Shown here: piece after piece, positions 1 to 64,000 of the stretch
How positions within the stretch are numbered: the first letter of the stretch is position 1
Layout: each line of letters starts with the position of its first letter
Assembly (NCBI GenBank): GCA_963712745.1
Contig: CAVQJC010000017.1
Location: 388,190-452,189 of the forward strand
Direction: 5' to 3'
Length of the DNA: 64,000 bases
Source: an uncultured Chloroflexia bacterium
GTDB taxonomy: Bacteria > Chloroflexota > Limnocylindria > Limnocylindrales > CSP1-4
Translations under genes and position numbers: made by a program
The notes under the pieces: generated by a model
The model's database searches: none
Told to the model about the DNA's origin: nothing
The model's input: the letters and a program-made list of their open reading frames with translations, nothing else

Positions 1-415
1 CCCGGTGACCGCGTATGCCGTCGATCTGGCCGTCGACTACATGGCCCAGGTAGCGGCCGGTGGCCACGACTTCCGTGGGGCAGGGGCCAACTTCCTGCTT
101 CACGCCTGGACGAGCGCCGACGAGAATGCAGCACTACGAGAGATGCTCCTCCGCCGCAGGCGACAGGCCAGCGCCTTGGCGCGCTCGGTCATCGATGGTG
201 CCATCTCCCGTGGTGAGCTCCCGGCAGACCTCGACCCCGACGGGCTCGCCCTCGGACTGGTCTCGATGTTTGACGGGCTCTTCCTCCAGCGCGCGGAGCG
301 CGGCCAGTCCTTCTCGGTCGAAGATGCCCGTCGGCAGGCCCGCGCGGTCATCGAAGCGATGCTCCGCTCACCCCAGACAGCCGACGGTTCGGAGAACGCA
401 GGTGGCCAGCCATGA
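1..415 (+). CDS. TetR/AcrR-family transcriptional regulator, C-terminal part (5' end outside window)
   Basis: ORF open from the window edge; TetR_C-like motif 'GAISRGELPADLDPDGLALGLVSMFDGL'. Confidence 0.7.
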   Translation, partial: PVTAYAVDLAVDYMAQVAAGGHDFRGAGANFLLHAWTSADENAALREMLLRRRRQASALARSVIDGAISRGELPADLDPDGLALGLVSMFDGLFLQRAERGQSFSVEDARRQARAVIEAMLRSPQTADGSENAGGQP

Positions 416-870
416 CCACCCAGCCCATCTCGGTAGCGGCCCGGACCACCACGCCCGGCGCCACCATCATCTCCGTCTCCCTGGTGGTCGCCTACGCCAT
501 CCTGCTGGCGACCATGCTCGAACGTGGGCACGCCGCCGGAGGCGAGATCTGGGGGCTCATCGCCACGGTCGTGGGTCTGGCCGCCAGCATCCTCACGCTT
601 GTCGTGCTCCACTCGAGTCGCCGAGCCGTTCGTGTGGCGGTCGTGGTTCTCTGGATGTTCGTGCTGTCGCTGGGCGTGACGGGCACGCTCGACCACGCCG
701 CCCCCGTGCTCGTCGAGTACCTCGATCAGCGGCCACGACCGCCCCTCGTACCGCTCGTCTATGCGGTCTTCGGCATGGTCGGTATCTGGGTCGTCGTGGC
801 GAACCGACGGAGCCAGCGACGGGCGGGGCGACTCCCGCGAGAGCAAGAGCACGAGCAGGAGCACGAGTGA
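412..870 (+). CDS. Hypothetical membrane protein (about 4 TM helices)
   Basis: ATGA overlap with the upstream stop; GGTGG upstream; hydrophobic segments. Confidence 0.65.
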   Translation: MTTQPISVAARTTTPGATIISVSLVVAYAILLATMLERGHAAGGEIWGLIATVVGLAASILTLVVLHSSRRAVRVAVVVLWMFVLSLGVTGTLDHAAPVLVEYLDQRPRPPLVPLVYAVFGMVGIWVVVANRRSQRRAGRLPREQEHEQEHE

Positions 871-1703
871 TGAGGGCCACTGTCCACACCCGCGCGGAAC
901 TCCGCGCCTTCGCGCTCCTCGTGGGCCTGTGCTCCCTTCCGTTCTGGATCGCTGGCGCCGTGTCGGGCGCGACGGTCACGAGCACGCTGTCCATCGCGTC
1001 CCTCATGGTGGTGGCCCCGTTCATCGCGGGCGTCGCACTCACCTGGCGTTGGGTAGGCGCTCGCGGCGTCCGCTCACTGCTGCTGCGGGCCATCGACCCG
1101 CGCCTGCCTCGCGGTGCCGGCTGGTACCTGCCCGTGCTCCTGCTCATGCCCGCAGCACTCGTGCTGGAGGTCGCGGCGATCCGCTTCAGCGGGCGTATGG
1201 TGCCGGCTTTCGAGGTCGTGCCGGCCGCGGTCCTTGCAGATCTTGCGGTCTTCTGGGTGGCGGCGACCCTGGAGGAAGTGGGGTGGACCGGCTTCGCGAC
1301 CGACCGCCTCCAGGCAGGCAGGAGCGCCCTGGCTTCCGCCGTCGTCCTTGGTGTCGGCTGGGCCCTGTGGCACGTGCCCGCGATGCTGGACATGCCGGCC
1401 GGGCACTCGTGGTCCTGGATCATGCTCCAGTGCGCCAACCTTGTCGCGATGCGCGTTCTCATCGTCTGGGTCTACAACGCGTCGGGACGCAGCCTGTTCG
1501 CGGCCATCGCCTTCCACGCCGTGTACAACGTCTGCACCATCACCCTGTTCCCGGTGTACGGCTCACACTATGACCCCCTCGTGGCCGGCATCGTGCTCGC
1601 GGCCATCGCGATCGCCGTCATCCGGGTCTGGACCCCGGCCACACTCTCGACCTTGCGTGGGCGAACAGCCTCGCCCGCGGCCGCGTCGGGCGTCGGAAGT
1701 TAG
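870..1703 (+). CDS. CPBP (CAAX/Abi) family intramembrane glutamic endopeptidase
   Basis: EEVGWTG, WALWHVP and AIAFHAVYN motifs; start overlaps the upstream stop (TGATG). Confidence 0.85.
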   Translation: MRATVHTRAELRAFALLVGLCSLPFWIAGAVSGATVTSTLSIASLMVVAPFIAGVALTWRWVGARGVRSLLLRAIDPRLPRGAGWYLPVLLLMPAALVLEVAAIRFSGRMVPAFEVVPAAVLADLAVFWVAATLEEVGWTGFATDRLQAGRSALASAVVLGVGWALWHVPAMLDMPAGHSWSWIMLQCANLVAMRVLIVWVYNASGRSLFAAIAFHAVYNVCTITLFPVYGSHYDPLVAGIVLAAIAIAVIRVWTPATLSTLRGRTASPAAASGVGS

Positions 1704-1764
1704 CCAAGAGGCACAAGAGCGGGGCCTGGGCCCTGGTCCGGTGCCCGGCTCGCCGGGCCCCGCA

Positions 1765-2244
1765 TCAGCCAGGGTCCTTGGCCAGACCCTCCACGACCTC
1801 TCCGCCCAGTGCGGTCAAGATGCCTGGCGGACCCAGCACCTTTCGGTCCCGACTGCCACCGCCGAGGATGATTCGCGGCCGCTCCATGACCCGCGCGTCC
1901 ACCCACAGCGGCAGCTCCGGCGGCAGGCCGATCGGGGTCACGCCGCCGATGGCCATGCCCGTGAGCTGCTGGGTCTCCTCGGCGCCGGCGAACGACGCCT
2001 TGCGCGCCTCGAGTCGCTTCCTGACCGTCTTGTTGACATCCAGCCTGGTCGTGGCCAGCACGACGCAGGCCGCGTACACCGGCGGGTCAGCCTTCCCCAC
2101 CACCAGGATCGTGTTGGCCGAGTCCTCGAGCTCGAAACCATAGGCCGCGCAGAACTCAGCCGTGTCGGCCAGGGCTGGGTCGCACGCGAAGAGCTCGTAT
2201 TCGACAGCCAGCGACTCCAGCCGCTCCACGAGTTGGTCGCTCAC
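1765..2244 (-). CDS. YbaK/EbsC (aminoacyl-tRNA editing) family protein
   Basis: TGMAIGGVTPIG and ILGGGSR motifs; GTG start with AGGAG RBS. Confidence 0.85.
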   Translation of the reverse strand: MSDQLVERLESLAVEYELFACDPALADTAEFCAAYGFELEDSANTILVVGKADPPVYAACVVLATTRLDVNKTVRKRLEARKASFAGAEETQQLTGMAIGGVTPIGLPPELPLWVDARVMERPRIILGGGSRDRKVLGPPGILTALGGEVVEGLAKDPG

Positions 2245-2438
2245 AGCCCTGCTTGCTCCTCCGTCTTCGCCAGGTGCCGATGGTACGGCCTCTCGCGAGG
2301 TCTGCTCGCCTGGTGAGCGATGACGACGCAGGCGAGCCTCGGGCGTGATGGCCATGGTCGCATGATGTGATGTTCCACTGACCCTGGGAACTACAGCCTC
2401 GACGATCCTGCCATGAGCCTGGACGTTCCTGACCTGTT

Positions 2439-2475
2439 GTGATAGCGTTACCACCGAGCGTGATAACGATACCAC
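2439..2475 (+). promoter_or_regulatory. Two LacI-type operator palindromes (2439-2454 GTGATAGCGTTACCAC; 2460-2475 GTGATAACGATACCAC)
   Basis: 16-bp imperfect palindromes with a central CG, starts 21 bp apart, upstream of an operon containing a LacI-family gene. Confidence 0.75.
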
Positions 2476-2525
2476 CCAACAGCGCTCCGACGTACCGCCG
2501 CAAGCTCGACCAGAGAGGACGACCG

Positions 2526-3587
2526 ATGACGCAGCCCTTCACCGACACCATCCCCGGCACCGAGGTGCAGCGGGGCATGAACAAGGACGACCTGATCGTC
2601 ATCGCCGGCGCCGGCGGGTTCATCGCCGGCTCGCTCACCCGCTACTTCGCCGAGCAGGGCTACACCAACATCCGGGCTATCGACCGCAAGCCGCTGCCCG
2701 ACTGGTACCTGCGCGTGCCGGGCGTCGAGTCCCTCTCAGCCGACCTCAGCGTGGAGGCCAACGCCATCGAGGCGGTCAAGGGTGCCACCGAGGTCTACAA
2801 CCTTGCGGCCGACATGGGTGGCATGGGCTTCATCGAGAACTTCCGCGTCGAATGCCTGCGCAGCATCCTCGTCAACACGCACCTGACCGAGGCCTCCTAC
2901 CGCGCCGGTGTCCAGCGCTACTTCTTCAGCTCGTCGGCCTGCGCCTACAACACCGACCTGCAGAAGAACCCCGACGTCATCGCGCTCAAGGAGTCCGACG
3001 CCTACCCGGCCATGGCCGAGCGCGGCTACGGCTGGGAGAAGCTCATCAGCGAGATGTTCTGCGAGGAGTACTGGGCGGAGCGACAGCTTGAGACGCACAT
3101 CGCCCGCTTCCACAACATCTACGGCCCCAACGGCACCTGGTTCGGCGGTCGCGAGAAGGCCCCCGCGGCGATGTGCCGCAAGGTGCTTGAGGCCCAGGAC
3201 AGCGGCGACATGCGCATCGAGATCTGGGGCGACGGCGAGCAGACCCGCTCGTTCTGCTACATCGACGACTGCCTCCACGGCATCGACCGCATCATGCACA
3301 GCCCCGAGCTCATCGCCACGCCCATCAACCTCGGCTCCAGCGAGCTGGTCTCGATCAACAAGCTGGTCGACATCGTCGAGGACATCGCGGACGTGAAGCT
3401 CGAGCGCGAGTACGACCTCGACGCGCCCAAGGGCGTGGCCGGGCGCAACAGCGATAACACCTTCATCCAGGAGGTCCTCGGCTGGGAGCCCAACACGCCG
3501 CTGCGCGAAGGCATGGCCGAGACCTACGCCTGGATCAGCGAGCAATTCGCCGCCCGCAAGGCCGGCAAGCGCGTGGTCGAGGGCTAG
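2526..3587 (+). CDS. GDP-mannose 3,5-epimerase-like NAD-dependent epimerase
   Basis: GAGGFIA, LAADMGGMGFI, SSAC, YGWEK, GGREKAPAA, WGDGEQTRSF and GRNSDN motifs typical of GME; AGAGGA RBS. Confidence 0.88.
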   Translation: MTQPFTDTIPGTEVQRGMNKDDLIVIAGAGGFIAGSLTRYFAEQGYTNIRAIDRKPLPDWYLRVPGVESLSADLSVEANAIEAVKGATEVYNLAADMGGMGFIENFRVECLRSILVNTHLTEASYRAGVQRYFFSSSACAYNTDLQKNPDVIALKESDAYPAMAERGYGWEKLISEMFCEEYWAERQLETHIARFHNIYGPNGTWFGGREKAPAAMCRKVLEAQDSGDMRIEIWGDGEQTRSFCYIDDCLHGIDRIMHSPELIATPINLGSSELVSINKLVDIVEDIADVKLEREYDLDAPKGVAGRNSDNTFIQEVLGWEPNTPLREGMAETYAWISEQFAARKAGKRVVEG

Positions 3588-3591
3588 CCTC

Positions 3592-4404
3592 ATGACCGCG
3601 GAAACCGCGGCCACCACTGCGCCGGCGGCCCTGCAGGAGGCGATCGGGCACTTCCCCTACCGGCTGCAGATGGCTGGCGGCTGGATCGACCAGCCCTTCG
3701 TCTCCGAGCGTCTTCCCGAACCGCCCGGCTCGATGGTGGTGGTCTCGCTCCACCCCACCACTCGTTACATGGACCGCAGCGGCATGGCCACCGGGACACG
3801 GGTCGTGGCTCGTGGTCTGTGGGGCGACGAGCTCCCGGACGATCGCCCTGCCGAGGTGCTCGTTCGCGAGCTCTACCAGGCCGAGAACGAGGGCCAGGCC
3901 GCCCCGTCGGGCTCGCAGGACATGTGCGGTCTCATCTACCCGGGCATCAGCCGGCTCGACTACGACGCCTCGGTGGAAGGTGGCTGGTTCCCGGCGCACG
4001 TCGAGTCCACCTCCGATCCCGGGGTCGTGGCCTGGTTGGAGCAGGTCATCCACCTCGTCCCGGTCGGCCCTCGCCCGGTCGGCTACGACCCCCTGGGCGT
4101 GAAGAACCTCGACCCCGCCTGGGTCGCCCGACTGGGCCACAGCGGCCGGGCCTGCTATGAGGCCATCGTGGCCATGGACCTCGAGGCGCTGGGCGAGTCG
4201 CTCAACGAGTGCTCGCGCGCCTGGGCTGCGATCTTGCCGCAGGTCTTCGAGCACCCGGCTATCAACATCGACCTGCACGGGCTGCTCGCCGGCTATGCAG
4301 CCGCCTACCCCGGGGCCATGTACTCCGGCTGCGGCGGCGGCTACGTCATCGTCGCCTCGGACACCCCGCCGCCCGGATCGGCTCGCATCGCGGTGCGTGC
4401 GTGA
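3592..4404 (+). CDS. GHMP-family sugar kinase (Fkp kinase domain / HddA-like)
   Basis: PYRLQMAGGWID (cf. P.RID.AGGW.D), RSGMATG, SGSQD and SGCGGGY motifs. Confidence 0.7.
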   Translation: MTAETAATTAPAALQEAIGHFPYRLQMAGGWIDQPFVSERLPEPPGSMVVVSLHPTTRYMDRSGMATGTRVVARGLWGDELPDDRPAEVLVRELYQAENEGQAAPSGSQDMCGLIYPGISRLDYDASVEGGWFPAHVESTSDPGVVAWLEQVIHLVPVGPRPVGYDPLGVKNLDPAWVARLGHSGRACYEAIVAMDLEALGESLNECSRAWAAILPQVFEHPAINIDLHGLLAGYAAAYPGAMYSGCGGGYVIVASDTPPPGSARIAVRA

Positions 4405-5207
4405 CCGCGCGCGTCGTCGTCGAGCACAGCCTCGACGACCTTCGCTCGGACGACGTGCGGTTTCTGCAGGAGGCCGCGCGCCATGGGCCGGTCCACGTGC
4501 GCATCCCGGACGACGAGCTGATGCAGGAGCTCAGCGGGGGGCTCCCCAAGTTCCCCGTGTCCGAGCGCCTCTTCCTGGCCGAGTCGCTGCGCTGGGTATC
4601 GAGCGCCGAGGCCGTGAGCCGGCCGCTTGCCGACGCGCCGGATGCGTCCATGGCCGCCGACTCCGTGCTCGTCGCGAGGGGAGAGGACTCGGTCCTCCGC
4701 ACCGCGGCGGCCGCAGCGGGCGTGCCCGTCATCGCGGTGTGGCCCGATGATCGGGCGGGCTTCCCCGTCATCGAGCCCTATCCGGTCCCGTCCGGCACGC
4801 CCGGCGTCATCGTCACCGGCTGCTTCGACTGGCTCCACTCCGGACACATCCGCTTCTTCATGGACGCGGCTGCGTACGGCGCGCTCACCGTGGTGGTGGG
4901 CAGCGATCGCAACGTGGCCCTGCTTAAGGGCGAGGGTCATCCGCTTCAGCGCGAGGAGGAGCGGCGTTACATGGTCGGCTCGACGGCACCGGTCTATCTC
5001 TGCCTGGTGTCCTCGGGCTCAGGCTGGATGGACGCCGAGCCCGAGATCGACCTCATCCGACCGACCTACTACGTCGTCAACGAGGACGGCGACCAGCCGG
5101 AGAAGCGGGAGTTCTGCCGGGCGCACGGGATCGAGTACGTGGTGCTCGAACGCGTGCCGCACGCGGGGCTGCCAGCCCGCTCGAGCACAGACCTGAGAGG
5201 CTTCTAG
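4401..5207 (+). CDS. Cytidylyltransferase-like (HIGH motif, RfaE domain II-like) nucleotidyltransferase; degenerate N-terminal copy plus intact C-terminal domain
   Basis: GCFDWLHSGH, GSDRNVALLKG and RSST motifs; GTGA overlap with the kinase stop. Confidence 0.8.
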   Translation: MTARVVVEHSLDDLRSDDVRFLQEAARHGPVHVRIPDDELMQELSGGLPKFPVSERLFLAESLRWVSSAEAVSRPLADAPDASMAADSVLVARGEDSVLRTAAAAAGVPVIAVWPDDRAGFPVIEPYPVPSGTPGVIVTGCFDWLHSGHIRFFMDAAAYGALTVVVGSDRNVALLKGEGHPLQREEERRYMVGSTAPVYLCLVSSGSGWMDAEPEIDLIRPTYYVVNEDGDQPEKREFCRAHGIEYVVLERVPHAGLPARSSTDLRGF

Positions 5208-5219
5208 GAGGAGGCAGCG

Positions 5220-6218
5220 ATGCCGACCCTGACCGATGTCGCCAGGCGCGCAGGCGTCTCGCCGATGACCGTCTCGCGCGTGGTGAACGGCTCGGGCCCC
5301 GTCAGCCCCGAGTTGCGGACACGCGTGGAGCAGGCCGTGGCCGAGACGGGATACGTGCCCAACACGGTCGCACGCAACCTGCGTGTCCGCCGCACCGACA
5401 CCATCGCGCTGGTGATGCCGGACATGACCAACCCCTTCTTCACGGCGCTGGCGCAGGGCGTCGAGACAGCCGCGCGTGAGGCCGGTATCTCGCTGCTGCT
5501 GGCCAACACCGATCAACGCGAGGACGAGGAGGAGCGACTGGTGCGGGCGCTGCTGCAGCGGCAGATCGACGGCCTGCTCATCATCCCCGCAGGCTCCTGT
5601 ATCGAGACCGTCCGGCTTTGCCGCGACCAGGGCGTGCCCCTGGTCGTGGTCGACCGCCGCCCGGAACGCCCTGGTGCAGACGTCGTCCGTGCCGACGCCG
5701 AGGGCGGCGCGCTCGAGCTCGGGCGACTCATGGTCGGGCTGGGCCATCGGTACGCCGCGGTCCTGACCGGCCCACCGACCGTGCCCACTGCCGTGGATCG
5801 CGCCGCCGGCTTCGCCCGAGCCTTCGAGGACGCCGGGCTGCCGGGACCGCTGGTCATCCACGGCGAGTTCACCATCGACAGCGGCCACGAGATGGCGGGC
5901 GAGGCCATGAGCGAGTCACCAAGGCCGACGGCGCTCTTCGCGGCCAACAACTTCATCGCCATCGGCGTGCAGCACGGCCTGGAGGAGCTCGGCCTGCGTG
6001 TGCCGGAGGACGTGGCTCTGGTGGGCATGGACGACCTGCCCAGCGCGATGGTCACGTTCCCGTTCCTGACCGTGGTAGCCCAGCCGGCCGTCGAGATGGG
6101 CCGACGTGCCGTGGGTCTCCTGCTCGATCGCCTGGCCCATCCCGATCGCCCGGCCGACGAGGTGGTACTCCCGACGGAGCTCGTCATCCGTCGCTCCAGC
6201 GGCGGACGCATCGCTTGA
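5220..6218 (+). CDS. LacI-family transcriptional regulator
   Basis: TLTDVARRAGVSPMTVSRVVN HTH; PEDVALVGMDD; GGAGGAGG RBS. Confidence 0.95.
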   Translation: MPTLTDVARRAGVSPMTVSRVVNGSGPVSPELRTRVEQAVAETGYVPNTVARNLRVRRTDTIALVMPDMTNPFFTALAQGVETAAREAGISLLLANTDQREDEEERLVRALLQRQIDGLLIIPAGSCIETVRLCRDQGVPLVVVDRRPERPGADVVRADAEGGALELGRLMVGLGHRYAAVLTGPPTVPTAVDRAAGFARAFEDAGLPGPLVIHGEFTIDSGHEMAGEAMSESPRPTALFAANNFIAIGVQHGLEELGLRVPEDVALVGMDDLPSAMVTFPFLTVVAQPAVEMGRRAVGLLLDRLAHPDRPADEVVLPTELVIRRSSGGRIA

Positions 6219-6247
6219 CCGGCCCGACCCGTCAGACTGGTCGGAGC

Positions 6248-7468
6248 ATGACCCCGCGAACCGGCTACGTGACCCACCTCGAGGCCGCCATCGACGGCAC
6301 CGTGCTGCCCGCGGGCAGCATCCAGACCACCCACCAGGGCCGGCCACTGTGGGTGCGCTACGACCTCGAAGCGCTGCGAGCGACGGTCGACCGCGACGCC
6401 TGGCGCGAGCGGCCGGCCGGGATGTGGCGCTACGCCGAGCTGCTGCCGTTGGCCGATCAGGACCATCGGGTCTCGCTGGGTGAGACGACGACGCCCCTGC
6501 TCGAAGCGCCACACCTGGCCGCGCACCTTGGGCTGCGCGACCTGCTCATCAAGGACGAGTCGCGCCTGCCCACCGGCTCCTTCAAGGCGCGGGGCATGGC
6601 CGTGGCGGTCTCGATGGCGCGCGCGCTGGGCATCGAGCGCCTGGCCGCGCCCACTGCCGGCAACGCCGGGGGAGCCCTTGCCGCGTACGCCGCCCGTGCC
6701 GGCATGGAGGCATACGTGTTCATGCCTGCCGACACGCCCATGGTCAACCGCTACGAGGCGGCCCTCTACGGCGCCCACGCCTACCTCGTCGACGGCTTCA
6801 TCAACGACTGCGGAGCCATCGTTCGCGACGGCGTCGAGCCGATGGGCTGGTTCGACATGAGCACGCTCAAGGAGCCGTATCGCATCGAGGGCAAGAAGAC
6901 GATGGGCCTGGAGCTGGCCGACCAGCTCGACTGGCGACTGCCCGACGTCGTGCTCTATCCCACCGGCGGCGGCACCGGGCTCATCGGCATGTGGAAGGCC
7001 TTTGCCGAGCTCGACGCGCTGGGCTGGCTTGACGCGCCGAAGAGGCCGCGGCTCCTCTCGGTCCAGTCGGACGGCTGCTCGCCCATCGCAGATGCCTGGG
7101 CGGCCGGCGAGCGATTTGCCGCACCGGCCATCGACCCCCAGACGGTCGCGAGCGGGATCCGCGTTCCCGTCGCTGTCGGCGACTTCATGATCCTCGATGC
7201 CGTACGCGAGTCGGGTGGTGCCGCGCTCACGGCGGAGGAGGGGAGGCTGGTCGAGTGGATGCGCCTGGCCAACCGGCTCGAGGGCATCGCGCTCTGCCCG
7301 GAGGCCGCCGCCTGCGTGGGCGTGCTCGAGGGGCTCGTCCGCAGCGGCCAGGTCGACCCCGACGAGCAGGTCGTCATCTTCAACACGGGTGCGGCCCAGA
7401 AGTACGTCGAGGCCATGTCCGCCGAACTCCCCACGGTGGAATCGCCGGTGGACTACCAGGCGCTCTGA
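6248..7468 (+). CDS. thrC: Threonine synthase (fold type II PLP enzyme)
   Basis: SLGETTTPL, PTGSFKARG (PLP lysine), TAGNAG, EGKKTMGLE and YPTGGGTG motifs. Confidence 0.85.
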   Translation: MTPRTGYVTHLEAAIDGTVLPAGSIQTTHQGRPLWVRYDLEALRATVDRDAWRERPAGMWRYAELLPLADQDHRVSLGETTTPLLEAPHLAAHLGLRDLLIKDESRLPTGSFKARGMAVAVSMARALGIERLAAPTAGNAGGALAAYAARAGMEAYVFMPADTPMVNRYEAALYGAHAYLVDGFINDCGAIVRDGVEPMGWFDMSTLKEPYRIEGKKTMGLELADQLDWRLPDVVLYPTGGGTGLIGMWKAFAELDALGWLDAPKRPRLLSVQSDGCSPIADAWAAGERFAAPAIDPQTVASGIRVPVAVGDFMILDAVRESGGAALTAEEGRLVEWMRLANRLEGIALCPEAAACVGVLEGLVRSGQVDPDEQVVIFNTGAAQKYVEAMSAELPTVESPVDYQAL

Positions 7469-7477
7469 GCGCGAACG

Positions 7478-7975
7478 CTAGCCTGAGCGGCCCACGCGCT
7501 CGGGATGCCAGAAACCCTGGTGCACCACGGCTGCCTCCGGCAGGTCAGCGGGTCCCTCGACCGCGATCACCCGCTGGCCGGCGGCCAGCACGGTCCGCGC
7601 GGGCAGATGCATGGTGGGATTCTCGGCGTCGGCCCCGGTGAGGGCCCCGAGCTGCGCTTCGGCAAGGGCATAGACGACGCGCCCGATGCCGCTCCAGTAG
7701 ATGGCTCCGGAGCACATCGCGCAGGGCTCGGTGCTGCTGTAGAGCGTGGTCGGGGCCAGCTCGGCCTCGGTGAACGAGCGAGAGGCCAGGCGCACCAGGT
7801 TGAGCTCCGCGTGCGCGGTGACGTCGCGGTCGACGGTGACGGTGTTGCCGGCTTCGAGCAGGACGTCGCCGCTGGCGTTGGCGAGAACGGCTCCGAAGGG
7901 ATGGTTGCCGACCTCGCGGGCCCGGCGCGCCACGTCGATGGCCAGCCGCAGCAGGCGCAGGTCGGTCTCGGTCAT
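7478..7975 (-). CDS. Nucleoside/nucleobase deaminase (cytidine deaminase-like)
   Basis: NHPFGA, HAE and EPCAMC zinc motifs. Confidence 0.88.
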   Translation of the reverse strand: MTETDLRLLRLAIDVARRAREVGNHPFGAVLANASGDVLLEAGNTVTVDRDVTAHAELNLVRLASRSFTEAELAPTTLYSSTEPCAMCSGAIYWSGIGRVVYALAEAQLGALTGADAENPTMHLPARTVLAAGQRVIAVEGPADLPEAAVVHQGFWHPERVGRSG

Positions 7976-8781
7976 GCCGGCCCTTTCCAGACGCGCTCGG
8001 GCCGTTCGGTCAGGCCCAGCTCCTCGAGCACGTCGATGATCTCGTAGTCGGAGCGGTACCAGGCGCGGATATTGGCCGAACCGGTCTCCGACAGGTCGGT
8101 GGGCGTGTCGTCCGGAGCGCGATTCGCGCTCCGGGGGTCGGCCGGCAGCCGGCAACGATCGGGCAGCCCGATGAGCGCGCGCAGCCGCTCGAAATCATCA
8201 CTGAGCGTCTCCTGCCAGCCGACCAGCAGGATCTGGCCTCGCCGCTTTCGCAGTAAAGCGGGCGAGCCGAGCCAGACCGCGAAGGTCGTGCGCACGTGGC
8301 GGATGTCGTGCATCGCGGCAACAGCTGCGCGTCGTTCGGCCGCGTCGTCCGATGACAGGGCCACCGCCAGCTTGTCGGGCGTGTCGAAGCGCCGGAAGGC
8401 TATTCGCTCCTTCTTCGACCAGGGCGAATCGTGGCGCGGCTTGCCCTGTCGCAACCGGGACATGAAGCCCGACACGTAGCGACCGACCGGGTCGCGCAGC
8501 ACGAAGACCACGTCATCCCGCGGCGGGATGCGCCGGAGGTCGATGTGGTGCGAATGGGTCAGGATGCGCGTGCCGGGCGCCACATCCTGGTAGACGCTGC
8601 GGACGCCACGGATGTCACCACGGATGGCGTCCTTCACGGCCGAGCCGCCGGTCTTGCCGATGTGGATGATGTGGATCACTCGCTGACGCCGCAGCCGGCC
8701 CTCGATCGACTGGATCCACGGCTTCAGCAGGCGCTTGCGCATGCGCAGCCACTGCCGCAGTCGCCGCAGTCGTCGCTTCAC
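7972..8781 (-). CDS. Sulfotransferase family 2-like protein (start uncertain: 8742 or 8781)
   Basis: HIGKTGGS 5'-PAPS loop and LRDPVGRYVSG 3'-PB motif. Confidence 0.7.
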   Translation of the reverse strand: MKRRLRRLRQWLRMRKRLLKPWIQSIEGRLRRQRVIHIIHIGKTGGSAVKDAIRGDIRGVRSVYQDVAPGTRILTHSHHIDLRRIPPRDDVVFVLRDPVGRYVSGFMSRLRQGKPRHDSPWSKKERIAFRRFDTPDKLAVALSSDDAAERRAAVAAMHDIRHVRTTFAVWLGSPALLRKRRGQILLVGWQETLSDDFERLRALIGLPDRCRLPADPRSANRAPDDTPTDLSETGSANIRAWYRSDYEIIDVLEELGLTERPERVWKGPA

Positions 8782-8875
8782 GGGTTGGCTGATCTGGTCG
8801 TTCGCACGGTCGCCCGATTCTAGTGCTGCGCGCGTCAGCGGCGGTCCTGCCATGCTTCGAAGGCAAGGAGGGGAC

Positions 8876-9682
8876 ATGCCGACACGATCCATCGAGCTCA
8901 TCCGACACCCGTTGCGGGTCCGTACGCTCGAGGTTCGTACCGTCAAGCACCCTGGCCCGCTGTACGGCCTCATCACGCTCAGCGGTGACGACCTTGCCGA
9001 CTTCGAGACGCCCAGCCCGACAGACCACGTCGGGGTGATCCCGCCGCTGCCCTCGGGCGAGCTCGTGTTGCCGGAGGTGGCCGACGGGCGGCTGCGCTGG
9101 CCGGCCGGGGAGCGGCCGCCGATGCGCGAGTACACCGTGCGGCGTTTCGACCGCGAGGCGCGCGAGCTGGACGTGCGCATCCTGCTCCACGGCAACGGCC
9201 CCCTCGCCCGCTGGGCAGCCCAGGCCGCGCCCGGCGACAGGGTCGGGGTGGTGGGGCCGCGCGTGTCGAAGGTCATGCCCGGGGGCTTCGCCAACTACCT
9301 GCTGGTGGGCGATCTCACGGCCGTCCCGGCCATCGCGCGCTGGCTGAGCGTGCTGCCCGGGGGCGCGATGGCCCAGGTACTCATCGCCGCGCGCTCCGAG
9401 GAGGACGTCGTCGAGCTCAAGTGCGCCGAGCCCATCTCCGTGCTCTGGCTGACCGAGGCGCTGATGCCGGAGGCCGACTGGCTGCCACCCGCGGTCGCCG
9501 CCACGAGCCTCCACTCGCGCGACACGTTCGCCTGGGCTGCCGGCGAGGCCGTGGCCATGCGCGAGGTGCGCCGGGTCCTGCTCGAGCAGCACGGCTTGCC
9601 CTCGGAGAACGTCAAGGTCACCGGCTACTGGCGCCGGGACGAACCGGACTTCGACTACGACGCCCCGCTCGTCGCAGGATGA
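8876..9682 (+). CDS. Siderophore-interacting protein (ViuB/YqjH family)
   Basis: MREYTVRRFD, HGNGP, GDLTAVPAI, AAGE and TGYWR motifs; AAGGAGG RBS. Confidence 0.9.
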   Translation: MPTRSIELIRHPLRVRTLEVRTVKHPGPLYGLITLSGDDLADFETPSPTDHVGVIPPLPSGELVLPEVADGRLRWPAGERPPMREYTVRRFDREARELDVRILLHGNGPLARWAAQAAPGDRVGVVGPRVSKVMPGGFANYLLVGDLTAVPAIARWLSVLPGGAMAQVLIAARSEEDVVELKCAEPISVLWLTEALMPEADWLPPAVAATSLHSRDTFAWAAGEAVAMREVRRVLLEQHGLPSENVKVTGYWRRDEPDFDYDAPLVAG

Positions 9683-9692
9683 CCCAGGGCCG

Positions 9693-10841
9693 CTATCCGG
9701 GCGCCGACACGCGGTAGATGATGCCGGCCTTGTCGTCCGAGACGTAGAGCGCGCCGTCCGCGCCGACGATGACGCCGGCTGGACGGCCAGTGGCATCGCC
9801 GGTCTCGCGGTCGAGGAAGCCGCCCACCAGGACCTCTGGCGGGCCGCTGGGACCGTCGTCCCAGGGCAACCACAACACCTCGTAGCCGACCTTCTCGGAT
9901 CGGTTCCAGGAGCCGTGGAAGGCGATGACCGCGCCGTCTTGCCAGAAGGTGATGCCCAGCGGGGCCGCGTGCGCCTGGAACGTCGCCACGGGCGGCGTCA
10001 CGCCGTCGCAGCCGACCAGACCATTGTCGGGATCGGGTTCGTCCCCGAGGTCGGGGTCGACGATGTCGCCCGCGTGGCATCGCGGCCAGCCGGCGTGGGC
10101 CCCGTCAACGAGCCGATAGAGCGTCTCAGGCGGGATGTCGTCGCCCATGAGGTCGCGGCCATTGTTCGTGGCCCACGCCTCGCCGGTGGCAGGATCGACG
10201 GCCACGCCGACCGCGTTGCGCAGGCCGCGCATCAGGACACGCCATGTCCCACCGTCCGCCGGAGCGGTGATGACGCTGGCGCGCTCCTCGTCCTCCTCCC
10301 AGCATACGTTGCAGGTGGAGCCGACGCTGACGAGCAACGAGCCGTCGGGCATGACGGCGACCGTGCGCGTCGAGTGTCCGCCACCACCCGAGTACTCGAG
10401 CATGGTCTCCCTGGCCTGCTCGTGCAGGTCTTCATCGAGCTCGACCCCGAAGAGCGAGCCGCTGCCGGCCACCAGCAGCCTGCCGTCGTCGGCGAAAGCC
10501 AGCGAGTGGGCCGAGTCGTAGCCCTCGCCCACCAGGATGTGCTCGTCAGCGGCGCCGTCGCCATCGCGGTCTGGCAGGGCCACCACCCGGTCCGCGCCCT
10601 GCTCAGCCACGAACAGGGTGCCATCGTCGGCCAGCGCCATGAAGCGCGGATGAGCGAGCCCGCTCGCGAACACGCTGGAACGGTAGTCATCCGGCAGCAC
10701 GAGCTCGGTCTCGCCCGGCAGACCGCGGTCGAAGCTCAGGCCCATGGCCTGCAGGATGGGCTCGCGGAACGTCCACGCTCCCACCATCAGGAAGCTGATG
10801 ACGAAGACCGCGAACAGCCCCAGGCGGATGATCCGTTTCAT
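9693..10841 (-). CDS. PQQ-dependent sugar (glucose/sorbosone) dehydrogenase, beta-propeller with N-terminal anchor
   Basis: GHSTR, SVGSTCN, GLRNAVG, AHAAPLG, HGSWNR and YVSDD motifs; GGAGG RBS. Confidence 0.88.
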   Translation of the reverse strand: MKRIIRLGLFAVFVISFLMVGAWTFREPILQAMGLSFDRGLPGETELVLPDDYRSSVFASGLAHPRFMALADDGTLFVAEQGADRVVALPDRDGDGAADEHILVGEGYDSAHSLAFADDGRLLVAGSGSLFGVELDEDLHEQARETMLEYSGGGGHSTRTVAVMPDGSLLVSVGSTCNVCWEEDEERASVITAPADGGTWRVLMRGLRNAVGVAVDPATGEAWATNNGRDLMGDDIPPETLYRLVDGAHAGWPRCHAGDIVDPDLGDEPDPDNGLVGCDGVTPPVATFQAHAAPLGITFWQDGAVIAFHGSWNRSEKVGYEVLWLPWDDGPSGPPEVLVGGFLDRETGDATGRPAGVIVGADGALYVSDDKAGIIYRVSAPG

Positions 10842-10866
10842 GTCACCTCCCGCGGCCGTCGCTGCC

Positions 10867-11190
10867 TTAGCCACCCCGCTTCAGCAGCGTCAGGAGAAGC
10901 ACCAGTGGTGTCTGGGCCACCACGCTGTGGGGAGTGTTGGCAGGCATGTGGATCCACGTGCCCGGCCCTCCCTCGACGGTCTCGTCGTCCAGGGTGATGG
11001 TGGCATGGCCCTCGACCACTTCCAGTGTCACCGGCACCGGCGCGGTGTGATCCGACAGCTGCTGACCGGTCGCGAAGGAGAAGTGTACGACGCGGACGTC
11101 GTCGTCATTGTAGATAGCGCGGCTAACGATACCGTCGGCCGGCGTTTCCACCGGCGATCTCAGGTCGACGATGGTGCAGTCGGAACTCAT
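10867..11190 (-). CDS. Cupin domain protein
   Basis: LSDHTAP and HMPANTPHSV cupin motifs; AGGAGAGG RBS. Confidence 0.85.
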   Translation of the reverse strand: MSSDCTIVDLRSPVETPADGIVSRAIYNDDDVRVVHFSFATGQQLSDHTAPVPVTLEVVEGHATITLDDETVEGGPGTWIHMPANTPHSVVAQTPLVLLLTLLKRGG

Positions 11191-11225
11191 GGTCCTCTCC
11201 TGTCTGGCGGGCTGTCCCTCGAAGC

Positions 11226-11553
11226 CCTAGCTCCTTCACGAACCAGTGTCTGGCGAACGGTTCGTCGTTGAACCGAGGGAACTCGCGGTAGCCATGACCA
11301 CGGTACATGGCCAGGGCAGGGGTCAGCTGATGCCAGGGTCGAGCAGCTTGAGCGCGCCACAACCGACCGGGCCAACGTCGTCACGGAAGACGAGCACGAG
11401 CCCGAGGCGGCGGGTGAGCTCATCGAGACCCAGTGGCAGCGCCTCATCGACGACGTATCCGAAGCGCTCGCCGAGCTCGGTGCAATACCGCTCGACGCAG
11501 CACAGAACGTCTTCGCTGTCGGCGGGCTCCTCGCTGGTCACGTAGTCGGCCAT
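11226..11553 (-). pseudogene. GNAT acetyltransferase pseudogene (internal deletion/frameshift)
   Basis: N-part 'PVGCGALK...' stops at 11323; C-part 'LAMYRGHGYREFPRFNDEPFARHWFVKEL' is in another frame; the central acetyl-CoA-binding motif is missing. Confidence 0.65.
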
Positions 11554-11592
11554 GCGACGATGAGCAACGCCTCATCGCCGTACCATCGGCGG

Positions 11593-13521
11593 ATGACCCG
11601 AAGGCAGACGCTTCCCTACGGCTCATGGCCGTCACCCATCAGCATCGACCTGGCCGTCGGCTCCTCGCGCGGGTTGTCCGAGCCGCGCCAGGACGGCGAG
11701 GACATCTACCTCCTCGAGTCGCGGCCCGACGAGGCCGGCCGGGTGGCACTGTTGCGGCGCACGCCCGACGGGGTCACGGAGGACATGGCTCCGGAGCTGA
11801 ACGTGCGCACACGCGCACACGAATACGGCGGCGGCGCCTACATGGTCGCCGACGGCATCATCGTCTTCTGCGAGTTCGCGGAGAACCGCCTGCTGCTCAA
11901 GCGCTCGGCCGGCGCGCCCATCGAGGAGCTCGTCACCGACCCGGCGCTGCGCTTCGCCGACATGGCTATCGACACTGCCCGCGACCGTGTCATCAGCGTG
12001 GTCGAGGACCAGCACGAGTCGGCCATCGGCGCACGCAACCTGCTCGCGGCGGTCTCGTTCGACGGTACCTATGTCGAGCTGGCCTCGGGATACGACTTCT
12101 ACTCTGACCCGGTGCTGAGCCCCGACGGCAGGGCCCTCGCCTTCGTCACCTGGGACTTCCCCCAGATGCCCTGGGACGGGACCGATCTGTGGGTGGCCGC
12201 CATCGAGCCCGACGGCAGCCTCGGGCAGCCGGTCCATGTCGCAGGTGGCAGCGCGGAATTGGTCATCCAGCCGAAGTGGGCGCCTGACGGTTCGCTGCTC
12301 TACGTCTCCGACCGCAGTGACTGGTGGAACATCTATCGATGGCGCGAGGGGTTGGCCGGCTCGTCGGCGCTGGCACCGTTGGAGGCGGAGGTCGGTGGGC
12401 CTCAATGGGTCTTCGGGCTGTCCGAGTACGACGTTGACGACGACGGCACGGTCGTTGCCTTCGCTCATGGGCCGGGCGGTGCCAGCCTGATCGCGGTGGC
12501 TCCGGGCCAGGCGCCGCGGGAGATCCCCTTTGCCGCGGATGGACTCGCCTATGTGCGCGTGGCAGGCGGGATGGTGACGGCCATCGCCGGTGCCTTCACC
12601 AAGCCTTCCGCGCTCGTGCGTATCGAGCTTGCAGGCGGTGGCCAAGAACGGCTGCGTGAGTCGAGCACCCTCGACATCGACGCCACCTACCTCTCCAGCC
12701 CACAGCACATCTCGTTCCCGACCACCGGAGGTCGCCGGGCCTACGCCTGGTACTACCCGCCGGCCAACCCGGACGTGGTGGCGCCGGAGGGAGAGCGGCC
12801 GCCGCTGGTGGTGATGTCACACGGCGGCCCCACCAGCCAGGCGCGGACGTCGCTGAGCCTGGGCCGTCAGGCCTTCACCAGCCGGGGTATTGCCGTCGTC
12901 GACGTCGACTACGGCGGCTCGACCGGGTACGGCCGCGCCTACCGTGACCAGCTGCGCGAACAGTGGGGCATCGTCGACGTGGACGACTGCACCGCGGCTG
13001 CCACCTGGCTGTCTGAGCAGGGCCTGGCCGATCCCGGGCGCCTGGCCATCCGCGGTGGCAGTGCCGGCGGCTACACCACGCTCGCGACGCTGTGCTTCAA
13101 GGATGTCTTCAGCGCTGGCACCTCGTTCTACGGCCTGGGTGACCTGGCGGCCTTCACGGACACCACACACAAGTTCGAATCGCGCTACATGGACTACCTC
13201 GTCGGACCGTATCCGGAGATGGCAGGGCGCTACCGTGAGCGTTCGCCGGACGAGCACTCGGAGCGGATCTCGTGTCCGGTGCTGGTGATGCAGGGCGCTG
13301 ACGACAAGATCGTGCCGCCCTCGCAGGCAGAAGGCATCGTGCGCGCGTTGGCGAAGAATGGATTGCCCCATGCCTACATCCTGTTCGAGGGCGAGGGTCA
13401 CGGCTTCCGCATGGCTGCCAACCAGCGGCGCGCGCTGGAGGCCGAGCTCTCGTTCTACGCCCAGGTCTTCGGCTTCGAGTTGGCCGACGACTTCGTGCCG
13501 CTCGAGGTCACGGGGCTGTAG
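11593..13521 (+). CDS. S9 family peptidase (dipeptidyl/acylaminoacyl peptidase)
   Basis: PYGSWPSPI N-terminus, HGGPT, GGSAGG nucleophile, EGHGF. Confidence 0.92.
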   Translation: MTRRQTLPYGSWPSPISIDLAVGSSRGLSEPRQDGEDIYLLESRPDEAGRVALLRRTPDGVTEDMAPELNVRTRAHEYGGGAYMVADGIIVFCEFAENRLLLKRSAGAPIEELVTDPALRFADMAIDTARDRVISVVEDQHESAIGARNLLAAVSFDGTYVELASGYDFYSDPVLSPDGRALAFVTWDFPQMPWDGTDLWVAAIEPDGSLGQPVHVAGGSAELVIQPKWAPDGSLLYVSDRSDWWNIYRWREGLAGSSALAPLEAEVGGPQWVFGLSEYDVDDDGTVVAFAHGPGGASLIAVAPGQAPREIPFAADGLAYVRVAGGMVTAIAGAFTKPSALVRIELAGGGQERLRESSTLDIDATYLSSPQHISFPTTGGRRAYAWYYPPANPDVVAPEGERPPLVVMSHGGPTSQARTSLSLGRQAFTSRGIAVVDVDYGGSTGYGRAYRDQLREQWGIVDVDDCTAAATWLSEQGLADPGRLAIRGGSAGGYTTLATLCFKDVFSAGTSFYGLGDLAAFTDTTHKFESRYMDYLVGPYPEMAGRYRERSPDEHSERISCPVLVMQGADDKIVPPSQAEGIVRALAKNGLPHAYILFEGEGHGFRMAANQRRALEAELSFYAQVFGFELADDFVPLEVTGL

Positions 13522-13533
13522 CGCGACGAAGAT

Positions 13534-13566
13534 CGACGACCGCCCGAGGAGGTCGGGCGGTCGTCG
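13534..13566. terminator. Hairpin between convergent genes (probable bidirectional terminator)
   Basis: Perfect 14-bp stem CGACGACCGCCCGA / TCGGGCGGTCGTCG with a 5-nt loop. Confidence 0.7.
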
Positions 13567-13594
13567 TGCAAGAGGGAGGGAGGGGAATGGTCGT

Positions 13595-14248
13595 CTAGGC
13601 GTCGGTGGTGGCAGCCGCCGCGTCGTCGGTCGCGATCTCGCCGGAATCCTCTTCGGTGGCATCCTGGGGCTCTGCCTCAGAAGCCTCCGCGTCATCGGCC
13701 GGCTGGACCACCACGCGCGAGGCCACGAAGTCGCCGCCATCCTCGGAGTCCGACCAGACGACGATCTGGGCGCCGGCCTCGATGTCGGCCAGCTCGACTT
13801 CTGTCGGGACCATGCGCTGGCGGCTCCAGCCGCCTCGCTCGACCGTCTGCTCCTCGAGGGCCACGATCGAGGTCTCATCGTCGATGGTCACGGTTACCGC
13901 CTCACCGCTCCCGAGCGCGAAACTGAGTCCGTCGTCGGCGGCGCTCTCGACCACGCCCTGCTCGACACGTCGGGTGGCCACGCCGTCGGCCGTCTGGATG
14001 GTGACCTCCTGGCGCTGGAACTCGTCAAGCCCACCGCGAAGCGGGCCGCCCATCCCACCACGCACACCCGGCATGTTCCTGGGGCCCATCTCCGCCCCGA
14101 TGCCGGCCTTGCCGCGCATGTCGCGCATGCCGCGTTCACCGCGATCGCCGCGGTCCCCCGGGTGTGCCGAGACAGCAGCGGTGGCGGCGATGACCAGCGC
14201 GAGGGTGGCGCCGGATACCGTCATGAGTCTGGTCCTGTGATCGTGCAT
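13595..14248 (-). CDS. Secreted hypothetical protein (G/R/M-rich N-region, beta-rich core, acidic tail)
   Basis: Signal-peptide-like 'TLALVIAATAAVSA'; coherent high-GC coding pattern. Confidence 0.65.
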   Translation of the reverse strand: MHDHRTRLMTVSGATLALVIAATAAVSAHPGDRGDRGERGMRDMRGKAGIGAEMGPRNMPGVRGGMGGPLRGGLDEFQRQEVTIQTADGVATRRVEQGVVESAADDGLSFALGSGEAVTVTIDDETSIVALEEQTVERGGWSRQRMVPTEVELADIEAGAQIVVWSDSEDGGDFVASRVVVQPADDAEASEAEPQDATEEDSGEIATDDAAAATTDA

Positions 14249-14427
14249 ATCGTCATTGACCTCACTTGCAGCTCGACGGCACGCCTGGGGCATGCCGGCC
14301 GGCCGGATGGCGCGACGGCAAGAACGGTGGAAGTCGGGCGTATGTCTCGACCGAGGGCGGTGTAAGGGCGGCGTAAGCCTGGTGCGACACGCCCGGAAGC
14401 GGGGAACTGGCCAGGAGTCGGAGCCCG

Positions 14428-14436
14428 TGGTATAGT
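14428..14436 (+). promoter_or_regulatory. Extended -10 promoter (TGgTATAGT) of tRNA-fMet
   Basis: TGn-TAnnnT motif ending 5 nt before tRNA position 1. Confidence 0.65.
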
Positions 14437-14441
14437 CCCTG

Positions 14442-14516
14442 GGCGAGGTGGAGCAGTGGTAGCTCATCGGGCTCATAACCCGAAGGTCGGCGGTTCGAAT
14501 CCGTCCCTCGCAACCA
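14442..14516 (+). tRNA. tRNA-fMet (CAT), initiator
   Basis: Cloverleaf folds; CAT anticodon with GGG/CCC stem; 1:72 mismatch; A11:U24; encoded CCA. Confidence 0.95.
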
Positions 14517-14533
14517 AAGATTCCTGACGTGAG

Positions 14534-14566
14534 AACCCCGGGTCCCGCCCCCGGGGTTTTCCTTTT
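14534..14566 (+). terminator. Rho-independent terminator after the tRNA
   Basis: AACCCCGGG / CCCGGGGTT stem followed by TTCCTTTT. Confidence 0.8.
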
Positions 14567-14652
14567 GGCGCGGGAACCGTCGGAGTGGCTCGTGTAACCG
14601 GTCGGAAGGGCCCTCGGGAATCGACCTGGATCGGACCTAGGCTCGGAACACG

Positions 14653-15975
14653 ATGATTGCCCGTGCCACCACCCTGCTGATCCTCTCCGCCCTCCTCATC
14701 GCGTTGGCGTTGCCGGTCGCTGCGCAAGAAGCACCCAGTATCGAGCCGAGCCCGTCGTCAAGCCCGGTTGGCAGCAGTGAGGATGCCCCGGTCGCCAGTG
14801 GCCAGACCACGGCGCCTGCTTCGATCTCGTCGGAGCCGACGCCGCGTCAGCTGCCTGTCGACGTTCCGGTAGCTGAAGGCCCGGTCGTTCAGGCCGTGCT
14901 CTTCTTCGCGCCCACCTGCGGCCATTGCCACTACGTCATCACCGAGTTCCTGCCGGGACTCTTCGAGGAGACCGGAGGCCAGCCGTCGATCACCTTCGAC
15001 CAGTCGGTCCTGCCGGGCGAGCCATCCTTCTACCTCATGAGCAACGGACGGCTCCAACTGCTGCTCGTCGACGTCAGCCAACCCGTTGGCAGCGCCATGT
15101 TCGGTGCCGATTCCGAACGCCTGGGCATGGACCGTGCGGGCGTGCCTCGGCTCGATGTCCAGGACATCTACCTGGTGGGTTCGGGCGACATCCCCGATCG
15201 GTTCCCCACGATGGTCGATGAAGGTCTGGCCGGCGGAGGTATCGGGTGGCCGTCGGTGCCGGACCTCGATACCGCCATCGCGCCGTTCCTGGCCGAAGGC
15301 AGTGTGGCCGTGGTCGAACCGGACGGCCGTGAGGACGGGGAGGACGAGGCGGTCGTCATCCCGGTCGGGGACGACCGCGGCCCACTGGACAGGTTCGGCG
15401 ACGATCCCGTCGGCAACGGCATCTCGGTGGTCGTGCTCATCGTCCTCGTGGCGAGCCTCGTGGCGGCGCCACTGCTCGCCGCTCGTGGCTCACTGCCCTC
15501 CTTCCCGGCCTGGTTCGTCCCGGTCCTCGCCATCGTCGGGATCGGCGTGGCGGCCTACCTGGCCAACGTCGAGACCAGCGGCAGCGAGGCCGTCTGCGGT
15601 CCGGTGGGTGACTGCAATGCCGTGCAGGAGAGCGAGTACGCGGAGCTCTTCGGCGTCCCCATCGGTGTGCTCGGCGTCATCGGCTACCTGTTGGTCGGCG
15701 GCCTCTGGCTCGTCTCGCGCCTGGCCTCGGGGGCGGTCGCCGACTGGGCCATCCTGCTCATCGCCGTGGGTGCCTTTGGGGGCACGCTCTTCAGCGCCTA
15801 CCTGACGTTCCTGGAGCCGTTCGTCATCGGTGCGACCTGCATGTGGTGCATCAGCTCGGCGCTCGTGATGATGGCGCTCCTGTGGGTCAGCGCCGGTCCA
15901 GCCTGGTCTGCCTGGCGCAGGTTGCGGGGCGACTCCGATCCGATCTCGCCGGCTGGAATCCCCGCCAGCACCTGA
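14653..15975 (+). CDS. Thioredoxin-like domain fused to vitamin K epoxide reductase (VKOR) domain
   Basis: Signal peptide; FFAPTCGHC; CGPVGDCNAVQESEYA; LEPFVIGATCMWC. Confidence 0.88.
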   Translation: MIARATTLLILSALLIALALPVAAQEAPSIEPSPSSSPVGSSEDAPVASGQTTAPASISSEPTPRQLPVDVPVAEGPVVQAVLFFAPTCGHCHYVITEFLPGLFEETGGQPSITFDQSVLPGEPSFYLMSNGRLQLLLVDVSQPVGSAMFGADSERLGMDRAGVPRLDVQDIYLVGSGDIPDRFPTMVDEGLAGGGIGWPSVPDLDTAIAPFLAEGSVAVVEPDGREDGEDEAVVIPVGDDRGPLDRFGDDPVGNGISVVVLIVLVASLVAAPLLAARGSLPSFPAWFVPVLAIVGIGVAAYLANVETSGSEAVCGPVGDCNAVQESEYAELFGVPIGVLGVIGYLLVGGLWLVSRLASGAVADWAILLIAVGAFGGTLFSAYLTFLEPFVIGATCMWCISSALVMMALLWVSAGPAWSAWRRLRGDSDPISPAGIPAST

Positions 15976-16177
15976 CTCGATGGACCATCGTTTCAGTACG
16001 TCCGACGGGCTCCCGCGTTGCTCGCCCCACGAGCAAACGCAACCCTTCAGCAGCCACGTATGCCGATCCTGCTCGCCGGCTGCACAGCGCTGACAAACTG
16101 GCTCACCCCACGAGCAGAACCCGACGATCCCGTCGCAGGCCCGTCGAGTTCGCTCATCTAGGGAGCAGAGGTGGTCA

Positions 16178-16287
16178 CGAGCCTATCGGGCGAGCGGTGT
16201 CGAGTCTATCGGGCGAGCGGTGTCGAGCCTATCGGGCGAGCGGTGTCGAGCCTATCGGGCGAGCGGTGTCGAGCCTATCGGGCGAGC
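16178..16287. repeat. 23-bp tandem repeat CGAGCCTATCGGGCGAGCGGTGT, about 4.8 copies
   Basis: Units at 16178, 16201 (one mismatch), 16224, 16247 and a partial at 16270; intergenic, no spacers. Confidence 0.95.
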
Positions 16288-16292
16288 AGGCT

Positions 16293-17159
16293 CTAGCGGC
16301 GCCAGAAGTCCCGGGGATCGGATCGGGGCTTGAAGCCAGCGGCTTCGGCTACGGCCACGGCTTCGCCGAACCCCCGCCCGACCGCATCGGGCGCGTGAGC
16401 GTCGGAGCCGAAGCAGACGGCACCGCCGCCGACCTCATGCCACCAGCGCACGATGAGTGGATCGAGCGGCAGGCGCGTATTGATCTCCAGGACGCGGCCG
16501 GATGCTGCGAGCGCCGCCAGCGTCTCGCGATACTCGGCCTCGAATACGCGCGGGTCGTGTCGCCGGCCCGCGCGTCGGATCTGCCGCACCAGGTAGTCGA
16601 TGTGGGCCACGACCTCGAACTCCTGGCTGGCCTCGATCATGGTCGTGGCCTCAGCGAGGTACTCACGCACCGCGGTCGCCTCGGCCGCACCGCTGATACG
16701 GTCGCTGTGGAACCACTCGTCGATGGCTCGGATGGCCCCATCGACCCGCACCGAATGGACGGAGCCCAGCACTCGTTCGAACCGGCCCGACGCCAGGATT
16801 CCGGCGACGAGCTCGGGAAACCAATGCGGCTCGCCGATCTCGATGCCGGTCAGGATGTGCAGGGACCCGAACCGCTCACGGCAGCGGTCGATCGACTCGA
16901 AGTAGCCCTCCAGGTCGATGCGCGGCGGGTAGAAGGTGGAGTCGGCCTCGACGTAGTGGGCACCAGCTCGAGGGAACATATGCAGTGACTCGCGAGGCAC
17001 GAACCACGACGTCAGGTCGAGGTGCTCGGTGAAGGCGATCGAGGGCAGGCCCAGCTCGACGGCCCGGGCACAGGCGTCGGCCATCGAGCCGCGCACGCCC
17101 GCATCCCAGGAGAACTGGCTGTGAACATGGCCGTCAGGCGGCGGTCCGGGTTGGGTCAC
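16293..17159 (-). CDS. PHP-family histidinol-phosphatase (HisJ-like)
   Basis: DGHVHS, FTEH, GSVH, AHIDY, EINT and GSDAH motifs. Confidence 0.85.
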   Translation of the reverse strand: MTQPGPPPDGHVHSQFSWDAGVRGSMADACARAVELGLPSIAFTEHLDLTSWFVPRESLHMFPRAGAHYVEADSTFYPPRIDLEGYFESIDRCRERFGSLHILTGIEIGEPHWFPELVAGILASGRFERVLGSVHSVRVDGAIRAIDEWFHSDRISGAAEATAVREYLAEATTMIEASQEFEVVAHIDYLVRQIRRAGRRHDPRVFEAEYRETLAALAASGRVLEINTRLPLDPLIVRWWHEVGGGAVCFGSDAHAPDAVGRGFGEAVAVAEAAGFKPRSDPRDFWRR

Positions 17160-18577
17160 CCCTCTACTCTGACACGGCTGGAGGTGAGGGCTTCGACCAC
17201 CAGGTCCAGCTCCCGCTCGCCGGTCGCGACCAGGTCGAGCACGAGCCCGCGCTGTGGGTCCGGCCGCTGCTGGTAGTAGCTGAGTGCCTCGCAGCTGACG
17301 CCGTCCCGCTTCAGCGTCTGCGCCACCTCCACGTCGTCGGGCAGGTCGGCGCGGATGCACAGGCTGAGCCCGGCATCGAGGCCGCTGACGCGCAGGCCGG
17401 GGGCGGCTGCGGCCAGTCGCTGCGCCAGGCGCTGGCGCTGCTTGCGGTAGTCCACGCGACTGGCCCGAAGGTGGCGGTCGAAGTCACCGCTGCGCAGGAG
17501 CTCGGCGAAGGCGGCCTGGCTCAGCACCCCCGTACCCAGGTCGAATGCCGCTTTGTGTCTGACCGTCTCATCGATGAGTGACGGCGGCAGCACCAACCAG
17601 CCCAGGCGCAGTCCGGGGGCGAGCGTCTTGGAGATCGACGAGCCGCTCACGACGCGGTCCGGCGCAAAGGGCTGGAGCGAGCCGACCGGGTCGCTGTCGT
17701 AGCGGTACTCGGCGTCGTAGTCGTCCTCGATGATGAAGCGTCCGTCCGCGGAACGGACCCATTCGAGCAACTGGCGGCGACGCTCGGGAGCGAGCACGAC
17801 GCCCGTGGGGTAGTGATGGGCCGGGGTAACCAGCACCGCCTCTGCCCCAGCGCGGTCCAGCTCCTCGACGCGCAGGCCCTGCTCGTCCACGCCGACCGGA
17901 GGGGTGGGCATGCCCCAGTGGCGAAGCTGATCGCGGGCGCCGGTGGATCCGGGCTCCTCGACGGCGATGGCTCGGACGCCATGCCCCGGCAGCACGCGTG
18001 CCAGCAGCGCGAAGCCCTGGGCGAACCCGTTGACGATGAGGATGTCGTCGCTGATCGCTCGGAGGCCGCGGACGCGACCGAGATAGGCGGCCAGCTCGGC
18101 TCGCAGTGGCTCGTAGCCCTGGGGATGGCCGTAGCGCAGCTCCGCGTCGGGCAACGACTCGAGCGTGCGACGATAGGCGCGAAGCCAGGTGCGGCGTGGG
18201 AACAGGCCGGTGTCTGGCAGGCCCGGGTTGTGACGCACCGGCGAGGGCCGCTCGCTCCCTCCTGGACGGGCGCTGGTGGGCGTGGCCCCGATCTCTCCCA
18301 CCCTCGTGCCCGAACCGCGCCGGCTCACGAGGTAGCCCTCGGCGTCGAGTTGCTCGTAGACCGCTACCACCACCCCGCGCGAGACGCCCAGGTCGGCGGC
18401 CAGGGCACGGGTCGACGGCAGCCGCACCCCCGGCCGCAGGGCTCCGCCGCGCACCGCTTCGCGGAGTTGGTCGCAGAGCGTTGTGGCCCACCGCCCCCGG
18501 GCTGTCCCGCGGACCGACACGGACAGATCTCGGCCGATAGTGGTCCAGTCTGAGGATGGTGAAGTGGCCCTGTGCAT
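17156..18577 (-). CDS. MocR/GntR-family PLP-dependent transcriptional regulator (start uncertain)
   Basis: RLPSTRALAADLGVSRG wHTH; IIEDDYDAEYRY; SKTLAPGLRLGW. Confidence 0.92.
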   Translation of the reverse strand: MHRATSPSSDWTTIGRDLSVSVRGTARGRWATTLCDQLREAVRGGALRPGVRLPSTRALAADLGVSRGVVVAVYEQLDAEGYLVSRRGSGTRVGEIGATPTSARPGGSERPSPVRHNPGLPDTGLFPRRTWLRAYRRTLESLPDAELRYGHPQGYEPLRAELAAYLGRVRGLRAISDDILIVNGFAQGFALLARVLPGHGVRAIAVEEPGSTGARDQLRHWGMPTPPVGVDEQGLRVEELDRAGAEAVLVTPAHHYPTGVVLAPERRRQLLEWVRSADGRFIIEDDYDAEYRYDSDPVGSLQPFAPDRVVSGSSISKTLAPGLRLGWLVLPPSLIDETVRHKAAFDLGTGVLSQAAFAELLRSGDFDRHLRASRVDYRKQRQRLAQRLAAAAPGLRVSGLDAGLSLCIRADLPDDVEVAQTLKRDGVSCEALSYYQQRPDPQRGLVLDLVATGERELDLVVEALTSSRVRVEG

Positions 18578-18606
18578 CGGTCCACTCTGCCACTACCGTG
18601 GACGCC

Positions 18607-19527
18607 ATGCAGTCCCGAGCCTTCGGCGCCTTCGCTGCGTTCAGCGCCATGTTCGCGGTGGGGGCGGGCGTGACCGTATCGGCCGAGCTCGTCGACTACC
18701 CGCTCTTCGCGGGGCAGGCCGTGCGCTACGGGGTCGCCGCCGCGCTCCTCGTGGCGGCGGTGTTCGTACTGCGCCGGCCCGTTCCGCGTCCGGCGGGCGG
18801 CGAGTGGCTGTGGCTCATCGGCGTGGCCGTCACCGGCCTGGTCATCTTCAACGTGGCGGTCATCCGTGCGGTCGAGCACTCCGAGCCGGCGGCGGTCGCG
18901 ATACTCATCGGGGCCGTGCCGCTGGTGCTGCTGATGGCCGAGTCGATACGGCTGCGACGCCGACCGCCGTCAGTGCTGGTCGCGGGTGCCGCGCTTGTGG
19001 TCATCGGTGCCGCCCTCGTGCAGGGCGGTGGCCGGACCACGGTCGAGGGCCTGGCCTGGGCCGCCGTCGCGTTGCTGTGCGAGGCGGCCTTCACGCTGCT
19101 GGCAGTGCCGGTGCTGGGCCGGTTGGGCGCGGTCGGCGTCTCCATCCACACATGCTGGATAGCGGCGCTGATGCTCGGCGGCCTGGCCCTCGCCATCGAT
19201 GGCACCGGCGCCTTGCCGGCGATGCACGGCGGGGCCATCATGGCCTTGGCCTACCTCGCCATCGTGCAGACGGCCATCGCCTTCTCGCTCTGGTACGGGT
19301 CGGTCGGCATCCTGGGCCCCGCGGTCGCGGGGCTGTTCGCGGGCGTGATGCCCATCGCCGCCGCCATCACCGGCGTCATCCCCGGCCTGACCACGTTGAC
19401 CCCCGTGGTCATCGGTGGTGCTGTCCTCGTGGGCATCGGCATCGCTCTGGGCCTCAGCGCCCGGCTGGGCAGGAGGGCCTCGCCGACCGCCGAGGCGCGA
19501 CCGACGGGCCTGCTCTCCGACGGCTGA
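18607..19527 (+). CDS. EamA/DMT family transporter
   Basis: About 10 TM helices in two repeats; divergent from the MocR regulator. Confidence 0.85.
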   Translation: MQSRAFGAFAAFSAMFAVGAGVTVSAELVDYPLFAGQAVRYGVAAALLVAAVFVLRRPVPRPAGGEWLWLIGVAVTGLVIFNVAVIRAVEHSEPAAVAILIGAVPLVLLMAESIRLRRRPPSVLVAGAALVVIGAALVQGGGRTTVEGLAWAAVALLCEAAFTLLAVPVLGRLGAVGVSIHTCWIAALMLGGLALAIDGTGALPAMHGGAIMALAYLAIVQTAIAFSLWYGSVGILGPAVAGLFAGVMPIAAAITGVIPGLTTLTPVVIGGAVLVGIGIALGLSARLGRRASPTAEARPTGLLSDG

Positions 19528-19540
19528 ATGCCGTCGCTGC

Positions 19541-20362
19541 TCAACGGCTGATCGAGCGGTACCTGCGCACGCCCAGCGGCGCGAACACCGCCAGTAGCAC
19601 CACGTACCAGCCGATCGTGACGAGGACGGGCATCTCCGCGGGCAGGCCGCTGGCTGGGAAGGGGTTGGGGTTGCCCCACAGCTCGCGGAGCGAGGCCGTG
19701 AGCGTGCTCACCGGGTTCCAGGCCGCGATCGGCTGCAGCCAGTCGGGCAGCGTACCGATGGGCACGAAGACGTTGGAGATGAAGGTCAGGGGCAGGATGA
19801 CGATGAAGGAGACCTGCTGCGCCACTTCCACGCTGGGTAGCCGCAGCCCGAGCCACACCCCGACCCACGACATCACGAAGGCGTAGGCGAGCGCGAGCAC
19901 GACGCCGACGAGGAAGGCCGGGATACCGTTGTTGACCGACCAGCCCACGACCAGGCCGCTGAGCATGAGCACGACGAGGATGCCGCCGTTGTAGATGACA
20001 TCGGACACCGAACGGCCGAAGAGCACGGCCGAGCGTGCCATCGGCAGCGAGCGGAAGCGGTCGATGATGCCCTTGTTGAGGTCCTCGGTCATGCCGATGG
20101 CCGTCGTCGCCGAGGCGAACGTCAGCGTCTGCACGAAGATGCCGGGCATGAGGTACTCGGCGTAGCTCGCGCCGCCCGGCAGCGGGATGGCGCCGCCGAA
20201 CACGACCGTGAACAGCAGCACGAACATGATGGACTGGATGATGGCGAAGATGGCCAGCTCGGGGATCCGCGGGATCCGCTTGAGGTAGCGCCAGGTGATG
20301 ATGAGTCCGTCGCTGAGCGCGTCGCGCCAGGTGTCACCGGCGACCGGCGTCTGTGTGCTCAT
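19541..20362 (-). CDS. ABC-2 type transporter permease (DrrB-like)
   Basis: GIIDRFRSLPM, TFISNVFVP and WNPVS motifs. Confidence 0.9.
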   Translation of the reverse strand: MSTQTPVAGDTWRDALSDGLIITWRYLKRIPRIPELAIFAIIQSIMFVLLFTVVFGGAIPLPGGASYAEYLMPGIFVQTLTFASATTAIGMTEDLNKGIIDRFRSLPMARSAVLFGRSVSDVIYNGGILVVLMLSGLVVGWSVNNGIPAFLVGVVLALAYAFVMSWVGVWLGLRLPSVEVAQQVSFIVILPLTFISNVFVPIGTLPDWLQPIAAWNPVSTLTASLRELWGNPNPFPASGLPAEMPVLVTIGWYVVLLAVFAPLGVRRYRSISR

Positions 20363-21369
20363 GGCGCCACCTCCTCGACGTCCTCTGCGTGGATGAGATG
20401 CGCTGCATCCTTCTCCTCGGCCTCCGCGACATGCCCGGTCAACGTCAGGAAGACGTCATCGAGCGTGGGCCGGCGCATGCTGATGTCGTCGACGGCGATG
20501 TCGGCCTCGTCCAGGTCGCGGAAGACGGCGAAGAGCTTCTCGGCACCGCCGCCGGCCGCCACGCTCAGCTGTCGGGTCGCTTCCTCGACGGCGATGTCGC
20601 CGTCGCCGTGCCGCGCCAGCACGCTCTCGACGAAGGGGATGTCCTCGAGACGGTGCAGATGCACCTCGATGCGCTCACCCCCGACCTGCCGCTTGAGCTC
20701 CCTGGCTGTGCCCTCCGCGATGATGCGACCGTGGTCGACGACCGCGATGGTGTCGGCCAGCTCGTCGGCTTCCTCGAGGTACTGCGTCGTCAGCAGCAGG
20801 GTCGTGCCCTGGGCTACGAGGTCGCGGATGACCTCCCACATGCCCAGCCGGCTGCGCGGATCGAGCCCGGTGGTGGGCTCGTCGAGGATGAGTAGCCGCG
20901 GACGGCCGATGAGCGCGCTCGCCAGGTCGAGCCGCCGCCGCATCCCGCCCGAGTACGTCTTGATGGTGCGGTTGGCCGCATCCATGAGGTCGAACCGCTC
21001 CAGCAGCTCGTCCGCCCGGGCCCTGGCCTCCTTCGAAGAGAGCCGGTAGAGGCGACCGAAGAGCCACAGGTTCTCGCGCCCGGTGAGGTTGTCGTCCACC
21101 GCGGCGTACTGACCGGACAGGCCGATGATGTGCCGCACCTCCTGGGCCTGGGCGACCACGTCCAGGCCGGCCACGGTGGCCCGGCCCGCATCCGGGCGCA
21201 GCAGGGTCGCGATGATGCGGACGGTGGTGGTCTTGCCCGCACCGTTGGGGCCGAGCAGTCCGAGGACGCTGCCCTCGGGCACGCTCAGGTCGAGCCCGTC
21301 GAGTGCTCGTACCTCGCTCTTGCGGGAGCGGTAGACCTTGACCAGACCTTCAGCTTCGATGATCGCCAC
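20359..21369 (-). CDS. ABC transporter ATP-binding protein (DrrA-like)
   Basis: GPNGAGKTT, YSGGMRRR and LDEPTTGLD motifs. Confidence 0.95.
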   Translation of the reverse strand: MAIIEAEGLVKVYRSRKSEVRALDGLDLSVPEGSVLGLLGPNGAGKTTTVRIIATLLRPDAGRATVAGLDVVAQAQEVRHIIGLSGQYAAVDDNLTGRENLWLFGRLYRLSSKEARARADELLERFDLMDAANRTIKTYSGGMRRRLDLASALIGRPRLLILDEPTTGLDPRSRLGMWEVIRDLVAQGTTLLLTTQYLEEADELADTIAVVDHGRIIAEGTARELKRQVGGERIEVHLHRLEDIPFVESVLARHGDGDIAVEEATRQLSVAAGGGAEKLFAVFRDLDEADIAVDDISMRRPTLDDVFLTLTGHVAEAEEKDAAHLIHAEDVEEVAP

Positions 21370-21472
21370 GCACGGCACCTGCGCTGTCAGAGAACCAGCC
21401 CCCAGGAGGCGGGAGCATAGCGTGGAAACGGCGATGGCAAGGCCGGCGGTCCTTGGAGGCTACGATGGGCTC

Positions 21473-22282
21473 ATGGCCCGATCCGGCGATCGCTACACCC
21501 ATGGGCACCACGAATCGGTGCTGGACTCGCACCGCTCGCGTACGGCGGCCGACTCGGCGGCCTATCTCCTGCCTCACTTGGCCAGCGGCCAGCGGCTGCT
21601 CGACCTTGGCTGCGGCCCCGGCACCATCACGGCCGACCTCGCGGAGCTGGTGGATCCCGGCGAGGTGGTCGCGCTCGACCGCGAGGCGGACGTCCTCGAA
21701 GTCGCGACCCGGACGTTCAGCGCTCGTGCCCTGGAGAACGTGACCACCACCGTAGGAGATGTCTACGCACTCGACTTCGACGACGACGCATTCGACGTCG
21801 TGCACGCACACCAGCTGCTGCAGCACCTGTCTGACCCGGTAGCCGCGCTGATGGAGATGCGTCGGGTGGTCCGGCCCGGCGGCATCGTGGCCGCTCGCGA
21901 CGCCGACTATGCCGCCATGACCTGGGCGCCAGCGGAACCCAGGATGGAGCGCTGGCTCCAGGTCTACCGCGATGTCGCGCGCGGTAACGGTGCCGAGCCC
22001 GATGCCGGGCGACATCTCCTGGGTTGGGCCCAGGCCGCCGGCTTCTCGCAGGTCGAGCCCGCGGCGTCCGTCTGGCTCTTCGCCGAGCCCCAACGGCGAA
22101 GGTGGTGGGCGGACACCTGGGCGCGGCGAACGACCGACTCCGCGGTCGCCGAGCAAGCGCTGGAACTCGGTATCGCCACCAGCGAGGAGCTCGCGGGGCT
22201 GGCGGATGGCTGGCGCTCCTGGGCGGCGCAGCCCGACGCCTGGTTCGTGGTCGTGCACGGCGAGATCCTGGCCAGGCCCTGA
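21473..22282 (+). CDS. Class I SAM-dependent methyltransferase (UbiE-like)
   Basis: YTHGHHESVL, LLDLGCGPGTIT and FDVVHAHQ motifs. Confidence 0.9.
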   Translation: MARSGDRYTHGHHESVLDSHRSRTAADSAAYLLPHLASGQRLLDLGCGPGTITADLAELVDPGEVVALDREADVLEVATRTFSARALENVTTTVGDVYALDFDDDAFDVVHAHQLLQHLSDPVAALMEMRRVVRPGGIVAARDADYAAMTWAPAEPRMERWLQVYRDVARGNGAEPDAGRHLLGWAQAAGFSQVEPAASVWLFAEPQRRRWWADTWARRTTDSAVAEQALELGIATSEELAGLADGWRSWAAQPDAWFVVVHGEILARP

Positions 22283-22441
22283 GCGCGTGCGATCGGACCA
22301 GGCACCCGGCAGGCGATACGTCTGGGCACGCCGATCCATACCCGCGCCAAGGGTCCGTCGCTCGCCGTCAGTGCGGTCCCCGGCTGAGGGCGTGGCAGCC
22401 GTGCGGGCGGGGCGGCCGGAGAACGCGATAAGGTCTCCTGC

Positions 22442-24757
22442 GTGATGCTTCCCATCGCGGTCGCTTCAGGCTTCGTCCTGGCGCTGCTCGTGCCGCTCGT
22501 TCGTCGCCTGCTGGGCCGCTTCGCCATCATCGTGTTCGTGGCCCTGCCGGCCCTGCTGGCCCTGCTCTTCGTGGGCCTCGCGCCGGGGGTCATCGACGGC
22601 GAGCCCGTGCGCTGGTCGCGCGAGTGGGTGCCTCAGCTCGACCTCTCGCTCTCGTTCTCGCTCGATGGGCTCTCGTTGCTCTTCGCCCTGCTCATCACGG
22701 GTGTCGGTGTGGCGGTCATCCTCTATGCCGAGCGCTACCTCCACGGCCACCCCGAGCTCGACCGTTTCCACGCGCTCGCACTCGCGTTCATGGCCTCGAT
22801 GCTGGGCCTGGTGCTGGCCGACGACCTCCTGCTGGTGCTCGTCTTCTGGGGCCTGACGGGTGTCACGTCCTACCTGCTCATCGGCTTCGAGCACACCATC
22901 GGCACTTCCCGGCTCTCAGCCCAGCAGGCGCTCATCGTTACCGTCAGCGGCGAGCTGGCGATGATCGCCGGGCTGGTGCTGCTGGGCTACGCCGCCGACA
23001 CCTTCACCATCTCGCAGGTCCTCGGGGCGGGGGAGGCGGTGCAGGCCGATGTGCGCTACGGCCTGCTGACCTTCCTCATCCTGCTCGGCGCGCTGGCCAA
23101 GTCGGCCCAGTTCCCCTTCCACTTCTGGCTGCCCAACGCGATGGCCGCGCCGACACCGGTCAGCGCCTACCTCCACTCGGCCACGATGGTCACGGCCGGC
23201 GTCTACCTCGTGTCGCGCCTCACGCCGGTCCTGGGCGGCACCGAGCTGTGGACCGTCCTGCTCGTGGTCAGCGGCGGGCTGACCATGCTCATCGGCAACA
23301 TCCTCGCCTTGCGGCAGCACGACCTCAAGCTGGTGCTGGCCTACTCCACGGTGGGCGCACTGGGCACGATGATGCTGCTGGTCGGTCTCGGCTCACAGAC
23401 GGCCTTCGTGGCGGCCATGGCCCTGTTGCTGGCGCACGCGTTGTACAAGGCCGGCCTCTTCCTTGTCACCGGCATCGTCGACCACGAGATGGGCACGCGC
23501 GAGCTGGACCGCTTCAGCGGCCTGGCCCGCATCATGCCCCTGACCGCCGTGGCGGCTGCGCTGGGGGCGGTGTCGATGGCCGGCATCCCGCCGATGATCG
23601 GGTTCGCCGCCAAGGAGCTCGGGCTCAAGGCTGCACTCGCGACCGACGAGTCGACCCTGCTCGTAACGGCAGCACTCGTGGTCGCTGGCATGGCCACCGT
23701 GGGTGTGGCGGCCATCGCCAGCCTGGGGCCCTTCGCCGGGCGCTTGCGGACTGTTCGCGACGGCGGCCACGACCCCACCTGGGCGATGTGGCTGGGTCCC
23801 CTCGTCCTGGGCCTGATCGGCGTGCTCGCGGGCCTGATCCCGGCGCTCGGCTCGGGGCCGCTCGTGGCTTCGGCCGCGGAGGCCATCGGTGGCAGTGGCG
23901 CCAAGTACGGCGTCGAGCCGTGGTACGGGGTGGACCTGGCGCTGGGCCTGAGCCTCGCCAGCATCGCCCTCGGCGCCATCATCTTCTGGCGGCGCTTGAA
24001 CGTTCGTGAGCTCGTTGGCCGTATCGATCTGGGGTATCGCATCGGACCCGAGAAGGTCTACGTGCTGCTTGAGCTGGCCATGCTCTCCACCGCCAAACGG
24101 GTCACTGCCTGGCTCCAGAACGGGCACCTGCGGTTCTACCTGTTTGTCGTCGTGACCACGCTCGTCGTTCTCGTGTGGCTGGTGCTGCTGTACGCGGGCG
24201 GGGTGCCGGCCATCGAGCTGGACCGAGACGTCTATCCCTGGGAGGCCATCATCGCCGCACTCATCGTGGGCGGCGCCGCGGTGGCCGTGACCTCGCGTTC
24301 GCGACTGGGCGTGGTGACGGCGCTGGGCGTGGTGGGCTACAGCATCGCCCTGGTCTACCTGCTCTTCAGCGCGCCCGACCTGGCCATCGCCCAGATCCTC
24401 GTCGAGACCCTGACGGTGCTCCTGTTCGTGCTGGTCTTCTATCACATGCCCCGCTTCGGAGCGGAGACCGCTCGCTCTTCACGGCTGCGGGACGGCGCCA
24501 TCGCCGCACTGGCCGGGTCGCTGGTGACGATCTTCGTGCTCATCGCCAGTGGGACCGTCACCGACCCCATATCGGTGTTCTTCCTGGAGAACAGCCAGCC
24601 GCTGGCCAAGGGTCAGAACGTGGTCAATACCATCATCGTCGACTTCCGGGCGCTCGACACGCTTGCCGAGGTGGCGGTCCTGGCCATCGCCGGTTTCGGC
24701 GTCTACGCGCTGCTGAAGCTGCGTTCACGCAGGCAGAGCGAGGAGGGTCAGAGTTGA
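22442..24757 (+). CDS. mrpA: Na+/H+ antiporter subunit A
   Basis: [31 protein letters not shown]; [15 protein letters not shown]. Confidence 0.95.
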
Positions 24758-25173
24758 GAGGGCTCATCCTGCCGACCGCCACCGCCTACCTCATGCCGGT
24801 GCTGCTGCTGTTCTCCCTCTTCCTGCTGCTGCGGGGTCACAACGAGCCGGGCGGTGGCTTCGCCGGCGGCCTCGTCGCGGCCTCGGCCTTCGTGTTGCTC
24901 TCAATCGCCAGCGGCGTGAAGGCCGCTCGACGGGCACTGCACGTCGATCCTCGCAGCCTCATCGGGGGCGGCCTGCTGGTCATGATCCTGAGCGGATTCG
25001 TGGCCCCGCTGGCCTACGGCGAACCCTACCTCACCGCGCACTGGTGGCCGCTGCCGCTGGGGAGATACGAGGTCGCCCTGGGCACGCCGCTCCTCTTCGA
25101 CATCGGCGTCTACCTCGCGGTGGCCGGCACGATCCTGCTCATCACGTTCTCGCTCGAGGAGGAGGGCACGTGA
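24754..25173 (+). CDS. mrpB: Na+/H+ antiporter subunit B
   Basis: [16 protein letters not shown]; FDIGVY; TTG start overlapping the mrpA stop. Confidence 0.92.
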
Positions 25174-25520
25174 CCGTTCTGCTGGCGATCGTGGCCGGGG
25201 TGCTCTTCGCCGCGGCCATCTATCTCATGCTCCGACGCTCGGTGCTGAAGCTGGCGCTGGGCCTGTCGCTGCTGGCCAACGCGGCCAACCTGGTCATCTT
25301 CGCCGCCGCCGGCCTGACCCGGGGACAGCCACCGCTGGTGCCCGAGGGTGCCACCACACCACCACCGGGGGCGGCCGACCCGTTGCCGCAGGCGATGGTG
25401 CTCACTGCCATCGTCATCGGCTTCAGCGTGCTCGCTTTCACCCTGACGTTGATGCACCGGGTATACCAGGAAGGCGGCTCCGACGACGTCGACGACCTGT
25501 CTGAGGCGGACATCCAGTGA
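25170..25520 (+). CDS. mrpC: Na+/H+ antiporter subunit C
   Basis: [16 protein letters not shown] motif. Confidence 0.93.
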
Positions 25521-27064
25521 ACGCCATCGTTCTGCTGCCGGTGCTGGTGCCGCTCATGGCGGCCGCGCTCGGGCTCGTGGCCTGGCGCTCGGGGCGAGCG
25601 CAGCGCGCCATCGCCGTGGCCGGGTCGGCGGCCCTGCTGGCGGTCGCAGTCGTGCTGCTCGTGGTCGTGGAGCGTGACGGCATCCAGACCCTCCAGGTCG
25701 GCGCGTGGCAGGCACCCTTCGGCATCACCATGGTGGCCGACCTCTTCAGCGCCATCCTGGTCGTGCTCGCGGGCGTGCTGGCCGTGGCCATCGTGGTCTA
25801 CTCCACCGCGTCCATCGATCGGGGGCGCGAGCACTTCGCCTACTACCCGCTGACGATGGTGCTGCTCGCGGGCGTCTGTGGCACATTCCTCACGGGGGAC
25901 CTGTTCAACCTCTATGTCTGGTTCGAGGTGCTGCTCATCGCCTCGTTCGTGCTGCTGGCGCTCGGCGGTGAACGCGCCCAGCTCGAGGGCGCCCTCAAGT
26001 ACGTGGCTCTCAACCTCGTGGCCTCGGCGGTGCTGCTGGTGACGATCGGCGTCATCTACGGGCTCACCGGCACCGTCAACCTGGCTCACCTCCACGAGCG
26101 CATGGCCCAGGTCGCGCCGGCCGGCCTGGTGCCCGCCATCGCGGCCATGCTGCTCATCGCCTTCGGCATCAAGGCCGCGCTGGTGCCGCTGTTCTTCTGG
26201 CTGCCGGCCTCGTATCACACGCCGCCGGTGGCGGTCTCGGCGCTGTTCAGTGGCCTGCTCACCAAGGTCGGCATCTACGCGCTCGTGCGCGTCTTCACGC
26301 TCCTCTTCGCCGACCAGGCGGCCGACTTCCAGCCACTGCTGCTGGTGGTGGCAGCGCTGACCATGGTCATCGGCGTCTTGGGTGCGGTGGCCCAGCACGA
26401 GATGCGAAGGCTGCTCTCGTTCCATATCATCAGCCAGATCGGCTACCTCGTGATGGGCCTGGCCCTCTTCACGGTCTCGGCCATGGCCGGGCTCATCTAC
26501 TTCCTGGTGCACGTGGCCCTGGCCAAGTCGACCCTGTTCCTCGTAGCCGGCGCGGTGAAGCAGCTGACCGGCTCGTTCGAGCTGTCCCAGACAGGTGGGT
26601 TGTGGGTGCTCAAGCCAGGCCTGGCGGTGCTCTTCGGTGTCGCCGCCATGGCCCTCGCAGGCATCCCGCCATTCAGCGGCTTCCTGGCCAAGCTCGCGCT
26701 CATCGAGGCCGGCCTGGCGGTCGACCACGTGCTCATCGTGCTGGTCGCCCTGGGCGTGAGCCTGCTGACGCTGTACTCGATGCTCAAGATCTGGAACGCC
26801 GCCTTCTGGAAGCCGCTGCCGACCGACCTGGAGCCCTTCGCCCACGGCGCCGCGGCTGTGACTCCCGAGACGGTGGCCGGGACCCGGCTGGCGGTGGCGA
26901 TGGTGGCCCCGATCGTGCTACTGGTGGCCTGCACCGTGGGCCTGACGGTGGCCGCGGGTCCGGCCTTCGAGCTGGTCGATGCGGCGGCTGTGCAGCTGAT
27001 GGAGCCGGCCGGCTACGTCGAGGCCGTGCTCGGCCCGGGCGCCAGCGCCGGGGGTGCGCCGTGA
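25517..27064 (+). CDS. mrpD: Na+/H+ antiporter subunit D
   Basis: [13 protein letters not shown]; WLPASY; LLTKVG; [11 protein letters not shown]. Confidence 0.95.
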
Positions 27065-27090
27065 GCGCCGGGGGTGCGCCGTGAGCGCCG
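27044..27090 (+). repeat. 20-bp tandem duplication at the mrpD/mrpE junction
   Basis: AGCGCCGGGGGTGCGCCGTG twice plus a partial third copy. Confidence 0.9.
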
Positions 27091-27584
27091 ACCTGCGCCG
27101 TATCTCGGCGGCAGCGATGTTCGCGGCCAACCTGCTGCTGGCCCTGGTGTGGGTGGCCATGAGCGGCCACTTCGAGTCGGCCAACCTGCTCGTCGGCTTC
27201 GCCTTCGGCTACGCCGTGCTCTACCTGCTCCAGCGCGTGACGGGCAGCTCGTCGTACTTCGCCAAGTCGGTGGCGCTGGTCCGATTCGTCGGCTTCTACG
27301 TCGTGGAGATGGTGCTGGCCAACGTCCGTGTGGCCATCGACGTGGTCACGCCGGACGCGCGCCGGCAGCCGGGCATCGTGGCCGTGCCGCTGGAGGCCCG
27401 GACCGACGTGGAGATCACGGTGTTGTCCAACCTCATCACGATGACCCCGGGCTCGCTCAGCGTTGACGTCTCCGACGACCGCAGCGTCATCTACGTGCAC
27501 TCGATGTTCGTGGACGATCCCGACCAGCTGCGGCGGACCATCAAGGATGACCTGGAGCGGCGGGTGCTGGAGCTGCTTCGATGA
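27081..27584 (+). CDS. mrpE: Na+/H+ antiporter subunit E
   Basis: NLITMTPGSL and IYVH motifs. Confidence 0.92.
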   Translation: MSADLRRISAAAMFAANLLLALVWVAMSGHFESANLLVGFAFGYAVLYLLQRVTGSSSYFAKSVALVRFVGFYVVEMVLANVRVAIDVVTPDARRQPGIVAVPLEARTDVEITVLSNLITMTPGSLSVDVSDDRSVIYVHSMFVDDPDQLRRTIKDDLERRVLELLR

Positions 27585-27862
27585 ACGTGTCGGGCGTCCC
27601 CGATGTGGTCATCGAGCTGGCCCTGCTGTCGTTGGCGCTGGCCATGGCGCTCACGTTCGTGCGCCTCGTGCGTGGGCCAAGCCTCATGGATCGCGTGGTC
27701 GCGCTCGAGCTCATCGCCAGCCTTGTCGCGGGGATCGTGGCGGTCTTCGCCATCGGCACCGACGACCCCGCGCTCATCGACGTGGCCATCGCCCTCGCGC
27801 TGGTCGCTTTCCTCGGCGCGGTCGCGTTCGCGCGCTACGCGGAACGGGCACCGCGGCCATGA
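27581..27862 (+). CDS. mrpF: Na+/H+ antiporter subunit F
   Basis: RLVRGPSLMDRVVALE motif. Confidence 0.92.
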   Translation: MNVSGVPDVVIELALLSLALAMALTFVRLVRGPSLMDRVVALELIASLVAGIVAVFAIGTDDPALIDVAIALALVAFLGAVAFARYAERAPRP

Positions 27863-28230
27863 ATGACGGCCTGGCCACGATCGCGGTCCTGCTCGGCACC
27901 GCCCTTGGCGTGCTCAGCGCCGTAGGCATCCTGCGCATGCCCGACGTCTACATCCGCCTGCAGGTCGCGAGCAAGGCCTCCTCGCTGGGTATCGCCCTGC
28001 TGATGCTGGGCGTGGCCCTGCACTTCGACGATCTGAGCGTGACCATCAGGGCGGTGCTCGTGGTTGCCTTCCTCTTCCTGACCGCACCGGTGGCTGCCCA
28101 CGTCATCGGCCGAGCCGCATACCTCACGGGTGCACCCCTGTCCCCTGGATCGACGCCCGACGACCTGGCCGGCGCCTACGATGCCGAGACCGGCCGCCTG
28201 GCGGGCCGCAGCAGGGACGACCAGGAGTAG
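27859..28230 (+). CDS. mrpG: Na+/H+ antiporter subunit G
   Basis: GILRMPDVYIRLQ; FLTAPVAAHVIGRAAY. Confidence 0.92.
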   Translation: MNDGLATIAVLLGTALGVLSAVGILRMPDVYIRLQVASKASSLGIALLMLGVALHFDDLSVTIRAVLVVAFLFLTAPVAAHVIGRAAYLTGAPLSPGSTPDDLAGAYDAETGRLAGRSRDDQE

Positions 28231-28525
28231 CCGCTCGGGTGGGCCGCTCCGAACCCCGAGGACGGCAGCACTCCGCGCCGCTGCGGTGTGCCAGATCGCT
28301 AGCCCCACCAGCACGACCACGACCGTCTCGCTGCGCCGGCGCCGCGGTGGCGCGAGTATCGAAGCGCGCTACAGGCGGTGGCATCTGGCGCTGCGCCGGT
28401 GCCAGCCCCGACGCCCGTGGTGCCGCTCCCGGGCCCCGGGCGGGCCGACGTCCGAGAGCCTCTCCCTCGACTCCCGGGCGTGGCGGGATGCGAGCCGGTC
28501 GATGAGGCAGCCTTGGGCGCCAGGG

Positions 28526-30184
28526 TCAGGCAGCGGCACCTCCGTTGCGCTCGGTGCCGTCACGATCATGCGCCATGTGCATGAAGTGATCGACGCGTCC
28601 AACGTCCTTGGTGAGCAGGCTGGCGATGATTCCCGCGCCGAACGCCGCGGGGACACCGTAGAGCGCCGGGTTCACCAGTACCGGGACTCCGAGGAGATTC
28701 TCCATGCCGGAGTACTTGGCGAACGTGAACACCAGCGACACGATGAGGCCGACCACGAACGTGGCGACCACGCCCTGCCGCGTGTAGCGCGTCCACCACA
28801 CCGTCATCAGCAGGACCGGCGCGAACGTGCTGGCCGCGATGCCGAATGTCATGGCCACGAGCTGTCCGACGTTCTCTTCCTTGAGGAGGATCGACATCAC
28901 CACCGCGATGACCGTGAGGACGATGCCGGTGATCTGCGCCACGCGGACGCGCTGCTCCTCGGAGGACTCCGGGCGCAGCAGGATGGTGTAGCCGTCGTGT
29001 GCCACTGTCGTCGTCATCTGGATCAGCAGGCCTACCGCAGAGCTCAGGATGGCGGCCATGGCGCCCGCCAGGACGATGCCCAGCAGCACCTCGCCGCCGA
29101 GCAACCTGCCCAGCTCCGCGACCGCGGTGTTGGTGGCCTTCCCGACCTCGCCCTGGTTGATGAGGTCGGTCAGGAGTGGATACAACAACTGCATCGCGGC
29201 CAAGCCCACGAAGAGGGTCATGGTGTAGAAGATGGCCAGGCTGACGATGGTGAGCTCGGTGGACTTCCGCGCCGCCACCGCGTCCTTCACCGTGTACAGA
29301 CGGATGAGGACGTGCGGCAGGCCGACCACGCCCAGGAAGAGTCCCAAGACGAGGCTGAGCTGGTTGAGCAGGTCCGTGACGTTGACACCCGGCGTCAGGG
29401 CGCTGGGTTCATCGGGCAGGATCTCCATCGATGCCTTGGAGGCGGCGATCGCGGCGTCACCGTCGCTGTCAGCCGGGTACTGCACAAGGATCTGTTGGGC
29501 GGCATCGTTGTTGACCACCTGGGTCGGAGTCACGATGGAGTCCGACTCCGTCAGGATGCTCAGTGGGTTCCAGTTGAAGTACATGACCACTGCCAACACC
29601 AGCAGCAGCGTCATGGCACCGAAGATGATGATGCCCTGGAAAGCCTGGTTGTAGGAGGTGCCGCGCATGCCGCCCATGACCACGATGACGGCGGTGAAGC
29701 CACCCGCGATGGCGACCCACCAGAAGTAGTCGAGCTCCGGCACCAGCAGGTTGAAGAGGTAGCCTGCGCCCACCAGCTGCGGCACCAGATAGAGCGTGCC
29801 GATGGTGATGCCGGCGATGATGGTAAGGAGACGGATCTCCTGGCCGGAGAAGCGCTCGTAGAGCGCATCGGCCACGGTGTACTTGCCCGAGCGCCGCAGG
29901 GGACTGGCGAGGATCAGGACGACTACGACCCAGGCGGCGAAGAAGCCCAGGGCCAGCCACCAGTTGTCGATACCGAACAGGGCGATGGCGCCGGCCACGC
30001 CGAGGAAGCTGGCGCCGCTGGCGTAGTTGCTGAACATGGCGATGCCATTGAGCTTCCACGGGATCTGGCCGCCGGCGACGTAGAACTCGGCTGTGGACTT
30101 GGTCCAGCGCCGGCTGTAGATGCCGATGAAGAAGAAGGTAGCCATGCCCACCGCGAGGATGGCGATGGCGACAAGGTTGTCCAC
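28526..30184 (-). CDS. actP: Cation/acetate symporter (SSS family)
   Basis: FYVAGG, NGIAMFSNYASGASFLG, LRRSGKYTVAD and GLPHVLIRLYTV motifs; downstream of a DUF485 gene. Confidence 0.85.
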   Translation of the reverse strand: MDNLVAIAILAVGMATFFFIGIYSRRWTKSTAEFYVAGGQIPWKLNGIAMFSNYASGASFLGVAGAIALFGIDNWWLALGFFAAWVVVVLILASPLRRSGKYTVADALYERFSGQEIRLLTIIAGITIGTLYLVPQLVGAGYLFNLLVPELDYFWWVAIAGGFTAVIVVMGGMRGTSYNQAFQGIIIFGAMTLLLVLAVVMYFNWNPLSILTESDSIVTPTQVVNNDAAQQILVQYPADSDGDAAIAASKASMEILPDEPSALTPGVNVTDLLNQLSLVLGLFLGVVGLPHVLIRLYTVKDAVAARKSTELTIVSLAIFYTMTLFVGLAAMQLLYPLLTDLINQGEVGKATNTAVAELGRLLGGEVLLGIVLAGAMAAILSSAVGLLIQMTTTVAHDGYTILLRPESSEEQRVRVAQITGIVLTVIAVVMSILLKEENVGQLVAMTFGIAASTFAPVLLMTVWWTRYTRQGVVATFVVGLIVSLVFTFAKYSGMENLLGVPVLVNPALYGVPAAFGAGIIASLLTKDVGRVDHFMHMAHDRDGTERNGGAAA

Positions 30185-30186
30185 GA

Positions 30187-30462
30187 CTAGGCCTCGACCT
30201 TGGCCAGGTAGACGCGCGTGATGATCAGCCCGGCGATGATCATGCCGATGCCAAGGAGGAACCCGAGCGGCAGGCCAAAGACCATGAACGCCGCGACGTC
30301 AGCGAATTCCTTCGACGTCAGTACGGCGACCACGAAGTAGATGATCGTGAAGAGCGCCATCAGGCCCCATGACCACTTGGCGGCCCTGGTGCTCAGCGGC
30401 GACCAGTGCTTACCGTCAGCGGGCTCAGTGTCTCCCGTGACCGGAGCCTCCTGCTGCTCCAT
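30187..30462 (-). CDS. DUF485/YjcH-like small membrane protein (ActP partner); start may be 30489 or 30495
   Basis: Two TM helices, immediately upstream of actP. Confidence 0.7.
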   Translation of the reverse strand: MEQQEAPVTGDTEPADGKHWSPLSTRAAKWSWGLMALFTIIYFVVAVLTSKEFADVAAFMVFGLPLGFLLGIGMIIAGLIITRVYLAKVEA

Positions 30463-30637
30463 GCCGGCCTGATTCGGTGTCGGACCCACGCGCATCTCCC
30501 CCTGCTTCTGAACCGTCGCTATGCGATCGCTCAAGTCAGGGTCTGGGCCGCGGCTCAGCGATGCACGAGCCGTCCGTCCCGTGGCCCGGGGCCGGAACGC
30601 CTGTATCTGGCGCGCCGACTTCGGCATCATCTGGACC

Positions 30638-32068
30638 ATGAGCAACGAACCCTCAGTCCGCTCCTCGCGCCGCACCAAGCTGGTGGCGACCATCGGCCCC
30701 GCCAGCTTCGGCATCATCGACCGGCTCATCGCTGCCGGGCTCGACATCGCCCGCATCAACTTCTCGCACGGGTCGGAGGATGACCACCTGCGGACCGCGG
30801 AGGCGGTCCGCACCGCGGCCGCAGCGGCCGGGCGCACGGTGGGCATCCTGGCCGATCTGCCCGGGCCCAAGCTGCGCCTGGCGCAGCTCCAGGGCGAGCC
30901 CGTCCAGCTCGAGACGGGCGCCACGGTCACGCTGACCGGGCCCGAGGTGTCGGCCAGTGACGCCTCACTGCCGCTGGCCGACAGCAGCGTGCCGACCCTG
31001 CTGCGACTGGGCGACCGGGTCCTGCTGGCCGACGGCGCGGCCGAGCTGCGTATCACCGGCGCCCGCAACGACGCCGCCATCGCGGAGGTCGTGCGCGGGG
31101 GACCGGTCCGTTCCCGGCAGGGTGTGAGCGTGCCCGCCGAGCGCTTGGCGGCCGACGCACTGGGGCGCGCAGACGAGGCCATCATCCCGCACCTGCTCGA
31201 GCTGCACCCCGACTACGCAGGCCAGTCGTTCGTGCGCTCCGCCGAGGACGTCAAGCTGCTGCGCTCCCGCATCACCGACGACATCGGCATCGTGGCCAAG
31301 ATCGAGACACGCCCGGCGCTGGAGGACATCGAGGAGATCCTGGAGGCCGCCGACGGCATCATGGTCGCGCGCGGCGACCTCGGCGTGGAGCTGCCCTTCG
31401 AGCAGGTGCCCCTGGCCCAGAAGGACCTGGTGCGGGCGGCGCTCATCGCTGGCAAGCCCAGCATCGTGGCCACGCAGATGTTGGAATCGATGATCAACTC
31501 CCCGCGACCCACGCGCGCCGAGGCCAGCGACGTGGCCAACGCCATCATCGACGGGGCCGACGCGGTGATGCTCTCGGGCGAGACCGCGGTCGGGTCCTGG
31601 CCGCTCGAGTCACTGCGGGCCATGTGCGACATCGCTGCGCGCACGGACGCGTACAAGCGACCGACCCGCCCGCCCGATGGCACGCCCTCGTTCGGCCCTG
31701 ATGTCGATGCGCGTGCCCTGGCCCTGGCCGCGGTGTCCATGGCCGACAGCGACCCCGATGTGGTGGGCCTGGCCTGCTACACGCACTCGGGACGCACTCC
31801 ACGCCGTCTCTCCTCGCTCCGTCCGGGAGTGCCCATCGTGGCCTTCACGCCCACCGACTCGGTCGCCCGGTCGCTGACGCTGCGGCGAGGCGTGCACCCC
31901 ATCGTGATGGCCGTGGAGCCGGAAGATCCGGTGTCGATCAGCCAGGCTGTCATCCGGGCCCTGAAGGAGGGCAAGGGCGGACTGGCACTGCGTGACGACG
32001 ATGCGGTCGTGTTCGTCCAGACCAGCGTGCGCGGCGGCCCCAACGCCCTTGAGCTCCTGCGAACGTAG
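30638..32068 (+). CDS. pyk: Pyruvate kinase
   Basis: RRTKLVATIGPAS, MVARGDLGVE, ATQMLESM and AVMLSGETA motifs. Confidence 0.96.
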   Translation: MSNEPSVRSSRRTKLVATIGPASFGIIDRLIAAGLDIARINFSHGSEDDHLRTAEAVRTAAAAAGRTVGILADLPGPKLRLAQLQGEPVQLETGATVTLTGPEVSASDASLPLADSSVPTLLRLGDRVLLADGAAELRITGARNDAAIAEVVRGGPVRSRQGVSVPAERLAADALGRADEAIIPHLLELHPDYAGQSFVRSAEDVKLLRSRITDDIGIVAKIETRPALEDIEEILEAADGIMVARGDLGVELPFEQVPLAQKDLVRAALIAGKPSIVATQMLESMINSPRPTRAEASDVANAIIDGADAVMLSGETAVGSWPLESLRAMCDIAARTDAYKRPTRPPDGTPSFGPDVDARALALAAVSMADSDPDVVGLACYTHSGRTPRRLSSLRPGVPIVAFTPTDSVARSLTLRRGVHPIVMAVEPEDPVSISQAVIRALKEGKGGLALRDDDAVVFVQTSVRGGPNALELLRT

Positions 32069-32189
32069 CAGTCGCGGGGGTCCCCGGCACGGCTCACTGG
32101 CCGAAACCGCCGATGGGATAATCGGGCTCGATCCCCCGCCCGCCGTCGCATGACGGCGTCCGCTCTGGTCGTTGAAGGAGGATGAGGGA

Positions 32190-32981
32190 GTGGGAGCCAC
32201 GTACGAACTGGCCCATGGCCGTCGGTCGGTGTTGTTCCGAAGCGCCATCCTGGCGATCCTGGCAGCGTTCGTGCTGCAGCTGCCCGCGGAGGCCGCGACG
32301 ACGAAGATCGTGCGATCGGGCCCCCGCTCGAGTGGGGGCGTGGCGCTGACGTTCGATGACGGATGGGGCGGGGCGGCCTGCGAAAGCATCGCCGCCACCC
32401 TGCGACGCGAGCGCGTGGTGGGAACGTTCTTCATCAACGGCGTCTATCTGCGTTCGCAGCCCAAGCGCTGGCGCCGGATCCTCAAGGACATGCCGGTCGC
32501 GAGCCACACGCGCTCGCACCCGTGGCTGACCAGGGTGTCATCGGAAGAGATCCGACGGCAGCTCATCAGCAACGAGCGCGTCCACGAGCAGCTGCTCGGC
32601 CGGCCGATGTTGAAGGTCGTGCGGCCGCCCTACGGAGCCTACGACTCCCGGGTGGTGCGCGTCGCGCGCGACCTCGGCTACTCGCACATCGTGCTCTGGA
32701 GCCGATCGGCGGCGGACACGTCGGCCGGTGCCAGCGTGCGCTCGATCATCCGGCACGCCACCGGTGGTCGAAAGGGCGACATCGTCCTCATGCACTGCGC
32801 CCGAGATATCACTGCCCAGGCGCTGCCGGCCATCATCCGCCACTACAAGCGCCGGGGGATCCGCCTGATCGGCCTTGACGAGATGCTCGGCCTGAAGTCC
32901 CCGCGACCGCCCAAGCCGTGGGAGGTGCTGGTCAAGGAAACGGCTCGCCTCGGGCTTCCCTCCGGGCAGGGCGACCGCTGA
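32190..32981 (+). CDS. Polysaccharide deacetylase (NodB/CE4), exported
   Basis: ALTFDDG, SHTRSH, RPPYG and IVLMH motifs; signal peptide. Confidence 0.9.
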   Translation: MGATYELAHGRRSVLFRSAILAILAAFVLQLPAEAATTKIVRSGPRSSGGVALTFDDGWGGAACESIAATLRRERVVGTFFINGVYLRSQPKRWRRILKDMPVASHTRSHPWLTRVSSEEIRRQLISNERVHEQLLGRPMLKVVRPPYGAYDSRVVRVARDLGYSHIVLWSRSAADTSAGASVRSIIRHATGGRKGDIVLMHCARDITAQALPAIIRHYKRRGIRLIGLDEMLGLKSPRPPKPWEVLVKETARLGLPSGQGDR

Positions 32982-33022
32982 GCCTGGTTGTACAAACCCT
33001 CTACATACGCTATACTCTCTCC

Positions 33023-33424
33023 ATGATCGAGTACATGGATCCTGGCCCGGCGGCGTACAAGCCAGGCGTCTGCAACATCGGCCCCGCCGAGATCGCGCGC
33101 CGGCGTCGTATCGGCTATGTCAGCCTCGCAGGCGTGTTCGTCCTTGGGCTGGTCCTCCTGGCGGTCGACGCGCCTGCGTGGAGCCGTCTCCTCGTGGCCT
33201 TGCCGGTCGCGGGCGCCATCGAAGGGCTACTCCAGGCGCATCTCCAATTCTGTGCCGGTTTCGGCATGTCCGGGCTCCAGAACATGGGCCAGCTCGGTGA
33301 CCAGTTCCGCGTCGAGGACGCGCAGGCGCGGGCCGCCGACCGGGCCAAGGCCCTGCGCATCCACGCGGCGTCCATCGCCGGCGGGCTGATGGCTGGGGTC
33401 GCATTCGCGCTCACCGGGGTGTAG
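33023..33424 (+). CDS. Hypothetical membrane protein
   Basis: YKPGVCNIGPAEIARRR N-terminus; 3 TM helices; TATACT -10 element 6 nt upstream of the ATG. Confidence 0.7.
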   Translation: MIEYMDPGPAAYKPGVCNIGPAEIARRRRIGYVSLAGVFVLGLVLLAVDAPAWSRLLVALPVAGAIEGLLQAHLQFCAGFGMSGLQNMGQLGDQFRVEDAQARAADRAKALRIHAASIAGGLMAGVAFALTGV

Positions 33425-33674
33425 GGACAGACACGTTCCCGCTGTCGCATGGGCGACAGTCTCCATGATGCAAGGAGCAGGCACCTGCTGGGCCGCGACC
33501 TCGAGCTTCGAGGCCAGCAAGCTACCCAGAAAGCGGTCGCCGATGAGATCGGCTTCCAGGGGGCCCGTATCACCGACGACGGCCCACGGATCTACGTCCT
33601 CGGCGCCCACGCCGGACGCCCGGCCATCTCGGTAGGCGAAGTCAAGTAGCACCGACCCCTCGCGGGACACACCG

Positions 33675-33707
33675 CGAACGCCCCGCTCTCAGCGAGCGGG
33701 GCGTTCG
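33675..33707. terminator. Hairpin terminator downstream of xylA
   Basis: Perfect 14-bp stem CGAACGCCCCGCTC / GAGCGGGGCGTTCG. Confidence 0.7.
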
Positions 33708-33734
33708 TCGTTCCGGCGCGAGCGGGGACCGGCC

Positions 33735-34892
33735 CTAGCGTGCGCCGAGCATGTGCTCGATGGCCAGCTGGTCGATACGGGCGTAGCTCATCGAACGCTT
33801 GCCCAGCGCGACCGCGTCGATCTGCTCGGCCCGCAGTGCCTCGATGGTCTCGCCGTCAGACATGGTCGGCTCGTTGAGCTCGTCCACTCGCGCAGCCTTG
33901 AGTGCTTCCTGCACCTCGGGGTCTGCGCGGAAGGCGGCGGCCCGCTCCCGGAGGATGAGGTACGTGCGCATGTTCGACTCGGCCGTGACCCAGACGTCGT
34001 CACCGAGGTCGGTACGCAACGGCTTGTAATCGAAGTGACGGGGACCCTCGTAGCCGCCGTTCTCGAGCAGGTCCACCAGGTAGAACGCGCCCTGCAGGTC
34101 GCCGTGGCCGAAGACCAGGTCCTGGTCGTACTTGATGCCGTGCTGGCCGTTGAGGTCGATGTGGAAGAGCTTGCCCTGCCACAGCGCCTGGGCCACGCCA
34201 TGGACGAAGTTCAGGCCGGCCATCTGCTCGTGTCCGACCTCGGGATTGAGACCGACCATCTCGCTGTGCTCGAGCGTCTCGATGAAGGCCATGGCGTGGC
34301 CGATGGTCGGCAGGAACATGTCGCCACGCGGCTCGTTGGGCTTGGGCTCCAGCGCGAAGCGCAGGTCATAGCCCTGGTCGATGGCGTACCGGCAGAGGAT
34401 GTCGAACGCCTCCTTGAAGCGGTCGAGGGCGGCGGCGAGGTCCTTGGAGCCATCGACCTCGGCACCTTCACGGCCCCCCCAGAAGACGTACGTCTGTGCG
34501 CCCAGCTCGGCGGCCAGGTCCATGTTGCGCATGACCTTCTGGAGCGCGAAGCGGCGCACTTCACGGTCGTTGGCAGTGAAGGCGCCGTCCTTGAAGACGG
34601 GGTGCGTGAAGAGGTTGGTCGTGAGCATGGGCGCGACCATGCCGGTCTTGTCGAGCGCATCCTTGAAGCGGCGGATGTGCTCGTCCCGGGAGGCCTCCTC
34701 GGAACCGAAGGGGATGAGGTCATCATCGTGGAAGGTGACACCCCAGGCGCCCAGCTCGGCGAGGCGGTACACGGCCTCGACCGGGTCGAGTGGAGGACGC
34801 GTGGCATCGCCGAACGGATCGCGGGCCTGGTAGCCGATCGTCCACAGCCCGAAACTGAACTTGTCGGCCGGTGTGGCCTTGTAGTCGCCCAT
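33735..34892 (-). CDS. xylA: Xylose isomerase (short, class I type)
   Basis: [36 protein letters not shown] and HFDYKP motifs. Confidence 0.96.
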
Positions 34893-34943
34893 CGTCTCCT
34901 CCTCTGTCGTCCCCCCAAGGCCGACGGCTGTTCGTCACCCGGC

Positions 34944-35756
34944 TCAGGTCGCGCCGCCCCGCAGATGTGCCACCCAGATCTCCTCCGGCGGCCACTTGCG
35001 AGCCCATGCGGCGCTGACGAAGCCATAGTACTCGTGGGCCTCGGCGTCCTCCGGCACCTGCAGTTCGATGAGATCGTCGATCTCGAAGCCGTGCTCGTGC
35101 AGCAGCCGGATCCAGTCCCCATGGCCGAGGTGATACTCGGTGCCCGGCTCATCGGGCCAGCGCGTGTCATACGCGCCGAACTGCGATCGCTGGAGTGTCT
35201 CGCCCACGGCCCCGACATCAGGACAGCACAGGTGGGACAGCAGCGACTGGGTCAGGAAGACCAGGCGGCCGCCGGGACGAAGCACTCGTCTCACCTCCGG
35301 GACCCAGAGGTAGGGATCGGCCCACAGACAGGCACCGTACTCGGAGAGGACCATGTCGATCGAAGCGTGGGGGAGGGGGATGCGCTCACCGATGCCTTCG
35401 AGCAGCGGGAACTCGATGCCTGTCTCACGTTGCAGCCGGCGAGCGGTCTCCAGCTGGGCAGGGGTGGGATCGATGGCGACCGGTCGAGCGCCACGCCTGG
35501 CCAGCCAGGCACTGAAGTAGGCGGTGCCGCAGCCGACCTCCGCGATGTCCATGCCCTCCACGTCACCCAACGGCGAGCCGATCGACTCCTCCGGCACGCC
35601 GAACATGCCCCACCTGATCTCCTCGGCGGCCCAGCTTCGAGCGGCGCTGGCGTCCCCGTAGTCATGGTTGGCCTGGCTCCATCGGGCCACGTTGCCGGCC
35701 ACGGACTGCCGGACGGTCTCGGGCAGATCGCTCATGGTTTGCCTCGTCTTGCGCAT
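34944..35756 (-). CDS. Class I SAM-dependent methyltransferase
   Basis: EVGCGTAY; SEYGACLWADP; RVLRPGG. Confidence 0.9.
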   Translation of the reverse strand: MRKTRQTMSDLPETVRQSVAGNVARWSQANHDYGDASAARSWAAEEIRWGMFGVPEESIGSPLGDVEGMDIAEVGCGTAYFSAWLARRGARPVAIDPTPAQLETARRLQRETGIEFPLLEGIGERIPLPHASIDMVLSEYGACLWADPYLWVPEVRRVLRPGGRLVFLTQSLLSHLCCPDVGAVGETLQRSQFGAYDTRWPDEPGTEYHLGHGDWIRLLHEHGFEIDDLIELQVPEDAEAHEYYGFVSAAWARKWPPEEIWVAHLRGGAT

Positions 35757-36112
35757 CAGCTCCTGGTGTCCGCCTCCTCGATGGCGCGGCGCGCCTGGCG
35801 CGCGGCAAGAGCGATGAGCCCTCCGGTCATGACACCGACGACAGCGTAGACGAGGAACCAGTCCTCGACGGTCTCGGGGGGCATGGCCACCAGCGCGACG
35901 CCCAGCAGCAAGGGAGGTCCGGCCGCGGCGATGAGCGCGGGCCCAGCGGCCCTATGCCCGATGCGCCAGGCATCGTCGTCCTCGAGCATGGCCTGCGTGC
36001 GCAGGCCGGCCCAGCGATTGCGCGGGAGTCGCTCGATGGCGCCAGCGATCCCGATGGTGGCCAGCGCCGACGCGAGGATGAGCATGGCCAGCGCGATGAT
36101 CGTCGTTTCCAT
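35756..36112 (-). CDS. SdpI/YhfL-family membrane protein
   Basis: LPRNRWAGLRT...DDAWRIGHRAA motif. Confidence 0.8.
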   Translation of the reverse strand: METTIIALAMLILASALATIGIAGAIERLPRNRWAGLRTQAMLEDDDAWRIGHRAAGPALIAAAGPPLLLGVALVAMPPETVEDWFLVYAVVGVMTGGLIALAARQARRAIEEADTRS

Positions 36113-36383
36113 GGGCTACCACGCGGTCCTGGCGCGCTCGGCCGGGGGATGGTGGGCTCGATGGTCCTTGGTCACGGGCTGCCCGGCCCGGGCATCGTTC
36201 GCCGTCGGCTCTCTCACCATGTGGTCATCGTAGTGGCCCGCGCGCCGGGATGGGCGGATGAGGCCATCGACATGAGTCAGGGTGGTCGGCCCGGACCTGC
36301 GGTCGTCTCACTGCCGCCGGCCACTGCCACCGGCCACTGCCACGCGCCAGCGCTTTCGGACCGATGTGGATAGGCTGGCCACG

Positions 36384-37199
36384 ATGGCCGAGCCCGAGCG
36401 CCGCCCCCATGTCGTCATCATCGGGGGCTTCCTGACCGAGACGCTGCAGTACCACCCGATGCGTGAACGCCTGTTGGCCGCGGGGGCTGAGCGTGTGAGC
36501 ATCGCGCCCATCCACCTGCCCGACTGGGCGGCGATGGGGTTGGCCGGCATGGGCCCCTTGCTGCTGCGTGGGGCCCGGGCCGTGCGGGAGGCGCGACGCG
36601 GATCACCCCACCCGGTCATCGTCGTCGGGCACTCGTTGGGCGGCATCATCGCCCGCCTCGCGACATGCCCCGTCCCGCTCGACGGACGCCGGGCGGCGGT
36701 CGCTGACGACATCGGCTGCCTGGTCACACTCGGCACTCCCCACGCGTTCGCCCCGCGCGTCCCCTGGCGCCACGCCGGCGTGCGAGCCGTTGAGCACCTT
36801 GAGCGCCACTGTCCCGGGGCCTCCTTCGCTCCGTCGACGGCGTACCTCACAGTGGGTTCGAGCTTGGTGCCACCGGCTCGGCGTGTGCCCGTGCACACTG
36901 TGGTGCAGCTGCTGAACCGTGTGCTGCGGGACCTCGTCGGCGAAACGCCCGGCGCCCGTGGGGACGGGCTCGTGGGCGCAGACCGTTGCCGGCTGGACGG
37001 CGTTCGCCACCTGGAGCTCGACGACGTGCTCCACGGGCTGTTCTACGGGCCGTGGTACGGGGATGACCGGGCCATCGAGCGCTGGTGGCCGGTCGCGGTG
37101 GCGGAGTGGCGAGCCGCCCTCACTGCCCGCGACGCGTCAGGCAGTGCCGCTGGGCCCGCCCGGCCCGCCGGGCTCGCCGATGCCGCGCAGGCTGGATAA
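36384..37199 (+). CDS. Alpha/beta hydrolase (lipase/esterase-like)
   Basis: VGHSLGG; LVTLGTPH; GDGLV. Confidence 0.85.
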   Translation: MAEPERRPHVVIIGGFLTETLQYHPMRERLLAAGAERVSIAPIHLPDWAAMGLAGMGPLLLRGARAVREARRGSPHPVIVVGHSLGGIIARLATCPVPLDGRRAAVADDIGCLVTLGTPHAFAPRVPWRHAGVRAVEHLERHCPGASFAPSTAYLTVGSSLVPPARRVPVHTVVQLLNRVLRDLVGETPGARGDGLVGADRCRLDGVRHLELDDVLHGLFYGPWYGDDRAIERWWPVAVAEWRAALTARDASGSAAGPARPAGLADAAQAG

Positions 37200-37234
37200 G
37201 CCGAGCCAGGAAGCGGCCAGTCCGGGACGCTGCC

Positions 37235-37807
37235 CTACGCCTCCGGCAGGATCTTTGCCAGCTGCGTAGCCAGCCCCTCCTCGGTGAATCCGCCGATGGC
37301 GAATGCCTGCACCAGCCCGTCGGCATCGACGAAGAACGAGGTCGGCATGGCCACGCCCCGGTAGGCTTCCCAGGCCAGGTCATCGGAGTCGACCAGCATG
37401 GGCCAGGCCGCCCCCTGGTCGGCGGCGAAGCGGCGAGCACCGTCGGTCGTGTCGTCGTGGATGACGCCGAGGATCTCGAGCCCGTCGTCGGCGTGTTCCC
37501 GGTAGGCCTCCACCATCAGCGGGAACTCCTCGCGGCAGGGACCGCACCAGGTGGCCCAGAAGTTGATGAGCACCGGCCGCCCCCGTAGCGACGAAAGCGT
37601 CATCGACTCGCCCTCGAGCGTGTCGAGGACGATCTCCGGGGCGGGCAGGCCGTAGAGCGGATGGCCGCCGACGGTGACTGCCCCGCTCCTCTGGTCGCTC
37701 CCGCCGAGCGGCACGAACGCGAGCGTCAGGCCGATGATGGCGATGATGGCGATGCCGATGACCAGGATCGCGCGCAGTGGTCGACGGCCGCTCGTCTCAG
37801 CCTCCAC
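37235..37807 (-). CDS. TlpA/ResA-family thiol-disulfide oxidoreductase
   Basis: NFWATWCGPCREEFP; MPTSFFVD; N-terminal TM anchor. Confidence 0.92.
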   Translation of the reverse strand: MEAETSGRRPLRAILVIGIAIIAIIGLTLAFVPLGGSDQRSGAVTVGGHPLYGLPAPEIVLDTLEGESMTLSSLRGRPVLINFWATWCGPCREEFPLMVEAYREHADDGLEILGVIHDDTTDGARRFAADQGAAWPMLVDSDDLAWEAYRGVAMPTSFFVDADGLVQAFAIGGFTEEGLATQLAKILPEA

Positions 37808-38594
37808 TGCCCGGCAACAGTGAGAGCAACCAGGGCAGGAGCGTCACCAGGATGGCCGCGCCACCGACGATGAAGTAGACCGGGATGAGGCGTGATGGCC
37901 AGGCCTTCTCGGGGTCGCGGTCGGCCTGCGTGGGATGGCCATGCGCCTCCACGTCGTCGAGCTCTCGGCCCGCATCGAGTAGCCAGCCGATGCTGGCGAT
38001 GGTGGCCATGATGGCGCCGCCGATGAACATGGCCGGACCGAAGATCAGCCCCGAGGCCAGGAACAACAGGCCAGCGGGAGCCAGCAGCGGCCAGGCCGAC
38101 GGACCCGGCAGGTGCATGCCCTCCGGCGGTGTCAGCGACCAGGCGGGTGCCGAAGCGATCGCCGCTTCCGGGTCGGCGTGTCCGCCGGCTTCGACTCCAA
38201 CGTACTCGCGACCGGCGTCGAGGTACCAACCGAGGAGTCCGACCACCACGATGGTGACCCCGAGACCAAGGATGGCCAGGTACACGGGCGACTCGAGCGG
38301 TCCCAGGGCCAGGCTGAAGACGATGAAGAGCAGGCCTACCGGTGCCACGAACGGCCACAGCGATGGGCCTGGCAGGTGCGTGTCGTCCGGCTTGCGTCCC
38401 GCAGGGATGGGCTTGGGGACGCGGGAGCGGTTACCGGCCGCGTTGACCCACCACATCCAGATGACGGCCCCGACGATACCGATCAGGCCCAACGCGACGA
38501 GTACCGGGATGTAGCCGATGAGGTCGTTCCAGACCGGGATGATGATCTGGGCGATGGTGTCGAGGAGGCCGGTCCAGAGCTCGTCGAGGTTCAC
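37797..38594 (-). CDS. Cytochrome oxidase subunit IV-like membrane protein with a duplicated HLPGPSxWP module
   Basis: Two 'HLPGPS.WP' plus two-TM modules; located in the oxidase locus. Confidence 0.6.
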   Translation of the reverse strand: MNLDELWTGLLDTIAQIIIPVWNDLIGYIPVLVALGLIGIVGAVIWMWWVNAAGNRSRVPKPIPAGRKPDDTHLPGPSLWPFVAPVGLLFIVFSLALGPLESPVYLAILGLGVTIVVVGLLGWYLDAGREYVGVEAGGHADPEAAIASAPAWSLTPPEGMHLPGPSAWPLLAPAGLLFLASGLIFGPAMFIGGAIMATIASIGWLLDAGRELDDVEAHGHPTQADRDPEKAWPSRLIPVYFIVGGAAILVTLLPWLLSLLPGSGG

Positions 38595-38640
38595 GCTCGT
38601 CCTCTAGCGCAGGGTCGTCGTGCCAATCCTAGTCCGAGTG

Positions 38641-38832
38641 CTACAGGTCGCGTGCGCCGCGCAGGATGACGAGCATGCCGAAGCCCATGGATACGCCCAG
38701 CATGACCAGCAGCAGGACGCCGGCCGGGTCGATGACCGCCTCGGAGCCGAAGGTCTCCTGGGCCAGGAAGTAGGCGATGCCGACGATGATGGGGATGGCG
38801 CCGATGAGCAGCGCCGCACGGGTCGTGTTCAT
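38641..38832 (-). CDS. Small two-TM protein, probable oxidase subunit IV N-half
   Basis: 63 aa; GGAGGA RBS; directly after ctaE; DPAG-helix motif like CtaF. Confidence 0.6.
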   Translation of the reverse strand: MNTTRAALLIGAIPIIVGIAYFLAQETFGSEAVIDPAGVLLLVMLGVSMGFGMLVILRGARDL

Positions 38833-38842
38833 GTCGTCCTCC

Positions 38843-39478
38843 CTACTTGAGCACGTAGATGGTCAGGAACAGCAGGACCCACACGACGTCCACGAAGTGC
38901 CAGTAGTAGTGCACGGCCTCCACTGCCACGTGGTGGCGCCTGGTGAACTGCCCGGCGATCCCTCTGCTGAGGATGACCAGCAGCCCGATGACGCCTCCCA
39001 GCACGTGCGCGCCATGGAAGCCGGTCATGGTGTAGAAGAGCGTGCCGTAGACGCCGCTGTCGATGCCGAAGTCGTCGACCGTGATGAGCGTGTAGTAGTC
39101 GTAGGCCTGCATGCCCAGGAAGATGACACCGAGGATCAGTGTCACGGCCACGGCGCGGTTGAGACCGGTGCGGTCACCCTTGCGGATGCGGCTCGTGCCC
39201 CACTGCATCGTCACCGAGCTGATGAGCAGGACGACCGTGGCGATGATGGGCAGGCCGATGGGCTCGATGAACTCCGTGCCCTCGGGCGGGAAGACCGGCA
39301 GCGTAGCCCTGGCGTTGAAGTAGGCCGCGAACAGCGCCGCGAAGAACATCACCTCGCTGGCGATGAACAGCATCATCCCCAGCAGCGCGGGGTCCATGCC
39401 GCCGCGCTTGGCGTCGTGTCCGGAGACGATCTCCTCCTCGGGCATCTGCGGGTCGAGCACGTCGGTGGTGGCCGTCAT
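38843..39478 (-). CDS. ctaE: Cytochrome c oxidase subunit III
   Basis: FIASEVMFF, TGFHGAHV and YWHFVDVVW motifs. Confidence 0.95.
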   Translation of the reverse strand: MTATTDVLDPQMPEEEIVSGHDAKRGGMDPALLGMMLFIASEVMFFAALFAAYFNARATLPVFPPEGTEFIEPIGLPIIATVVLLISSVTMQWGTSRIRKGDRTGLNRAVAVTLILGVIFLGMQAYDYYTLITVDDFGIDSGVYGTLFYTMTGFHGAHVLGGVIGLLVILSRGIAGQFTRRHHVAVEAVHYYWHFVDVVWVLLFLTIYVLK

Positions 39479-41142
39479 GATGCGGCTCCCTCGATCTCAG
39501 GCGCCGGTTCGGGCGTGGGCCCGTGGCCGACACCCGGGTACTTCTGGTCGAACCATGGCCGCTCGGAACGTACCTCCGGCAGCCCGTCGAAGTTCCACGG
39601 CGGGGGCGGGCTGGTGGTGGCCCACTCGAGGGCGTTGGCGTCCCACGGGTCAGCCTCGTGCTCCATGGGCTTGCGCAGCGTGGTGAAGACGTTCCACAGG
39701 AACGGCAGCACGCTGAACGCGATCATGAAGGCGCCGATGGTGGAGAGGAAGTTGAGCTCCGTCCATCCGGCGTTGCCCGAGTAGTCGGAGATGCGCCGGA
39801 TCATGCCGTCGAGCCCGAGCATGTGCTGCGGGAAGAAGGCCAGGTTGGTGCCGATGAAGAGGAGCCAGAACTGGATCTTGCCCAGGCGCTCGTCGAGGCG
39901 CCGGCCGCTCATCTTGGGGAACCAGTAGAACAGCGCCGCGAAGATGGCGAACACGGCCCCAGCCACCAGCACGTAGTGGATGTGCGAGACGACCCAGTAG
40001 GTCGAGTGGACCATGAAGTCGAAGGGCACCACCGCGAGGAAGGCGCCGTCGAGGCCGCCGATGAGGAAGAGCGCGATGAAGCCGACCGCGTAGAGCATGG
40101 GCGTATCGAAGCGCAGGTGGCCACCCCACATCGTGGCCAGCCAGTTGAAGAACTTCACTCCGGTGGGCACGGCGATGAGGAAGGTGAAGAAGCTGAAGAA
40201 GGGCAGCGACACCGCGCCGGTCACGAACATGTGGTGGGCCCAGACGGTGAAGCCAAGGGCGCCGATGGCGGCGGTGGCGATGACGAATGCCTTGTAGCCG
40301 AAGAGCGGCTTGCGGCTGAAGACCGGGATGATCTCGCTGATGACCCCGAAGGCCGGCAGGATCAGGATGTAGACCTCGGGGTGGCCGAAGAACCAGAAGA
40401 TGTGCTGCCACAGCACCGGGCTGCCGCCCATGGCCGGGTCGAAGAAGCCGCCGCCGTAGTTGCGGTCGATGAAGATCATGATCAGGCCGGCGGCGATCAC
40501 CGGCAGCGAGAAGAGCAGCAGGATGGAGGTCACCAGCGTCGTCCAGCAGAACATGGGCATGCGCAGCAAGCCCATGCCGGGGGCGCGCATCTTGAAGATG
40601 GTGACCAGGAAGTTGATGGCGCCGAAGATGGAGCTGAAGCCGAGGACCACCAGACCCAGCAGCAGCAGATCGACGCCGCTCATGGGTGTGAAGTCGGTGT
40701 TGGCCGAGAGCGGCACGTAGAGCGTCCAGCCGGTCGGTGAGCCGCCGAAGGCGAAGGCGCTGACGATGAGGATGGCGCCCGCCACGAGCATCCAGTAGGA
40801 CAAGGCGTTGATGCGCGGGAAGGCCATGTCGGCCGCACCCAGCTGCAGGGGCACGATGTAGTTCGCCAAGCCCGTGGTCATGGGCATGACGAACAGGAAG
40901 ATCATCATGACCGCGTGCATGCCGAAGAGCTGGTTGTAGGTGGCCTGGTCGAACATCTGGAGACCGGGTACGGCCAGCTCGGTGCGGATGCCCAGCGCCA
41001 GCACGCCGCCGAGCATGAAGAAGGCGAAGGACGTGATGATGTACATCACGCCGATCTTCTTGTGGTCGGTCGTGGTCAGCCACTCGATGACGGTCGAGCG
41101 TCGGCTCACATGCGTGCCTGCATGGGCAGTGGCGGTGCCCAT
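39475..41142 (-). CDS. ctaD: Heme-copper oxidase subunit I, A1 type
   Basis: TDHKKIG, DMAFPRIN, WFFGHPEVY, VWAHH, PTGVK, SHIHY and RR motifs. Confidence 0.97.
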   Translation of the reverse strand: MGTATAHAGTHVSRRSTVIEWLTTTDHKKIGVMYIITSFAFFMLGGVLALGIRTELAVPGLQMFDQATYNQLFGMHAVMMIFLFVMPMTTGLANYIVPLQLGAADMAFPRINALSYWMLVAGAILIVSAFAFGGSPTGWTLYVPLSANTDFTPMSGVDLLLLGLVVLGFSSIFGAINFLVTIFKMRAPGMGLLRMPMFCWTTLVTSILLLFSLPVIAAGLIMIFIDRNYGGGFFDPAMGGSPVLWQHIFWFFGHPEVYILILPAFGVISEIIPVFSRKPLFGYKAFVIATAAIGALGFTVWAHHMFVTGAVSLPFFSFFTFLIAVPTGVKFFNWLATMWGGHLRFDTPMLYAVGFIALFLIGGLDGAFLAVVPFDFMVHSTYWVVSHIHYVLVAGAVFAIFAALFYWFPKMSGRRLDERLGKIQFWLLFIGTNLAFFPQHMLGLDGMIRRISDYSGNAGWTELNFLSTIGAFMIAFSVLPFLWNVFTTLRKPMEHEADPWDANALEWATTSPPPPWNFDGLPEVRSERPWFDQKYPGVGHGPTPEPAPEIEGAAS

Positions 41143-41243
41143 TACCTGGACTCCGCGCCGGTGTCAGCGCTTCCGAACATCTGGCTGCCGAGTCGTGCCT
41201 GACGCGACAAGAATCCCCCTCCCTCACTCAAAGTGTGACTGCC

Positions 41244-41262
41244 GGACTGGCATATCATAGCG
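41244..41262 (-). promoter_or_regulatory. Promoter element of ctaD (TATGAT -10), near-identical to that of ctaC
   Basis: GGACTGGCATATCATAGCG matches 44933-44951 at 17/19 positions. Confidence 0.6.
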
Positions 41263-41431
41263 GCCCGCCCAGTGAACCGTTGGCCGCGTTCTCCTCCATC
41301 ACAGGTGGCCTCCAGTGCACGTGGGGTCCGCCGGCTTCCGGGAGCCGGTCAGGTGCCTTGCCTGGCGACGTAGGATGTGTGCCTGCACTCGGGCACCCCC
41401 GCCCGTGTGAGTACCGTGAGGGAGGGTTCCC

Positions 41432-42295
41432 ATGCCCATGAGAAGACTGATCGCACTATCGGCCGCAGCGCTGGCGGCCGTGGCACTGGCGGGTGTACCC
41501 GTGTTGGCGCAGGATGCCGAGGAAGACGCTGAGATGATGTCGGATACGGCATACGAGCTCAACGTCACGCTCCAGGAGTGGGCGGTCCTCCCCGACAGCC
41601 TGAGCATCCCCGCCGGGACCGTCACCATCAACGCCACCAACATCGGTCCCATGGACCCGCATGAGCTGGTCGTGGTCAAGACGGACATCCCGGCCGGCGA
41701 GCTGCCGACCAACGACGATGGCAGCTTCAACGAGGACGCTGAGGGCGTCGAGGTCATCGGCGAGATCGAGGAGTTCGATGTCGGGCTGACCGAGTCGATG
41801 ACGTTCGATCTTGCGCCTGGCAACTACGTGTTCCTGTGCAACCTCGTCGAGATGGAAGACGACATGACCGAAGCCCACTACCAGATGGGGATGTGGATCG
41901 GCGTCGAGGTCACCGAACCGGCCGGCAACGAGCTCAACGTCACGCTCCAGGAGTGGGCGGTCCTCCCCGACAGCCTGAGCATCCCCGCCGGGACCGTCAC
42001 CATCAACGCCACCAACATCGGTCCCATGGACCCGCATGAGCTGGTCGTGGTCAAGACGGACATCCCGGCCGGCGAGCTGCCGACCAACGACGATGGCAGC
42101 TTCAACGAGGACGCTGAGGGCGTCGAGGTCATCGGCGAGATCGAGGAGTTCGATGTCGGGCTGACCGAGTCGATGACGTTCGATCTTGCGCCTGGCAACT
42201 ACGTGTTCCTGTGCAACCTCGTCGAGATGGAAGACGACATGACCGAAGCCCACTACCAGATGGGGATGTGGATCGGCGTCGAGGTCACCGCTTGA
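41432..42295 (+). CDS. Secreted tandem cupredoxin (blue copper; auracyanin/sulfocyanin-like)
   Basis: Signal peptide; two copies of PHELVV...PGNYVFLC-x12-H-YQMG-M. Confidence 0.85.
   Translation: MPMRRLIALSAAALAAVALAGVPVLAQDAEEDAEMMSDTAYELNVTLQEWAVLPDSLSIPAGTVTINATNIGPMDPHELVVVKTDIPAGELPTNDDGSFNEDAEGVEVIGEIEEFDVGLTESMTFDLAPGNYVFLCNLVEMEDDMTEAHYQMGMWIGVEVTEPAGNELNVTLQEWAVLPDSLSIPAGTVTINATNIGPMDPHELVVVKTDIPAGELPTNDDGSFNEDAEGVEVIGEIEEFDVGLTESMTFDLAPGNYVFLCNLVEMEDDMTEAHYQMGMWIGVEVTA
41553..42290 (+). repeat. 363-bp direct repeat (41553-41915 and 41928-42290)
   Basis: Identical translation and apparently identical nucleotides; period 375 bp. Confidence 0.92.
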
Positions 42296-42434
42296 TGCCC
42301 TAGTCGGATCCGAACATCGCTCGAGTCGTCGAGGCAGCGGCCCGGTTGCACGGGTCCGCTGCCTCATGCATTCACGGCGGCGGGACCGTCCGCTGGTGTG
42401 GCCAGTGCGGCAGTCGCCAGGAGGGAGGAACAGG

Positions 42435-43607
42435 ATGTTGCCTCGAAGGCGAGTCGCGCTGTTGGGGAGCCTGGCGCTGGCTGGTGCTCTGTCGTTCCCC
42501 GCGGGCGCCCAGGACGTATCGGTCGAAGTCCTGGCCGGGGGCCTCGATGCGCCACGTGGCCTGGCCGTGGCCAGCGATGGCTCCATCTATGTCGCTGAGG
42601 CCGGGCTCGCGGGCGATGAGTGTTCTACGGAGATTCCCGGTCGCGGTCGCCTGTGCTACGGGCTCTCTGGCGGCGTTACCCGCATCAGTGATGGCAAGGC
42701 GCAGCGCGTCGTCGAAGGCCTACCCTCGCTGAGCACGGGTCCGGATGTGGTCGGGCCCTCCGATGTCGCGATGATCGACGACGTTTCGTTCTACGTCATC
42801 ACCAATCTCGGGAGTCACCCCGCCGATCGAGCGGCTATCCCGGGTGGCATCGGTGACCTGGCGGGTTGGCTACTGACCGCTTCCACGGACGGTACGTTCG
42901 ATCCGTTCGTGGACGTGGCAAGCTTCGAGGAGACCACGAACCCCGACTCTGATCAGACCGGCGGCGAGGTCTTCTCGAACCCGCACTCGGTGGCCATCTT
43001 CGAGGACGGCGTGGCGGTGGTCGACGCTGGAGGCAACTCGCTGTTGAAGGTCAGCGACAGCGGCGAGATCACGTTGCTCGCGGTGATCCCGTCGCTGATG
43101 GTCGACTACACGCCCGGTGTCGGTTCGACGGCAGAGGAGGGCGGAGTGGATCCGAGCGCCACGCCCGGAGAGCTCTTGACCGTCCCTGTCCAGGCTGTTC
43201 CCACGTCGGTCGCCGTCGGACTTGACGGCGCGCTCTATGTCGGCCAGCTGGTCGGCGGTCCGTATCCCACTGGAGAAGCGGCCGTCTGGCGCGTGGTGCC
43301 TGGTGAAGCGCCAACGCGCTACGCGAGCGGCTTCACCAACATCATCGACATCGCCTTTGGCCTGGACGGAACACTGTATGTCGCCGAGCTCGCGACCGAG
43401 AGCCTGGCCGGTGTCTTCGAAGGCCAGACGGGCCCTGTTGGCGCCGTCCTGGCTGTGCCCCCCGGTGGCGGCAGTGCCGAGGTCCTCATCTCGGATTTGC
43501 GGGTGGTGGCCCCAGGCGGGATCGCCGTAGATGCCGAGGGCTCCATCTACCTCTCGACCGGCACGCTCACGCCAGGAGGTGGGTCGGTCGTGCGGATCCG
43601 TTCCTAG
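42435..43607 (+). CDS. ScyD/ScyE-family secreted beta-propeller protein
   Basis: GLDAPRGLA, YVAEAG, SNPHSV, DAGGNSLL, QAVPTSVAVG and GFTNIIDIAF motifs. Confidence 0.85.
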   Translation: MLPRRRVALLGSLALAGALSFPAGAQDVSVEVLAGGLDAPRGLAVASDGSIYVAEAGLAGDECSTEIPGRGRLCYGLSGGVTRISDGKAQRVVEGLPSLSTGPDVVGPSDVAMIDDVSFYVITNLGSHPADRAAIPGGIGDLAGWLLTASTDGTFDPFVDVASFEETTNPDSDQTGGEVFSNPHSVAIFEDGVAVVDAGGNSLLKVSDSGEITLLAVIPSLMVDYTPGVGSTAEEGGVDPSATPGELLTVPVQAVPTSVAVGLDGALYVGQLVGGPYPTGEAAVWRVVPGEAPTRYASGFTNIIDIAFGLDGTLYVAELATESLAGVFEGQTGPVGAVLAVPPGGGSAEVLISDLRVVAPGGIAVDAEGSIYLSTGTLTPGGGSVVRIRS

Positions 43608-43610
43608 ACC

Positions 43611-44901
43611 CTACGGCACGACCGTCAGGGTCCCGGTCATCTGCAGCGGGTGGATCTCGCAGCGGAAGAAGTAGGGACCCGGTGTCGAGGGAGCGGTGAA
43701 CGTGACTTCCGTGACGGCGCCAGGACCGGTGATGGTCTCCGACTCGATCGATCTCCTGGCTGCTGGCATCCGGACCGTCGTAGAAGGCGATGTTGTGCGG
43801 CACGTTGGAGTCGTTGCGGTAGGTCACGGTGACCGTCTGACCGGCGGGTGCCTCCAAGTCTGATGTGTCGTAGGCGATGGCCTTGTCGGCGGTGGTATTG
43901 ACTTCGAGCATGACCACCTCGCCTGCCGGCACGTCACCAGCTGCGGGCACCTCGCCTGCCGGCACGTCACCAGCTGCGGGCACCTCGCCTGCCGGCACGT
44001 CACCAGCTGCGGGCACCTCGCCTGCCGGCACGTCACCAGCTGCGGGCGGGACCTGCGTCTGCTCGGCCAGCCAGGCGTCGTAGTCGGCCGGCGCCATGGC
44101 GTTGACCGAGAAGAACATGTCGCCGTGGGCCAGGCCGCAGAATTCGGCACACTGCCCGCCATAGATGCCCGGCTGCTCGATGGTCAGCTCGAACTCGTTG
44201 AGCCGCCCGGGGATGGCGTCGCGCTTGAAGAAGAACGAAGGCACGTACCAGGAGTGGATGACGTCCGCCGCGTTCAGGCGGATGAGTACCGGTTCGCCGA
44301 CCGGAAGTCTCATCTCCGGCGCGCCTTCGCGGCCGCCGCCCGAGATGGTGATGCCGACGGGCTGGTACTGGCCGGTCTCGGTGTCGAACGTGGCGGGATC
44401 CTGGTATTCGAAGATCCAGCCGAAGCGGAAGGCAGTCACATCGACGACCGCACCGTGTTCCTCGGACTTGGATTCGACCCCGGTGAGGACGACCGTGGAG
44501 CCGATGAACAGTACGAACACGACGGCCATGGGGATGGCGGTCCAGATGATCTCGAGCTTGTTGCTGCCGTGGACCTGCTCGGGCAGGTCGTCACCCTCGC
44601 TGCGCTTTCGGAAGCGCAGCGCCAGGAACAGCAGCAGGCCCTCGATGAGGATGAAGATGGCGACGGCGATGAGGAAGATGGGCAGGTACAGCCCGGCCGA
44701 GGCGATGCCCTCGGTGGTCACGACCTCATGCGGGAAGCCGATGCCGTTCGACGTCTGACCGAAGAGATTGGGCGCGGCGGAGTCGCCGGTCGGGTTCGTA
44801 TTGCTCTGTTCGGTGCACGCCGCGATGACCGCGGCCACAGCCGGGACTGTCGCGAGTTTGGCAAGGCGGCCACGCCAGCCGCCCGCTGCCGGGATACGCA
44901 A
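43611..44901 (-). CDS. ctaC: Cytochrome oxidase subunit II (CuA) fused to a C-terminal cupredoxin domain; frameshift at about 43746-43753
   Basis: Lipobox-like IAAC; HGSNKLEIIWT; DVIHSW; CAEFCGLAHGDM; then PHNIAF and, in the shifted frame, YFFRCEIHPLQMTGTL ending at the TAG at 43611. Confidence 0.88.
43915..44046 (-). repeat. 33-bp tandem repeat x4 encoding the (PAAGDVPAGEV)4 linker in ctaC
   Basis: Four perfect copies of CACCTCGCCTGCCGGCACGTCACCAGCTGCGGG. Confidence 0.95.
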
Positions 44902-44932
44902 GGAATCTCCCCCTGTTTCTGTTCCTTCCTCA

Positions 44933-44951
44933 GGACCGGGATATCATAGCG
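44933..44951 (-). promoter_or_regulatory. Promoter element of ctaC (TATGAT -10); overlaps a TATCAT -10 on the opposite strand upstream of ctaG
   Basis: GGACCGGGATATCATAGCG, shared with the ctaD upstream region. Confidence 0.55.
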
Positions 44952-44956
44952 ACTAG

Positions 44957-45994
44957 ATGCACATTTGCGTGCGCCATTTCGCCAACCTCCACATCGGTCG
45001 ACCGGCGCACCGAGAGACTCCCCGTCTCGGACTTCGAACCCGCTCGCTGTTGGCAGCCGCCGCGGCGCTCTTGCTGCTGCCCGCGGGGGCCGCTGCCCAC
45101 GGCCAGGCCCCGCTCGAGCCGACGCCGGCCATCCTCCTGGAAGGCTGGTCCTTCATGGTCGACGTCTGGCTGCCCGTCATCCTGGCCGCATTCGTCTACT
45201 GGCAGGCGCGAAGCCTGGTGAACCGGCGCCACCCCGCCAACCCGGTTCCGCGCTGGCGGCTGTGGTCGTGGCTGGGGGGGCTGGGCGCCATCATCCTGGC
45301 CCTGGCATCGCCCATCGAGTTCTACGACACCACGCTCTTCTCGGTGCACATGGTCCAGCACCTGTTGCTGTCGTTCGTGGCTGCACCGCTGCTGGTCCTG
45401 GCTGCACCCATCACGCTGCTGTTGCGTGCCTCCTCACCCGAGGCCCGCAAGCGCTGGATCCTGCCGGTCCTCCACTCTCGCGTGGTCTGGATCGTCTCGT
45501 ACCCGCTGGTGGCGTGGGTGCTGTTCGCGGGCGTCATGTGGTTCTCGCACTTCTCCCCGCTCTTCGATGCCGCGCTTGACGACTTCGGGCTGCACCGCAT
45601 CGAGCACGCGCTGTTCCTGGGCTCGGCGTTGCTGTTCTGGTGGCCGGTCATCGGCGCCGATCCCAGTCCGCACCGGATGAGCCACCCGGCCCGCATCCTC
45701 TACCTGGCCCTGGGCATGCCGCTGTCGTCCCTGCTGGGGCTGGTCATCTTCTCCGCCCGCACCGTGCTGTACGAGCACTACGAGACGCTCGCTCGCGACT
45801 GGGGCCCGACCGTGCTGGAGGACCAGGCCATGGCTGGCGGCATCATGTGGGCCGGCGGCGACGGGGTCTTCGTGCTCGCTCTGGTGCTGGCGGTGGCTGC
45901 CTGGCTGCGGCACGAGGAACAGGAGAACAAGCGCGAGGATGCACGGCTCGCGCGCGCCCGCGCCGCGGCGGCACGAGCGGCTCGGGTGGAGTAG
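44957..45994 (+). CDS. ctaG: Cytochrome c oxidase assembly protein, Caa3_CtaG family (start uncertain)
   Basis: LFSVHMVQHLLL, APLLVL, EHALFL and DQAMAGGIMW motifs. Confidence 0.88.
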   Translation: MHICVRHFANLHIGRPAHRETPRLGLRTRSLLAAAAALLLLPAGAAAHGQAPLEPTPAILLEGWSFMVDVWLPVILAAFVYWQARSLVNRRHPANPVPRWRLWSWLGGLGAIILALASPIEFYDTTLFSVHMVQHLLLSFVAAPLLVLAAPITLLLRASSPEARKRWILPVLHSRVVWIVSYPLVAWVLFAGVMWFSHFSPLFDAALDDFGLHRIEHALFLGSALLFWWPVIGADPSPHRMSHPARILYLALGMPLSSLLGLVIFSARTVLYEHYETLARDWGPTVLEDQAMAGGIMWAGGDGVFVLALVLAVAAWLRHEEQENKREDARLARARAAAARAARVE

Positions 45995-46060
45995 CGCGAG
46001 CGCACGGGGGCCGGTGGAGCGATCGGCCGACAGCGCCAGAGGGCCGACCGGGTCATCTGC

Positions 46061-46399
46061 TCAGTGCAGCTTGTCGTCGAGCCGCGTGACGAGCAGTCGG
46101 TCTCCATCCGTCTTGTAGGTGACGACGATCTGGTCGCCGAGGACCTTGTGCTCGGCCAGGTGCGGCGCGGGGAACTCGGGCCGGAACTCGAGCGCCGAGG
46201 TATCGAAGGTCAGCTTCTCGCCGCCCGGAGTGAGCAACTCGAAGCCGTCGACCCGGCCCAGGGCAGGCGAGTCGACCGCGATGACGATGCCAGTCTCCTG
46301 CCGCAGGGTCGGCTCGCAGGCCACGGCCGTCACCACCACGAGTGCCGCCATCGCTACCGCGGATGCTTTCTGCAGCGCCGAGCGCCATCGCCCCCGCAT
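46061..46399 (-). CDS. Small putative lipoprotein, beta-rich, with a HLAEH motif
   Basis: Lipobox-like AVAC; directly downstream of ctaA-ctaB. Confidence 0.6.
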   Translation of the reverse strand: MRGRWRSALQKASAVAMAALVVVTAVACEPTLRQETGIVIAVDSPALGRVDGFELLTPGGEKLTFDTSALEFRPEFPAPHLAEHKVLGDQIVVTYKTDGDRLLVTRLDDKLH

Positions 46400-46408
46400 C
46401 GGACGGCG

Positions 46409-48358
46409 CTAGGGGAGCGGGATGAAGAAGGCCACGTCGAGGACGATCAGTGCGAAGAGCGCGGTGAGGTAGGTGATCGAGTACTTGTAGATCTTCACGG
46501 CGCGCTTGTCGGTGCCTTCGCGAGCCATGGCGAAGGCCTGGAACAGGAACAACCCACCCAGGACCAGCGCCCCCGCCAGGAAGAGCAGGCCCATGTGTGC
46601 GACCGCGAAGAAGACCAGCGTCAGCGCCACCATCAGCACCGTGTAGAGAGCGATCTGATGGGTCGTCTCTCGCACGCCGTGGGTCACCGGCAGCATGGGC
46701 ACGTTGGCGGCGGCGTAGTCACCGCGGATGCGCAGTGCCAGGGCCCAGAAGTGGGGCGGCGTCCAGTAGAAGACGATGGCGAAGAGGAAGAGCGCCGGCA
46801 GCGCGATGTCGCCGGTGACGGCGGCCCAGCCGATGACCGGCGGCAGTGCACCCGCGGCACCCCCGAGCACGATGTTCTGTGGGGTCGAGCGCTTCAGCAG
46901 CAGTGTGTAGACGACGACATAGAAGGCCACTGCCAGGAGGGTCAGGAAGGCCGCCACGAGGTTGGTGGTGAAGGCCAGCCAGGTGAAGGAGATGACCGTC
47001 AGCAGCAGTCCGAAGAGCAGCGCGTCGTGCGGCGCGATCGAATGTGCCGGCAGCGGCCTACGCTGCGTTCGCACCATGATCATGTCGATGTCCCGGTCGA
47101 GGTAATTGTTGATGGCGTTGGCCGCGCCGGCGGCGACCGTGCCGCCGATGAGCGTGGCCAGCACGAGCCAGGCGAAGGGCAGCGGGTCGAGGCCGTCGAC
47201 GAAGCGCCAGGCCAGCACCATGGCTGGCACCGTCGTCACCAGCAGCAACTCGATGATGCGGGGTTTGGTGAGGGCGACGTAGGCCCGCGCCTTGACCCCG
47301 ATGGGAGTCGCCTGCGAGGAGCCCCGGGCGACCGGTGAGGTGGAGGCGGCCGCTTCCACCTCGTCCAGGGGCGCGGCATCGTCCGTGACCGCCAGGCCTG
47401 CGGCACGGGCGTCGTACCAGCTGTACAGCGCGGCCGTGATGATCAGGCCCCAGATGGCCCCGCCCAGCGCGAGATGCGCCGAGACTGCCCAGGCTGCCAA
47501 GGTCGACCAGATCTGGAACGCGCCGACCACGACCTGCACCACGTACAGCGCTGCGGCTGTGCCCACCAGGCCGAAGACGCGGTTGGCGGCATCGGAGCGA
47601 CCGGGGTCGGCTGCCGCATCGCGCGCTTCGCGCCAGGTCCAGATGGTGGCGCCGAGCATGATGAAGCCCACGATGAGCGCTGCCACGCGGTGGGCGAAGT
47701 GGTGCATCTGCAGCAATGCCGCGTCGGGGTTCTCGTTCCAGGTCGGGAGGAGCTGACCGTCGAACAACGGCCAATCGGGGAAGACCAGCGAGGCCGCGTT
47801 CACCGTGACGTTGGAGCCGAACAGCATGAGCACGTACACCGAGGCCGCCGCGAAACCGACCACGAGCGTCGTCCGCTGGGAGCCACCTTCACGCGGCAGG
47901 TCGGTCGCGTAGCGCGAACGCACGAAGACGAGGATGGTGGAGGCCAGGATGAGCATGGACACCGCCAGGTGGGCGGTGACCGACTCGCTGGAGTTGCCCG
48001 ACTCCACGGTCCAGCGCCCGAGCATGGCCTGGAAGCCGGTGAGCAGGATGGCCGCCAGAGCGGCCACGACGATCGAGCGCGTGGCGCGATGGAGCCGCCA
48101 GGCCTGCACCCCGAGGCCGAGCACGAGGAAGCCGACGACGACCGCCCACCAGCGATGGATGGACTCGATCCAGTCGGCCCGGTCCCAGGCGCCGGGCCCA
48201 TCGAGCGCGGGGATGATGGCGCCACGGCAGAGCGGCCAGTCGCCGCAGCCAAGGCCGGAGCCGGTGCTGCGCACGATGACGCCGATGACGATCATCACGT
48301 AGACCGCCACGATGGTGGTGAGGGCCAGCTTCTGGAAGCCGGTGAGCCGGAAGTTCAT
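46409..48358 (-). CDS. ctaB: Fused heme A synthase (CtaA/COX15) and heme O synthase (CtaB/CyoE)
   Basis: N-half: GLGCGDWPLC, ESIHR, HLA, HR; C-half: LTKPRIIELL, NNYLDRDID, RTQRRPL, WTPPHFWAL. Confidence 0.92.
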   Translation of the reverse strand: MNFRLTGFQKLALTTIVAVYVMIVIGVIVRSTGSGLGCGDWPLCRGAIIPALDGPGAWDRADWIESIHRWWAVVVGFLVLGLGVQAWRLHRATRSIVVAALAAILLTGFQAMLGRWTVESGNSSESVTAHLAVSMLILASTILVFVRSRYATDLPREGGSQRTTLVVGFAAASVYVLMLFGSNVTVNAASLVFPDWPLFDGQLLPTWNENPDAALLQMHHFAHRVAALIVGFIMLGATIWTWREARDAAADPGRSDAANRVFGLVGTAAALYVVQVVVGAFQIWSTLAAWAVSAHLALGGAIWGLIITAALYSWYDARAAGLAVTDDAAPLDEVEAAASTSPVARGSSQATPIGVKARAYVALTKPRIIELLLVTTVPAMVLAWRFVDGLDPLPFAWLVLATLIGGTVAAGAANAINNYLDRDIDMIMVRTQRRPLPAHSIAPHDALLFGLLLTVISFTWLAFTTNLVAAFLTLLAVAFYVVVYTLLLKRSTPQNIVLGGAAGALPPVIGWAAVTGDIALPALFLFAIVFYWTPPHFWALALRIRGDYAAANVPMLPVTHGVRETTHQIALYTVLMVALTLVFFAVAHMGLLFLAGALVLGGLFLFQAFAMAREGTDKRAVKIYKYSITYLTALFALIVLDVAFFIPLP

Positions 48359-48453
48359 GGGCAGGCGCGATCGTACCAAGGCTCACGACCGAGCGTGGTC
48401 GTCGCTGATGGCGGCACCGGCGCGCTCCGCGGTTCCGGAGTACCTTTGCCGCG

Positions 48454-49476
48454 ATGACGCTGCCGACCCCACGCGCTCCGGCGCTGCTTGCTGCGGGCCT
48501 CCTCCTGGTGGTCGCCTGCGCCCCGGGTGGGGCTGCCACACCGAGTCCGGCGGCGACGGGCGAGACCGTTGCCAGGACCGGCGCGGTCACTACCACCGTC
48601 CCCGCCTGCAGCGATGCTGGGACGGTCGCCCGCGACATCCCCGGCTGGCCCCTGGCGGGTGACGCCGATGCTGCCTTCCTCCCGGTGGTCATGTCGTCGT
48701 TGCTCACCTCCGGGCACAACCGCTTCCTCTACAACGTCCTCGACGAGTCGTATCGCCAACTGGCGTCGCCGGACGTCGAGAGCCGGGTCGACTTCTACGC
48801 CCTTGAGCGCGACCCACAGGCACCGGCCGCGCGTACTGGCTCCGCCTACCTGAGCTCGGGTCTGGGCCGCGGGCTGTACCGCGCGGAGGTCGAGTTCGAT
48901 TGCCTCGGCGAGTGGGGCGCGGAGGTCTTCGTGCAGGGACCAGGTGGCAGCTGGTCGAGCGAGCGCCTGCGCTTCGTGGTCCACGCGCACGGCAGCACGC
49001 CGGCCATCGGTGCGCTCGTGCCGCTGTCGGACAGTCCTACCGCCTCGACGCTCGAAGAGGCCCGGCTCGTCTCGACCGACCAGAACCCCTACCTGCCGGC
49101 CTACGACAAGAGCGTGGCCGAGACCGTCACCTCGGGCCAGCCCTCGCTGGTCTTCTTCGCCACGCCTGCCTTCTGCCAGACGGGCTTCTGCGGGCCGACC
49201 GTGGAGCTGGTCAAGTCGGTGGCCCGGGAGTACGAGGGCGTGCTGGAGTTCGTCAACGTCGAGCCCTATGAGCTGCACCTGACCGAGAACGGCCTCCAGC
49301 CACTGCTCGACGAGCAGGGACAGCTTCAACCGGTGCAGTCCGCGCTCGACTGGGGCATCCCCGTGGAGCCCTATCTGTTCCTGCTCGACGCCGGAGGCCA
49401 GGTCTTCGCCAAGTTCGAGGGCATCGTCGGCGGCGACGAGCTGCGCGCCGCGGTGGAGGACGTGCTCAGCGCCTGA
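48454..49476 (+). CDS. Lipoprotein with a C-terminal thioredoxin-like domain (C-x4-C)
   Basis: Lipobox VVAC; FFATPAFCQTGFCGP; VEPYLFLLDAGG. Confidence 0.7.
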   Translation: MTLPTPRAPALLAAGLLLVVACAPGGAATPSPAATGETVARTGAVTTTVPACSDAGTVARDIPGWPLAGDADAAFLPVVMSSLLTSGHNRFLYNVLDESYRQLASPDVESRVDFYALERDPQAPAARTGSAYLSSGLGRGLYRAEVEFDCLGEWGAEVFVQGPGGSWSSERLRFVVHAHGSTPAIGALVPLSDSPTASTLEEARLVSTDQNPYLPAYDKSVAETVTSGQPSLVFFATPAFCQTGFCGPTVELVKSVAREYEGVLEFVNVEPYELHLTENGLQPLLDEQGQLQPVQSALDWGIPVEPYLFLLDAGGQVFAKFEGIVGGDELRAAVEDVLSA

Positions 49477-50428
49477 TCCGGCCGGAGCGCAGGCTGCCGC
49501 GATCGGGGCGGGAGGGGAGCGCGCGGCCGATCAGCTGCGCGGGATCGTCGATGCCCCACTCCGCGCACCACGCCATCAGCTCCTGCCCCAGCCGTGCAGG
49601 CAGGGCCGGTTCGGCCAGCGCCGCGGTGGCGAGCCCCACCGCCGAGGCACCCGCGGCGAGGTAGTCGAGGACGTCGTCGAGCGAGTGCACGCCGCCGACG
49701 CCGATGACCGGGATGCGCACCACCTGGGCGATCTCGTAGACCACGCGCAGGCCGACCGGCTTGAGCGCCGGCCCGGAGAGCCCGCCGTAGACCGACCCCA
49801 GCTGTGGGCCGCGTCGCGCCGCGTCGAGCGCGAAGGCGGGGACCGGAGCCGTGGCGCTGATGACATCGGCACCGGCCGCGGCCACGGCCCGGGCGATGGC
49901 TCGCACGTCTGTCGCGAGCGCCGTGAGCTTGACCACGAGCGGCAGGTCGGTGGCAGCACGGGCGGCCACGGTCGCCGTTTCGCTGGCCGCCACGTCGAGG
50001 CCGATGGGTTCGCCACCTCGGCTGCGGTCCGGGCAGGCGAGGTTCAGCTCCAGGCCGGCGATACCGGGCTGTGTGTCGAGCATCCGCGCGAGGTAGGCGA
50101 TGTCAGCGACGTTGTCGGCGCACAGGCTCACCACGATGGGTACTTTCGCGGTCGCCCAGCGTGGACCCTGGCTGCGCACCACGGCCTCGAGTCCCGCGTT
50201 GGGCGTTCCGACCGAACTCAGCAGGCCGTCGGGCAGCGCCACCATGCGCGGCGCCGGATCGCCTCGGCGCACGTCACGCGTGAGGCTGCGCGTGATGACC
50301 GCCGCGGGTAGCTCATCGCCGACCGCAGCGAGCAGCTCGTTGCCGAATCCGGCACCACCGGCCGCGACGAGCAGGCGGTGGCGGAGGCGTAGCCCGCCGC
50401 GCCGGTCCGGAGCCAGGTCCACGGTCAT
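49466..50428 (-). CDS. pyrD: Dihydroorotate dehydrogenase class 1B catalytic subunit, divergent
   Basis: ELNLACP, VKLT, YGGLSGPALKPVG and IGVGGV motifs; coupled to pyrK. Confidence 0.75.
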   Translation of the reverse strand: MTVDLAPDRRGGLRLRHRLLVAAGGAGFGNELLAAVGDELPAAVITRSLTRDVRRGDPAPRMVALPDGLLSSVGTPNAGLEAVVRSQGPRWATAKVPIVVSLCADNVADIAYLARMLDTQPGIAGLELNLACPDRSRGGEPIGLDVAASETATVAARAATDLPLVVKLTALATDVRAIARAVAAAGADVISATAPVPAFALDAARRGPQLGSVYGGLSGPALKPVGLRVVYEIAQVVRIPVIGVGGVHSLDDVLDYLAAGASAVGLATAALAEPALPARLGQELMAWCAEWGIDDPAQLIGRALPSRPDRGSLRSGRIRR

Positions 50429-51294
50429 GGATCGCGCTCCGGCCGCAACTCGGCGGCCGCGAAGGCCGGCCCTTCCCGGCACACCCTGCGCGGCCCCTCC
50501 AGCCCGTCGATGACGCAGCCGAGGCAGACACCGAGCGCGCAACCTGCCTCGTGCGGCAGGGCCACCTGGAGCCAGGCGCGGCGACGGATCCGGGCCGCTC
50601 CGGCTCGGGGGCGTCGGCCATGGCGGCGGCCGAGCTGAGCCACGCCCATACGGCCCTGGCGACCTCCGGCCAGCCGGGAGACGGCCGTGACCAGCTCGGG
50701 GCTGCCGGCCGTGAAACACTGGTCGGCCCAGGCTTCGTACTGCGGAACCAGGTCGCTGACCGTGCCCCGGTGACCCAGCGAGCCGTCGTCGGTGGCTACG
50801 ACGTACTCGGCCTCATCCGGCAGCAGCGACGAGGGGAGGACCTCGGCCACGGTCCGTGCGCCGACCAGGACGGTAACCTGGCGCATGCTGGCCACGGCCT
50901 CGTCCACCACCGCGCGTACCCGGGCCAGGCCTCCGGCGTCGGCCACGACCAGCAGGAAGCGGCTGCGAGGGTCGATGTCGAAGCCGCGCCCCAGCGGGCC
51001 ATCGAGCAGGGCCCTGTCGCCGGGACTCGAGCGGGCGAGTCGCTGGGCCGGCGTGGGCGCCTCATCGAGCAGCAGCTGGAGCTGGCCGGCCACGCGGTCG
51101 AAGCCGGCTACCGGCGCGGCCGGCAACAGCAGTCCCGGCGTCCGCGGCGCCAGGACGTAGACGAACTGGCCCGGCTGGACCGCTCGGGCGATGCGTGGCG
51201 CAGCCCAAGTCTGCAGCTGCTGCCCCGGCAGGACCTCGCGTGTCTCGAGGAGGCGGGCTTCCTCGGCCGAGCTACTCGTCGGTCGCGTCGCCAC
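50425..51294 (-). CDS. pyrK: Dihydroorotate dehydrogenase electron transfer subunit
   Basis: PGQFV, GPLGRGF, ATDDGSLG and the CALGVCLGC...VCREGP [2Fe-2S] motif. Confidence 0.8.
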   Translation of the reverse strand: MATRPTSSSAEEARLLETREVLPGQQLQTWAAPRIARAVQPGQFVYVLAPRTPGLLLPAAPVAGFDRVAGQLQLLLDEAPTPAQRLARSSPGDRALLDGPLGRGFDIDPRSRFLLVVADAGGLARVRAVVDEAVASMRQVTVLVGARTVAEVLPSSLLPDEAEYVVATDDGSLGHRGTVSDLVPQYEAWADQCFTAGSPELVTAVSRLAGGRQGRMGVAQLGRRHGRRPRAGAARIRRRAWLQVALPHEAGCALGVCLGCVIDGLEGPRRVCREGPAFAAAELRPERDP

Positions 51295-52171
51295 CGTCGC
51301 GGTCGGCCGCCTCATCCTCGAGCTCGGGTGCCACGTGGGGATGCTGCTCGGCGATGGCTTCGGCCAGGTCGCCGAAGAGGTCCGTGGGATCGTAGAACTG
51401 GACCATCTCGTCGGCCAAGGTCAGCGCCTGCCACACCGGTTCGCCCTGCTCGTCCATCTCGGGCACGACCTCGCCTTCGAAGGCCCCGCTGGCGCGGAAC
51501 CACAGGCGTTCATCCTCGTCATCGGCGATCTTGCTATCCCCGAGCACGCCGGCCACGTTCCCGGACGCGACCTGGAAGTCGTCGAGCAATTGGGCCTCCC
51601 GGAACTGGCTGCGTTCCTGGAACGTCAGCGCCAGGTCGTAGAGCGTGCGCGCTGCTTCGTCCCTGTCGCGCGGAGCCGGCAGCGGGGTCAGCCAGTCCTG
51701 GTCGAACTCACGCTCACCGATGGCCTCGTCCTCGTCACCCTCGGCCGCGTCGACTCCCTCGGCCACGTCCTCGTCTTCGGGCGCGAGGCCTTCCTCCTCG
51801 GCCTGCGGCTCCTGCCTGATGCCGAGCTCGGCCTCGTCGCGAGCGGCATCGGCGAAGGCGGCATACAGGTCGGCCGGGTTGTAGATCTCGACCAGATCGG
51901 CGGCATCCTCGATGTCCTCGGTCTCCGCCACCCAGTTCCCGTCGTCGTCCCGATAGCGGGTGCGCGAGCGGAACGTGCCCTCCTCGGTGACGAAGAGGTA
52001 CTCGGGCCCGTCATCGATGAGCACGAGCCCGCCGAGGTCGCGGAACTGGCGCTTGTTGCCGTCGATGAAGCGGGCGAACTGGCGGCCGGCGTCGTCGAGG
52101 AATTCATCGCGCTTCCGGCCCGCGTCCGTGGCCAGGTTGCCCAGGACCGATGCGCGCTGCTGCTCGTCCAT
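51272..52171 (-). CDS. Very acidic hypothetical protein with an internal domain duplication
   Basis: AAGGAG RBS; two similar segments ending YNPADLYAAFADA and YDPTDLFGDLAEA. Confidence 0.7.
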   Translation of the reverse strand: MDEQQRASVLGNLATDAGRKRDEFLDDAGRQFARFIDGNKRQFRDLGGLVLIDDGPEYLFVTEEGTFRSRTRYRDDDGNWVAETEDIEDAADLVEIYNPADLYAAFADAARDEAELGIRQEPQAEEEGLAPEDEDVAEGVDAAEGDEDEAIGEREFDQDWLTPLPAPRDRDEAARTLYDLALTFQERSQFREAQLLDDFQVASGNVAGVLGDSKIADDEDERLWFRASGAFEGEVVPEMDEQGEPVWQALTLADEMVQFYDPTDLFGDLAEAIAEQHPHVAPELEDEAADRDGGDATDE

Positions 52172-52212
52172 ATCTGTCTCCTTTGGGTGCTGCCGCGCTC
52201 GGCGCTGTGGCG

Positions 52213-52539
52213 CTAGGGGATGAACTCCAGGTCGGCGGTCATCCGCTCGCGCAGGATCATCACGTGGTGGCGCTCGAACATCCACTCACCGGCACGGTGA
52301 CCGATGGCGCGCGAGCGAGGATCGCTCTCGAGCTTGTCGATGGTCGCGAAGTCAGGCACCTCAAGGAGCATGACGTTGTCGAAGTCCCAGCCGTAGGCCA
52401 CGTTGTACCAGCCGAGGAAGCGCATCCCGAAGTCCTGCTCATATCGCTCGACCTGCCTGGGAAAGAGCTTCTGCATGAAGAACTTGAAGAACGGGTCGCG
52501 ACCGCGGCGAACCGAGAAGAAGGTGGCCAGGACCGGCAC
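52213..52539 (-). CDS. Hypothetical protein, possibly a dimeric alpha+beta barrel (NIPSNAP/GYD-like)
   Basis: GGAG RBS; 'GMRFLGWY...DNVMLLEVPD' pattern. Confidence 0.6.
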   Translation of the reverse strand: MPVLATFFSVRRGRDPFFKFFMQKLFPRQVERYEQDFGMRFLGWYNVAYGWDFDNVMLLEVPDFATIDKLESDPRSRAIGHRAGEWMFERHHVMILRERMTADLEFIP

Positions 52540-52638
52540 GATGTCTCCACTAGCGAGTCCACGCATTGTCGCACGCAGCACCGGGCGCGCTCGACCGCGC
52601 GGCCGGCTTGGCCGAGCCGCCGGACGGCGTTCCTGTGC

Positions 52639-53124
52639 CTAGCTCTCCAGTTCCCGCAGCAGCACGTCGACCAGTGACGACTGCGCCGGGTTCATGGCGA
52701 TCCGCGCCTGCTCCGGAGTGAACCAGGCGACCTGATCGAGCTCGGGCACGTCGATGAAGATCCCCGAGCGTGGGGGCCATTCCATCTGGAACGTGTTGGA
52801 CCAGGCGTCGGCCGGATCGAGATCGCCCTCGACGGCCCAGGCATACACGGTCTTGCCGCCACGCTGCTTGATACTGCCGAGCTCGATCATCCGTGCATTG
52901 GAGCCGACGACATGGCCGGTCTCTTCGCCGAATTCGCGCTTGGCCACGGCGATGAGGTCCTCGCCGTCCTCGGCCTGGCCCTTGGGGATGGACCAGGCGC
53001 CCGCGTCCTTGTTTTCGAAGTACGGGCCCCCGGGGTGGCCCAGCAGCACCTCGATGCCGGTCTCCCTGTGGCGGAAGAGCAGGATGCCCGCGCTGACGCG
53101 GAAGCGGGAGGTGGTGTCAGCCAT
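52639..53124 (-). CDS. NUDIX hydrolase
   Basis: SAGILLFR, HPGGP and WSIPKG...AKREFGEETG motifs. Confidence 0.9.
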   Translation of the reverse strand: MADTTSRFRVSAGILLFRHRETGIEVLLGHPGGPYFENKDAGAWSIPKGQAEDGEDLIAVAKREFGEETGHVVGSNARMIELGSIKQRGGKTVYAWAVEGDLDPADAWSNTFQMEWPPRSGIFIDVPELDQVAWFTPEQARIAMNPAQSSLVDVLLRELES

Positions 53125-53686
53125 GGTCGCGCTCGGTGGTCGAAGGATCGTCCGTGCCGGCCACCTCGGCTGCCCGGCCTGCCTCGCCGGACGTGCCCGC
53201 TTCGCCGGCCTCGCCCGGTTGGCCGGCCTCCTCCATCTGCCCCACGGTCGGCTTGGCCTTGGGGTCGAGCGGGGTCCGGCGCGTACGGCGGTCAGCGGCC
53301 ACCAGGCGCAGCAGGAAGATGATCGTTTGGCCACTGAACAGGAGCAGCACCAGCGTGAAGATCAGCAGTGCGCCGCTGATGAACGGATCCCAGCCCCAGG
53401 TAACCGTCAGGGGGGTGAAGATGAGGAAGAACGTCAGCAGGGCGATCTGGATCCAGAAGCAGCCGAGCCCCGGGCCACGCTCGGCGTCCAGCGGCTCGCC
53501 CTTGTACTCGGGCATCTTGACCGGCGGCGAAGTCCCGCCGCTCCCGGAGGGCGGTGTCTGGCCGGCGGCAACGGGCGACTCCTGGCCGGCGGCGGTCGGC
53601 GGCGGCAGGTCGCTCGTGGTGGACTCCTCCGAACGCTCGGGCGCAGGTTTCGGTGGCGCCGCAGCGTCGTTCGTTCGTTCGGGCAC
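53117..53686 (-). CDS. Hypothetical membrane protein (two TM helices, low-complexity ends)
   Basis: GTG start 6 nt after TACGAT; overlaps the NUDIX start. Confidence 0.6.
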   Translation of the reverse strand: MPERTNDAAAPPKPAPERSEESTTSDLPPPTAAGQESPVAAGQTPPSGSGGTSPPVKMPEYKGEPLDAERGPGLGCFWIQIALLTFFLIFTPLTVTWGWDPFISGALLIFTLVLLLFSGQTIIFLLRLVAADRRTRRTPLDPKAKPTVGQMEEAGQPGEAGEAGTSGEAGRAAEVAGTDDPSTTERDHG

Positions 53687-53832
53687 GTCCTCATCGTAGT
53701 CGGTGGCGGCCGCACCGCGCCCGGATGGCGTGGGACCCGGGTCAGATGGCCTGTCCGGTCAGTCGCTCGGTCCGTTGCGCATGTGGCCTCCACGGACGAT
53801 GATGGAACCAGCCGCATCGGGGGGAAGGTCTC

Positions 53833-54363
53833 ATGTCATGCGATGGCCCCGTCCACTACCGCCGTGCCGTGGTCGACGATGCCGCCGGCATCGCCCAGGT
53901 CCATGACGACGGCTGGCGTCGCGCCTATGAGGGCCTCGTGCCCGATGAGTACATCGCCTGCAAGTCATCTTTCGGTCACGAGGGGTTCTGGCGCGCAGAG
54001 CTGGAGCTTCAGGCCGCCGATCGCAAGCCCTTTGTGGCGCTGGTGGAGGACGGCATCATCGGCTTCGCCGACGGCGGCATCGCCCGCGACGATGACCTCG
54101 ATGCCGGCGTGGGCGAGGTTTACACGCTGTTCGTGACACCCGAGTGCTGGGAGAAGGGCATCCGCTCACGATTGGTGGAGCATGTCGCCCGTGATCTCCG
54201 GGACCACGGGTTCCAGCGGGCCGTGTTCTGGGTCCTCGCGGCGGACCAGGTCATGCGAGCTTTCGCCGAGTTCACCGGCTGGCGAGCCGATGGCGCTACC
54301 CGTATCGAGGACTGCGGCGGCACCCAGGTAGAGGAGTTCCGCTACGCCCGCGACCTGATCTAG
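53833..54363 (+). CDS. GNAT family N-acetyltransferase
   Basis: DDAAGIAQVH, GEVYTLFVTPECWEKGI and WVLA motifs. Confidence 0.85.
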   Translation: MSCDGPVHYRRAVVDDAAGIAQVHDDGWRRAYEGLVPDEYIACKSSFGHEGFWRAELELQAADRKPFVALVEDGIIGFADGGIARDDDLDAGVGEVYTLFVTPECWEKGIRSRLVEHVARDLRDHGFQRAVFWVLAADQVMRAFAEFTGWRADGATRIEDCGGTQVEEFRYARDLI

Positions 54364-54382
54364 GTGCCCGTGTGAGCCACAT

Positions 54383-54979
54383 CTAGCCGGCGCTGCGCGG
54401 CGCGGCTGCGGGCCCTGGTGCCTCGACAGCCGGCCTATCCGCCAGCACCACCTCGTCAGCCTCGGCGCCATCCTCGGTCAGGCGCGTCTCGACCCGGTCG
54501 CGGCGGGACGTGGGCACGTTCCGGCCCACGTGGTCAGGCCGGATGGGCAGCTCACGGTGACCCCGGTCGATGAGCACCGCCAGGCGCACCGCAGCCGGCC
54601 GCCCGTGGTCCATGAGGGCATCGAGTGCCGCGCGCACCGTGCGGCCGGTGAAGAGGACGTCGTCGACCAGCACCACTGTCGTGACGGCCGGGTCGAACGA
54701 GCGCAGGGACGGCTCCGGGATCGTGCCCGCTGCATCAGGGTCGATGGCACCGTCGCGGTCGTCGCGATAGGGCGTCACGTCGAGCGCCGAGACCGGCACG
54801 GAGACGCCCTCGCGCGCTTCGATGGCTGAGGCGATGCGGGCCGCCAGGGCCGGGCCCCGACGCTCGATACCCACCAGCGCCAGCCCTCCCGCACCGCCGT
54901 GCTTCTCGACGATCTCGTGCCCGATCCGAACCAGGGCTCGGCGCATATCGTCGGCCGACATGATCACGCGTGGACCCAC
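54383..54979 (-). CDS. pyrR: Bifunctional pyr operon regulator / uracil phosphoribosyltransferase
   Basis: [24 protein letters not shown] and [12 protein letters not shown] motifs. Confidence 0.93.
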
Positions 54980-55051
54980 GGGCCACCTCCTCCGCTGCAG
55001 CGTAGCCGAAGCCCTCGCCGCGAGGTCATCCTTGGTGCCCCCACGGCGCGG

Positions 55052-56116
55052 TCATCGGCGCGGGAAGTCGTCCCACGAGCGGCCGCTGTCGGGGTCATCG
55101 TGCGGGGCCGACTCGCCTGAGGCCCGCCGCGTCGTCGCCAGCAACTCGTCGACCGCGGCCTCGGGGCTGATGGGGTTGACCGGCAGGCCCGTGCCCAGCT
55201 CCAGGCCGGCGATGTCACGCAGCCGGGGGTGGATCTCCCAATGCCAGTGATAGGTCTCGCTCACAGCCTCGTGCAGTGGCGCGGTATGGAGGACCAGGTT
55301 GTAGGGTGGGCCGTCGAGGATGTCGAGCAGGCGGATGACCTTCTGCAGCGCCTCGGCCGCTCCGGTGAGCTGATCGTCCGTGGCTCGTCCGAAGTCGGCT
55401 TCGTGATGACGGGGAACCACCCACAGCTCGAACGGTGAGCGCGACGCGTACGGAGCGAAGCAGACGCTGGCGGCATCCTCGAAGACGAGCCGTGAGCGCC
55501 GCGCGACCTCGGCCTCGACGAGCCGGCACCAGGGACAGACACCCTCCTTGATGACGTAGCGCGCGGCACCGCCCAGCTCCTCGCCGATGCGATGGGGGAG
55601 ATGGGGCAGGTCGTAGACGTCGAAGCAGAGATGGTTGGTCATGGCCCCGGCCTGCTGGCCCCAGTTCTGGACGATCTGGAGGTACTGGGTGCCGCCTTCG
55701 TCGCGCGCCCGACCGATGCGGTCGCGGGCCAGCTGCAGCATCTCGATGACCACGGACTCGCGCTCGGCACCGAGCGGGACATGGTGCTCGAAGGGTGCCA
55801 CGATCGTCTCCCACGAGCCAACGTCGCCAGACAGGCCCATTCGCAGTTCCGCCTCGTTGGTTTCGGGTTCATCGGGATCCTCGCGTCGTCGTTGGCCCGA
55901 CTCGCTGCCGGCGATGGTGAAGGCCCTGGGCTTGAGCATGCGCAAGCGCGTCCCGTCGTTCGGCGCGGGCTCGCAGTTCTGGCAGCGGCCGCTGAAGTCG
56001 CGCACCGGCGCAGCCTCACGCGCGAATCGGGCACGGTTGAACTCGCGGTCCACGACCACGGCGACCCACCAGCCGGTGATGTCGTCACGCCGGAGCTCGA
56101 ACAGTCCGCCGGCCAT
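55052..56116 (-). CDS. GalT-like (galactose-1-phosphate uridylyltransferase family) protein with an altered active site
   Basis: ELRRDDITG, CPWC, FAPYASRSPFELWVVP, YNLVLHTAP and HWHWEIHPRL...AGLELGTG motifs; HPH replaced by HLC. Confidence 0.8.
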   Translation of the reverse strand: MAGGLFELRRDDITGWWVAVVVDREFNRARFAREAAPVRDFSGRCQNCEPAPNDGTRLRMLKPRAFTIAGSESGQRRREDPDEPETNEAELRMGLSGDVGSWETIVAPFEHHVPLGAERESVVIEMLQLARDRIGRARDEGGTQYLQIVQNWGQQAGAMTNHLCFDVYDLPHLPHRIGEELGGAARYVIKEGVCPWCRLVEAEVARRSRLVFEDAASVCFAPYASRSPFELWVVPRHHEADFGRATDDQLTGAAEALQKVIRLLDILDGPPYNLVLHTAPLHEAVSETYHWHWEIHPRLRDIAGLELGTGLPVNPISPEAAVDELLATTRRASGESAPHDDPDSGRSWDDFPRR

Positions 56117-56118
56117 GG

Positions 56119-56874
56119 CTACATCACCGGCGCTTCGGCGGGCTGGGTCGGGGTGCCCGCTGCATCGGCGGCCCGAGCCCGCTGCTCGCCCGACTCCTCG
56201 ACAGCGCCGGCGAGGCGAGCGCTGAAGTCCTCCGCGAACCAGGCGCCGGCCTGGCCCACGCCCTCGGTCGACGGCTCCGCCGGGGCGCTCTTCCAGCCCA
56301 GTTCGCGGGCGATCGAGGTGACGTCCAGCCCGGCCATGCCGCAGGGCTCGATGAGGCCGAAGTCCTCGAGGCGGGTGCTGATGTTGAGTGCGATGCCGTG
56401 GTAGGTGATGCCCCGTTCGACGCGCAGGCCGAGTGCTCCCAGCTTGCGCGGAGCGGGGCCGTCCCCCCCGACCCAGGTGCCGGGATAGCCCGGCCGGGGA
56501 GCCGCGGTCACGCCGTAGCGCGCGGCCACGTCGCCCATCGCCAGCTCGAGGGCGCGCACGAACGGCCGCAGCAGCACGGGGCGATCGCGCAGGCGAACGA
56601 TGGGATAGGCCACCAGCTGGCCGGGGCCGTGGTACGTGACCTCACCGCCGCGCTCCACGCGGATGACCTCGATGCCGCGCCGGGCCAGTTCGCCGGGCGC
56701 GCTGATGATGTGCTCCTCCCTGGCGTGCCGGCCCAGCGTGAGCACGGGCTCATGCTCGACCAGCAGGAGCGTGTCCGGAGCTTCGCCGGCATCGCGAGCA
56801 GCGTGCCGGGCGCGCTGCACCTCCCAGGCCTCGCGGTAGCGCATGCGGCCGAGCCATTCGACCTCCAGGTCCAT
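56119..56874 (-). CDS. lipB: Lipoyl(octanoyl) transferase
   Basis: LLVEHEPVLTLG, RGGEVTYHGPGQLVAYPI, HGIALN and PCG motifs. Confidence 0.95.
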   Translation of the reverse strand: MDLEVEWLGRMRYREAWEVQRARHAARDAGEAPDTLLLVEHEPVLTLGRHAREEHIISAPGELARRGIEVIRVERGGEVTYHGPGQLVAYPIVRLRDRPVLLRPFVRALELAMGDVAARYGVTAAPRPGYPGTWVGGDGPAPRKLGALGLRVERGITYHGIALNISTRLEDFGLIEPCGMAGLDVTSIARELGWKSAPAEPSTEGVGQAGAWFAEDFSARLAGAVEESGEQRARAADAAGTPTQPAEAPVM

Positions 56875-56950
56875 GGCTCGGACGGTAGCACGCAGCCCGT
56901 GGTGGGTGGTTCGACACGTGAGGGATCCGGCACGGCTGCGCGGTCTGCTA

Positions 56951-57886
<936 letters not shown>

Positions 57887-57937
57887 GGTCCGATGGTGCC
57901 ACGCCCGGACGGCAGGCGCGCCCCGCGGCGCGTCTGG

Positions 57938-57977
57938 CGTCGTCACCGGGCCGTCATCGTCGTCACCGGGCCGTCAT
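57938..57977. repeat. 20-bp perfect tandem repeat CGTCGTCACCGGGCCGTCAT x2
   Basis: Lies in the divergent intergenic region. Confidence 0.85.
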
Positions 57978-58085
57978 GCCACGGAGACACCGCCTTCACG
58001 GGGGCTGCCTAGCGTCCGCCCCGGCCGGGCAGAGGACCCGTGTCGACCGGGCATGACCCGGGGCAGAGGAAAAGGAGACCCTGAC

Positions 58086-58832
58086 ATGGACATCAAGCGA
58101 CGCATCCCCGCACTCGCGCTCGGCAGCAGCGTGCTCGTCGTGACGGCCTTCGCCGGCATCGGCGTGGCCGCGGCGGCCGAGGTGGAGGACGCGAACTACC
58201 GCGTGACCGTGGTCAACCTCGCGAGCGGCCAGCCGCTGACACCGCCAGTGGTGGTCCTCCACGACAAGAGGGCTTCCATCGTCGAAGCCGGCGCTCCGGC
58301 CTCCGAGGGCCTGGTACAGCTGGCTGAGAACGGCAATGCCCAGGTGCTGGTCGATGCCCTGGCCGGCCAGCCCGGCGTGGGCGCGGTCGTGGTCGGCGAG
58401 CATCCCGTCGTGGCCGGCGGCATCCCCGGTGCGGCAGAGGTGCCCAGCGTAGCCACCATCGAGGTGAGCGGGCCCGCGGATGCCCGTCTCATCAGCATCG
58501 CCTCCATGCTCATCTGCACCAACGACGGCTTCTCCATCGTGCACGACGCCAAGCTGCCCAAGAAGGTCGGCGCCACGGCCGTGTACTACTCGCACGCCTA
58601 CGACGCCGGGTCGGAGACGAACACCGAGACCTTCAGCGACCTGGTGCCACCGTGCCAGGGCCTGGTCGGGGTGACGGGTGAGGCCGAGGGCGCGGGCACG
58701 TCGAATCCCGAGTTGGCCGAGAACGGTGTCGTTGCCCCGCATCCGGGCACGTCGGGCACGGCCGACCTGATGGCCGACGTTCACGCCGTGCCAGAGAACC
58801 CGGCGCTCGTGGTGGTCGAGCGTATCGGTTAG
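58086..58832 (+). CDS. Secreted spondin-domain (Spondin_N) protein
   Basis: QPLTPP, LAENGN, SMLICTNDGF and YDAGSETNTE motifs; AAAGGAG RBS. Confidence 0.85.
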   Translation: MDIKRRIPALALGSSVLVVTAFAGIGVAAAAEVEDANYRVTVVNLASGQPLTPPVVVLHDKRASIVEAGAPASEGLVQLAENGNAQVLVDALAGQPGVGAVVVGEHPVVAGGIPGAAEVPSVATIEVSGPADARLISIASMLICTNDGFSIVHDAKLPKKVGATAVYYSHAYDAGSETNTETFSDLVPPCQGLVGVTGEAEGAGTSNPELAENGVVAPHPGTSGTADLMADVHAVPENPALVVVERIG

Positions 58833-58895
58833 GTCGAGGCTCACTCGTACCCGAACGCCGTCCTCAGAGCGACTGCCCGCACTCCCGGGCAGTCG

Positions 58896-59687
58896 CTACC
58901 GCGTGGCCGGTTTGGCCGCCCGGACGATGGCACTGTGCATGCCGTCGGCGACGGAGTGGGTCGGCTCGAGTGAGACGTCGACCAGTCCGGCGGCTTGCAG
59001 CCCGCTCCTGAACTCCGACATCGACAGAGCCCCTGCGATGCAGCCGACGTATGAGCCACGCTCCGCTCGTTCGGCCGCGTCCAGGCGGTCCTCGGCCACG
59101 ATGTCGGTGATGCCGATCCGGCCTCCCGGTCGCAGCACCCGCGCCATCTCGGCGAAGACGGCGCTCTTGTCGGCCGCGAGATTGACTACACAGTTGCTGA
59201 TGACCACGTCGACGGAGTCGTCGGGGAGGGGGACCGCCTCGATGGTGCCCTTCAGGAACTCGACGTTCAGGGCGCCCGCGGCCGCCGCGTTCCGGCGTGC
59301 CAGGTCGAGCATCTCGTCGGTCATGTCCAACCCGTAGGCGTGTCCCGAAGCACCGACACGACGTGCAGACAGGAGGACGTCGATGCCGCCTCCAGAACCC
59401 AGGTCGAGCACGGTCTCACCCTCGTGGAGCTCCGCCACAGCCACCGGATTGCCGCAACCGAGCGAGGCCAGGGCGGCGGCCGACGGGACCTCGTCAAGCT
59501 CGCTGCCGCTGTAGAGGCTCTGGGCCAGTTCCGGTTCCAGCGCTCGCTCCGGCGCGCAGCAGTCCACGGCGGGCCCACAGCAGCCCTCGTCGACTTCGAC
59601 GTCGCCGTCCAGGACCTGCAGCGCGGCGCCGGCGTACCGCTCCCGGACGCGCTCATGCACCAACTCGAGTTCGTTGTCGGTCGTCAT
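58896..59687 (-). CDS. arsM: Arsenite S-adenosylmethyltransferase
   Basis: SLGCGNP, VLDLGSGGGID, ISNCVVNL and GCIAGA motifs; N-terminal CC pairs. Confidence 0.92.
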   Translation of the reverse strand: MTTDNELELVHERVRERYAGAALQVLDGDVEVDEGCCGPAVDCCAPERALEPELAQSLYSGSELDEVPSAAALASLGCGNPVAVAELHEGETVLDLGSGGGIDVLLSARRVGASGHAYGLDMTDEMLDLARRNAAAAGALNVEFLKGTIEAVPLPDDSVDVVISNCVVNLAADKSAVFAEMARVLRPGGRIGITDIVAEDRLDAAERAERGSYVGCIAGALSMSEFRSGLQAAGLVDVSLEPTHSVADGMHSAIVRAAKPATR

Positions 59688-59706
59688 CTGAGCTTCCCCG
59701 CTATCG

Positions 59707-59759
59707 TATCGATGGTCATCAATATATGGCCTATACATATCGATGTCAATCGATATAAT
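59707..59759. promoter_or_regulatory. Two ArsR operator palindromes overlapping the arsR -10 (TATAAT 59754-59759)
   Basis: ATATCGAT-GTCA-ATCGATAT (59737-59756) and TATCGAT-GGTC-ATCAATA (59707-59724) in an AT-rich island. Confidence 0.75.
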
Positions 59760-59765
59760 GCACCC

Positions 59766-60290
59766 ATGAAGCCGCTCGACGATCTCGACATCCGACTGCT
59801 GCAGGCTGCGGCTCATCCCACGCGATTGGCCATCCTGCGCCAGCTTTCCGCGGATGGGCCCACCTGCGCCTGCGACTTCAGCGATTGCTGCCGCGACCTC
59901 AGCCAGCCCACCGTCTCGCACCATCTCAAGGTCCTGCGCGAGGCGGGCTGGATCAGCGGGGAGCGCCGGGGCACCTGGATCTGGTACTCCCTCCGCCCCG
60001 AAGCGATCGAGTGCTTTGCCGGCATCGCCGCCGGTATGCGAACCGGGTCTTCACGCCCGGCTATGGCACTCGCTCCCGCTGGTCGCGCCGAGGATGACAG
60101 GGAGGGCGAGGGCGCGCGGGACCCGGCAGTCGCCCGCCCGGCCTGGCGGCAGTGGTGGAGGCCGACGCGTGATAGGCCGACGCGTCAGTGGTGGGCCGAC
60201 ATCGAGCACGTGCAGTCGCCGGCTAGCACGACCGGCGCCTCGACAGCGCCCGCCAGACGCGGCACGATGAGCCGTACCGCTGGCCACTGA
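59766..60290 (+). CDS. arsR: ArsR/SmtB metalloregulator (long, possibly spurious C-terminal tail)
   Basis: HPTRLAIL, CACD and SQPTVSHHLKVLREAG motifs; divergent from arsM. Confidence 0.9.
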   Translation: MKPLDDLDIRLLQAAAHPTRLAILRQLSADGPTCACDFSDCCRDLSQPTVSHHLKVLREAGWISGERRGTWIWYSLRPEAIECFAGIAAGMRTGSSRPAMALAPAGRAEDDREGEGARDPAVARPAWRQWWRPTRDRPTRQWWADIEHVQSPASTTGASTAPARRGTMSRTAGH

Positions 60291-60299
60291 GGCGCACTC

Positions 60300-61398
60300 G
60301 TGATGGAGGGACAAGCCGTGGGAACAGAGTCAATAGGGGCCGCCTGGGCCGGATGGCGACAGGGCGGCAAGGTCGCGACCCTGCTGGTCTTCATGGTGGC
60401 CGGCATCCTCGCGCTGAGCGCGACTCCCGCGCTGGCGCAGGACTACCGGGAGTTCCCCGGGCCCGACGAAGAAGCTCCCCTGGCGGGCTACACGCGCAGT
60501 GACGGCACGGTGGTCCTCAGCGACGAGTCCTTCTGTCGCCTCTTGCTGGGCACGCTCTGGGGCGACGAGGAACTGACCTTCAGCCGCCTCATCAACAAGA
60601 CCAAGTTGCAGAAGCCGGCCCGCAAGGCGGCCTTCAATGCCACGGACGAGGCCGTCATCGGCCGGTGCGTCGAAGTCATCTCTGCCTGGCGGCTCGAGCC
60701 GCCGGAGGACCCAGGAGCCGCGGGGCTGGTGCCTTGGGCCTGGCGCGCGCCGGTGGTGCCCGAGGCGCTCGCGTCGCTTCTGCCCCCCGACTTCGCCGCC
60801 AAGCCGCTGGCTCTGCCCGGGTCGGTCGGTGATGCGGCGCGCACGAGCGGTTTCGGGGACCTCGTCTCGGCCCCCTTCTCGCTCACCGACGGGACCTGGC
60901 TGGCGGAGCTCGACGCGCTCGCCTGCAGTGAGTGGGCCGGCACCCTGCGCGACGCCCGGGATCCTCGAGAGCGCCATCGAATTGCAGGACAACCGCGAGT
61001 ATCTCTATGCCATCGAGGCCGGCCACTACTACTGGGACGTGACCGCGCCCGACTGCGACTGGAGCGTCGACCTCGTGCCGCTCGAGCTGGGGCCCGTGCC
61101 TACGCCTACGCCCGCGCCCCGCGCGGTGGTGCCAGCGCTGTTCGGGGCCGAATGGGACCGCTACCCCAACAGTCCCAACCCAGAGTGGCTGCGCGCGGCC
61201 GAAGCACGCGAGGCCATCTACGCCGCTGGACTCGTCACGGGTAGCTGCACGCCGGAGACCACGAACGGCATCCCTGACGACCGCGTCTGGAAGCAGGATC
61301 CGGCGGCCGGGACGTTGGTCGAGTTCGGCACCTCCGTCGACGTCTGGTTGGGCCGCGATTGCGACGTCTTCGTCGGCGAACGCATCCTGTCAGAGTAG
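60300..61398 (+). pseudogene. Secreted protein with a C-terminal PASTA-like domain, frameshifted at about 60960-60975
   Basis: First frame has a signal peptide up to 'LRDARDP'; second frame has 'ESAIELQDNREY...VWKQDPAAGTLVEFGTSVDVW'. Confidence 0.6.
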
Positions 61399-61426
61399 GC
61401 GAGAACGAGGCGCCGCCGCCGCACCC

Positions 61427-62203
61427 TCAGCCTGCGGAGGGCATGCCTGCCCGCCAGTCGACGACTGTCTCCCACGCGATGCGCTGCAGGAAGGCGGCGT
61501 CCTCGTCACTGATGCCCAGGGAGAAGGGGAGCCCTTCGGGGCTGCGGTCGAAGAGGGTCGCGTAGACGGTCGCGGCCGCCAGGTAGGCGCCTCCCCAGGT
61601 GGCGTGGACCCGGTCGGTCTCGATGAGCTCGAGGTCTGGGCGCTCCGCCCGAGCGCGCTCGAAGGCCACCGCGGCGGGAGCCACCGGCGCGCCCAGCTCG
61701 GCCTCGATGATGCGGTGGGCTTCGACGGCGTCCTCGAGCGTGGACCAGTCGTCGTAGCCCTGCGGCCAGGTCATGAAGAAGACCGTCCTGGCTCCGGCCT
61801 CGCGGGCGATCGCGTCGAAGAGGCGGGCATGGTCGATGAACGGCTGGGCCGTACCGGTGCTGCTTCGGGGCAGGTACCCCTGGAGGACGACCGCATCGAA
61901 ATCGCCCTGGCGGATACGTTCGGGGGCACCGTTGTCGTAGTGGTACTCGAGAGTGACCCCGTTCGCGGTGTAGGTCTCGCCGTCGAAGGGTCGGCCGTCC
62001 GCCTCGGATGCGACCAGGTTCTCGATCAGCCAGTCAAGGCCGCCATGGCGAGCCGTGTGACTGTTGCCGATGAAGAGCACGTGCTCAGGCAGCGATCCCA
62101 GCGACCCCGGCCCGGGGTCATCCTGGGCGGCTGTCCCGACGGCCGGCCCGGCGCTCAGGGCACCCGTGATGAGCATTACGGTGAGGAGGCGTCGAGCGTT
62201 CAC
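61427..62203 (-). CDS. Secreted SGNH/GDSL-like hydrolase
   Basis: VLFIGNSHT, VVLQ, FMTW and DRVHA motifs. Confidence 0.8.
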   Translation of the reverse strand: MNARRLLTVMLITGALSAGPAVGTAAQDDPGPGSLGSLPEHVLFIGNSHTARHGGLDWLIENLVASEADGRPFDGETYTANGVTLEYHYDNGAPERIRQGDFDAVVLQGYLPRSSTGTAQPFIDHARLFDAIAREAGARTVFFMTWPQGYDDWSTLEDAVEAHRIIEAELGAPVAPAAVAFERARAERPDLELIETDRVHATWGGAYLAAATVYATLFDRSPEGLPFSLGISDEDAAFLQRIAWETVVDWRAGMPSAG

Positions 62204-62274
62204 GGTGTCACATCGTGCCACGAAGGAGCCGTAGGATTCCAGCAGTACCAACGAGGCAGACGGGAGCGACCAAG

Positions 62275-63855
62275 ATGCGGCTCGACCGGGTCGAGATCGA
62301 GGACTTCCGTGGCATCGACCGCCTCGCACTGGACCTCGACGACTTGACCACCATCATCGGGGAGCACGATTGCGGCAAGTCGTCGCTGCTGCGTGCGATC
62401 GGCCGGGTACTGGGGCCGCATCAGCCCGGCGCCCTCCCGCGATTCCGCACGGCCGACTTCCATCGTCCCGGCGCCGACGAGGCCGGACGGGCCGGTACGC
62501 TGTCGGTCACGCTCTGGTTGCGGGCCGAGGACGACGGCGCCGATCTGGGAGTGGAGCTGCCGGGCGCACAAGACGGAGGTGTAGCCGTCCGGATCGTGGC
62601 ACAGCGTCCGGCGGAGGGAGAGCCGGTGACAAGCGTCGACGTCATCGACCGGGGCGGCCTGCCCATCGAAGCCGTCGATGGCCCGGCCCTGCTCGCACGC
62701 CTGCGCCAGCGGCACCCGGCGGTCATCGTGGGCGGACCCCGGCCCTCCATCAGCGTTCCACGTGACGACGAGGGTGCCAGTCGCCTGCGGACGCTGCTCC
62801 TCGGTGCGGCCGAGCCGCGGGCGCCGCTGACCTGGGACATGCTCGTGGACGTGCGAGAGGATCTGCTGCAGGCAGGGGGCCGTCTCGCCGATGAGTTGGG
62901 GCCGACGCCCGAGCGTCGCCGTTCGGTCCGGGACATGACCGACACGCCCCGCCCGCTGATGACGGATCTGGGTTCTGCCCTGGCCGAGGATGCCGGGCAG
63001 CATCGCCGCATCTCCGCGCTGTGGCTGCTGGTGGCCATCCTCGACGCCGTTCCGGCCGACGGGCTTGGTACGGAAGCCGAGCCGATCCTGCTCTTCGACG
63101 ACATCGAATCGAACCTCCACCCCACCTGGCTGGCGGCCATGTGCGCGGTCGCCTTCAACCTGCCCTTCCAGCAGGTGGTGGCTACGCACTCGCCGGAGGT
63201 GCTCACGTGGGTGCCGCTGAGCTCGCTGCGCCGCCTGGTTCGGCGAGCCGGCGGCATCGAGACCCGCTCGGTCCAGGCCGGCCGATACACGCTCGACGAG
63301 TTGCGCCGCGTGGCCTTTCACCTGCGGCTCAACCGCGGCAGTTCGTTCTTTGCCCGCTGCTGGGTGTTCGTCGAGGGCGAGACCGAGGCCTGGCTCATCC
63401 CTGAGTTCGCGCGCATCGCCGGCGTCGAGTTCCCCGTTGAGGGCATCCGCGTCATCGAGTTCGCACAGTCGGGCCTGGGGCCGATGATGAAGGTGGCCGA
63501 CGACCTTGGCATCGGCTGGCTGCTGCTGGCGGACGGCGACACCGCCGGCCAGCGCTACGCGCGCACTGCGGGCCAGCACCTCGGGATCGAGCAACGGGGG
63601 GCGGTGGTCGTGCTTCCGGCCAAGGACATCGAGCACTATCTCTTCAAGAGCGGCTATGCGCATGTCTTCACTGCGGCCGCCGGCAGTCGAGCCACACGCT
63701 CGGCGGGCAAGACCATCGCTGCCGCGGTCGAGAAGGCATCCAAGCCCGGCCTCGCGCTACAGATCCTGGCCGATGCCGACCAGCGCGGTCCTGAAGGCGT
63801 GCCGCCGGTCATCCGCGACCTGGCCGACGCCGCTCTCCGCATCGCTCGCGCCTGA
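62275..63855 (+). CDS. OLD-family ATP-dependent nuclease (YbjD/DUF2813-like; ABC ATPase plus TOPRIM)
   Basis: MRLDRVEIEDFRGI; GEHDCGKSS; LLFDDIESNLHP; THS; FVEGETE; LADGD. Confidence 0.88.
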   Translation: MRLDRVEIEDFRGIDRLALDLDDLTTIIGEHDCGKSSLLRAIGRVLGPHQPGALPRFRTADFHRPGADEAGRAGTLSVTLWLRAEDDGADLGVELPGAQDGGVAVRIVAQRPAEGEPVTSVDVIDRGGLPIEAVDGPALLARLRQRHPAVIVGGPRPSISVPRDDEGASRLRTLLLGAAEPRAPLTWDMLVDVREDLLQAGGRLADELGPTPERRRSVRDMTDTPRPLMTDLGSALAEDAGQHRRISALWLLVAILDAVPADGLGTEAEPILLFDDIESNLHPTWLAAMCAVAFNLPFQQVVATHSPEVLTWVPLSSLRRLVRRAGGIETRSVQAGRYTLDELRRVAFHLRLNRGSSFFARCWVFVEGETEAWLIPEFARIAGVEFPVEGIRVIEFAQSGLGPMMKVADDLGIGWLLLADGDTAGQRYARTAGQHLGIEQRGAVVVLPAKDIEHYLFKSGYAHVFTAAAGSRATRSAGKTIAAAVEKASKPGLALQILADADQRGPEGVPPVIRDLADAALRIARA

Positions 63856-63965
63856 AGATCCGGCACCGGCCGAACACTACGCGCGGCCCTGCGCTGTCGA
63901 GCCGCTGTGCTACTGTCGTTGGGCGTCCATTGAGCGGCCACGGCGCCGCCGCGCCGCACTCCCGG

Positions 63966-64000
63966 GCGGGAGTAACTCAGTTGGTAGAGTGTCTGCTTCC
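63966..64000 (+). tRNA. tRNA-Gly, probably CCC anticodon; truncated by the window end
   Basis: GCGGGAG acceptor 5' strand; ACTC/GAGT D-stem; TCTGC-TT-CC anticodon arm. Confidence 0.85.

What the first reader, a model, noticed from the sequence alone, without database searches (positions are those of the whole stretch)
2526..6218. Candidate undescribed Leloir-style pathway for L-galactose/L-gulose: kinase, nucleotidyltransferase and GDP-mannose 3,5-epimerase under LacI control
Seen: a tightly packed operon of a GME with all catalytic motifs (SSAC, YGWEK, GREKAPAA), a GHMP kinase resembling the Fkp/HddA anomeric kinases, a HIGH-type nucleotidyltransferase and a LacI gene. No glycosyltransferase, flippase or polysaccharide genes are nearby. 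Established: GME interconverts GDP-D-mannose with GDP-L-galactose and GDP-L-gulose (plant Smirnoff-Wheeler ascorbate route), and kinase-transferase-epimerase is the logic of the Leloir and fucose salvage pathways. The bacterial L-galactose catabolism I know of is oxidative, via a dehydrogenase. Inference: free L-hexose -> L-hexose-1-P -> (G)DP-L-hexose -> GDP-D-mannose, i.e. the ascorbate route run backwards to salvage or catabolise a rare L-sugar.
Basis: partly seen in the sequence, partly recalled or inferred. Interest (0 to 1): 0.8.

Follow-up and report, generated by a model that had tools for sequence, protein, structure and literature searches.

The report
Predicted GDP-linked L-galactose salvage operon
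Four tightly packed genes (a plant-type GDP-mannose 3,5-epimerase, a small fucokinase-like sugar kinase, a nucleotide-attaching enzyme and their own repressor) most likely turn the rare sugar L-galactose into ordinary GDP-mannose, a route that I did not find described for bacteria.

Summary
In detail: window 2526-6218 holds GME, a 270-aa GHMP-fold kinase, a tandem HIGH-type nucleotidyltransferase and LacI. They are separated by 4 nt, a 4-nt overlap and 12 nt, and two LacI-type operators lie upstream.

The kinase matches no Pfam, NCBIfam or PDB sequence. Its model is a GHMP anomeric sugar kinase (Z 22.2). Its profile is closest to the L-fucokinase of FKP (E 4.2e-15), and six of seven fucose-contacting residues are kept.

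GME-kinase-transferase is conserved in order across named phyla (GME adjacent 69 of 77). It recurs in a second clade with a fused transferase-kinase (GME upstream 50 of 53).

The recurrent neighbour is a GH29 whose best solved relative is the exo-alpha-L-galactosidase BpGH29 (603 against 370 bits). Other neighbours are mutarotases, ManC, LacI/AraC regulators and further glycosidases. Glycosyltransferases are rare.

Best reading (about 0.6): a Leloir-like, non-oxidative route from L-galactose to GDP-mannose. No activity has been assayed. The nucleotide (GTP or ATP/CTP) is open.

This scan noted the same operon on four other genomes with the same reading. I found no paper describing it.

The parts
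2439..2454 (.). Operator O1, GTGATAGCGTTACCAC, an imperfect palindrome with a central CG (LacI-family type)
   Evidence: Read. The related consensus TGGTAACGTTACCA (up to 3 changes, CG kept) lies within -330..+30 of GME in 22 of 35 loci that have LacI within 7 kb and in 0 of 34 loci without it. In 200 shuffles the mean was 0.18 and the maximum 3. In the 4.2-Mb assembly the only sites that fit the degenerate pattern without a mismatch are O1 and O2.
2460..2475 (.). Operator O2, GTGATAACGATACCAC, 21 bp centre to centre from O1
   Evidence: Binding by the LacI protein is inferred, not shown.
2526..3587 (+). GDP-mannose 3,5-epimerase homologue (GME, extended SDR), 353 aa
   Evidence: E 1.8e-79 to Arabidopsis GME structures 2c59/2c54/2c5a. 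The next family in PDB is MoeE5 at 2.6e-22. The NAD motif, Ser/Tyr/Lys triad, Cys/Lys acid-base pair and Arg are all present (residue roles from the PMC8787198 passages).
3592..4404 (+). Small divergent GHMP-fold anomeric sugar kinase (KIN), 270 aa; predicted L-galactose (L-fucose-type) 1-kinase
   Evidence: No Pfam, NCBIfam or PDB sequence hit. AF2 model pLDDT 93. VIA Z 22.2 to WcbL heptokinase, 20.4 to galactokinase, 19.9 to FKP fucokinase. The family profile is best to FKP fucokinase at E 4.2e-15. FKP sugar contacts R592/W599/D601/G759/Q761/D762 correspond to R24/W31/D33/G107/Q109/D110.
4401..5207 (+). Tandem cytidylyltransferase-fold (HIGH-type) nucleotidyltransferase (NT), 268 aa. The N-terminal copy has lost HxGH. 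The C-terminal copy has HSGH and RSSTDLR. Predicted L-galactose-1-phosphate nucleotidyltransferase.
   Evidence: PF01467 E 1.3e-9. rfaE_dom_II scores 50.9 bits, below its 181.5 cut-off. Alignment of 29 orthologues. AF2 pLDDT 94. The whole chain is best to human ECT 4xsv, E 1.3e-12, TMq 0.74. Single-domain matches are HldC, TagD and Fom1.
5220..6218 (+). LacI-family repressor, 332 aa
   Evidence: Pfam LacI HTH (E 1.4e-19) plus Peripla_BP_1/3/4. The best NCBIfam model is RbsR, below its cut-off. A LacI gene lies within 6 kb in 34 of 81 loci, 32 of them Chloroflexota-labelled.

Best explanation
This is a repressor-controlled operon for a non-oxidative, nucleotide-sugar route that feeds free L-galactose into mannose metabolism. 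The steps below are all inferred from sequence. (1) KIN phosphorylates the anomeric hydroxyl of beta-L-galactose with ATP, giving beta-L-galactose-1-phosphate. (2) NT joins this to a nucleoside monophosphate. GTP is the most likely donor, giving GDP-L-galactose plus PPi. (3) GME epimerises C3 and C5, giving GDP-D-mannose. The equilibrium of characterised GMEs favours this direction. (4) Unlinked housekeeping enzymes then take over. ManC run backwards, or a NUDIX hydrolase, yields mannose-1-phosphate, which goes through phosphomannomutase and phosphomannose isomerase to fructose-6-phosphate. Alternatively, GDP-mannose is used directly. (5) LacI binds the two operators 51-87 nt upstream of the GME start and is released by the sugar or one of its phosphorylated forms. 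In other genomes the module is joined to a BpGH29-type exo-alpha-L-galactosidase that frees the sugar. It is also joined to a FucU- or RhaM-type mutarotase that would supply the anomer the kinase needs. This genome carries only the regulated core.
For: Gene identities: GME has every catalytic residue. KIN has the GHMP anomeric-kinase fold. Its profile is closest to FKP L-fucokinase, ahead of HddA-type heptose kinases (4.2e-15 against 1.3e-8). Six of the seven FKP residues that contact L-fucose are kept, and they are invariant or at least 90% conserved in 26 family members. FKP itself accepts L-galactose (passages of PMC11982464). NT has an intact HxGH and an RxSTxLR motif, and its nearest family is a sugar-1-phosphate nucleotidyltransferase.
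Linkage: GME lies directly beside KIN in 69 of 77 loci with enough upstream DNA. NT lies beside KIN in 62 of 73. The loci come from Chloroflexota, Planctomycetota, Verrucomicrobiota, Acidobacteriota, Latescibacterota and others, as labelled in record titles. A GME was found elsewhere in 5 of 5 tested genomes where it is not adjacent. In a second clade with a fused CT-KIN protein, GME is directly upstream in 50 of 53 loci. Those GMEs form their own clade (43 against 64, SH-aLRT 100, quick tree).
Substrate: a GH29 lies within 2.6 kb downstream in 37 of 58 fused-clade loci and in 13 loci of the split set. A profile of 25 of these GH29s scores 603 bits to the exo-alpha-L-galactosidase BpGH29 (7ljj/7lnp) against 370 for the best other fucosidase (single proteins).
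Catabolic setting: LacI 34 of 81, AraC 5 of 81, ManC 12, FucI 7, FucU clusters in 10 and 5 loci, and sulfatases. In the fused clade: GDSL esterase 16, GH27 12, ManC 10, GH31 8, RhaM 7, MFS 7.
GDP: ManC-type guanylyltransferase genes are neighbours, and in L056 one stands in the place of NT.
Direction: a characterised bacterial GME gives about 15 parts GDP-L-Gal and 5 parts GDP-L-Gul per 100 GDP-Man (PMC6678494 passage).
Downstream enzymes exist in this genome: ManC, three PGM/PMM and a type I PMI.
Regulation: the operator statistics are.
Against: No enzyme of the KIN or NT family has been assayed, so every substrate is inferred.
The nearest relatives of NT use ATP (RfaE domain II/HldC) or CTP (ECT, TagD, Fom1). 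From memory I know of no guanylyltransferase with this fold.
This genome shows no GH29 (the assembly is 84.55% complete). No sugar transporter was found near the operon or under a matching operator. Its only FucU/RbsD gene sits in an uninformative place.
NT was not found with this query in 3 of 5 genomes that have KIN and GME without an adjacent NT.
Most loci of the split set have unrelated housekeeping neighbours.
A few loci do have glycosyltransferases nearby: GT21 in 2 loci and WecG in 1, plus GT41 and a TMEM260-like protein.
FKP prefers L-fucose about 100-fold over L-galactose, so conserved contacts alone do not separate the two sugars.
The only characterised bacterial GME (Methylacidiphilum) lies beside a glycosyltransferase and was read as biosynthetic.
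Of the 281 representative neighbour ORFs, 89 were not scanned as a batch.
Confidence: 0.6

Rival explanations
1. Same pathway logic but a different nucleotide. NT makes ADP- or CDP-L-galactose. The GME homologue epimerises that nucleotide sugar to ADP- or CDP-mannose. NT itself, run in reverse, or a NUDIX hydrolase releases mannose-1-phosphate, so no ManC is needed.
For: NT's best family model is the heptose-1-phosphate adenylyltransferase domain (rfaE_dom_II, E 1.4e-13). Its best solved relatives are HldC, ECT and TagD. ManC is adjacent in only 12 of 81 and 11 of 80 loci. A NUDIX gene follows NT in 3 Verrucomicrobiota loci, with a weak NudE match.
Against: The epimerase aligns full-length with plant GDP-mannose 3,5-epimerase at E 1.8e-79. 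ManC-type Man-1-P guanylyltransferase genes are the recurrent nucleotidyltransferase neighbours, and one replaces NT in L056. No ADP- or CDP-hexose 3,5-epimerase of this subfamily came up in the papers read.
Confidence: 0.15
2. The physiological sugar is L-fucose. KIN plus NT are a split, non-orthologous equivalent of FKP that salvages L-fucose to GDP-L-fucose for fucosylated glycans. The epimerase either balances GDP-hexose pools or makes GDP-6-deoxy sugars such as GDP-D-rhamnose.
For: The KIN profile is closest to FKP fucokinase and keeps its fucose contacts. FucI and FucU that pass NCBI's L-fucose equivalog cut-offs are neighbours in some loci. FKP prefers L-fucose.
Against: The tightest partner is GME, whose known substrates carry a 6-hydroxyl. 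The linked GH29s are nearest to the L-galactose-specific BpGH29, not to fucosidases. Fucosyltransferase or other glycosyltransferase genes are rare near the module. LacI/AraC control and the glycosidases speak for catabolism. No exit from GDP-D-rhamnose into central metabolism is known to me (recalled).
Confidence: 0.1
3. Biosynthetic module. It makes GDP-L-galactose or GDP-L-gulose from GDP-mannose for a cell-envelope glycan, lipid or natural product. KIN and NT recycle the freed sugar.
For: The bacterial GMEs discussed in the literature are read as biosynthetic: bleomycin BlmG, A201A, and Methylacidiphilum GME beside a glycosyltransferase (PMC6678494 passages). The proteins are very conserved (KIN 56-82%, GME 68-94% identical across phyla). 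Many loci sit among housekeeping genes.
Against: A biosynthetic route needs only ManC plus GME, not a kinase and a second transferase. Glycosyltransferases are adjacent in only a handful of loci. Repressors and glycoside hydrolases recur. The distribution is patchy (3 of 251 genomes of the window's own phylum), as for an accessory module.
Confidence: 0.07
4. Another sugar with the same local shape, such as D-arabinopyranose, L-gulose or a heptose, is the substrate.
For: FKP also accepts D-arabinose. The top structural match of KIN is a heptose kinase (Z 22.2 against 19.9 for FKP; rows within about 2 Z units). GME also forms GDP-L-gulose.
Against: The sequence profile ranks FKP well above the heptose kinases. 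The stacking Trp and the Asp/Gln contacts of FKP are kept. No heptose-pathway genes (GmhA/GmhB) were seen among the recurrent neighbours. The linked glycosidase type points to L-galactose.
Confidence: 0.05

Closest known systems
Leloir / Isselbacher pathway for D-galactose (GalK, GalT or a UDP-sugar pyrophosphorylase, GalE)
   Same: The logic is the same: a GHMP anomeric kinase, then a nucleotide sugar, then an SDR epimerase that turns the rare configuration into a common one, at a net cost of one ATP. It is often under a LacI-family repressor (GalR/GalS).
   Different: The sugar is predicted to be L-galactose and the product a mannose nucleotide. The epimerase acts on C3 and C5, not C4. No HIT-family GalT-type transferase is present. 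The activating enzyme is a tandem cytidylyltransferase-fold protein.
[quoted passage not shown]
   Same: It is the closest characterised relative of KIN by profile (E 4.2e-15). Six of seven sugar contacts are conserved. It couples a kinase to a nucleotidyltransferase. FKP converts L-galactose to GDP-L-galactose in vitro.
   Different: KIN is 270 aa against about 360 aa for the FKP kinase part, and it is invisible to Pfam GHMP models. The transferase has a different fold (HIGH/CT fold, not the NTP_transferase plus beta-helix of FKP). It is a separate gene here and is fused in the opposite order (CT then KIN) in the second clade. FKP serves glycan synthesis and is not linked to GME.
Plant Smirnoff-Wheeler route (GME, then VTC2 GDP-L-galactose phosphorylase) and characterised bacterial GME (MfGM35E)
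   Same: The epimerase family and catalytic residues are the same. The intermediates GDP-D-mannose, GDP-L-galactose and L-galactose-1-phosphate are the same.
   Different: The predicted flux runs the other way. L-Gal-1-P is made by a kinase and consumed by a nucleotidyltransferase, not produced by a HIT-family phosphorylase. No L-galactose dehydrogenase or lactone oxidase is linked. MfGM35E lies beside a glycosyltransferase.
ADP-heptose pathway (HldE kinase + adenylyltransferase domain / HldC, then HldD epimerase)
   Same: It is the only well-known pathway, to my recall, that uses a cytidylyltransferase-fold enzyme on a sugar-1-phosphate followed by an SDR epimerase. NT's best family model is rfaE_dom_II.
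   Different: The HldE kinase is of the ribokinase fold and acts on a heptose 7-phosphate. NT scores far below the equivalog cut-off (50.9 against 181.5 bits) and is a tandem pseudo-dimer like ECT. The epimerase here is GME-type, not HldD-type (heptose_epim E 7.4e-11).
Oxidative L-galactose catabolism (Phocaeicola vulgatus; Luteolibacter LG18 lgu genes)
   Same: It has the same presumed nutrient. In gut and marine bacteria the sugar is freed by a BpGH29-type alpha-L-galactosidase.
   Different: That route goes through L-galactonate and D-tagaturonate with dehydrogenases and uses no nucleotide sugar (PMC12632266 passages). None of its enzymes is in this operon.

Membership tests
GDP-mannose 3,5-epimerase (extended SDR, GM35E) | Glycine-rich NAD-binding motif at the N-terminus | tested here: met
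   GAGGFIAG at residues 28-35, aligned with the plant motif.
GDP-mannose 3,5-epimerase (extended SDR, GM35E) | Ser/Tyr/Lys triad plus the Cys-Lys acid/base pair and the Cys-acidifying Arg (At S143, Y174, K178, C145, K217, R306; PMC8787198 passage) | tested here: met
   SSAC 136-139, YGWEK 168-172, GREKAPAA 208-215 and GRNSDN 306-311 align with FYASSAC, YGLEK, GREKAPAA and GRNSDN of 2c59. Lys, not His, is at the base position, so this is not a GMER.
GDP-mannose 3,5-epimerase (extended SDR, GM35E) | Interconverts GDP-D-mannose and GDP-L-galactose; specific for GDP | not testable with these tools
   Inferred only from E 1.8e-79 to the plant enzyme. I could not map the guanine-contacting residues.
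GHMP kinase superfamily | Two-domain GHMP fold | tested here: met
   Model pLDDT 93. Foldseek E 4.5e-8 to 4usk. VIA Z 22.2 (rmsd 2.9, 238 aligned) to WcbL, 20.4 to galactokinase, 19.9 to FKP.
GHMP kinase superfamily | Motif II phosphate-binding loop (Pfam GHMP_kinases_N) and motif III (GAGGGG, GHMP_kinases_C) | tested here: inconclusive
   No Pfam GHMP model matches KIN at E 0.01. A conserved S-G-M-A-T-G/S-T-R loop (63-70) precedes a helix in the model. SGCGGGY (245-251) aligns with GAGGGGY of FKP. GHMP_kinases_C is detected only in 4 of 16 distant relatives.
L-fucokinase (FKP C-terminal domain type) | Residues contacting L-fucose and catalysis: Arg592, Trp599, Asp601, Thr602, Gly759, Gln761, Asp762 (PMC11982464) | tested here: met
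   R24, W31, D33, G107, Q109 and D110 are kept; Thr602 is Gln34 (alignment; conservation). That is six of seven.
L-fucokinase (FKP C-terminal domain type) | Fused to an NTP_transferase-type GDP-fucose pyrophosphorylase; about 950-aa protein | tested here: not met
   KIN is a 270-aa stand-alone protein. Its partner has the cytidylyltransferase fold.
Cytidylyltransferase-like (HIGH-motif) nucleotidyltransferases, PF01467 | HxGH motif, a C-terminal RTxGISTT-like motif and the Rossmann-like fold | tested here: met
   HSGH 146-149 and RSSTDLR 260-266 are invariant or nearly so in 29 orthologues. PF01467 scores 38.8 bits, above its 21-bit cut-off. Foldseek 4xsv E 1.3e-12. The N-terminal copy lacks HxGH (HSLDDLRSDD).
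RfaE domain II / HldC heptose-1-phosphate adenylyltransferase (TIGR02199) | Score above the equivalog cut-off | tested here: not met
   50.9 bits against a cut-off of 181.5.
LacI/GalR family repressor | N-terminal LacI HTH plus a periplasmic-binding-protein-like effector domain; palindromic operator with a central CG | tested here: met
   PF00356 70 bits and PF13377 124.6 bits. O1 and O2 and their distribution. DNA binding itself is not testable here.
Leloir pathway | GalT-type (HIT family) hexose-1-phosphate uridylyltransferase and a C4 epimerase | tested here: not met
   No HIT-family gene is in the operon. The epimerase is of the 3,5 type. It works like the pathway but is not a member.

The most novel reading that the evidence does not exclude
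This is a third, so far undescribed way for bacteria to use L-galactose: an 'L-Leloir' route through GDP-L-galactose to GDP-mannose. It is carried by a mobile three-gene module found in at least six named phyla. It rests on two uncharacterised enzyme families. One is a minimal fucokinase-like GHMP kinase with more than 7,800 database relatives, of which the 120 best listed carry no Pfam domain and no name beyond 'hypothetical protein'. The other would be the first sugar-1-phosphate guanylyltransferase of the cytidylyltransferase fold. It would also mean that the main job of GDP-mannose 3,5-epimerase in bacteria is catabolic, the reverse of its role in plant vitamin C synthesis.
Probability: 0.5. 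Interest if true: 0.8.

Novelty: new variant of a known kind. Interest (0 to 1): 0.72.

Why it matters
L-galactose occurs in red-algal porphyran and agar and in plant cell-wall glycans. The only bacterial routes in the papers I read are oxidative.

A nucleotide-sugar route would give a function to a large, highly conserved family of 'hypothetical proteins'. There are 7,808 hits at E 0.001 among the 8,000 candidates scored, and none of the 120 best listed has a Pfam domain.

It would also give a physiological role to most bacterial GME homologues and to the exo-alpha-L-galactosidase subgroup of GH29 outside gut Bacteroides.

It would supply three enzymes that together make GDP-L-galactose and L-galactose-1-phosphate from cheap precursors. 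The GME literature names these compounds as expensive or unavailable.

It is directly testable with three soluble-looking proteins and with cultured carriers.

Tried and rejected
- Pfam, NCBIfam and phmmer against PDB on KIN gave nothing. The ESM Atlas gave only 'hypothetical protein' clusters.
- The first attempt at search for related loci, with 26 diverse sequences, had no stretch conserved enough. I repeated it with 9 sequences.
- LacI regulon hunt: outside the operon only 11 one-mismatch sites were found. By my ORF check 8 of them lie inside coding frames. No transporter or glycosidase target emerged.
- Own-genome search for GH29 found nothing (the assembly is 84.55% complete, so this is no proof of absence). 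The single FucU/RbsD gene (C15) lies among BtpA, luciferase-like and unrelated genes.
- The promoter/terminator scan of 2100-7700 gave 0 promoter-like sites and 1 terminator-like site, against 0.9 expected. Rfam found no family in 1-9000.
- A random sample of the window's own phylum gave too few carriers (3 of 251) for a co-occurrence test with GH29, so I dropped that test.
- Large unannotated ORFs next to the module: 14 were scanned and 12 have no Pfam family. The other two are a glutamate synthase and a protein with a weak heparinase II/III match. Many are probably wrong-strand ORFs in GC-rich DNA.
- The apparent KIN-NT fusion in L020 is a frameshifted reading, not a fusion.
- RNA evidence: contigs from three runs labelled metatranscriptomic carry exact pieces of the operon, but contigs cannot show transcription and DNA carry-over is possible. 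I do not count it.
- Complex prediction for KIN with NT was never accepted because the queue was full. Nothing can be said about binding.
- The careful tree search did not finish, and the KIN tree was not built within the time limit.
- Of the 281 representative neighbour ORFs of the split set, the third batch of 89 was not scanned as a batch. I scanned a few of them later.
- I could not settle the nucleotide specificity of NT or GME by computation.

Full report
**1. What is there**

The window is G+C-rich (about 0.65-0.72 in its first 14 kb). It lies at the end of contig C17 of a 4.2-Mb, 84.55%-complete assembly. On the + strand between 2526 and 6218 lie four genes:
- GME, 2526-3587;
- a 270-aa protein that I call KIN, 3592-4404;
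- a 268-aa nucleotidyltransferase, NT, 4401-5207;
- LacI, 5220-6218.

The gaps between them are 4 nt, a 4-nt GTGA overlap, and 12 nt behind a GGAGGAGG ribosome site. thrC starts 29 nt after lacI, at 6248. It follows lacI only in 8 close relatives, so I do not count it as part of the module. No glycosyltransferase, transporter or polysaccharide gene was found in 1-17000. No Rfam family was found in 1-9000.

**2. The epimerase**

GME aligns over residues 23-346 with the Arabidopsis GDP-mannose 3,5-epimerase structures at E 1.8e-79. The next family in PDB scores 2.6e-22. It keeps the NAD motif, the Ser/Tyr/Lys triad, the Cys/Lys acid-base pair and the Arg. A review names these as the features that separate GM35E from GDP-fucose synthase and GalE (PMC8787198, passages seen; positions). 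Membership in the GME family is met on every feature that sequence can test. Activity and GDP specificity are inferred.

**3. The kinase**

KIN has no Pfam or NCBIfam family and no PDB match by phmmer at E 10. Yet 7,808 of the 8,000 candidates scored are relatives at E 0.001. The best 120 are 71-100% identical, none has a Pfam domain, and they are named, where named at all, 'hypothetical protein'. A search of 1.84 billion representatives gave 614 hits at E 0.001.

The AlphaFold model, built from 26 sequences, has pLDDT 93. It is a GHMP kinase. The top structural matches are all kinases of the anomeric hydroxyl:
- WcbL heptokinase, Z 22.2 (rmsd 2.9, 238 residues aligned);
- Pyrococcus galactokinase, Z 20.4;
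- the fucokinase part of FKP, Z 19.9.

A profile of the family finds FKP fucokinase first (E 4.2e-15). HddA-type heptose kinases follow (1.3e-8, 1.5e-6, 5e-5), then mevalonate kinases.

The 2025 FKP structure paper lists the residues that hold L-fucose (passages seen, PMC11982464):
- Asp762 (general base) and Arg592 at O1;
- Asp601 and Thr602 at O3;
- Asp601 and Gln761 at O4;
- Gly759;
- Trp599, stacked on C4-C5-C6.

In the alignment these correspond to D110, R24, D33, Q34, Q109, G107 and W31 of KIN. So six of seven are identical, and in the 26-sequence alignment they are invariant or at least 90% conserved. The same paper reports that FKP is strict for the C2-C4 configuration and loose at C5. 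It accepts L-fucose, L-galactose and D-arabinose. KIN is therefore best read as a 1-kinase for an L-galacto-configured pyranose.

**4. The transferase**

NT is two cytidylyltransferase-fold domains in tandem:
- The C-terminal one has HSGH and RSSTDLR. These motifs are invariant or nearly so in 29 orthologues.
- The N-terminal one has lost HxGH.

The whole chain superposes best on human ethanolamine-phosphate cytidylyltransferase, which is also a tandem (E 1.3e-12, TMq 0.74). The single catalytic domain is nearest to HldC / RfaE domain II, the heptose-1-phosphate adenylyltransferase. It scores far below that family's cut-off (50.9 against 181.5 bits). So it is a sugar-phosphate nucleotidyltransferase of a new subfamily. 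Its nucleotide cannot be read from sequence.

**5. Inheritance as a unit**

I studied the best 80 loci together with the window. By record titles the loci are:

| Phylum or group | Loci |
|---|---|
| Chloroflexota | 40 |
| Planctomycetota | 12 |
| Verrucomicrobiota | 8 |
| Acidobacteriota | 8 |
| Latescibacterota | 8 |
| Armatimonadota | 1 |
| Hydrogenedentes | 1 |
| Unplaced | 2 |

Findings in this split set:
- GME lies directly upstream of KIN in 69 of 77 loci with enough DNA.
- NT lies directly downstream in 62 of 73.
- Full-length identities to the window's proteins are 68-94% for GME and 56-82% for KIN.
- In 5 of 5 tested genomes where GME is not adjacent, a GME at 57-76% identity lies elsewhere.
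- In 5 tested genomes without an adjacent NT, an NT-like gene lies elsewhere in 2 and was not found in 3.
- In L056 a ManC-type guanylyltransferase stands in NT's place.

In a sample of the window's own phylum only 3 of 251 genomes carry KIN, all in one family. The module is therefore rare, patchy and very conserved across phyla. That is the pattern of a transferred accessory module.

**6. A second, independent clade**

Distant relatives of KIN are often fused to a single cytidylyltransferase domain. CTP_transf_like was found in 11 of 16 scanned. One more is fused to an L-rhamnose mutarotase domain, one to a GT2 and one to a PNP_UDP_1 domain.

I fetched 80 metagenome loci around one such fusion, about 380 aa and 41-49% identical to KIN. 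The counts come:
- GME lies directly upstream on the same strand in 50 of 53 loci with enough DNA.
- A GH29 lies within 2.6 kb downstream on the same strand in 37 of 58.
- A LacI-type gene is present in 28 of 80.
- A ManC-type gene is present in 11 of 80.

In a quick tree of the 107 GMEs that have a KIN beside them, the 43 from fused-type loci form one clade against the 64 others (SH-aLRT 100; the careful search did not finish). So the epimerase has diverged together with its kinase partner.

**7. Which sugar**

The recurrent non-core neighbour is a GH29. It occurs in 13 loci of the split set, of which 10 of 81 meet the stricter count. It occurs in 40-43 of the 80 fused-type loci. These GH29s are not generic fucosidases:

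| Query | Score to exo-alpha-L-galactosidase (7ljj/7lk7/7lnp) | Best other GH29 |
|---|---|---|
| GH29 of L081 | E 3.9e-140 | E 3.8e-80 |
| GH29 of L092 | E 1.4e-91 | E 1.5e-55 |
| Profile of 25 neighbour GH29s | 603 bits | 370 bits |

That enzyme, BpGH29 of Bacteroides plebeius, is named an exo-alpha-L-galactosidase in PMC11189522 (passage). A 2026 preprint reports two more GH29s that release L-galactose from desulfated porphyran oligosaccharides (10.64898/2026.05.19.726164, passages).

Other recurrent neighbours are catabolic.

In the split set:
- FucU mutarotase, in clusters of 10 and 5 loci. One representative passes NCBI's L-fucose mutarotase cut-off. The stricter count found only 2.
- L-fucose isomerase in 7 loci.
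- ManC in 12 loci.
- AraC in 5 loci.
- A ribose-type ABC transporter, GH43, GH31, melibiase and sulfatases.

In the fused clade:
- GDSL esterase in 16 loci;
- GH27 in 12;
- ManC in 10;
- GH31 in 8;
- RhaM mutarotase in 7;
- MFS transporter in 7.

Glycosyltransferases appeared in only a handful of split-set loci. They appeared in none of the fused-clade clusters present in 5 or more loci. [quoted passage not shown]

**8. Mechanism proposed**

The steps are: L-Gal, then (KIN, ATP) beta-L-Gal-1-P, then (NT, GTP?) GDP-L-Gal, then (GME) GDP-Man.

- The last step is downhill. A characterised bacterial GME yields about 15 parts GDP-L-Gal and 5 parts GDP-L-Gul from 100 parts GDP-Man (PMC6678494, passage).
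- Exit to central metabolism needs ManC in reverse or a NUDIX hydrolase, then PMM and PMI. This genome has one ManC with a PGM/PMM 2.2 kb away, two more PGM/PMM genes, and a type I PMI.
- All steps are inferred. None is shown.

**9. Regulation**

Two 16-nt imperfect palindromes with a central CG lie 51-87 nt upstream of the GME start (O1 2439-2454, O2 2460-2475). Their centres are 21 bp apart.
- The consensus TGGTAACGTTACCA occurs upstream of GME in 22 of 35 loci with a LacI gene within 7 kb. It occurs in 0 of 34 loci without one. In 200 shuffles the mean was 0.18 and the maximum 3.
- In this genome O1 and O2 are the only sites that fit the pattern without a mismatch.
- Of the 11 one-mismatch sites, 8 lie inside coding frames by my ORF check.

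So this LacI seems to control only its own operon. The inducer is unknown.

**10. What speaks against the reading**

- The family's nearest transferases use ATP or CTP.
- This genome shows no GH29 and no linked transporter.
- Many split-set loci sit among unrelated genes.
- FKP prefers fucose 100-fold.
- NT was not found with this query in three genomes.
- The characterised Methylacidiphilum GME lies beside a glycosyltransferase and was read as biosynthetic.
- 89 of the 281 representative neighbour ORFs were not scanned as a batch.

The rival readings are a different nucleotide, L-fucose salvage, biosynthesis, or another sugar.

**11. Known or new**

The papers I could search are open-access PubMed Central and bioRxiv. 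They describe oxidative L-galactose routes only (PMC12632266 passages; listings).
- Searches for L-galactokinase, L-galactose kinase, GDP-L-galactose pyrophosphorylase and similar terms gave one unrelated paper.
- A search for 'Leloir-like' together with L-galactose gave none.
- A search combining L-galactose, GHMP, GDP-mannose and fucokinase gave nothing that describes this module.
- Subscription journals and supplements were not searched.

Earlier agents of this scan noted the same operon on four other genomes and read it the same way. I had filed my own reading before I saw those notes. They are not independent evidence.

- the link of the neighbouring GH29s to the exo-alpha-L-galactosidase subgroup;
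- the residue-by-residue match to the FKP fucose site;
- the operator statistics;
- the second, fused clade with its own GME lineage.

**12. Verdict**

I file it as a new variant of a known kind: Leloir and fucose-salvage logic, built from GME plus two uncharacterised enzyme subfamilies and applied to L-galactose. My confidence in the main reading is about 0.6, and I rate interest at 0.72.

Noticed in passing
window 6248-7468 (+): A threonine synthase gene (NCBIfam PRK08197, 553 bits against a 303-bit cut-off) starts 29 nt after the lacI stop on the same strand. It follows lacI in 8 close relatives only. It could be co-transcribed, but I see no functional link.
   Followed up: partly
window 7972-9294 (-): A 440-aa open frame with no Pfam family. 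It partly overlaps the SIP/FAD_binding_9 gene on the other strand (8735-9682), so its upstream half may not be coding.
   Followed up: no
G000 contig C17:381564-385787 (2.4-6.6 kb before the window's start): A 1,407-aa open frame. Its opposite strand shows two 241-aa frames, at 382973-383698 and 383699-384424, that begin with the same residues. This points to tandem repeats of about 726 nt in a very large protein gene.
   Followed up: no
L020:7938-9638: KIN and NT read as one 566-aa frame. The last 50 or so residues of KIN are replaced by an out-of-frame Arg/Gly-rich stretch, so this is a frameshift (an assembly error or a broken gene), not a fusion.
   Followed up: yes
L056:8850-12060: In this Anaerolineaceae-labelled locus KIN is followed by a ManC-type guanylyltransferase instead of NT. 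That gene is split over two overlapping frames. A FucU mutarotase and a sulfatase come next. L069 also has a sulfatase two genes after KIN.
   Followed up: partly
L171-L173 (genomes of L081 and L046): Some genomes seem to carry both the split KIN and a fused CT-KIN-sized paralogue. The evidence is 382- and 386-aa frames whose parts match the C-terminal domain of NT.
   Followed up: no
library proteins P0176, P0197, P0221, P0194: Distant KIN relatives are fused to other modules. P0176 has L-rhamnose mutarotase + CT + KIN. P0197 has GT2 + KIN. P0221 has a PNP_UDP_1 phosphorylase-superfamily domain + CT + KIN. P0194 has a DXD glycosyltransferase domain + KIN. These suggest a wider set of salvage enzymes for other sugars.
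   Followed up: no
L033:3176-12952 (Anaerolinea thermolimosa IMO-1): A cultured organism carries LacI-GH29-GME-KIN-NT on one strand. A 1,029-aa protein with no Pfam family follows.
   Followed up: partly
window 2000-7600 in coded runs X1-X20: Near-identical DNA turns up in contigs of estuary, sediment and soil metagenomes from several studies. Exact pieces of 98-270 nt turn up in three runs labelled metatranscriptomic. Contigs cannot show transcription.
   Followed up: partly
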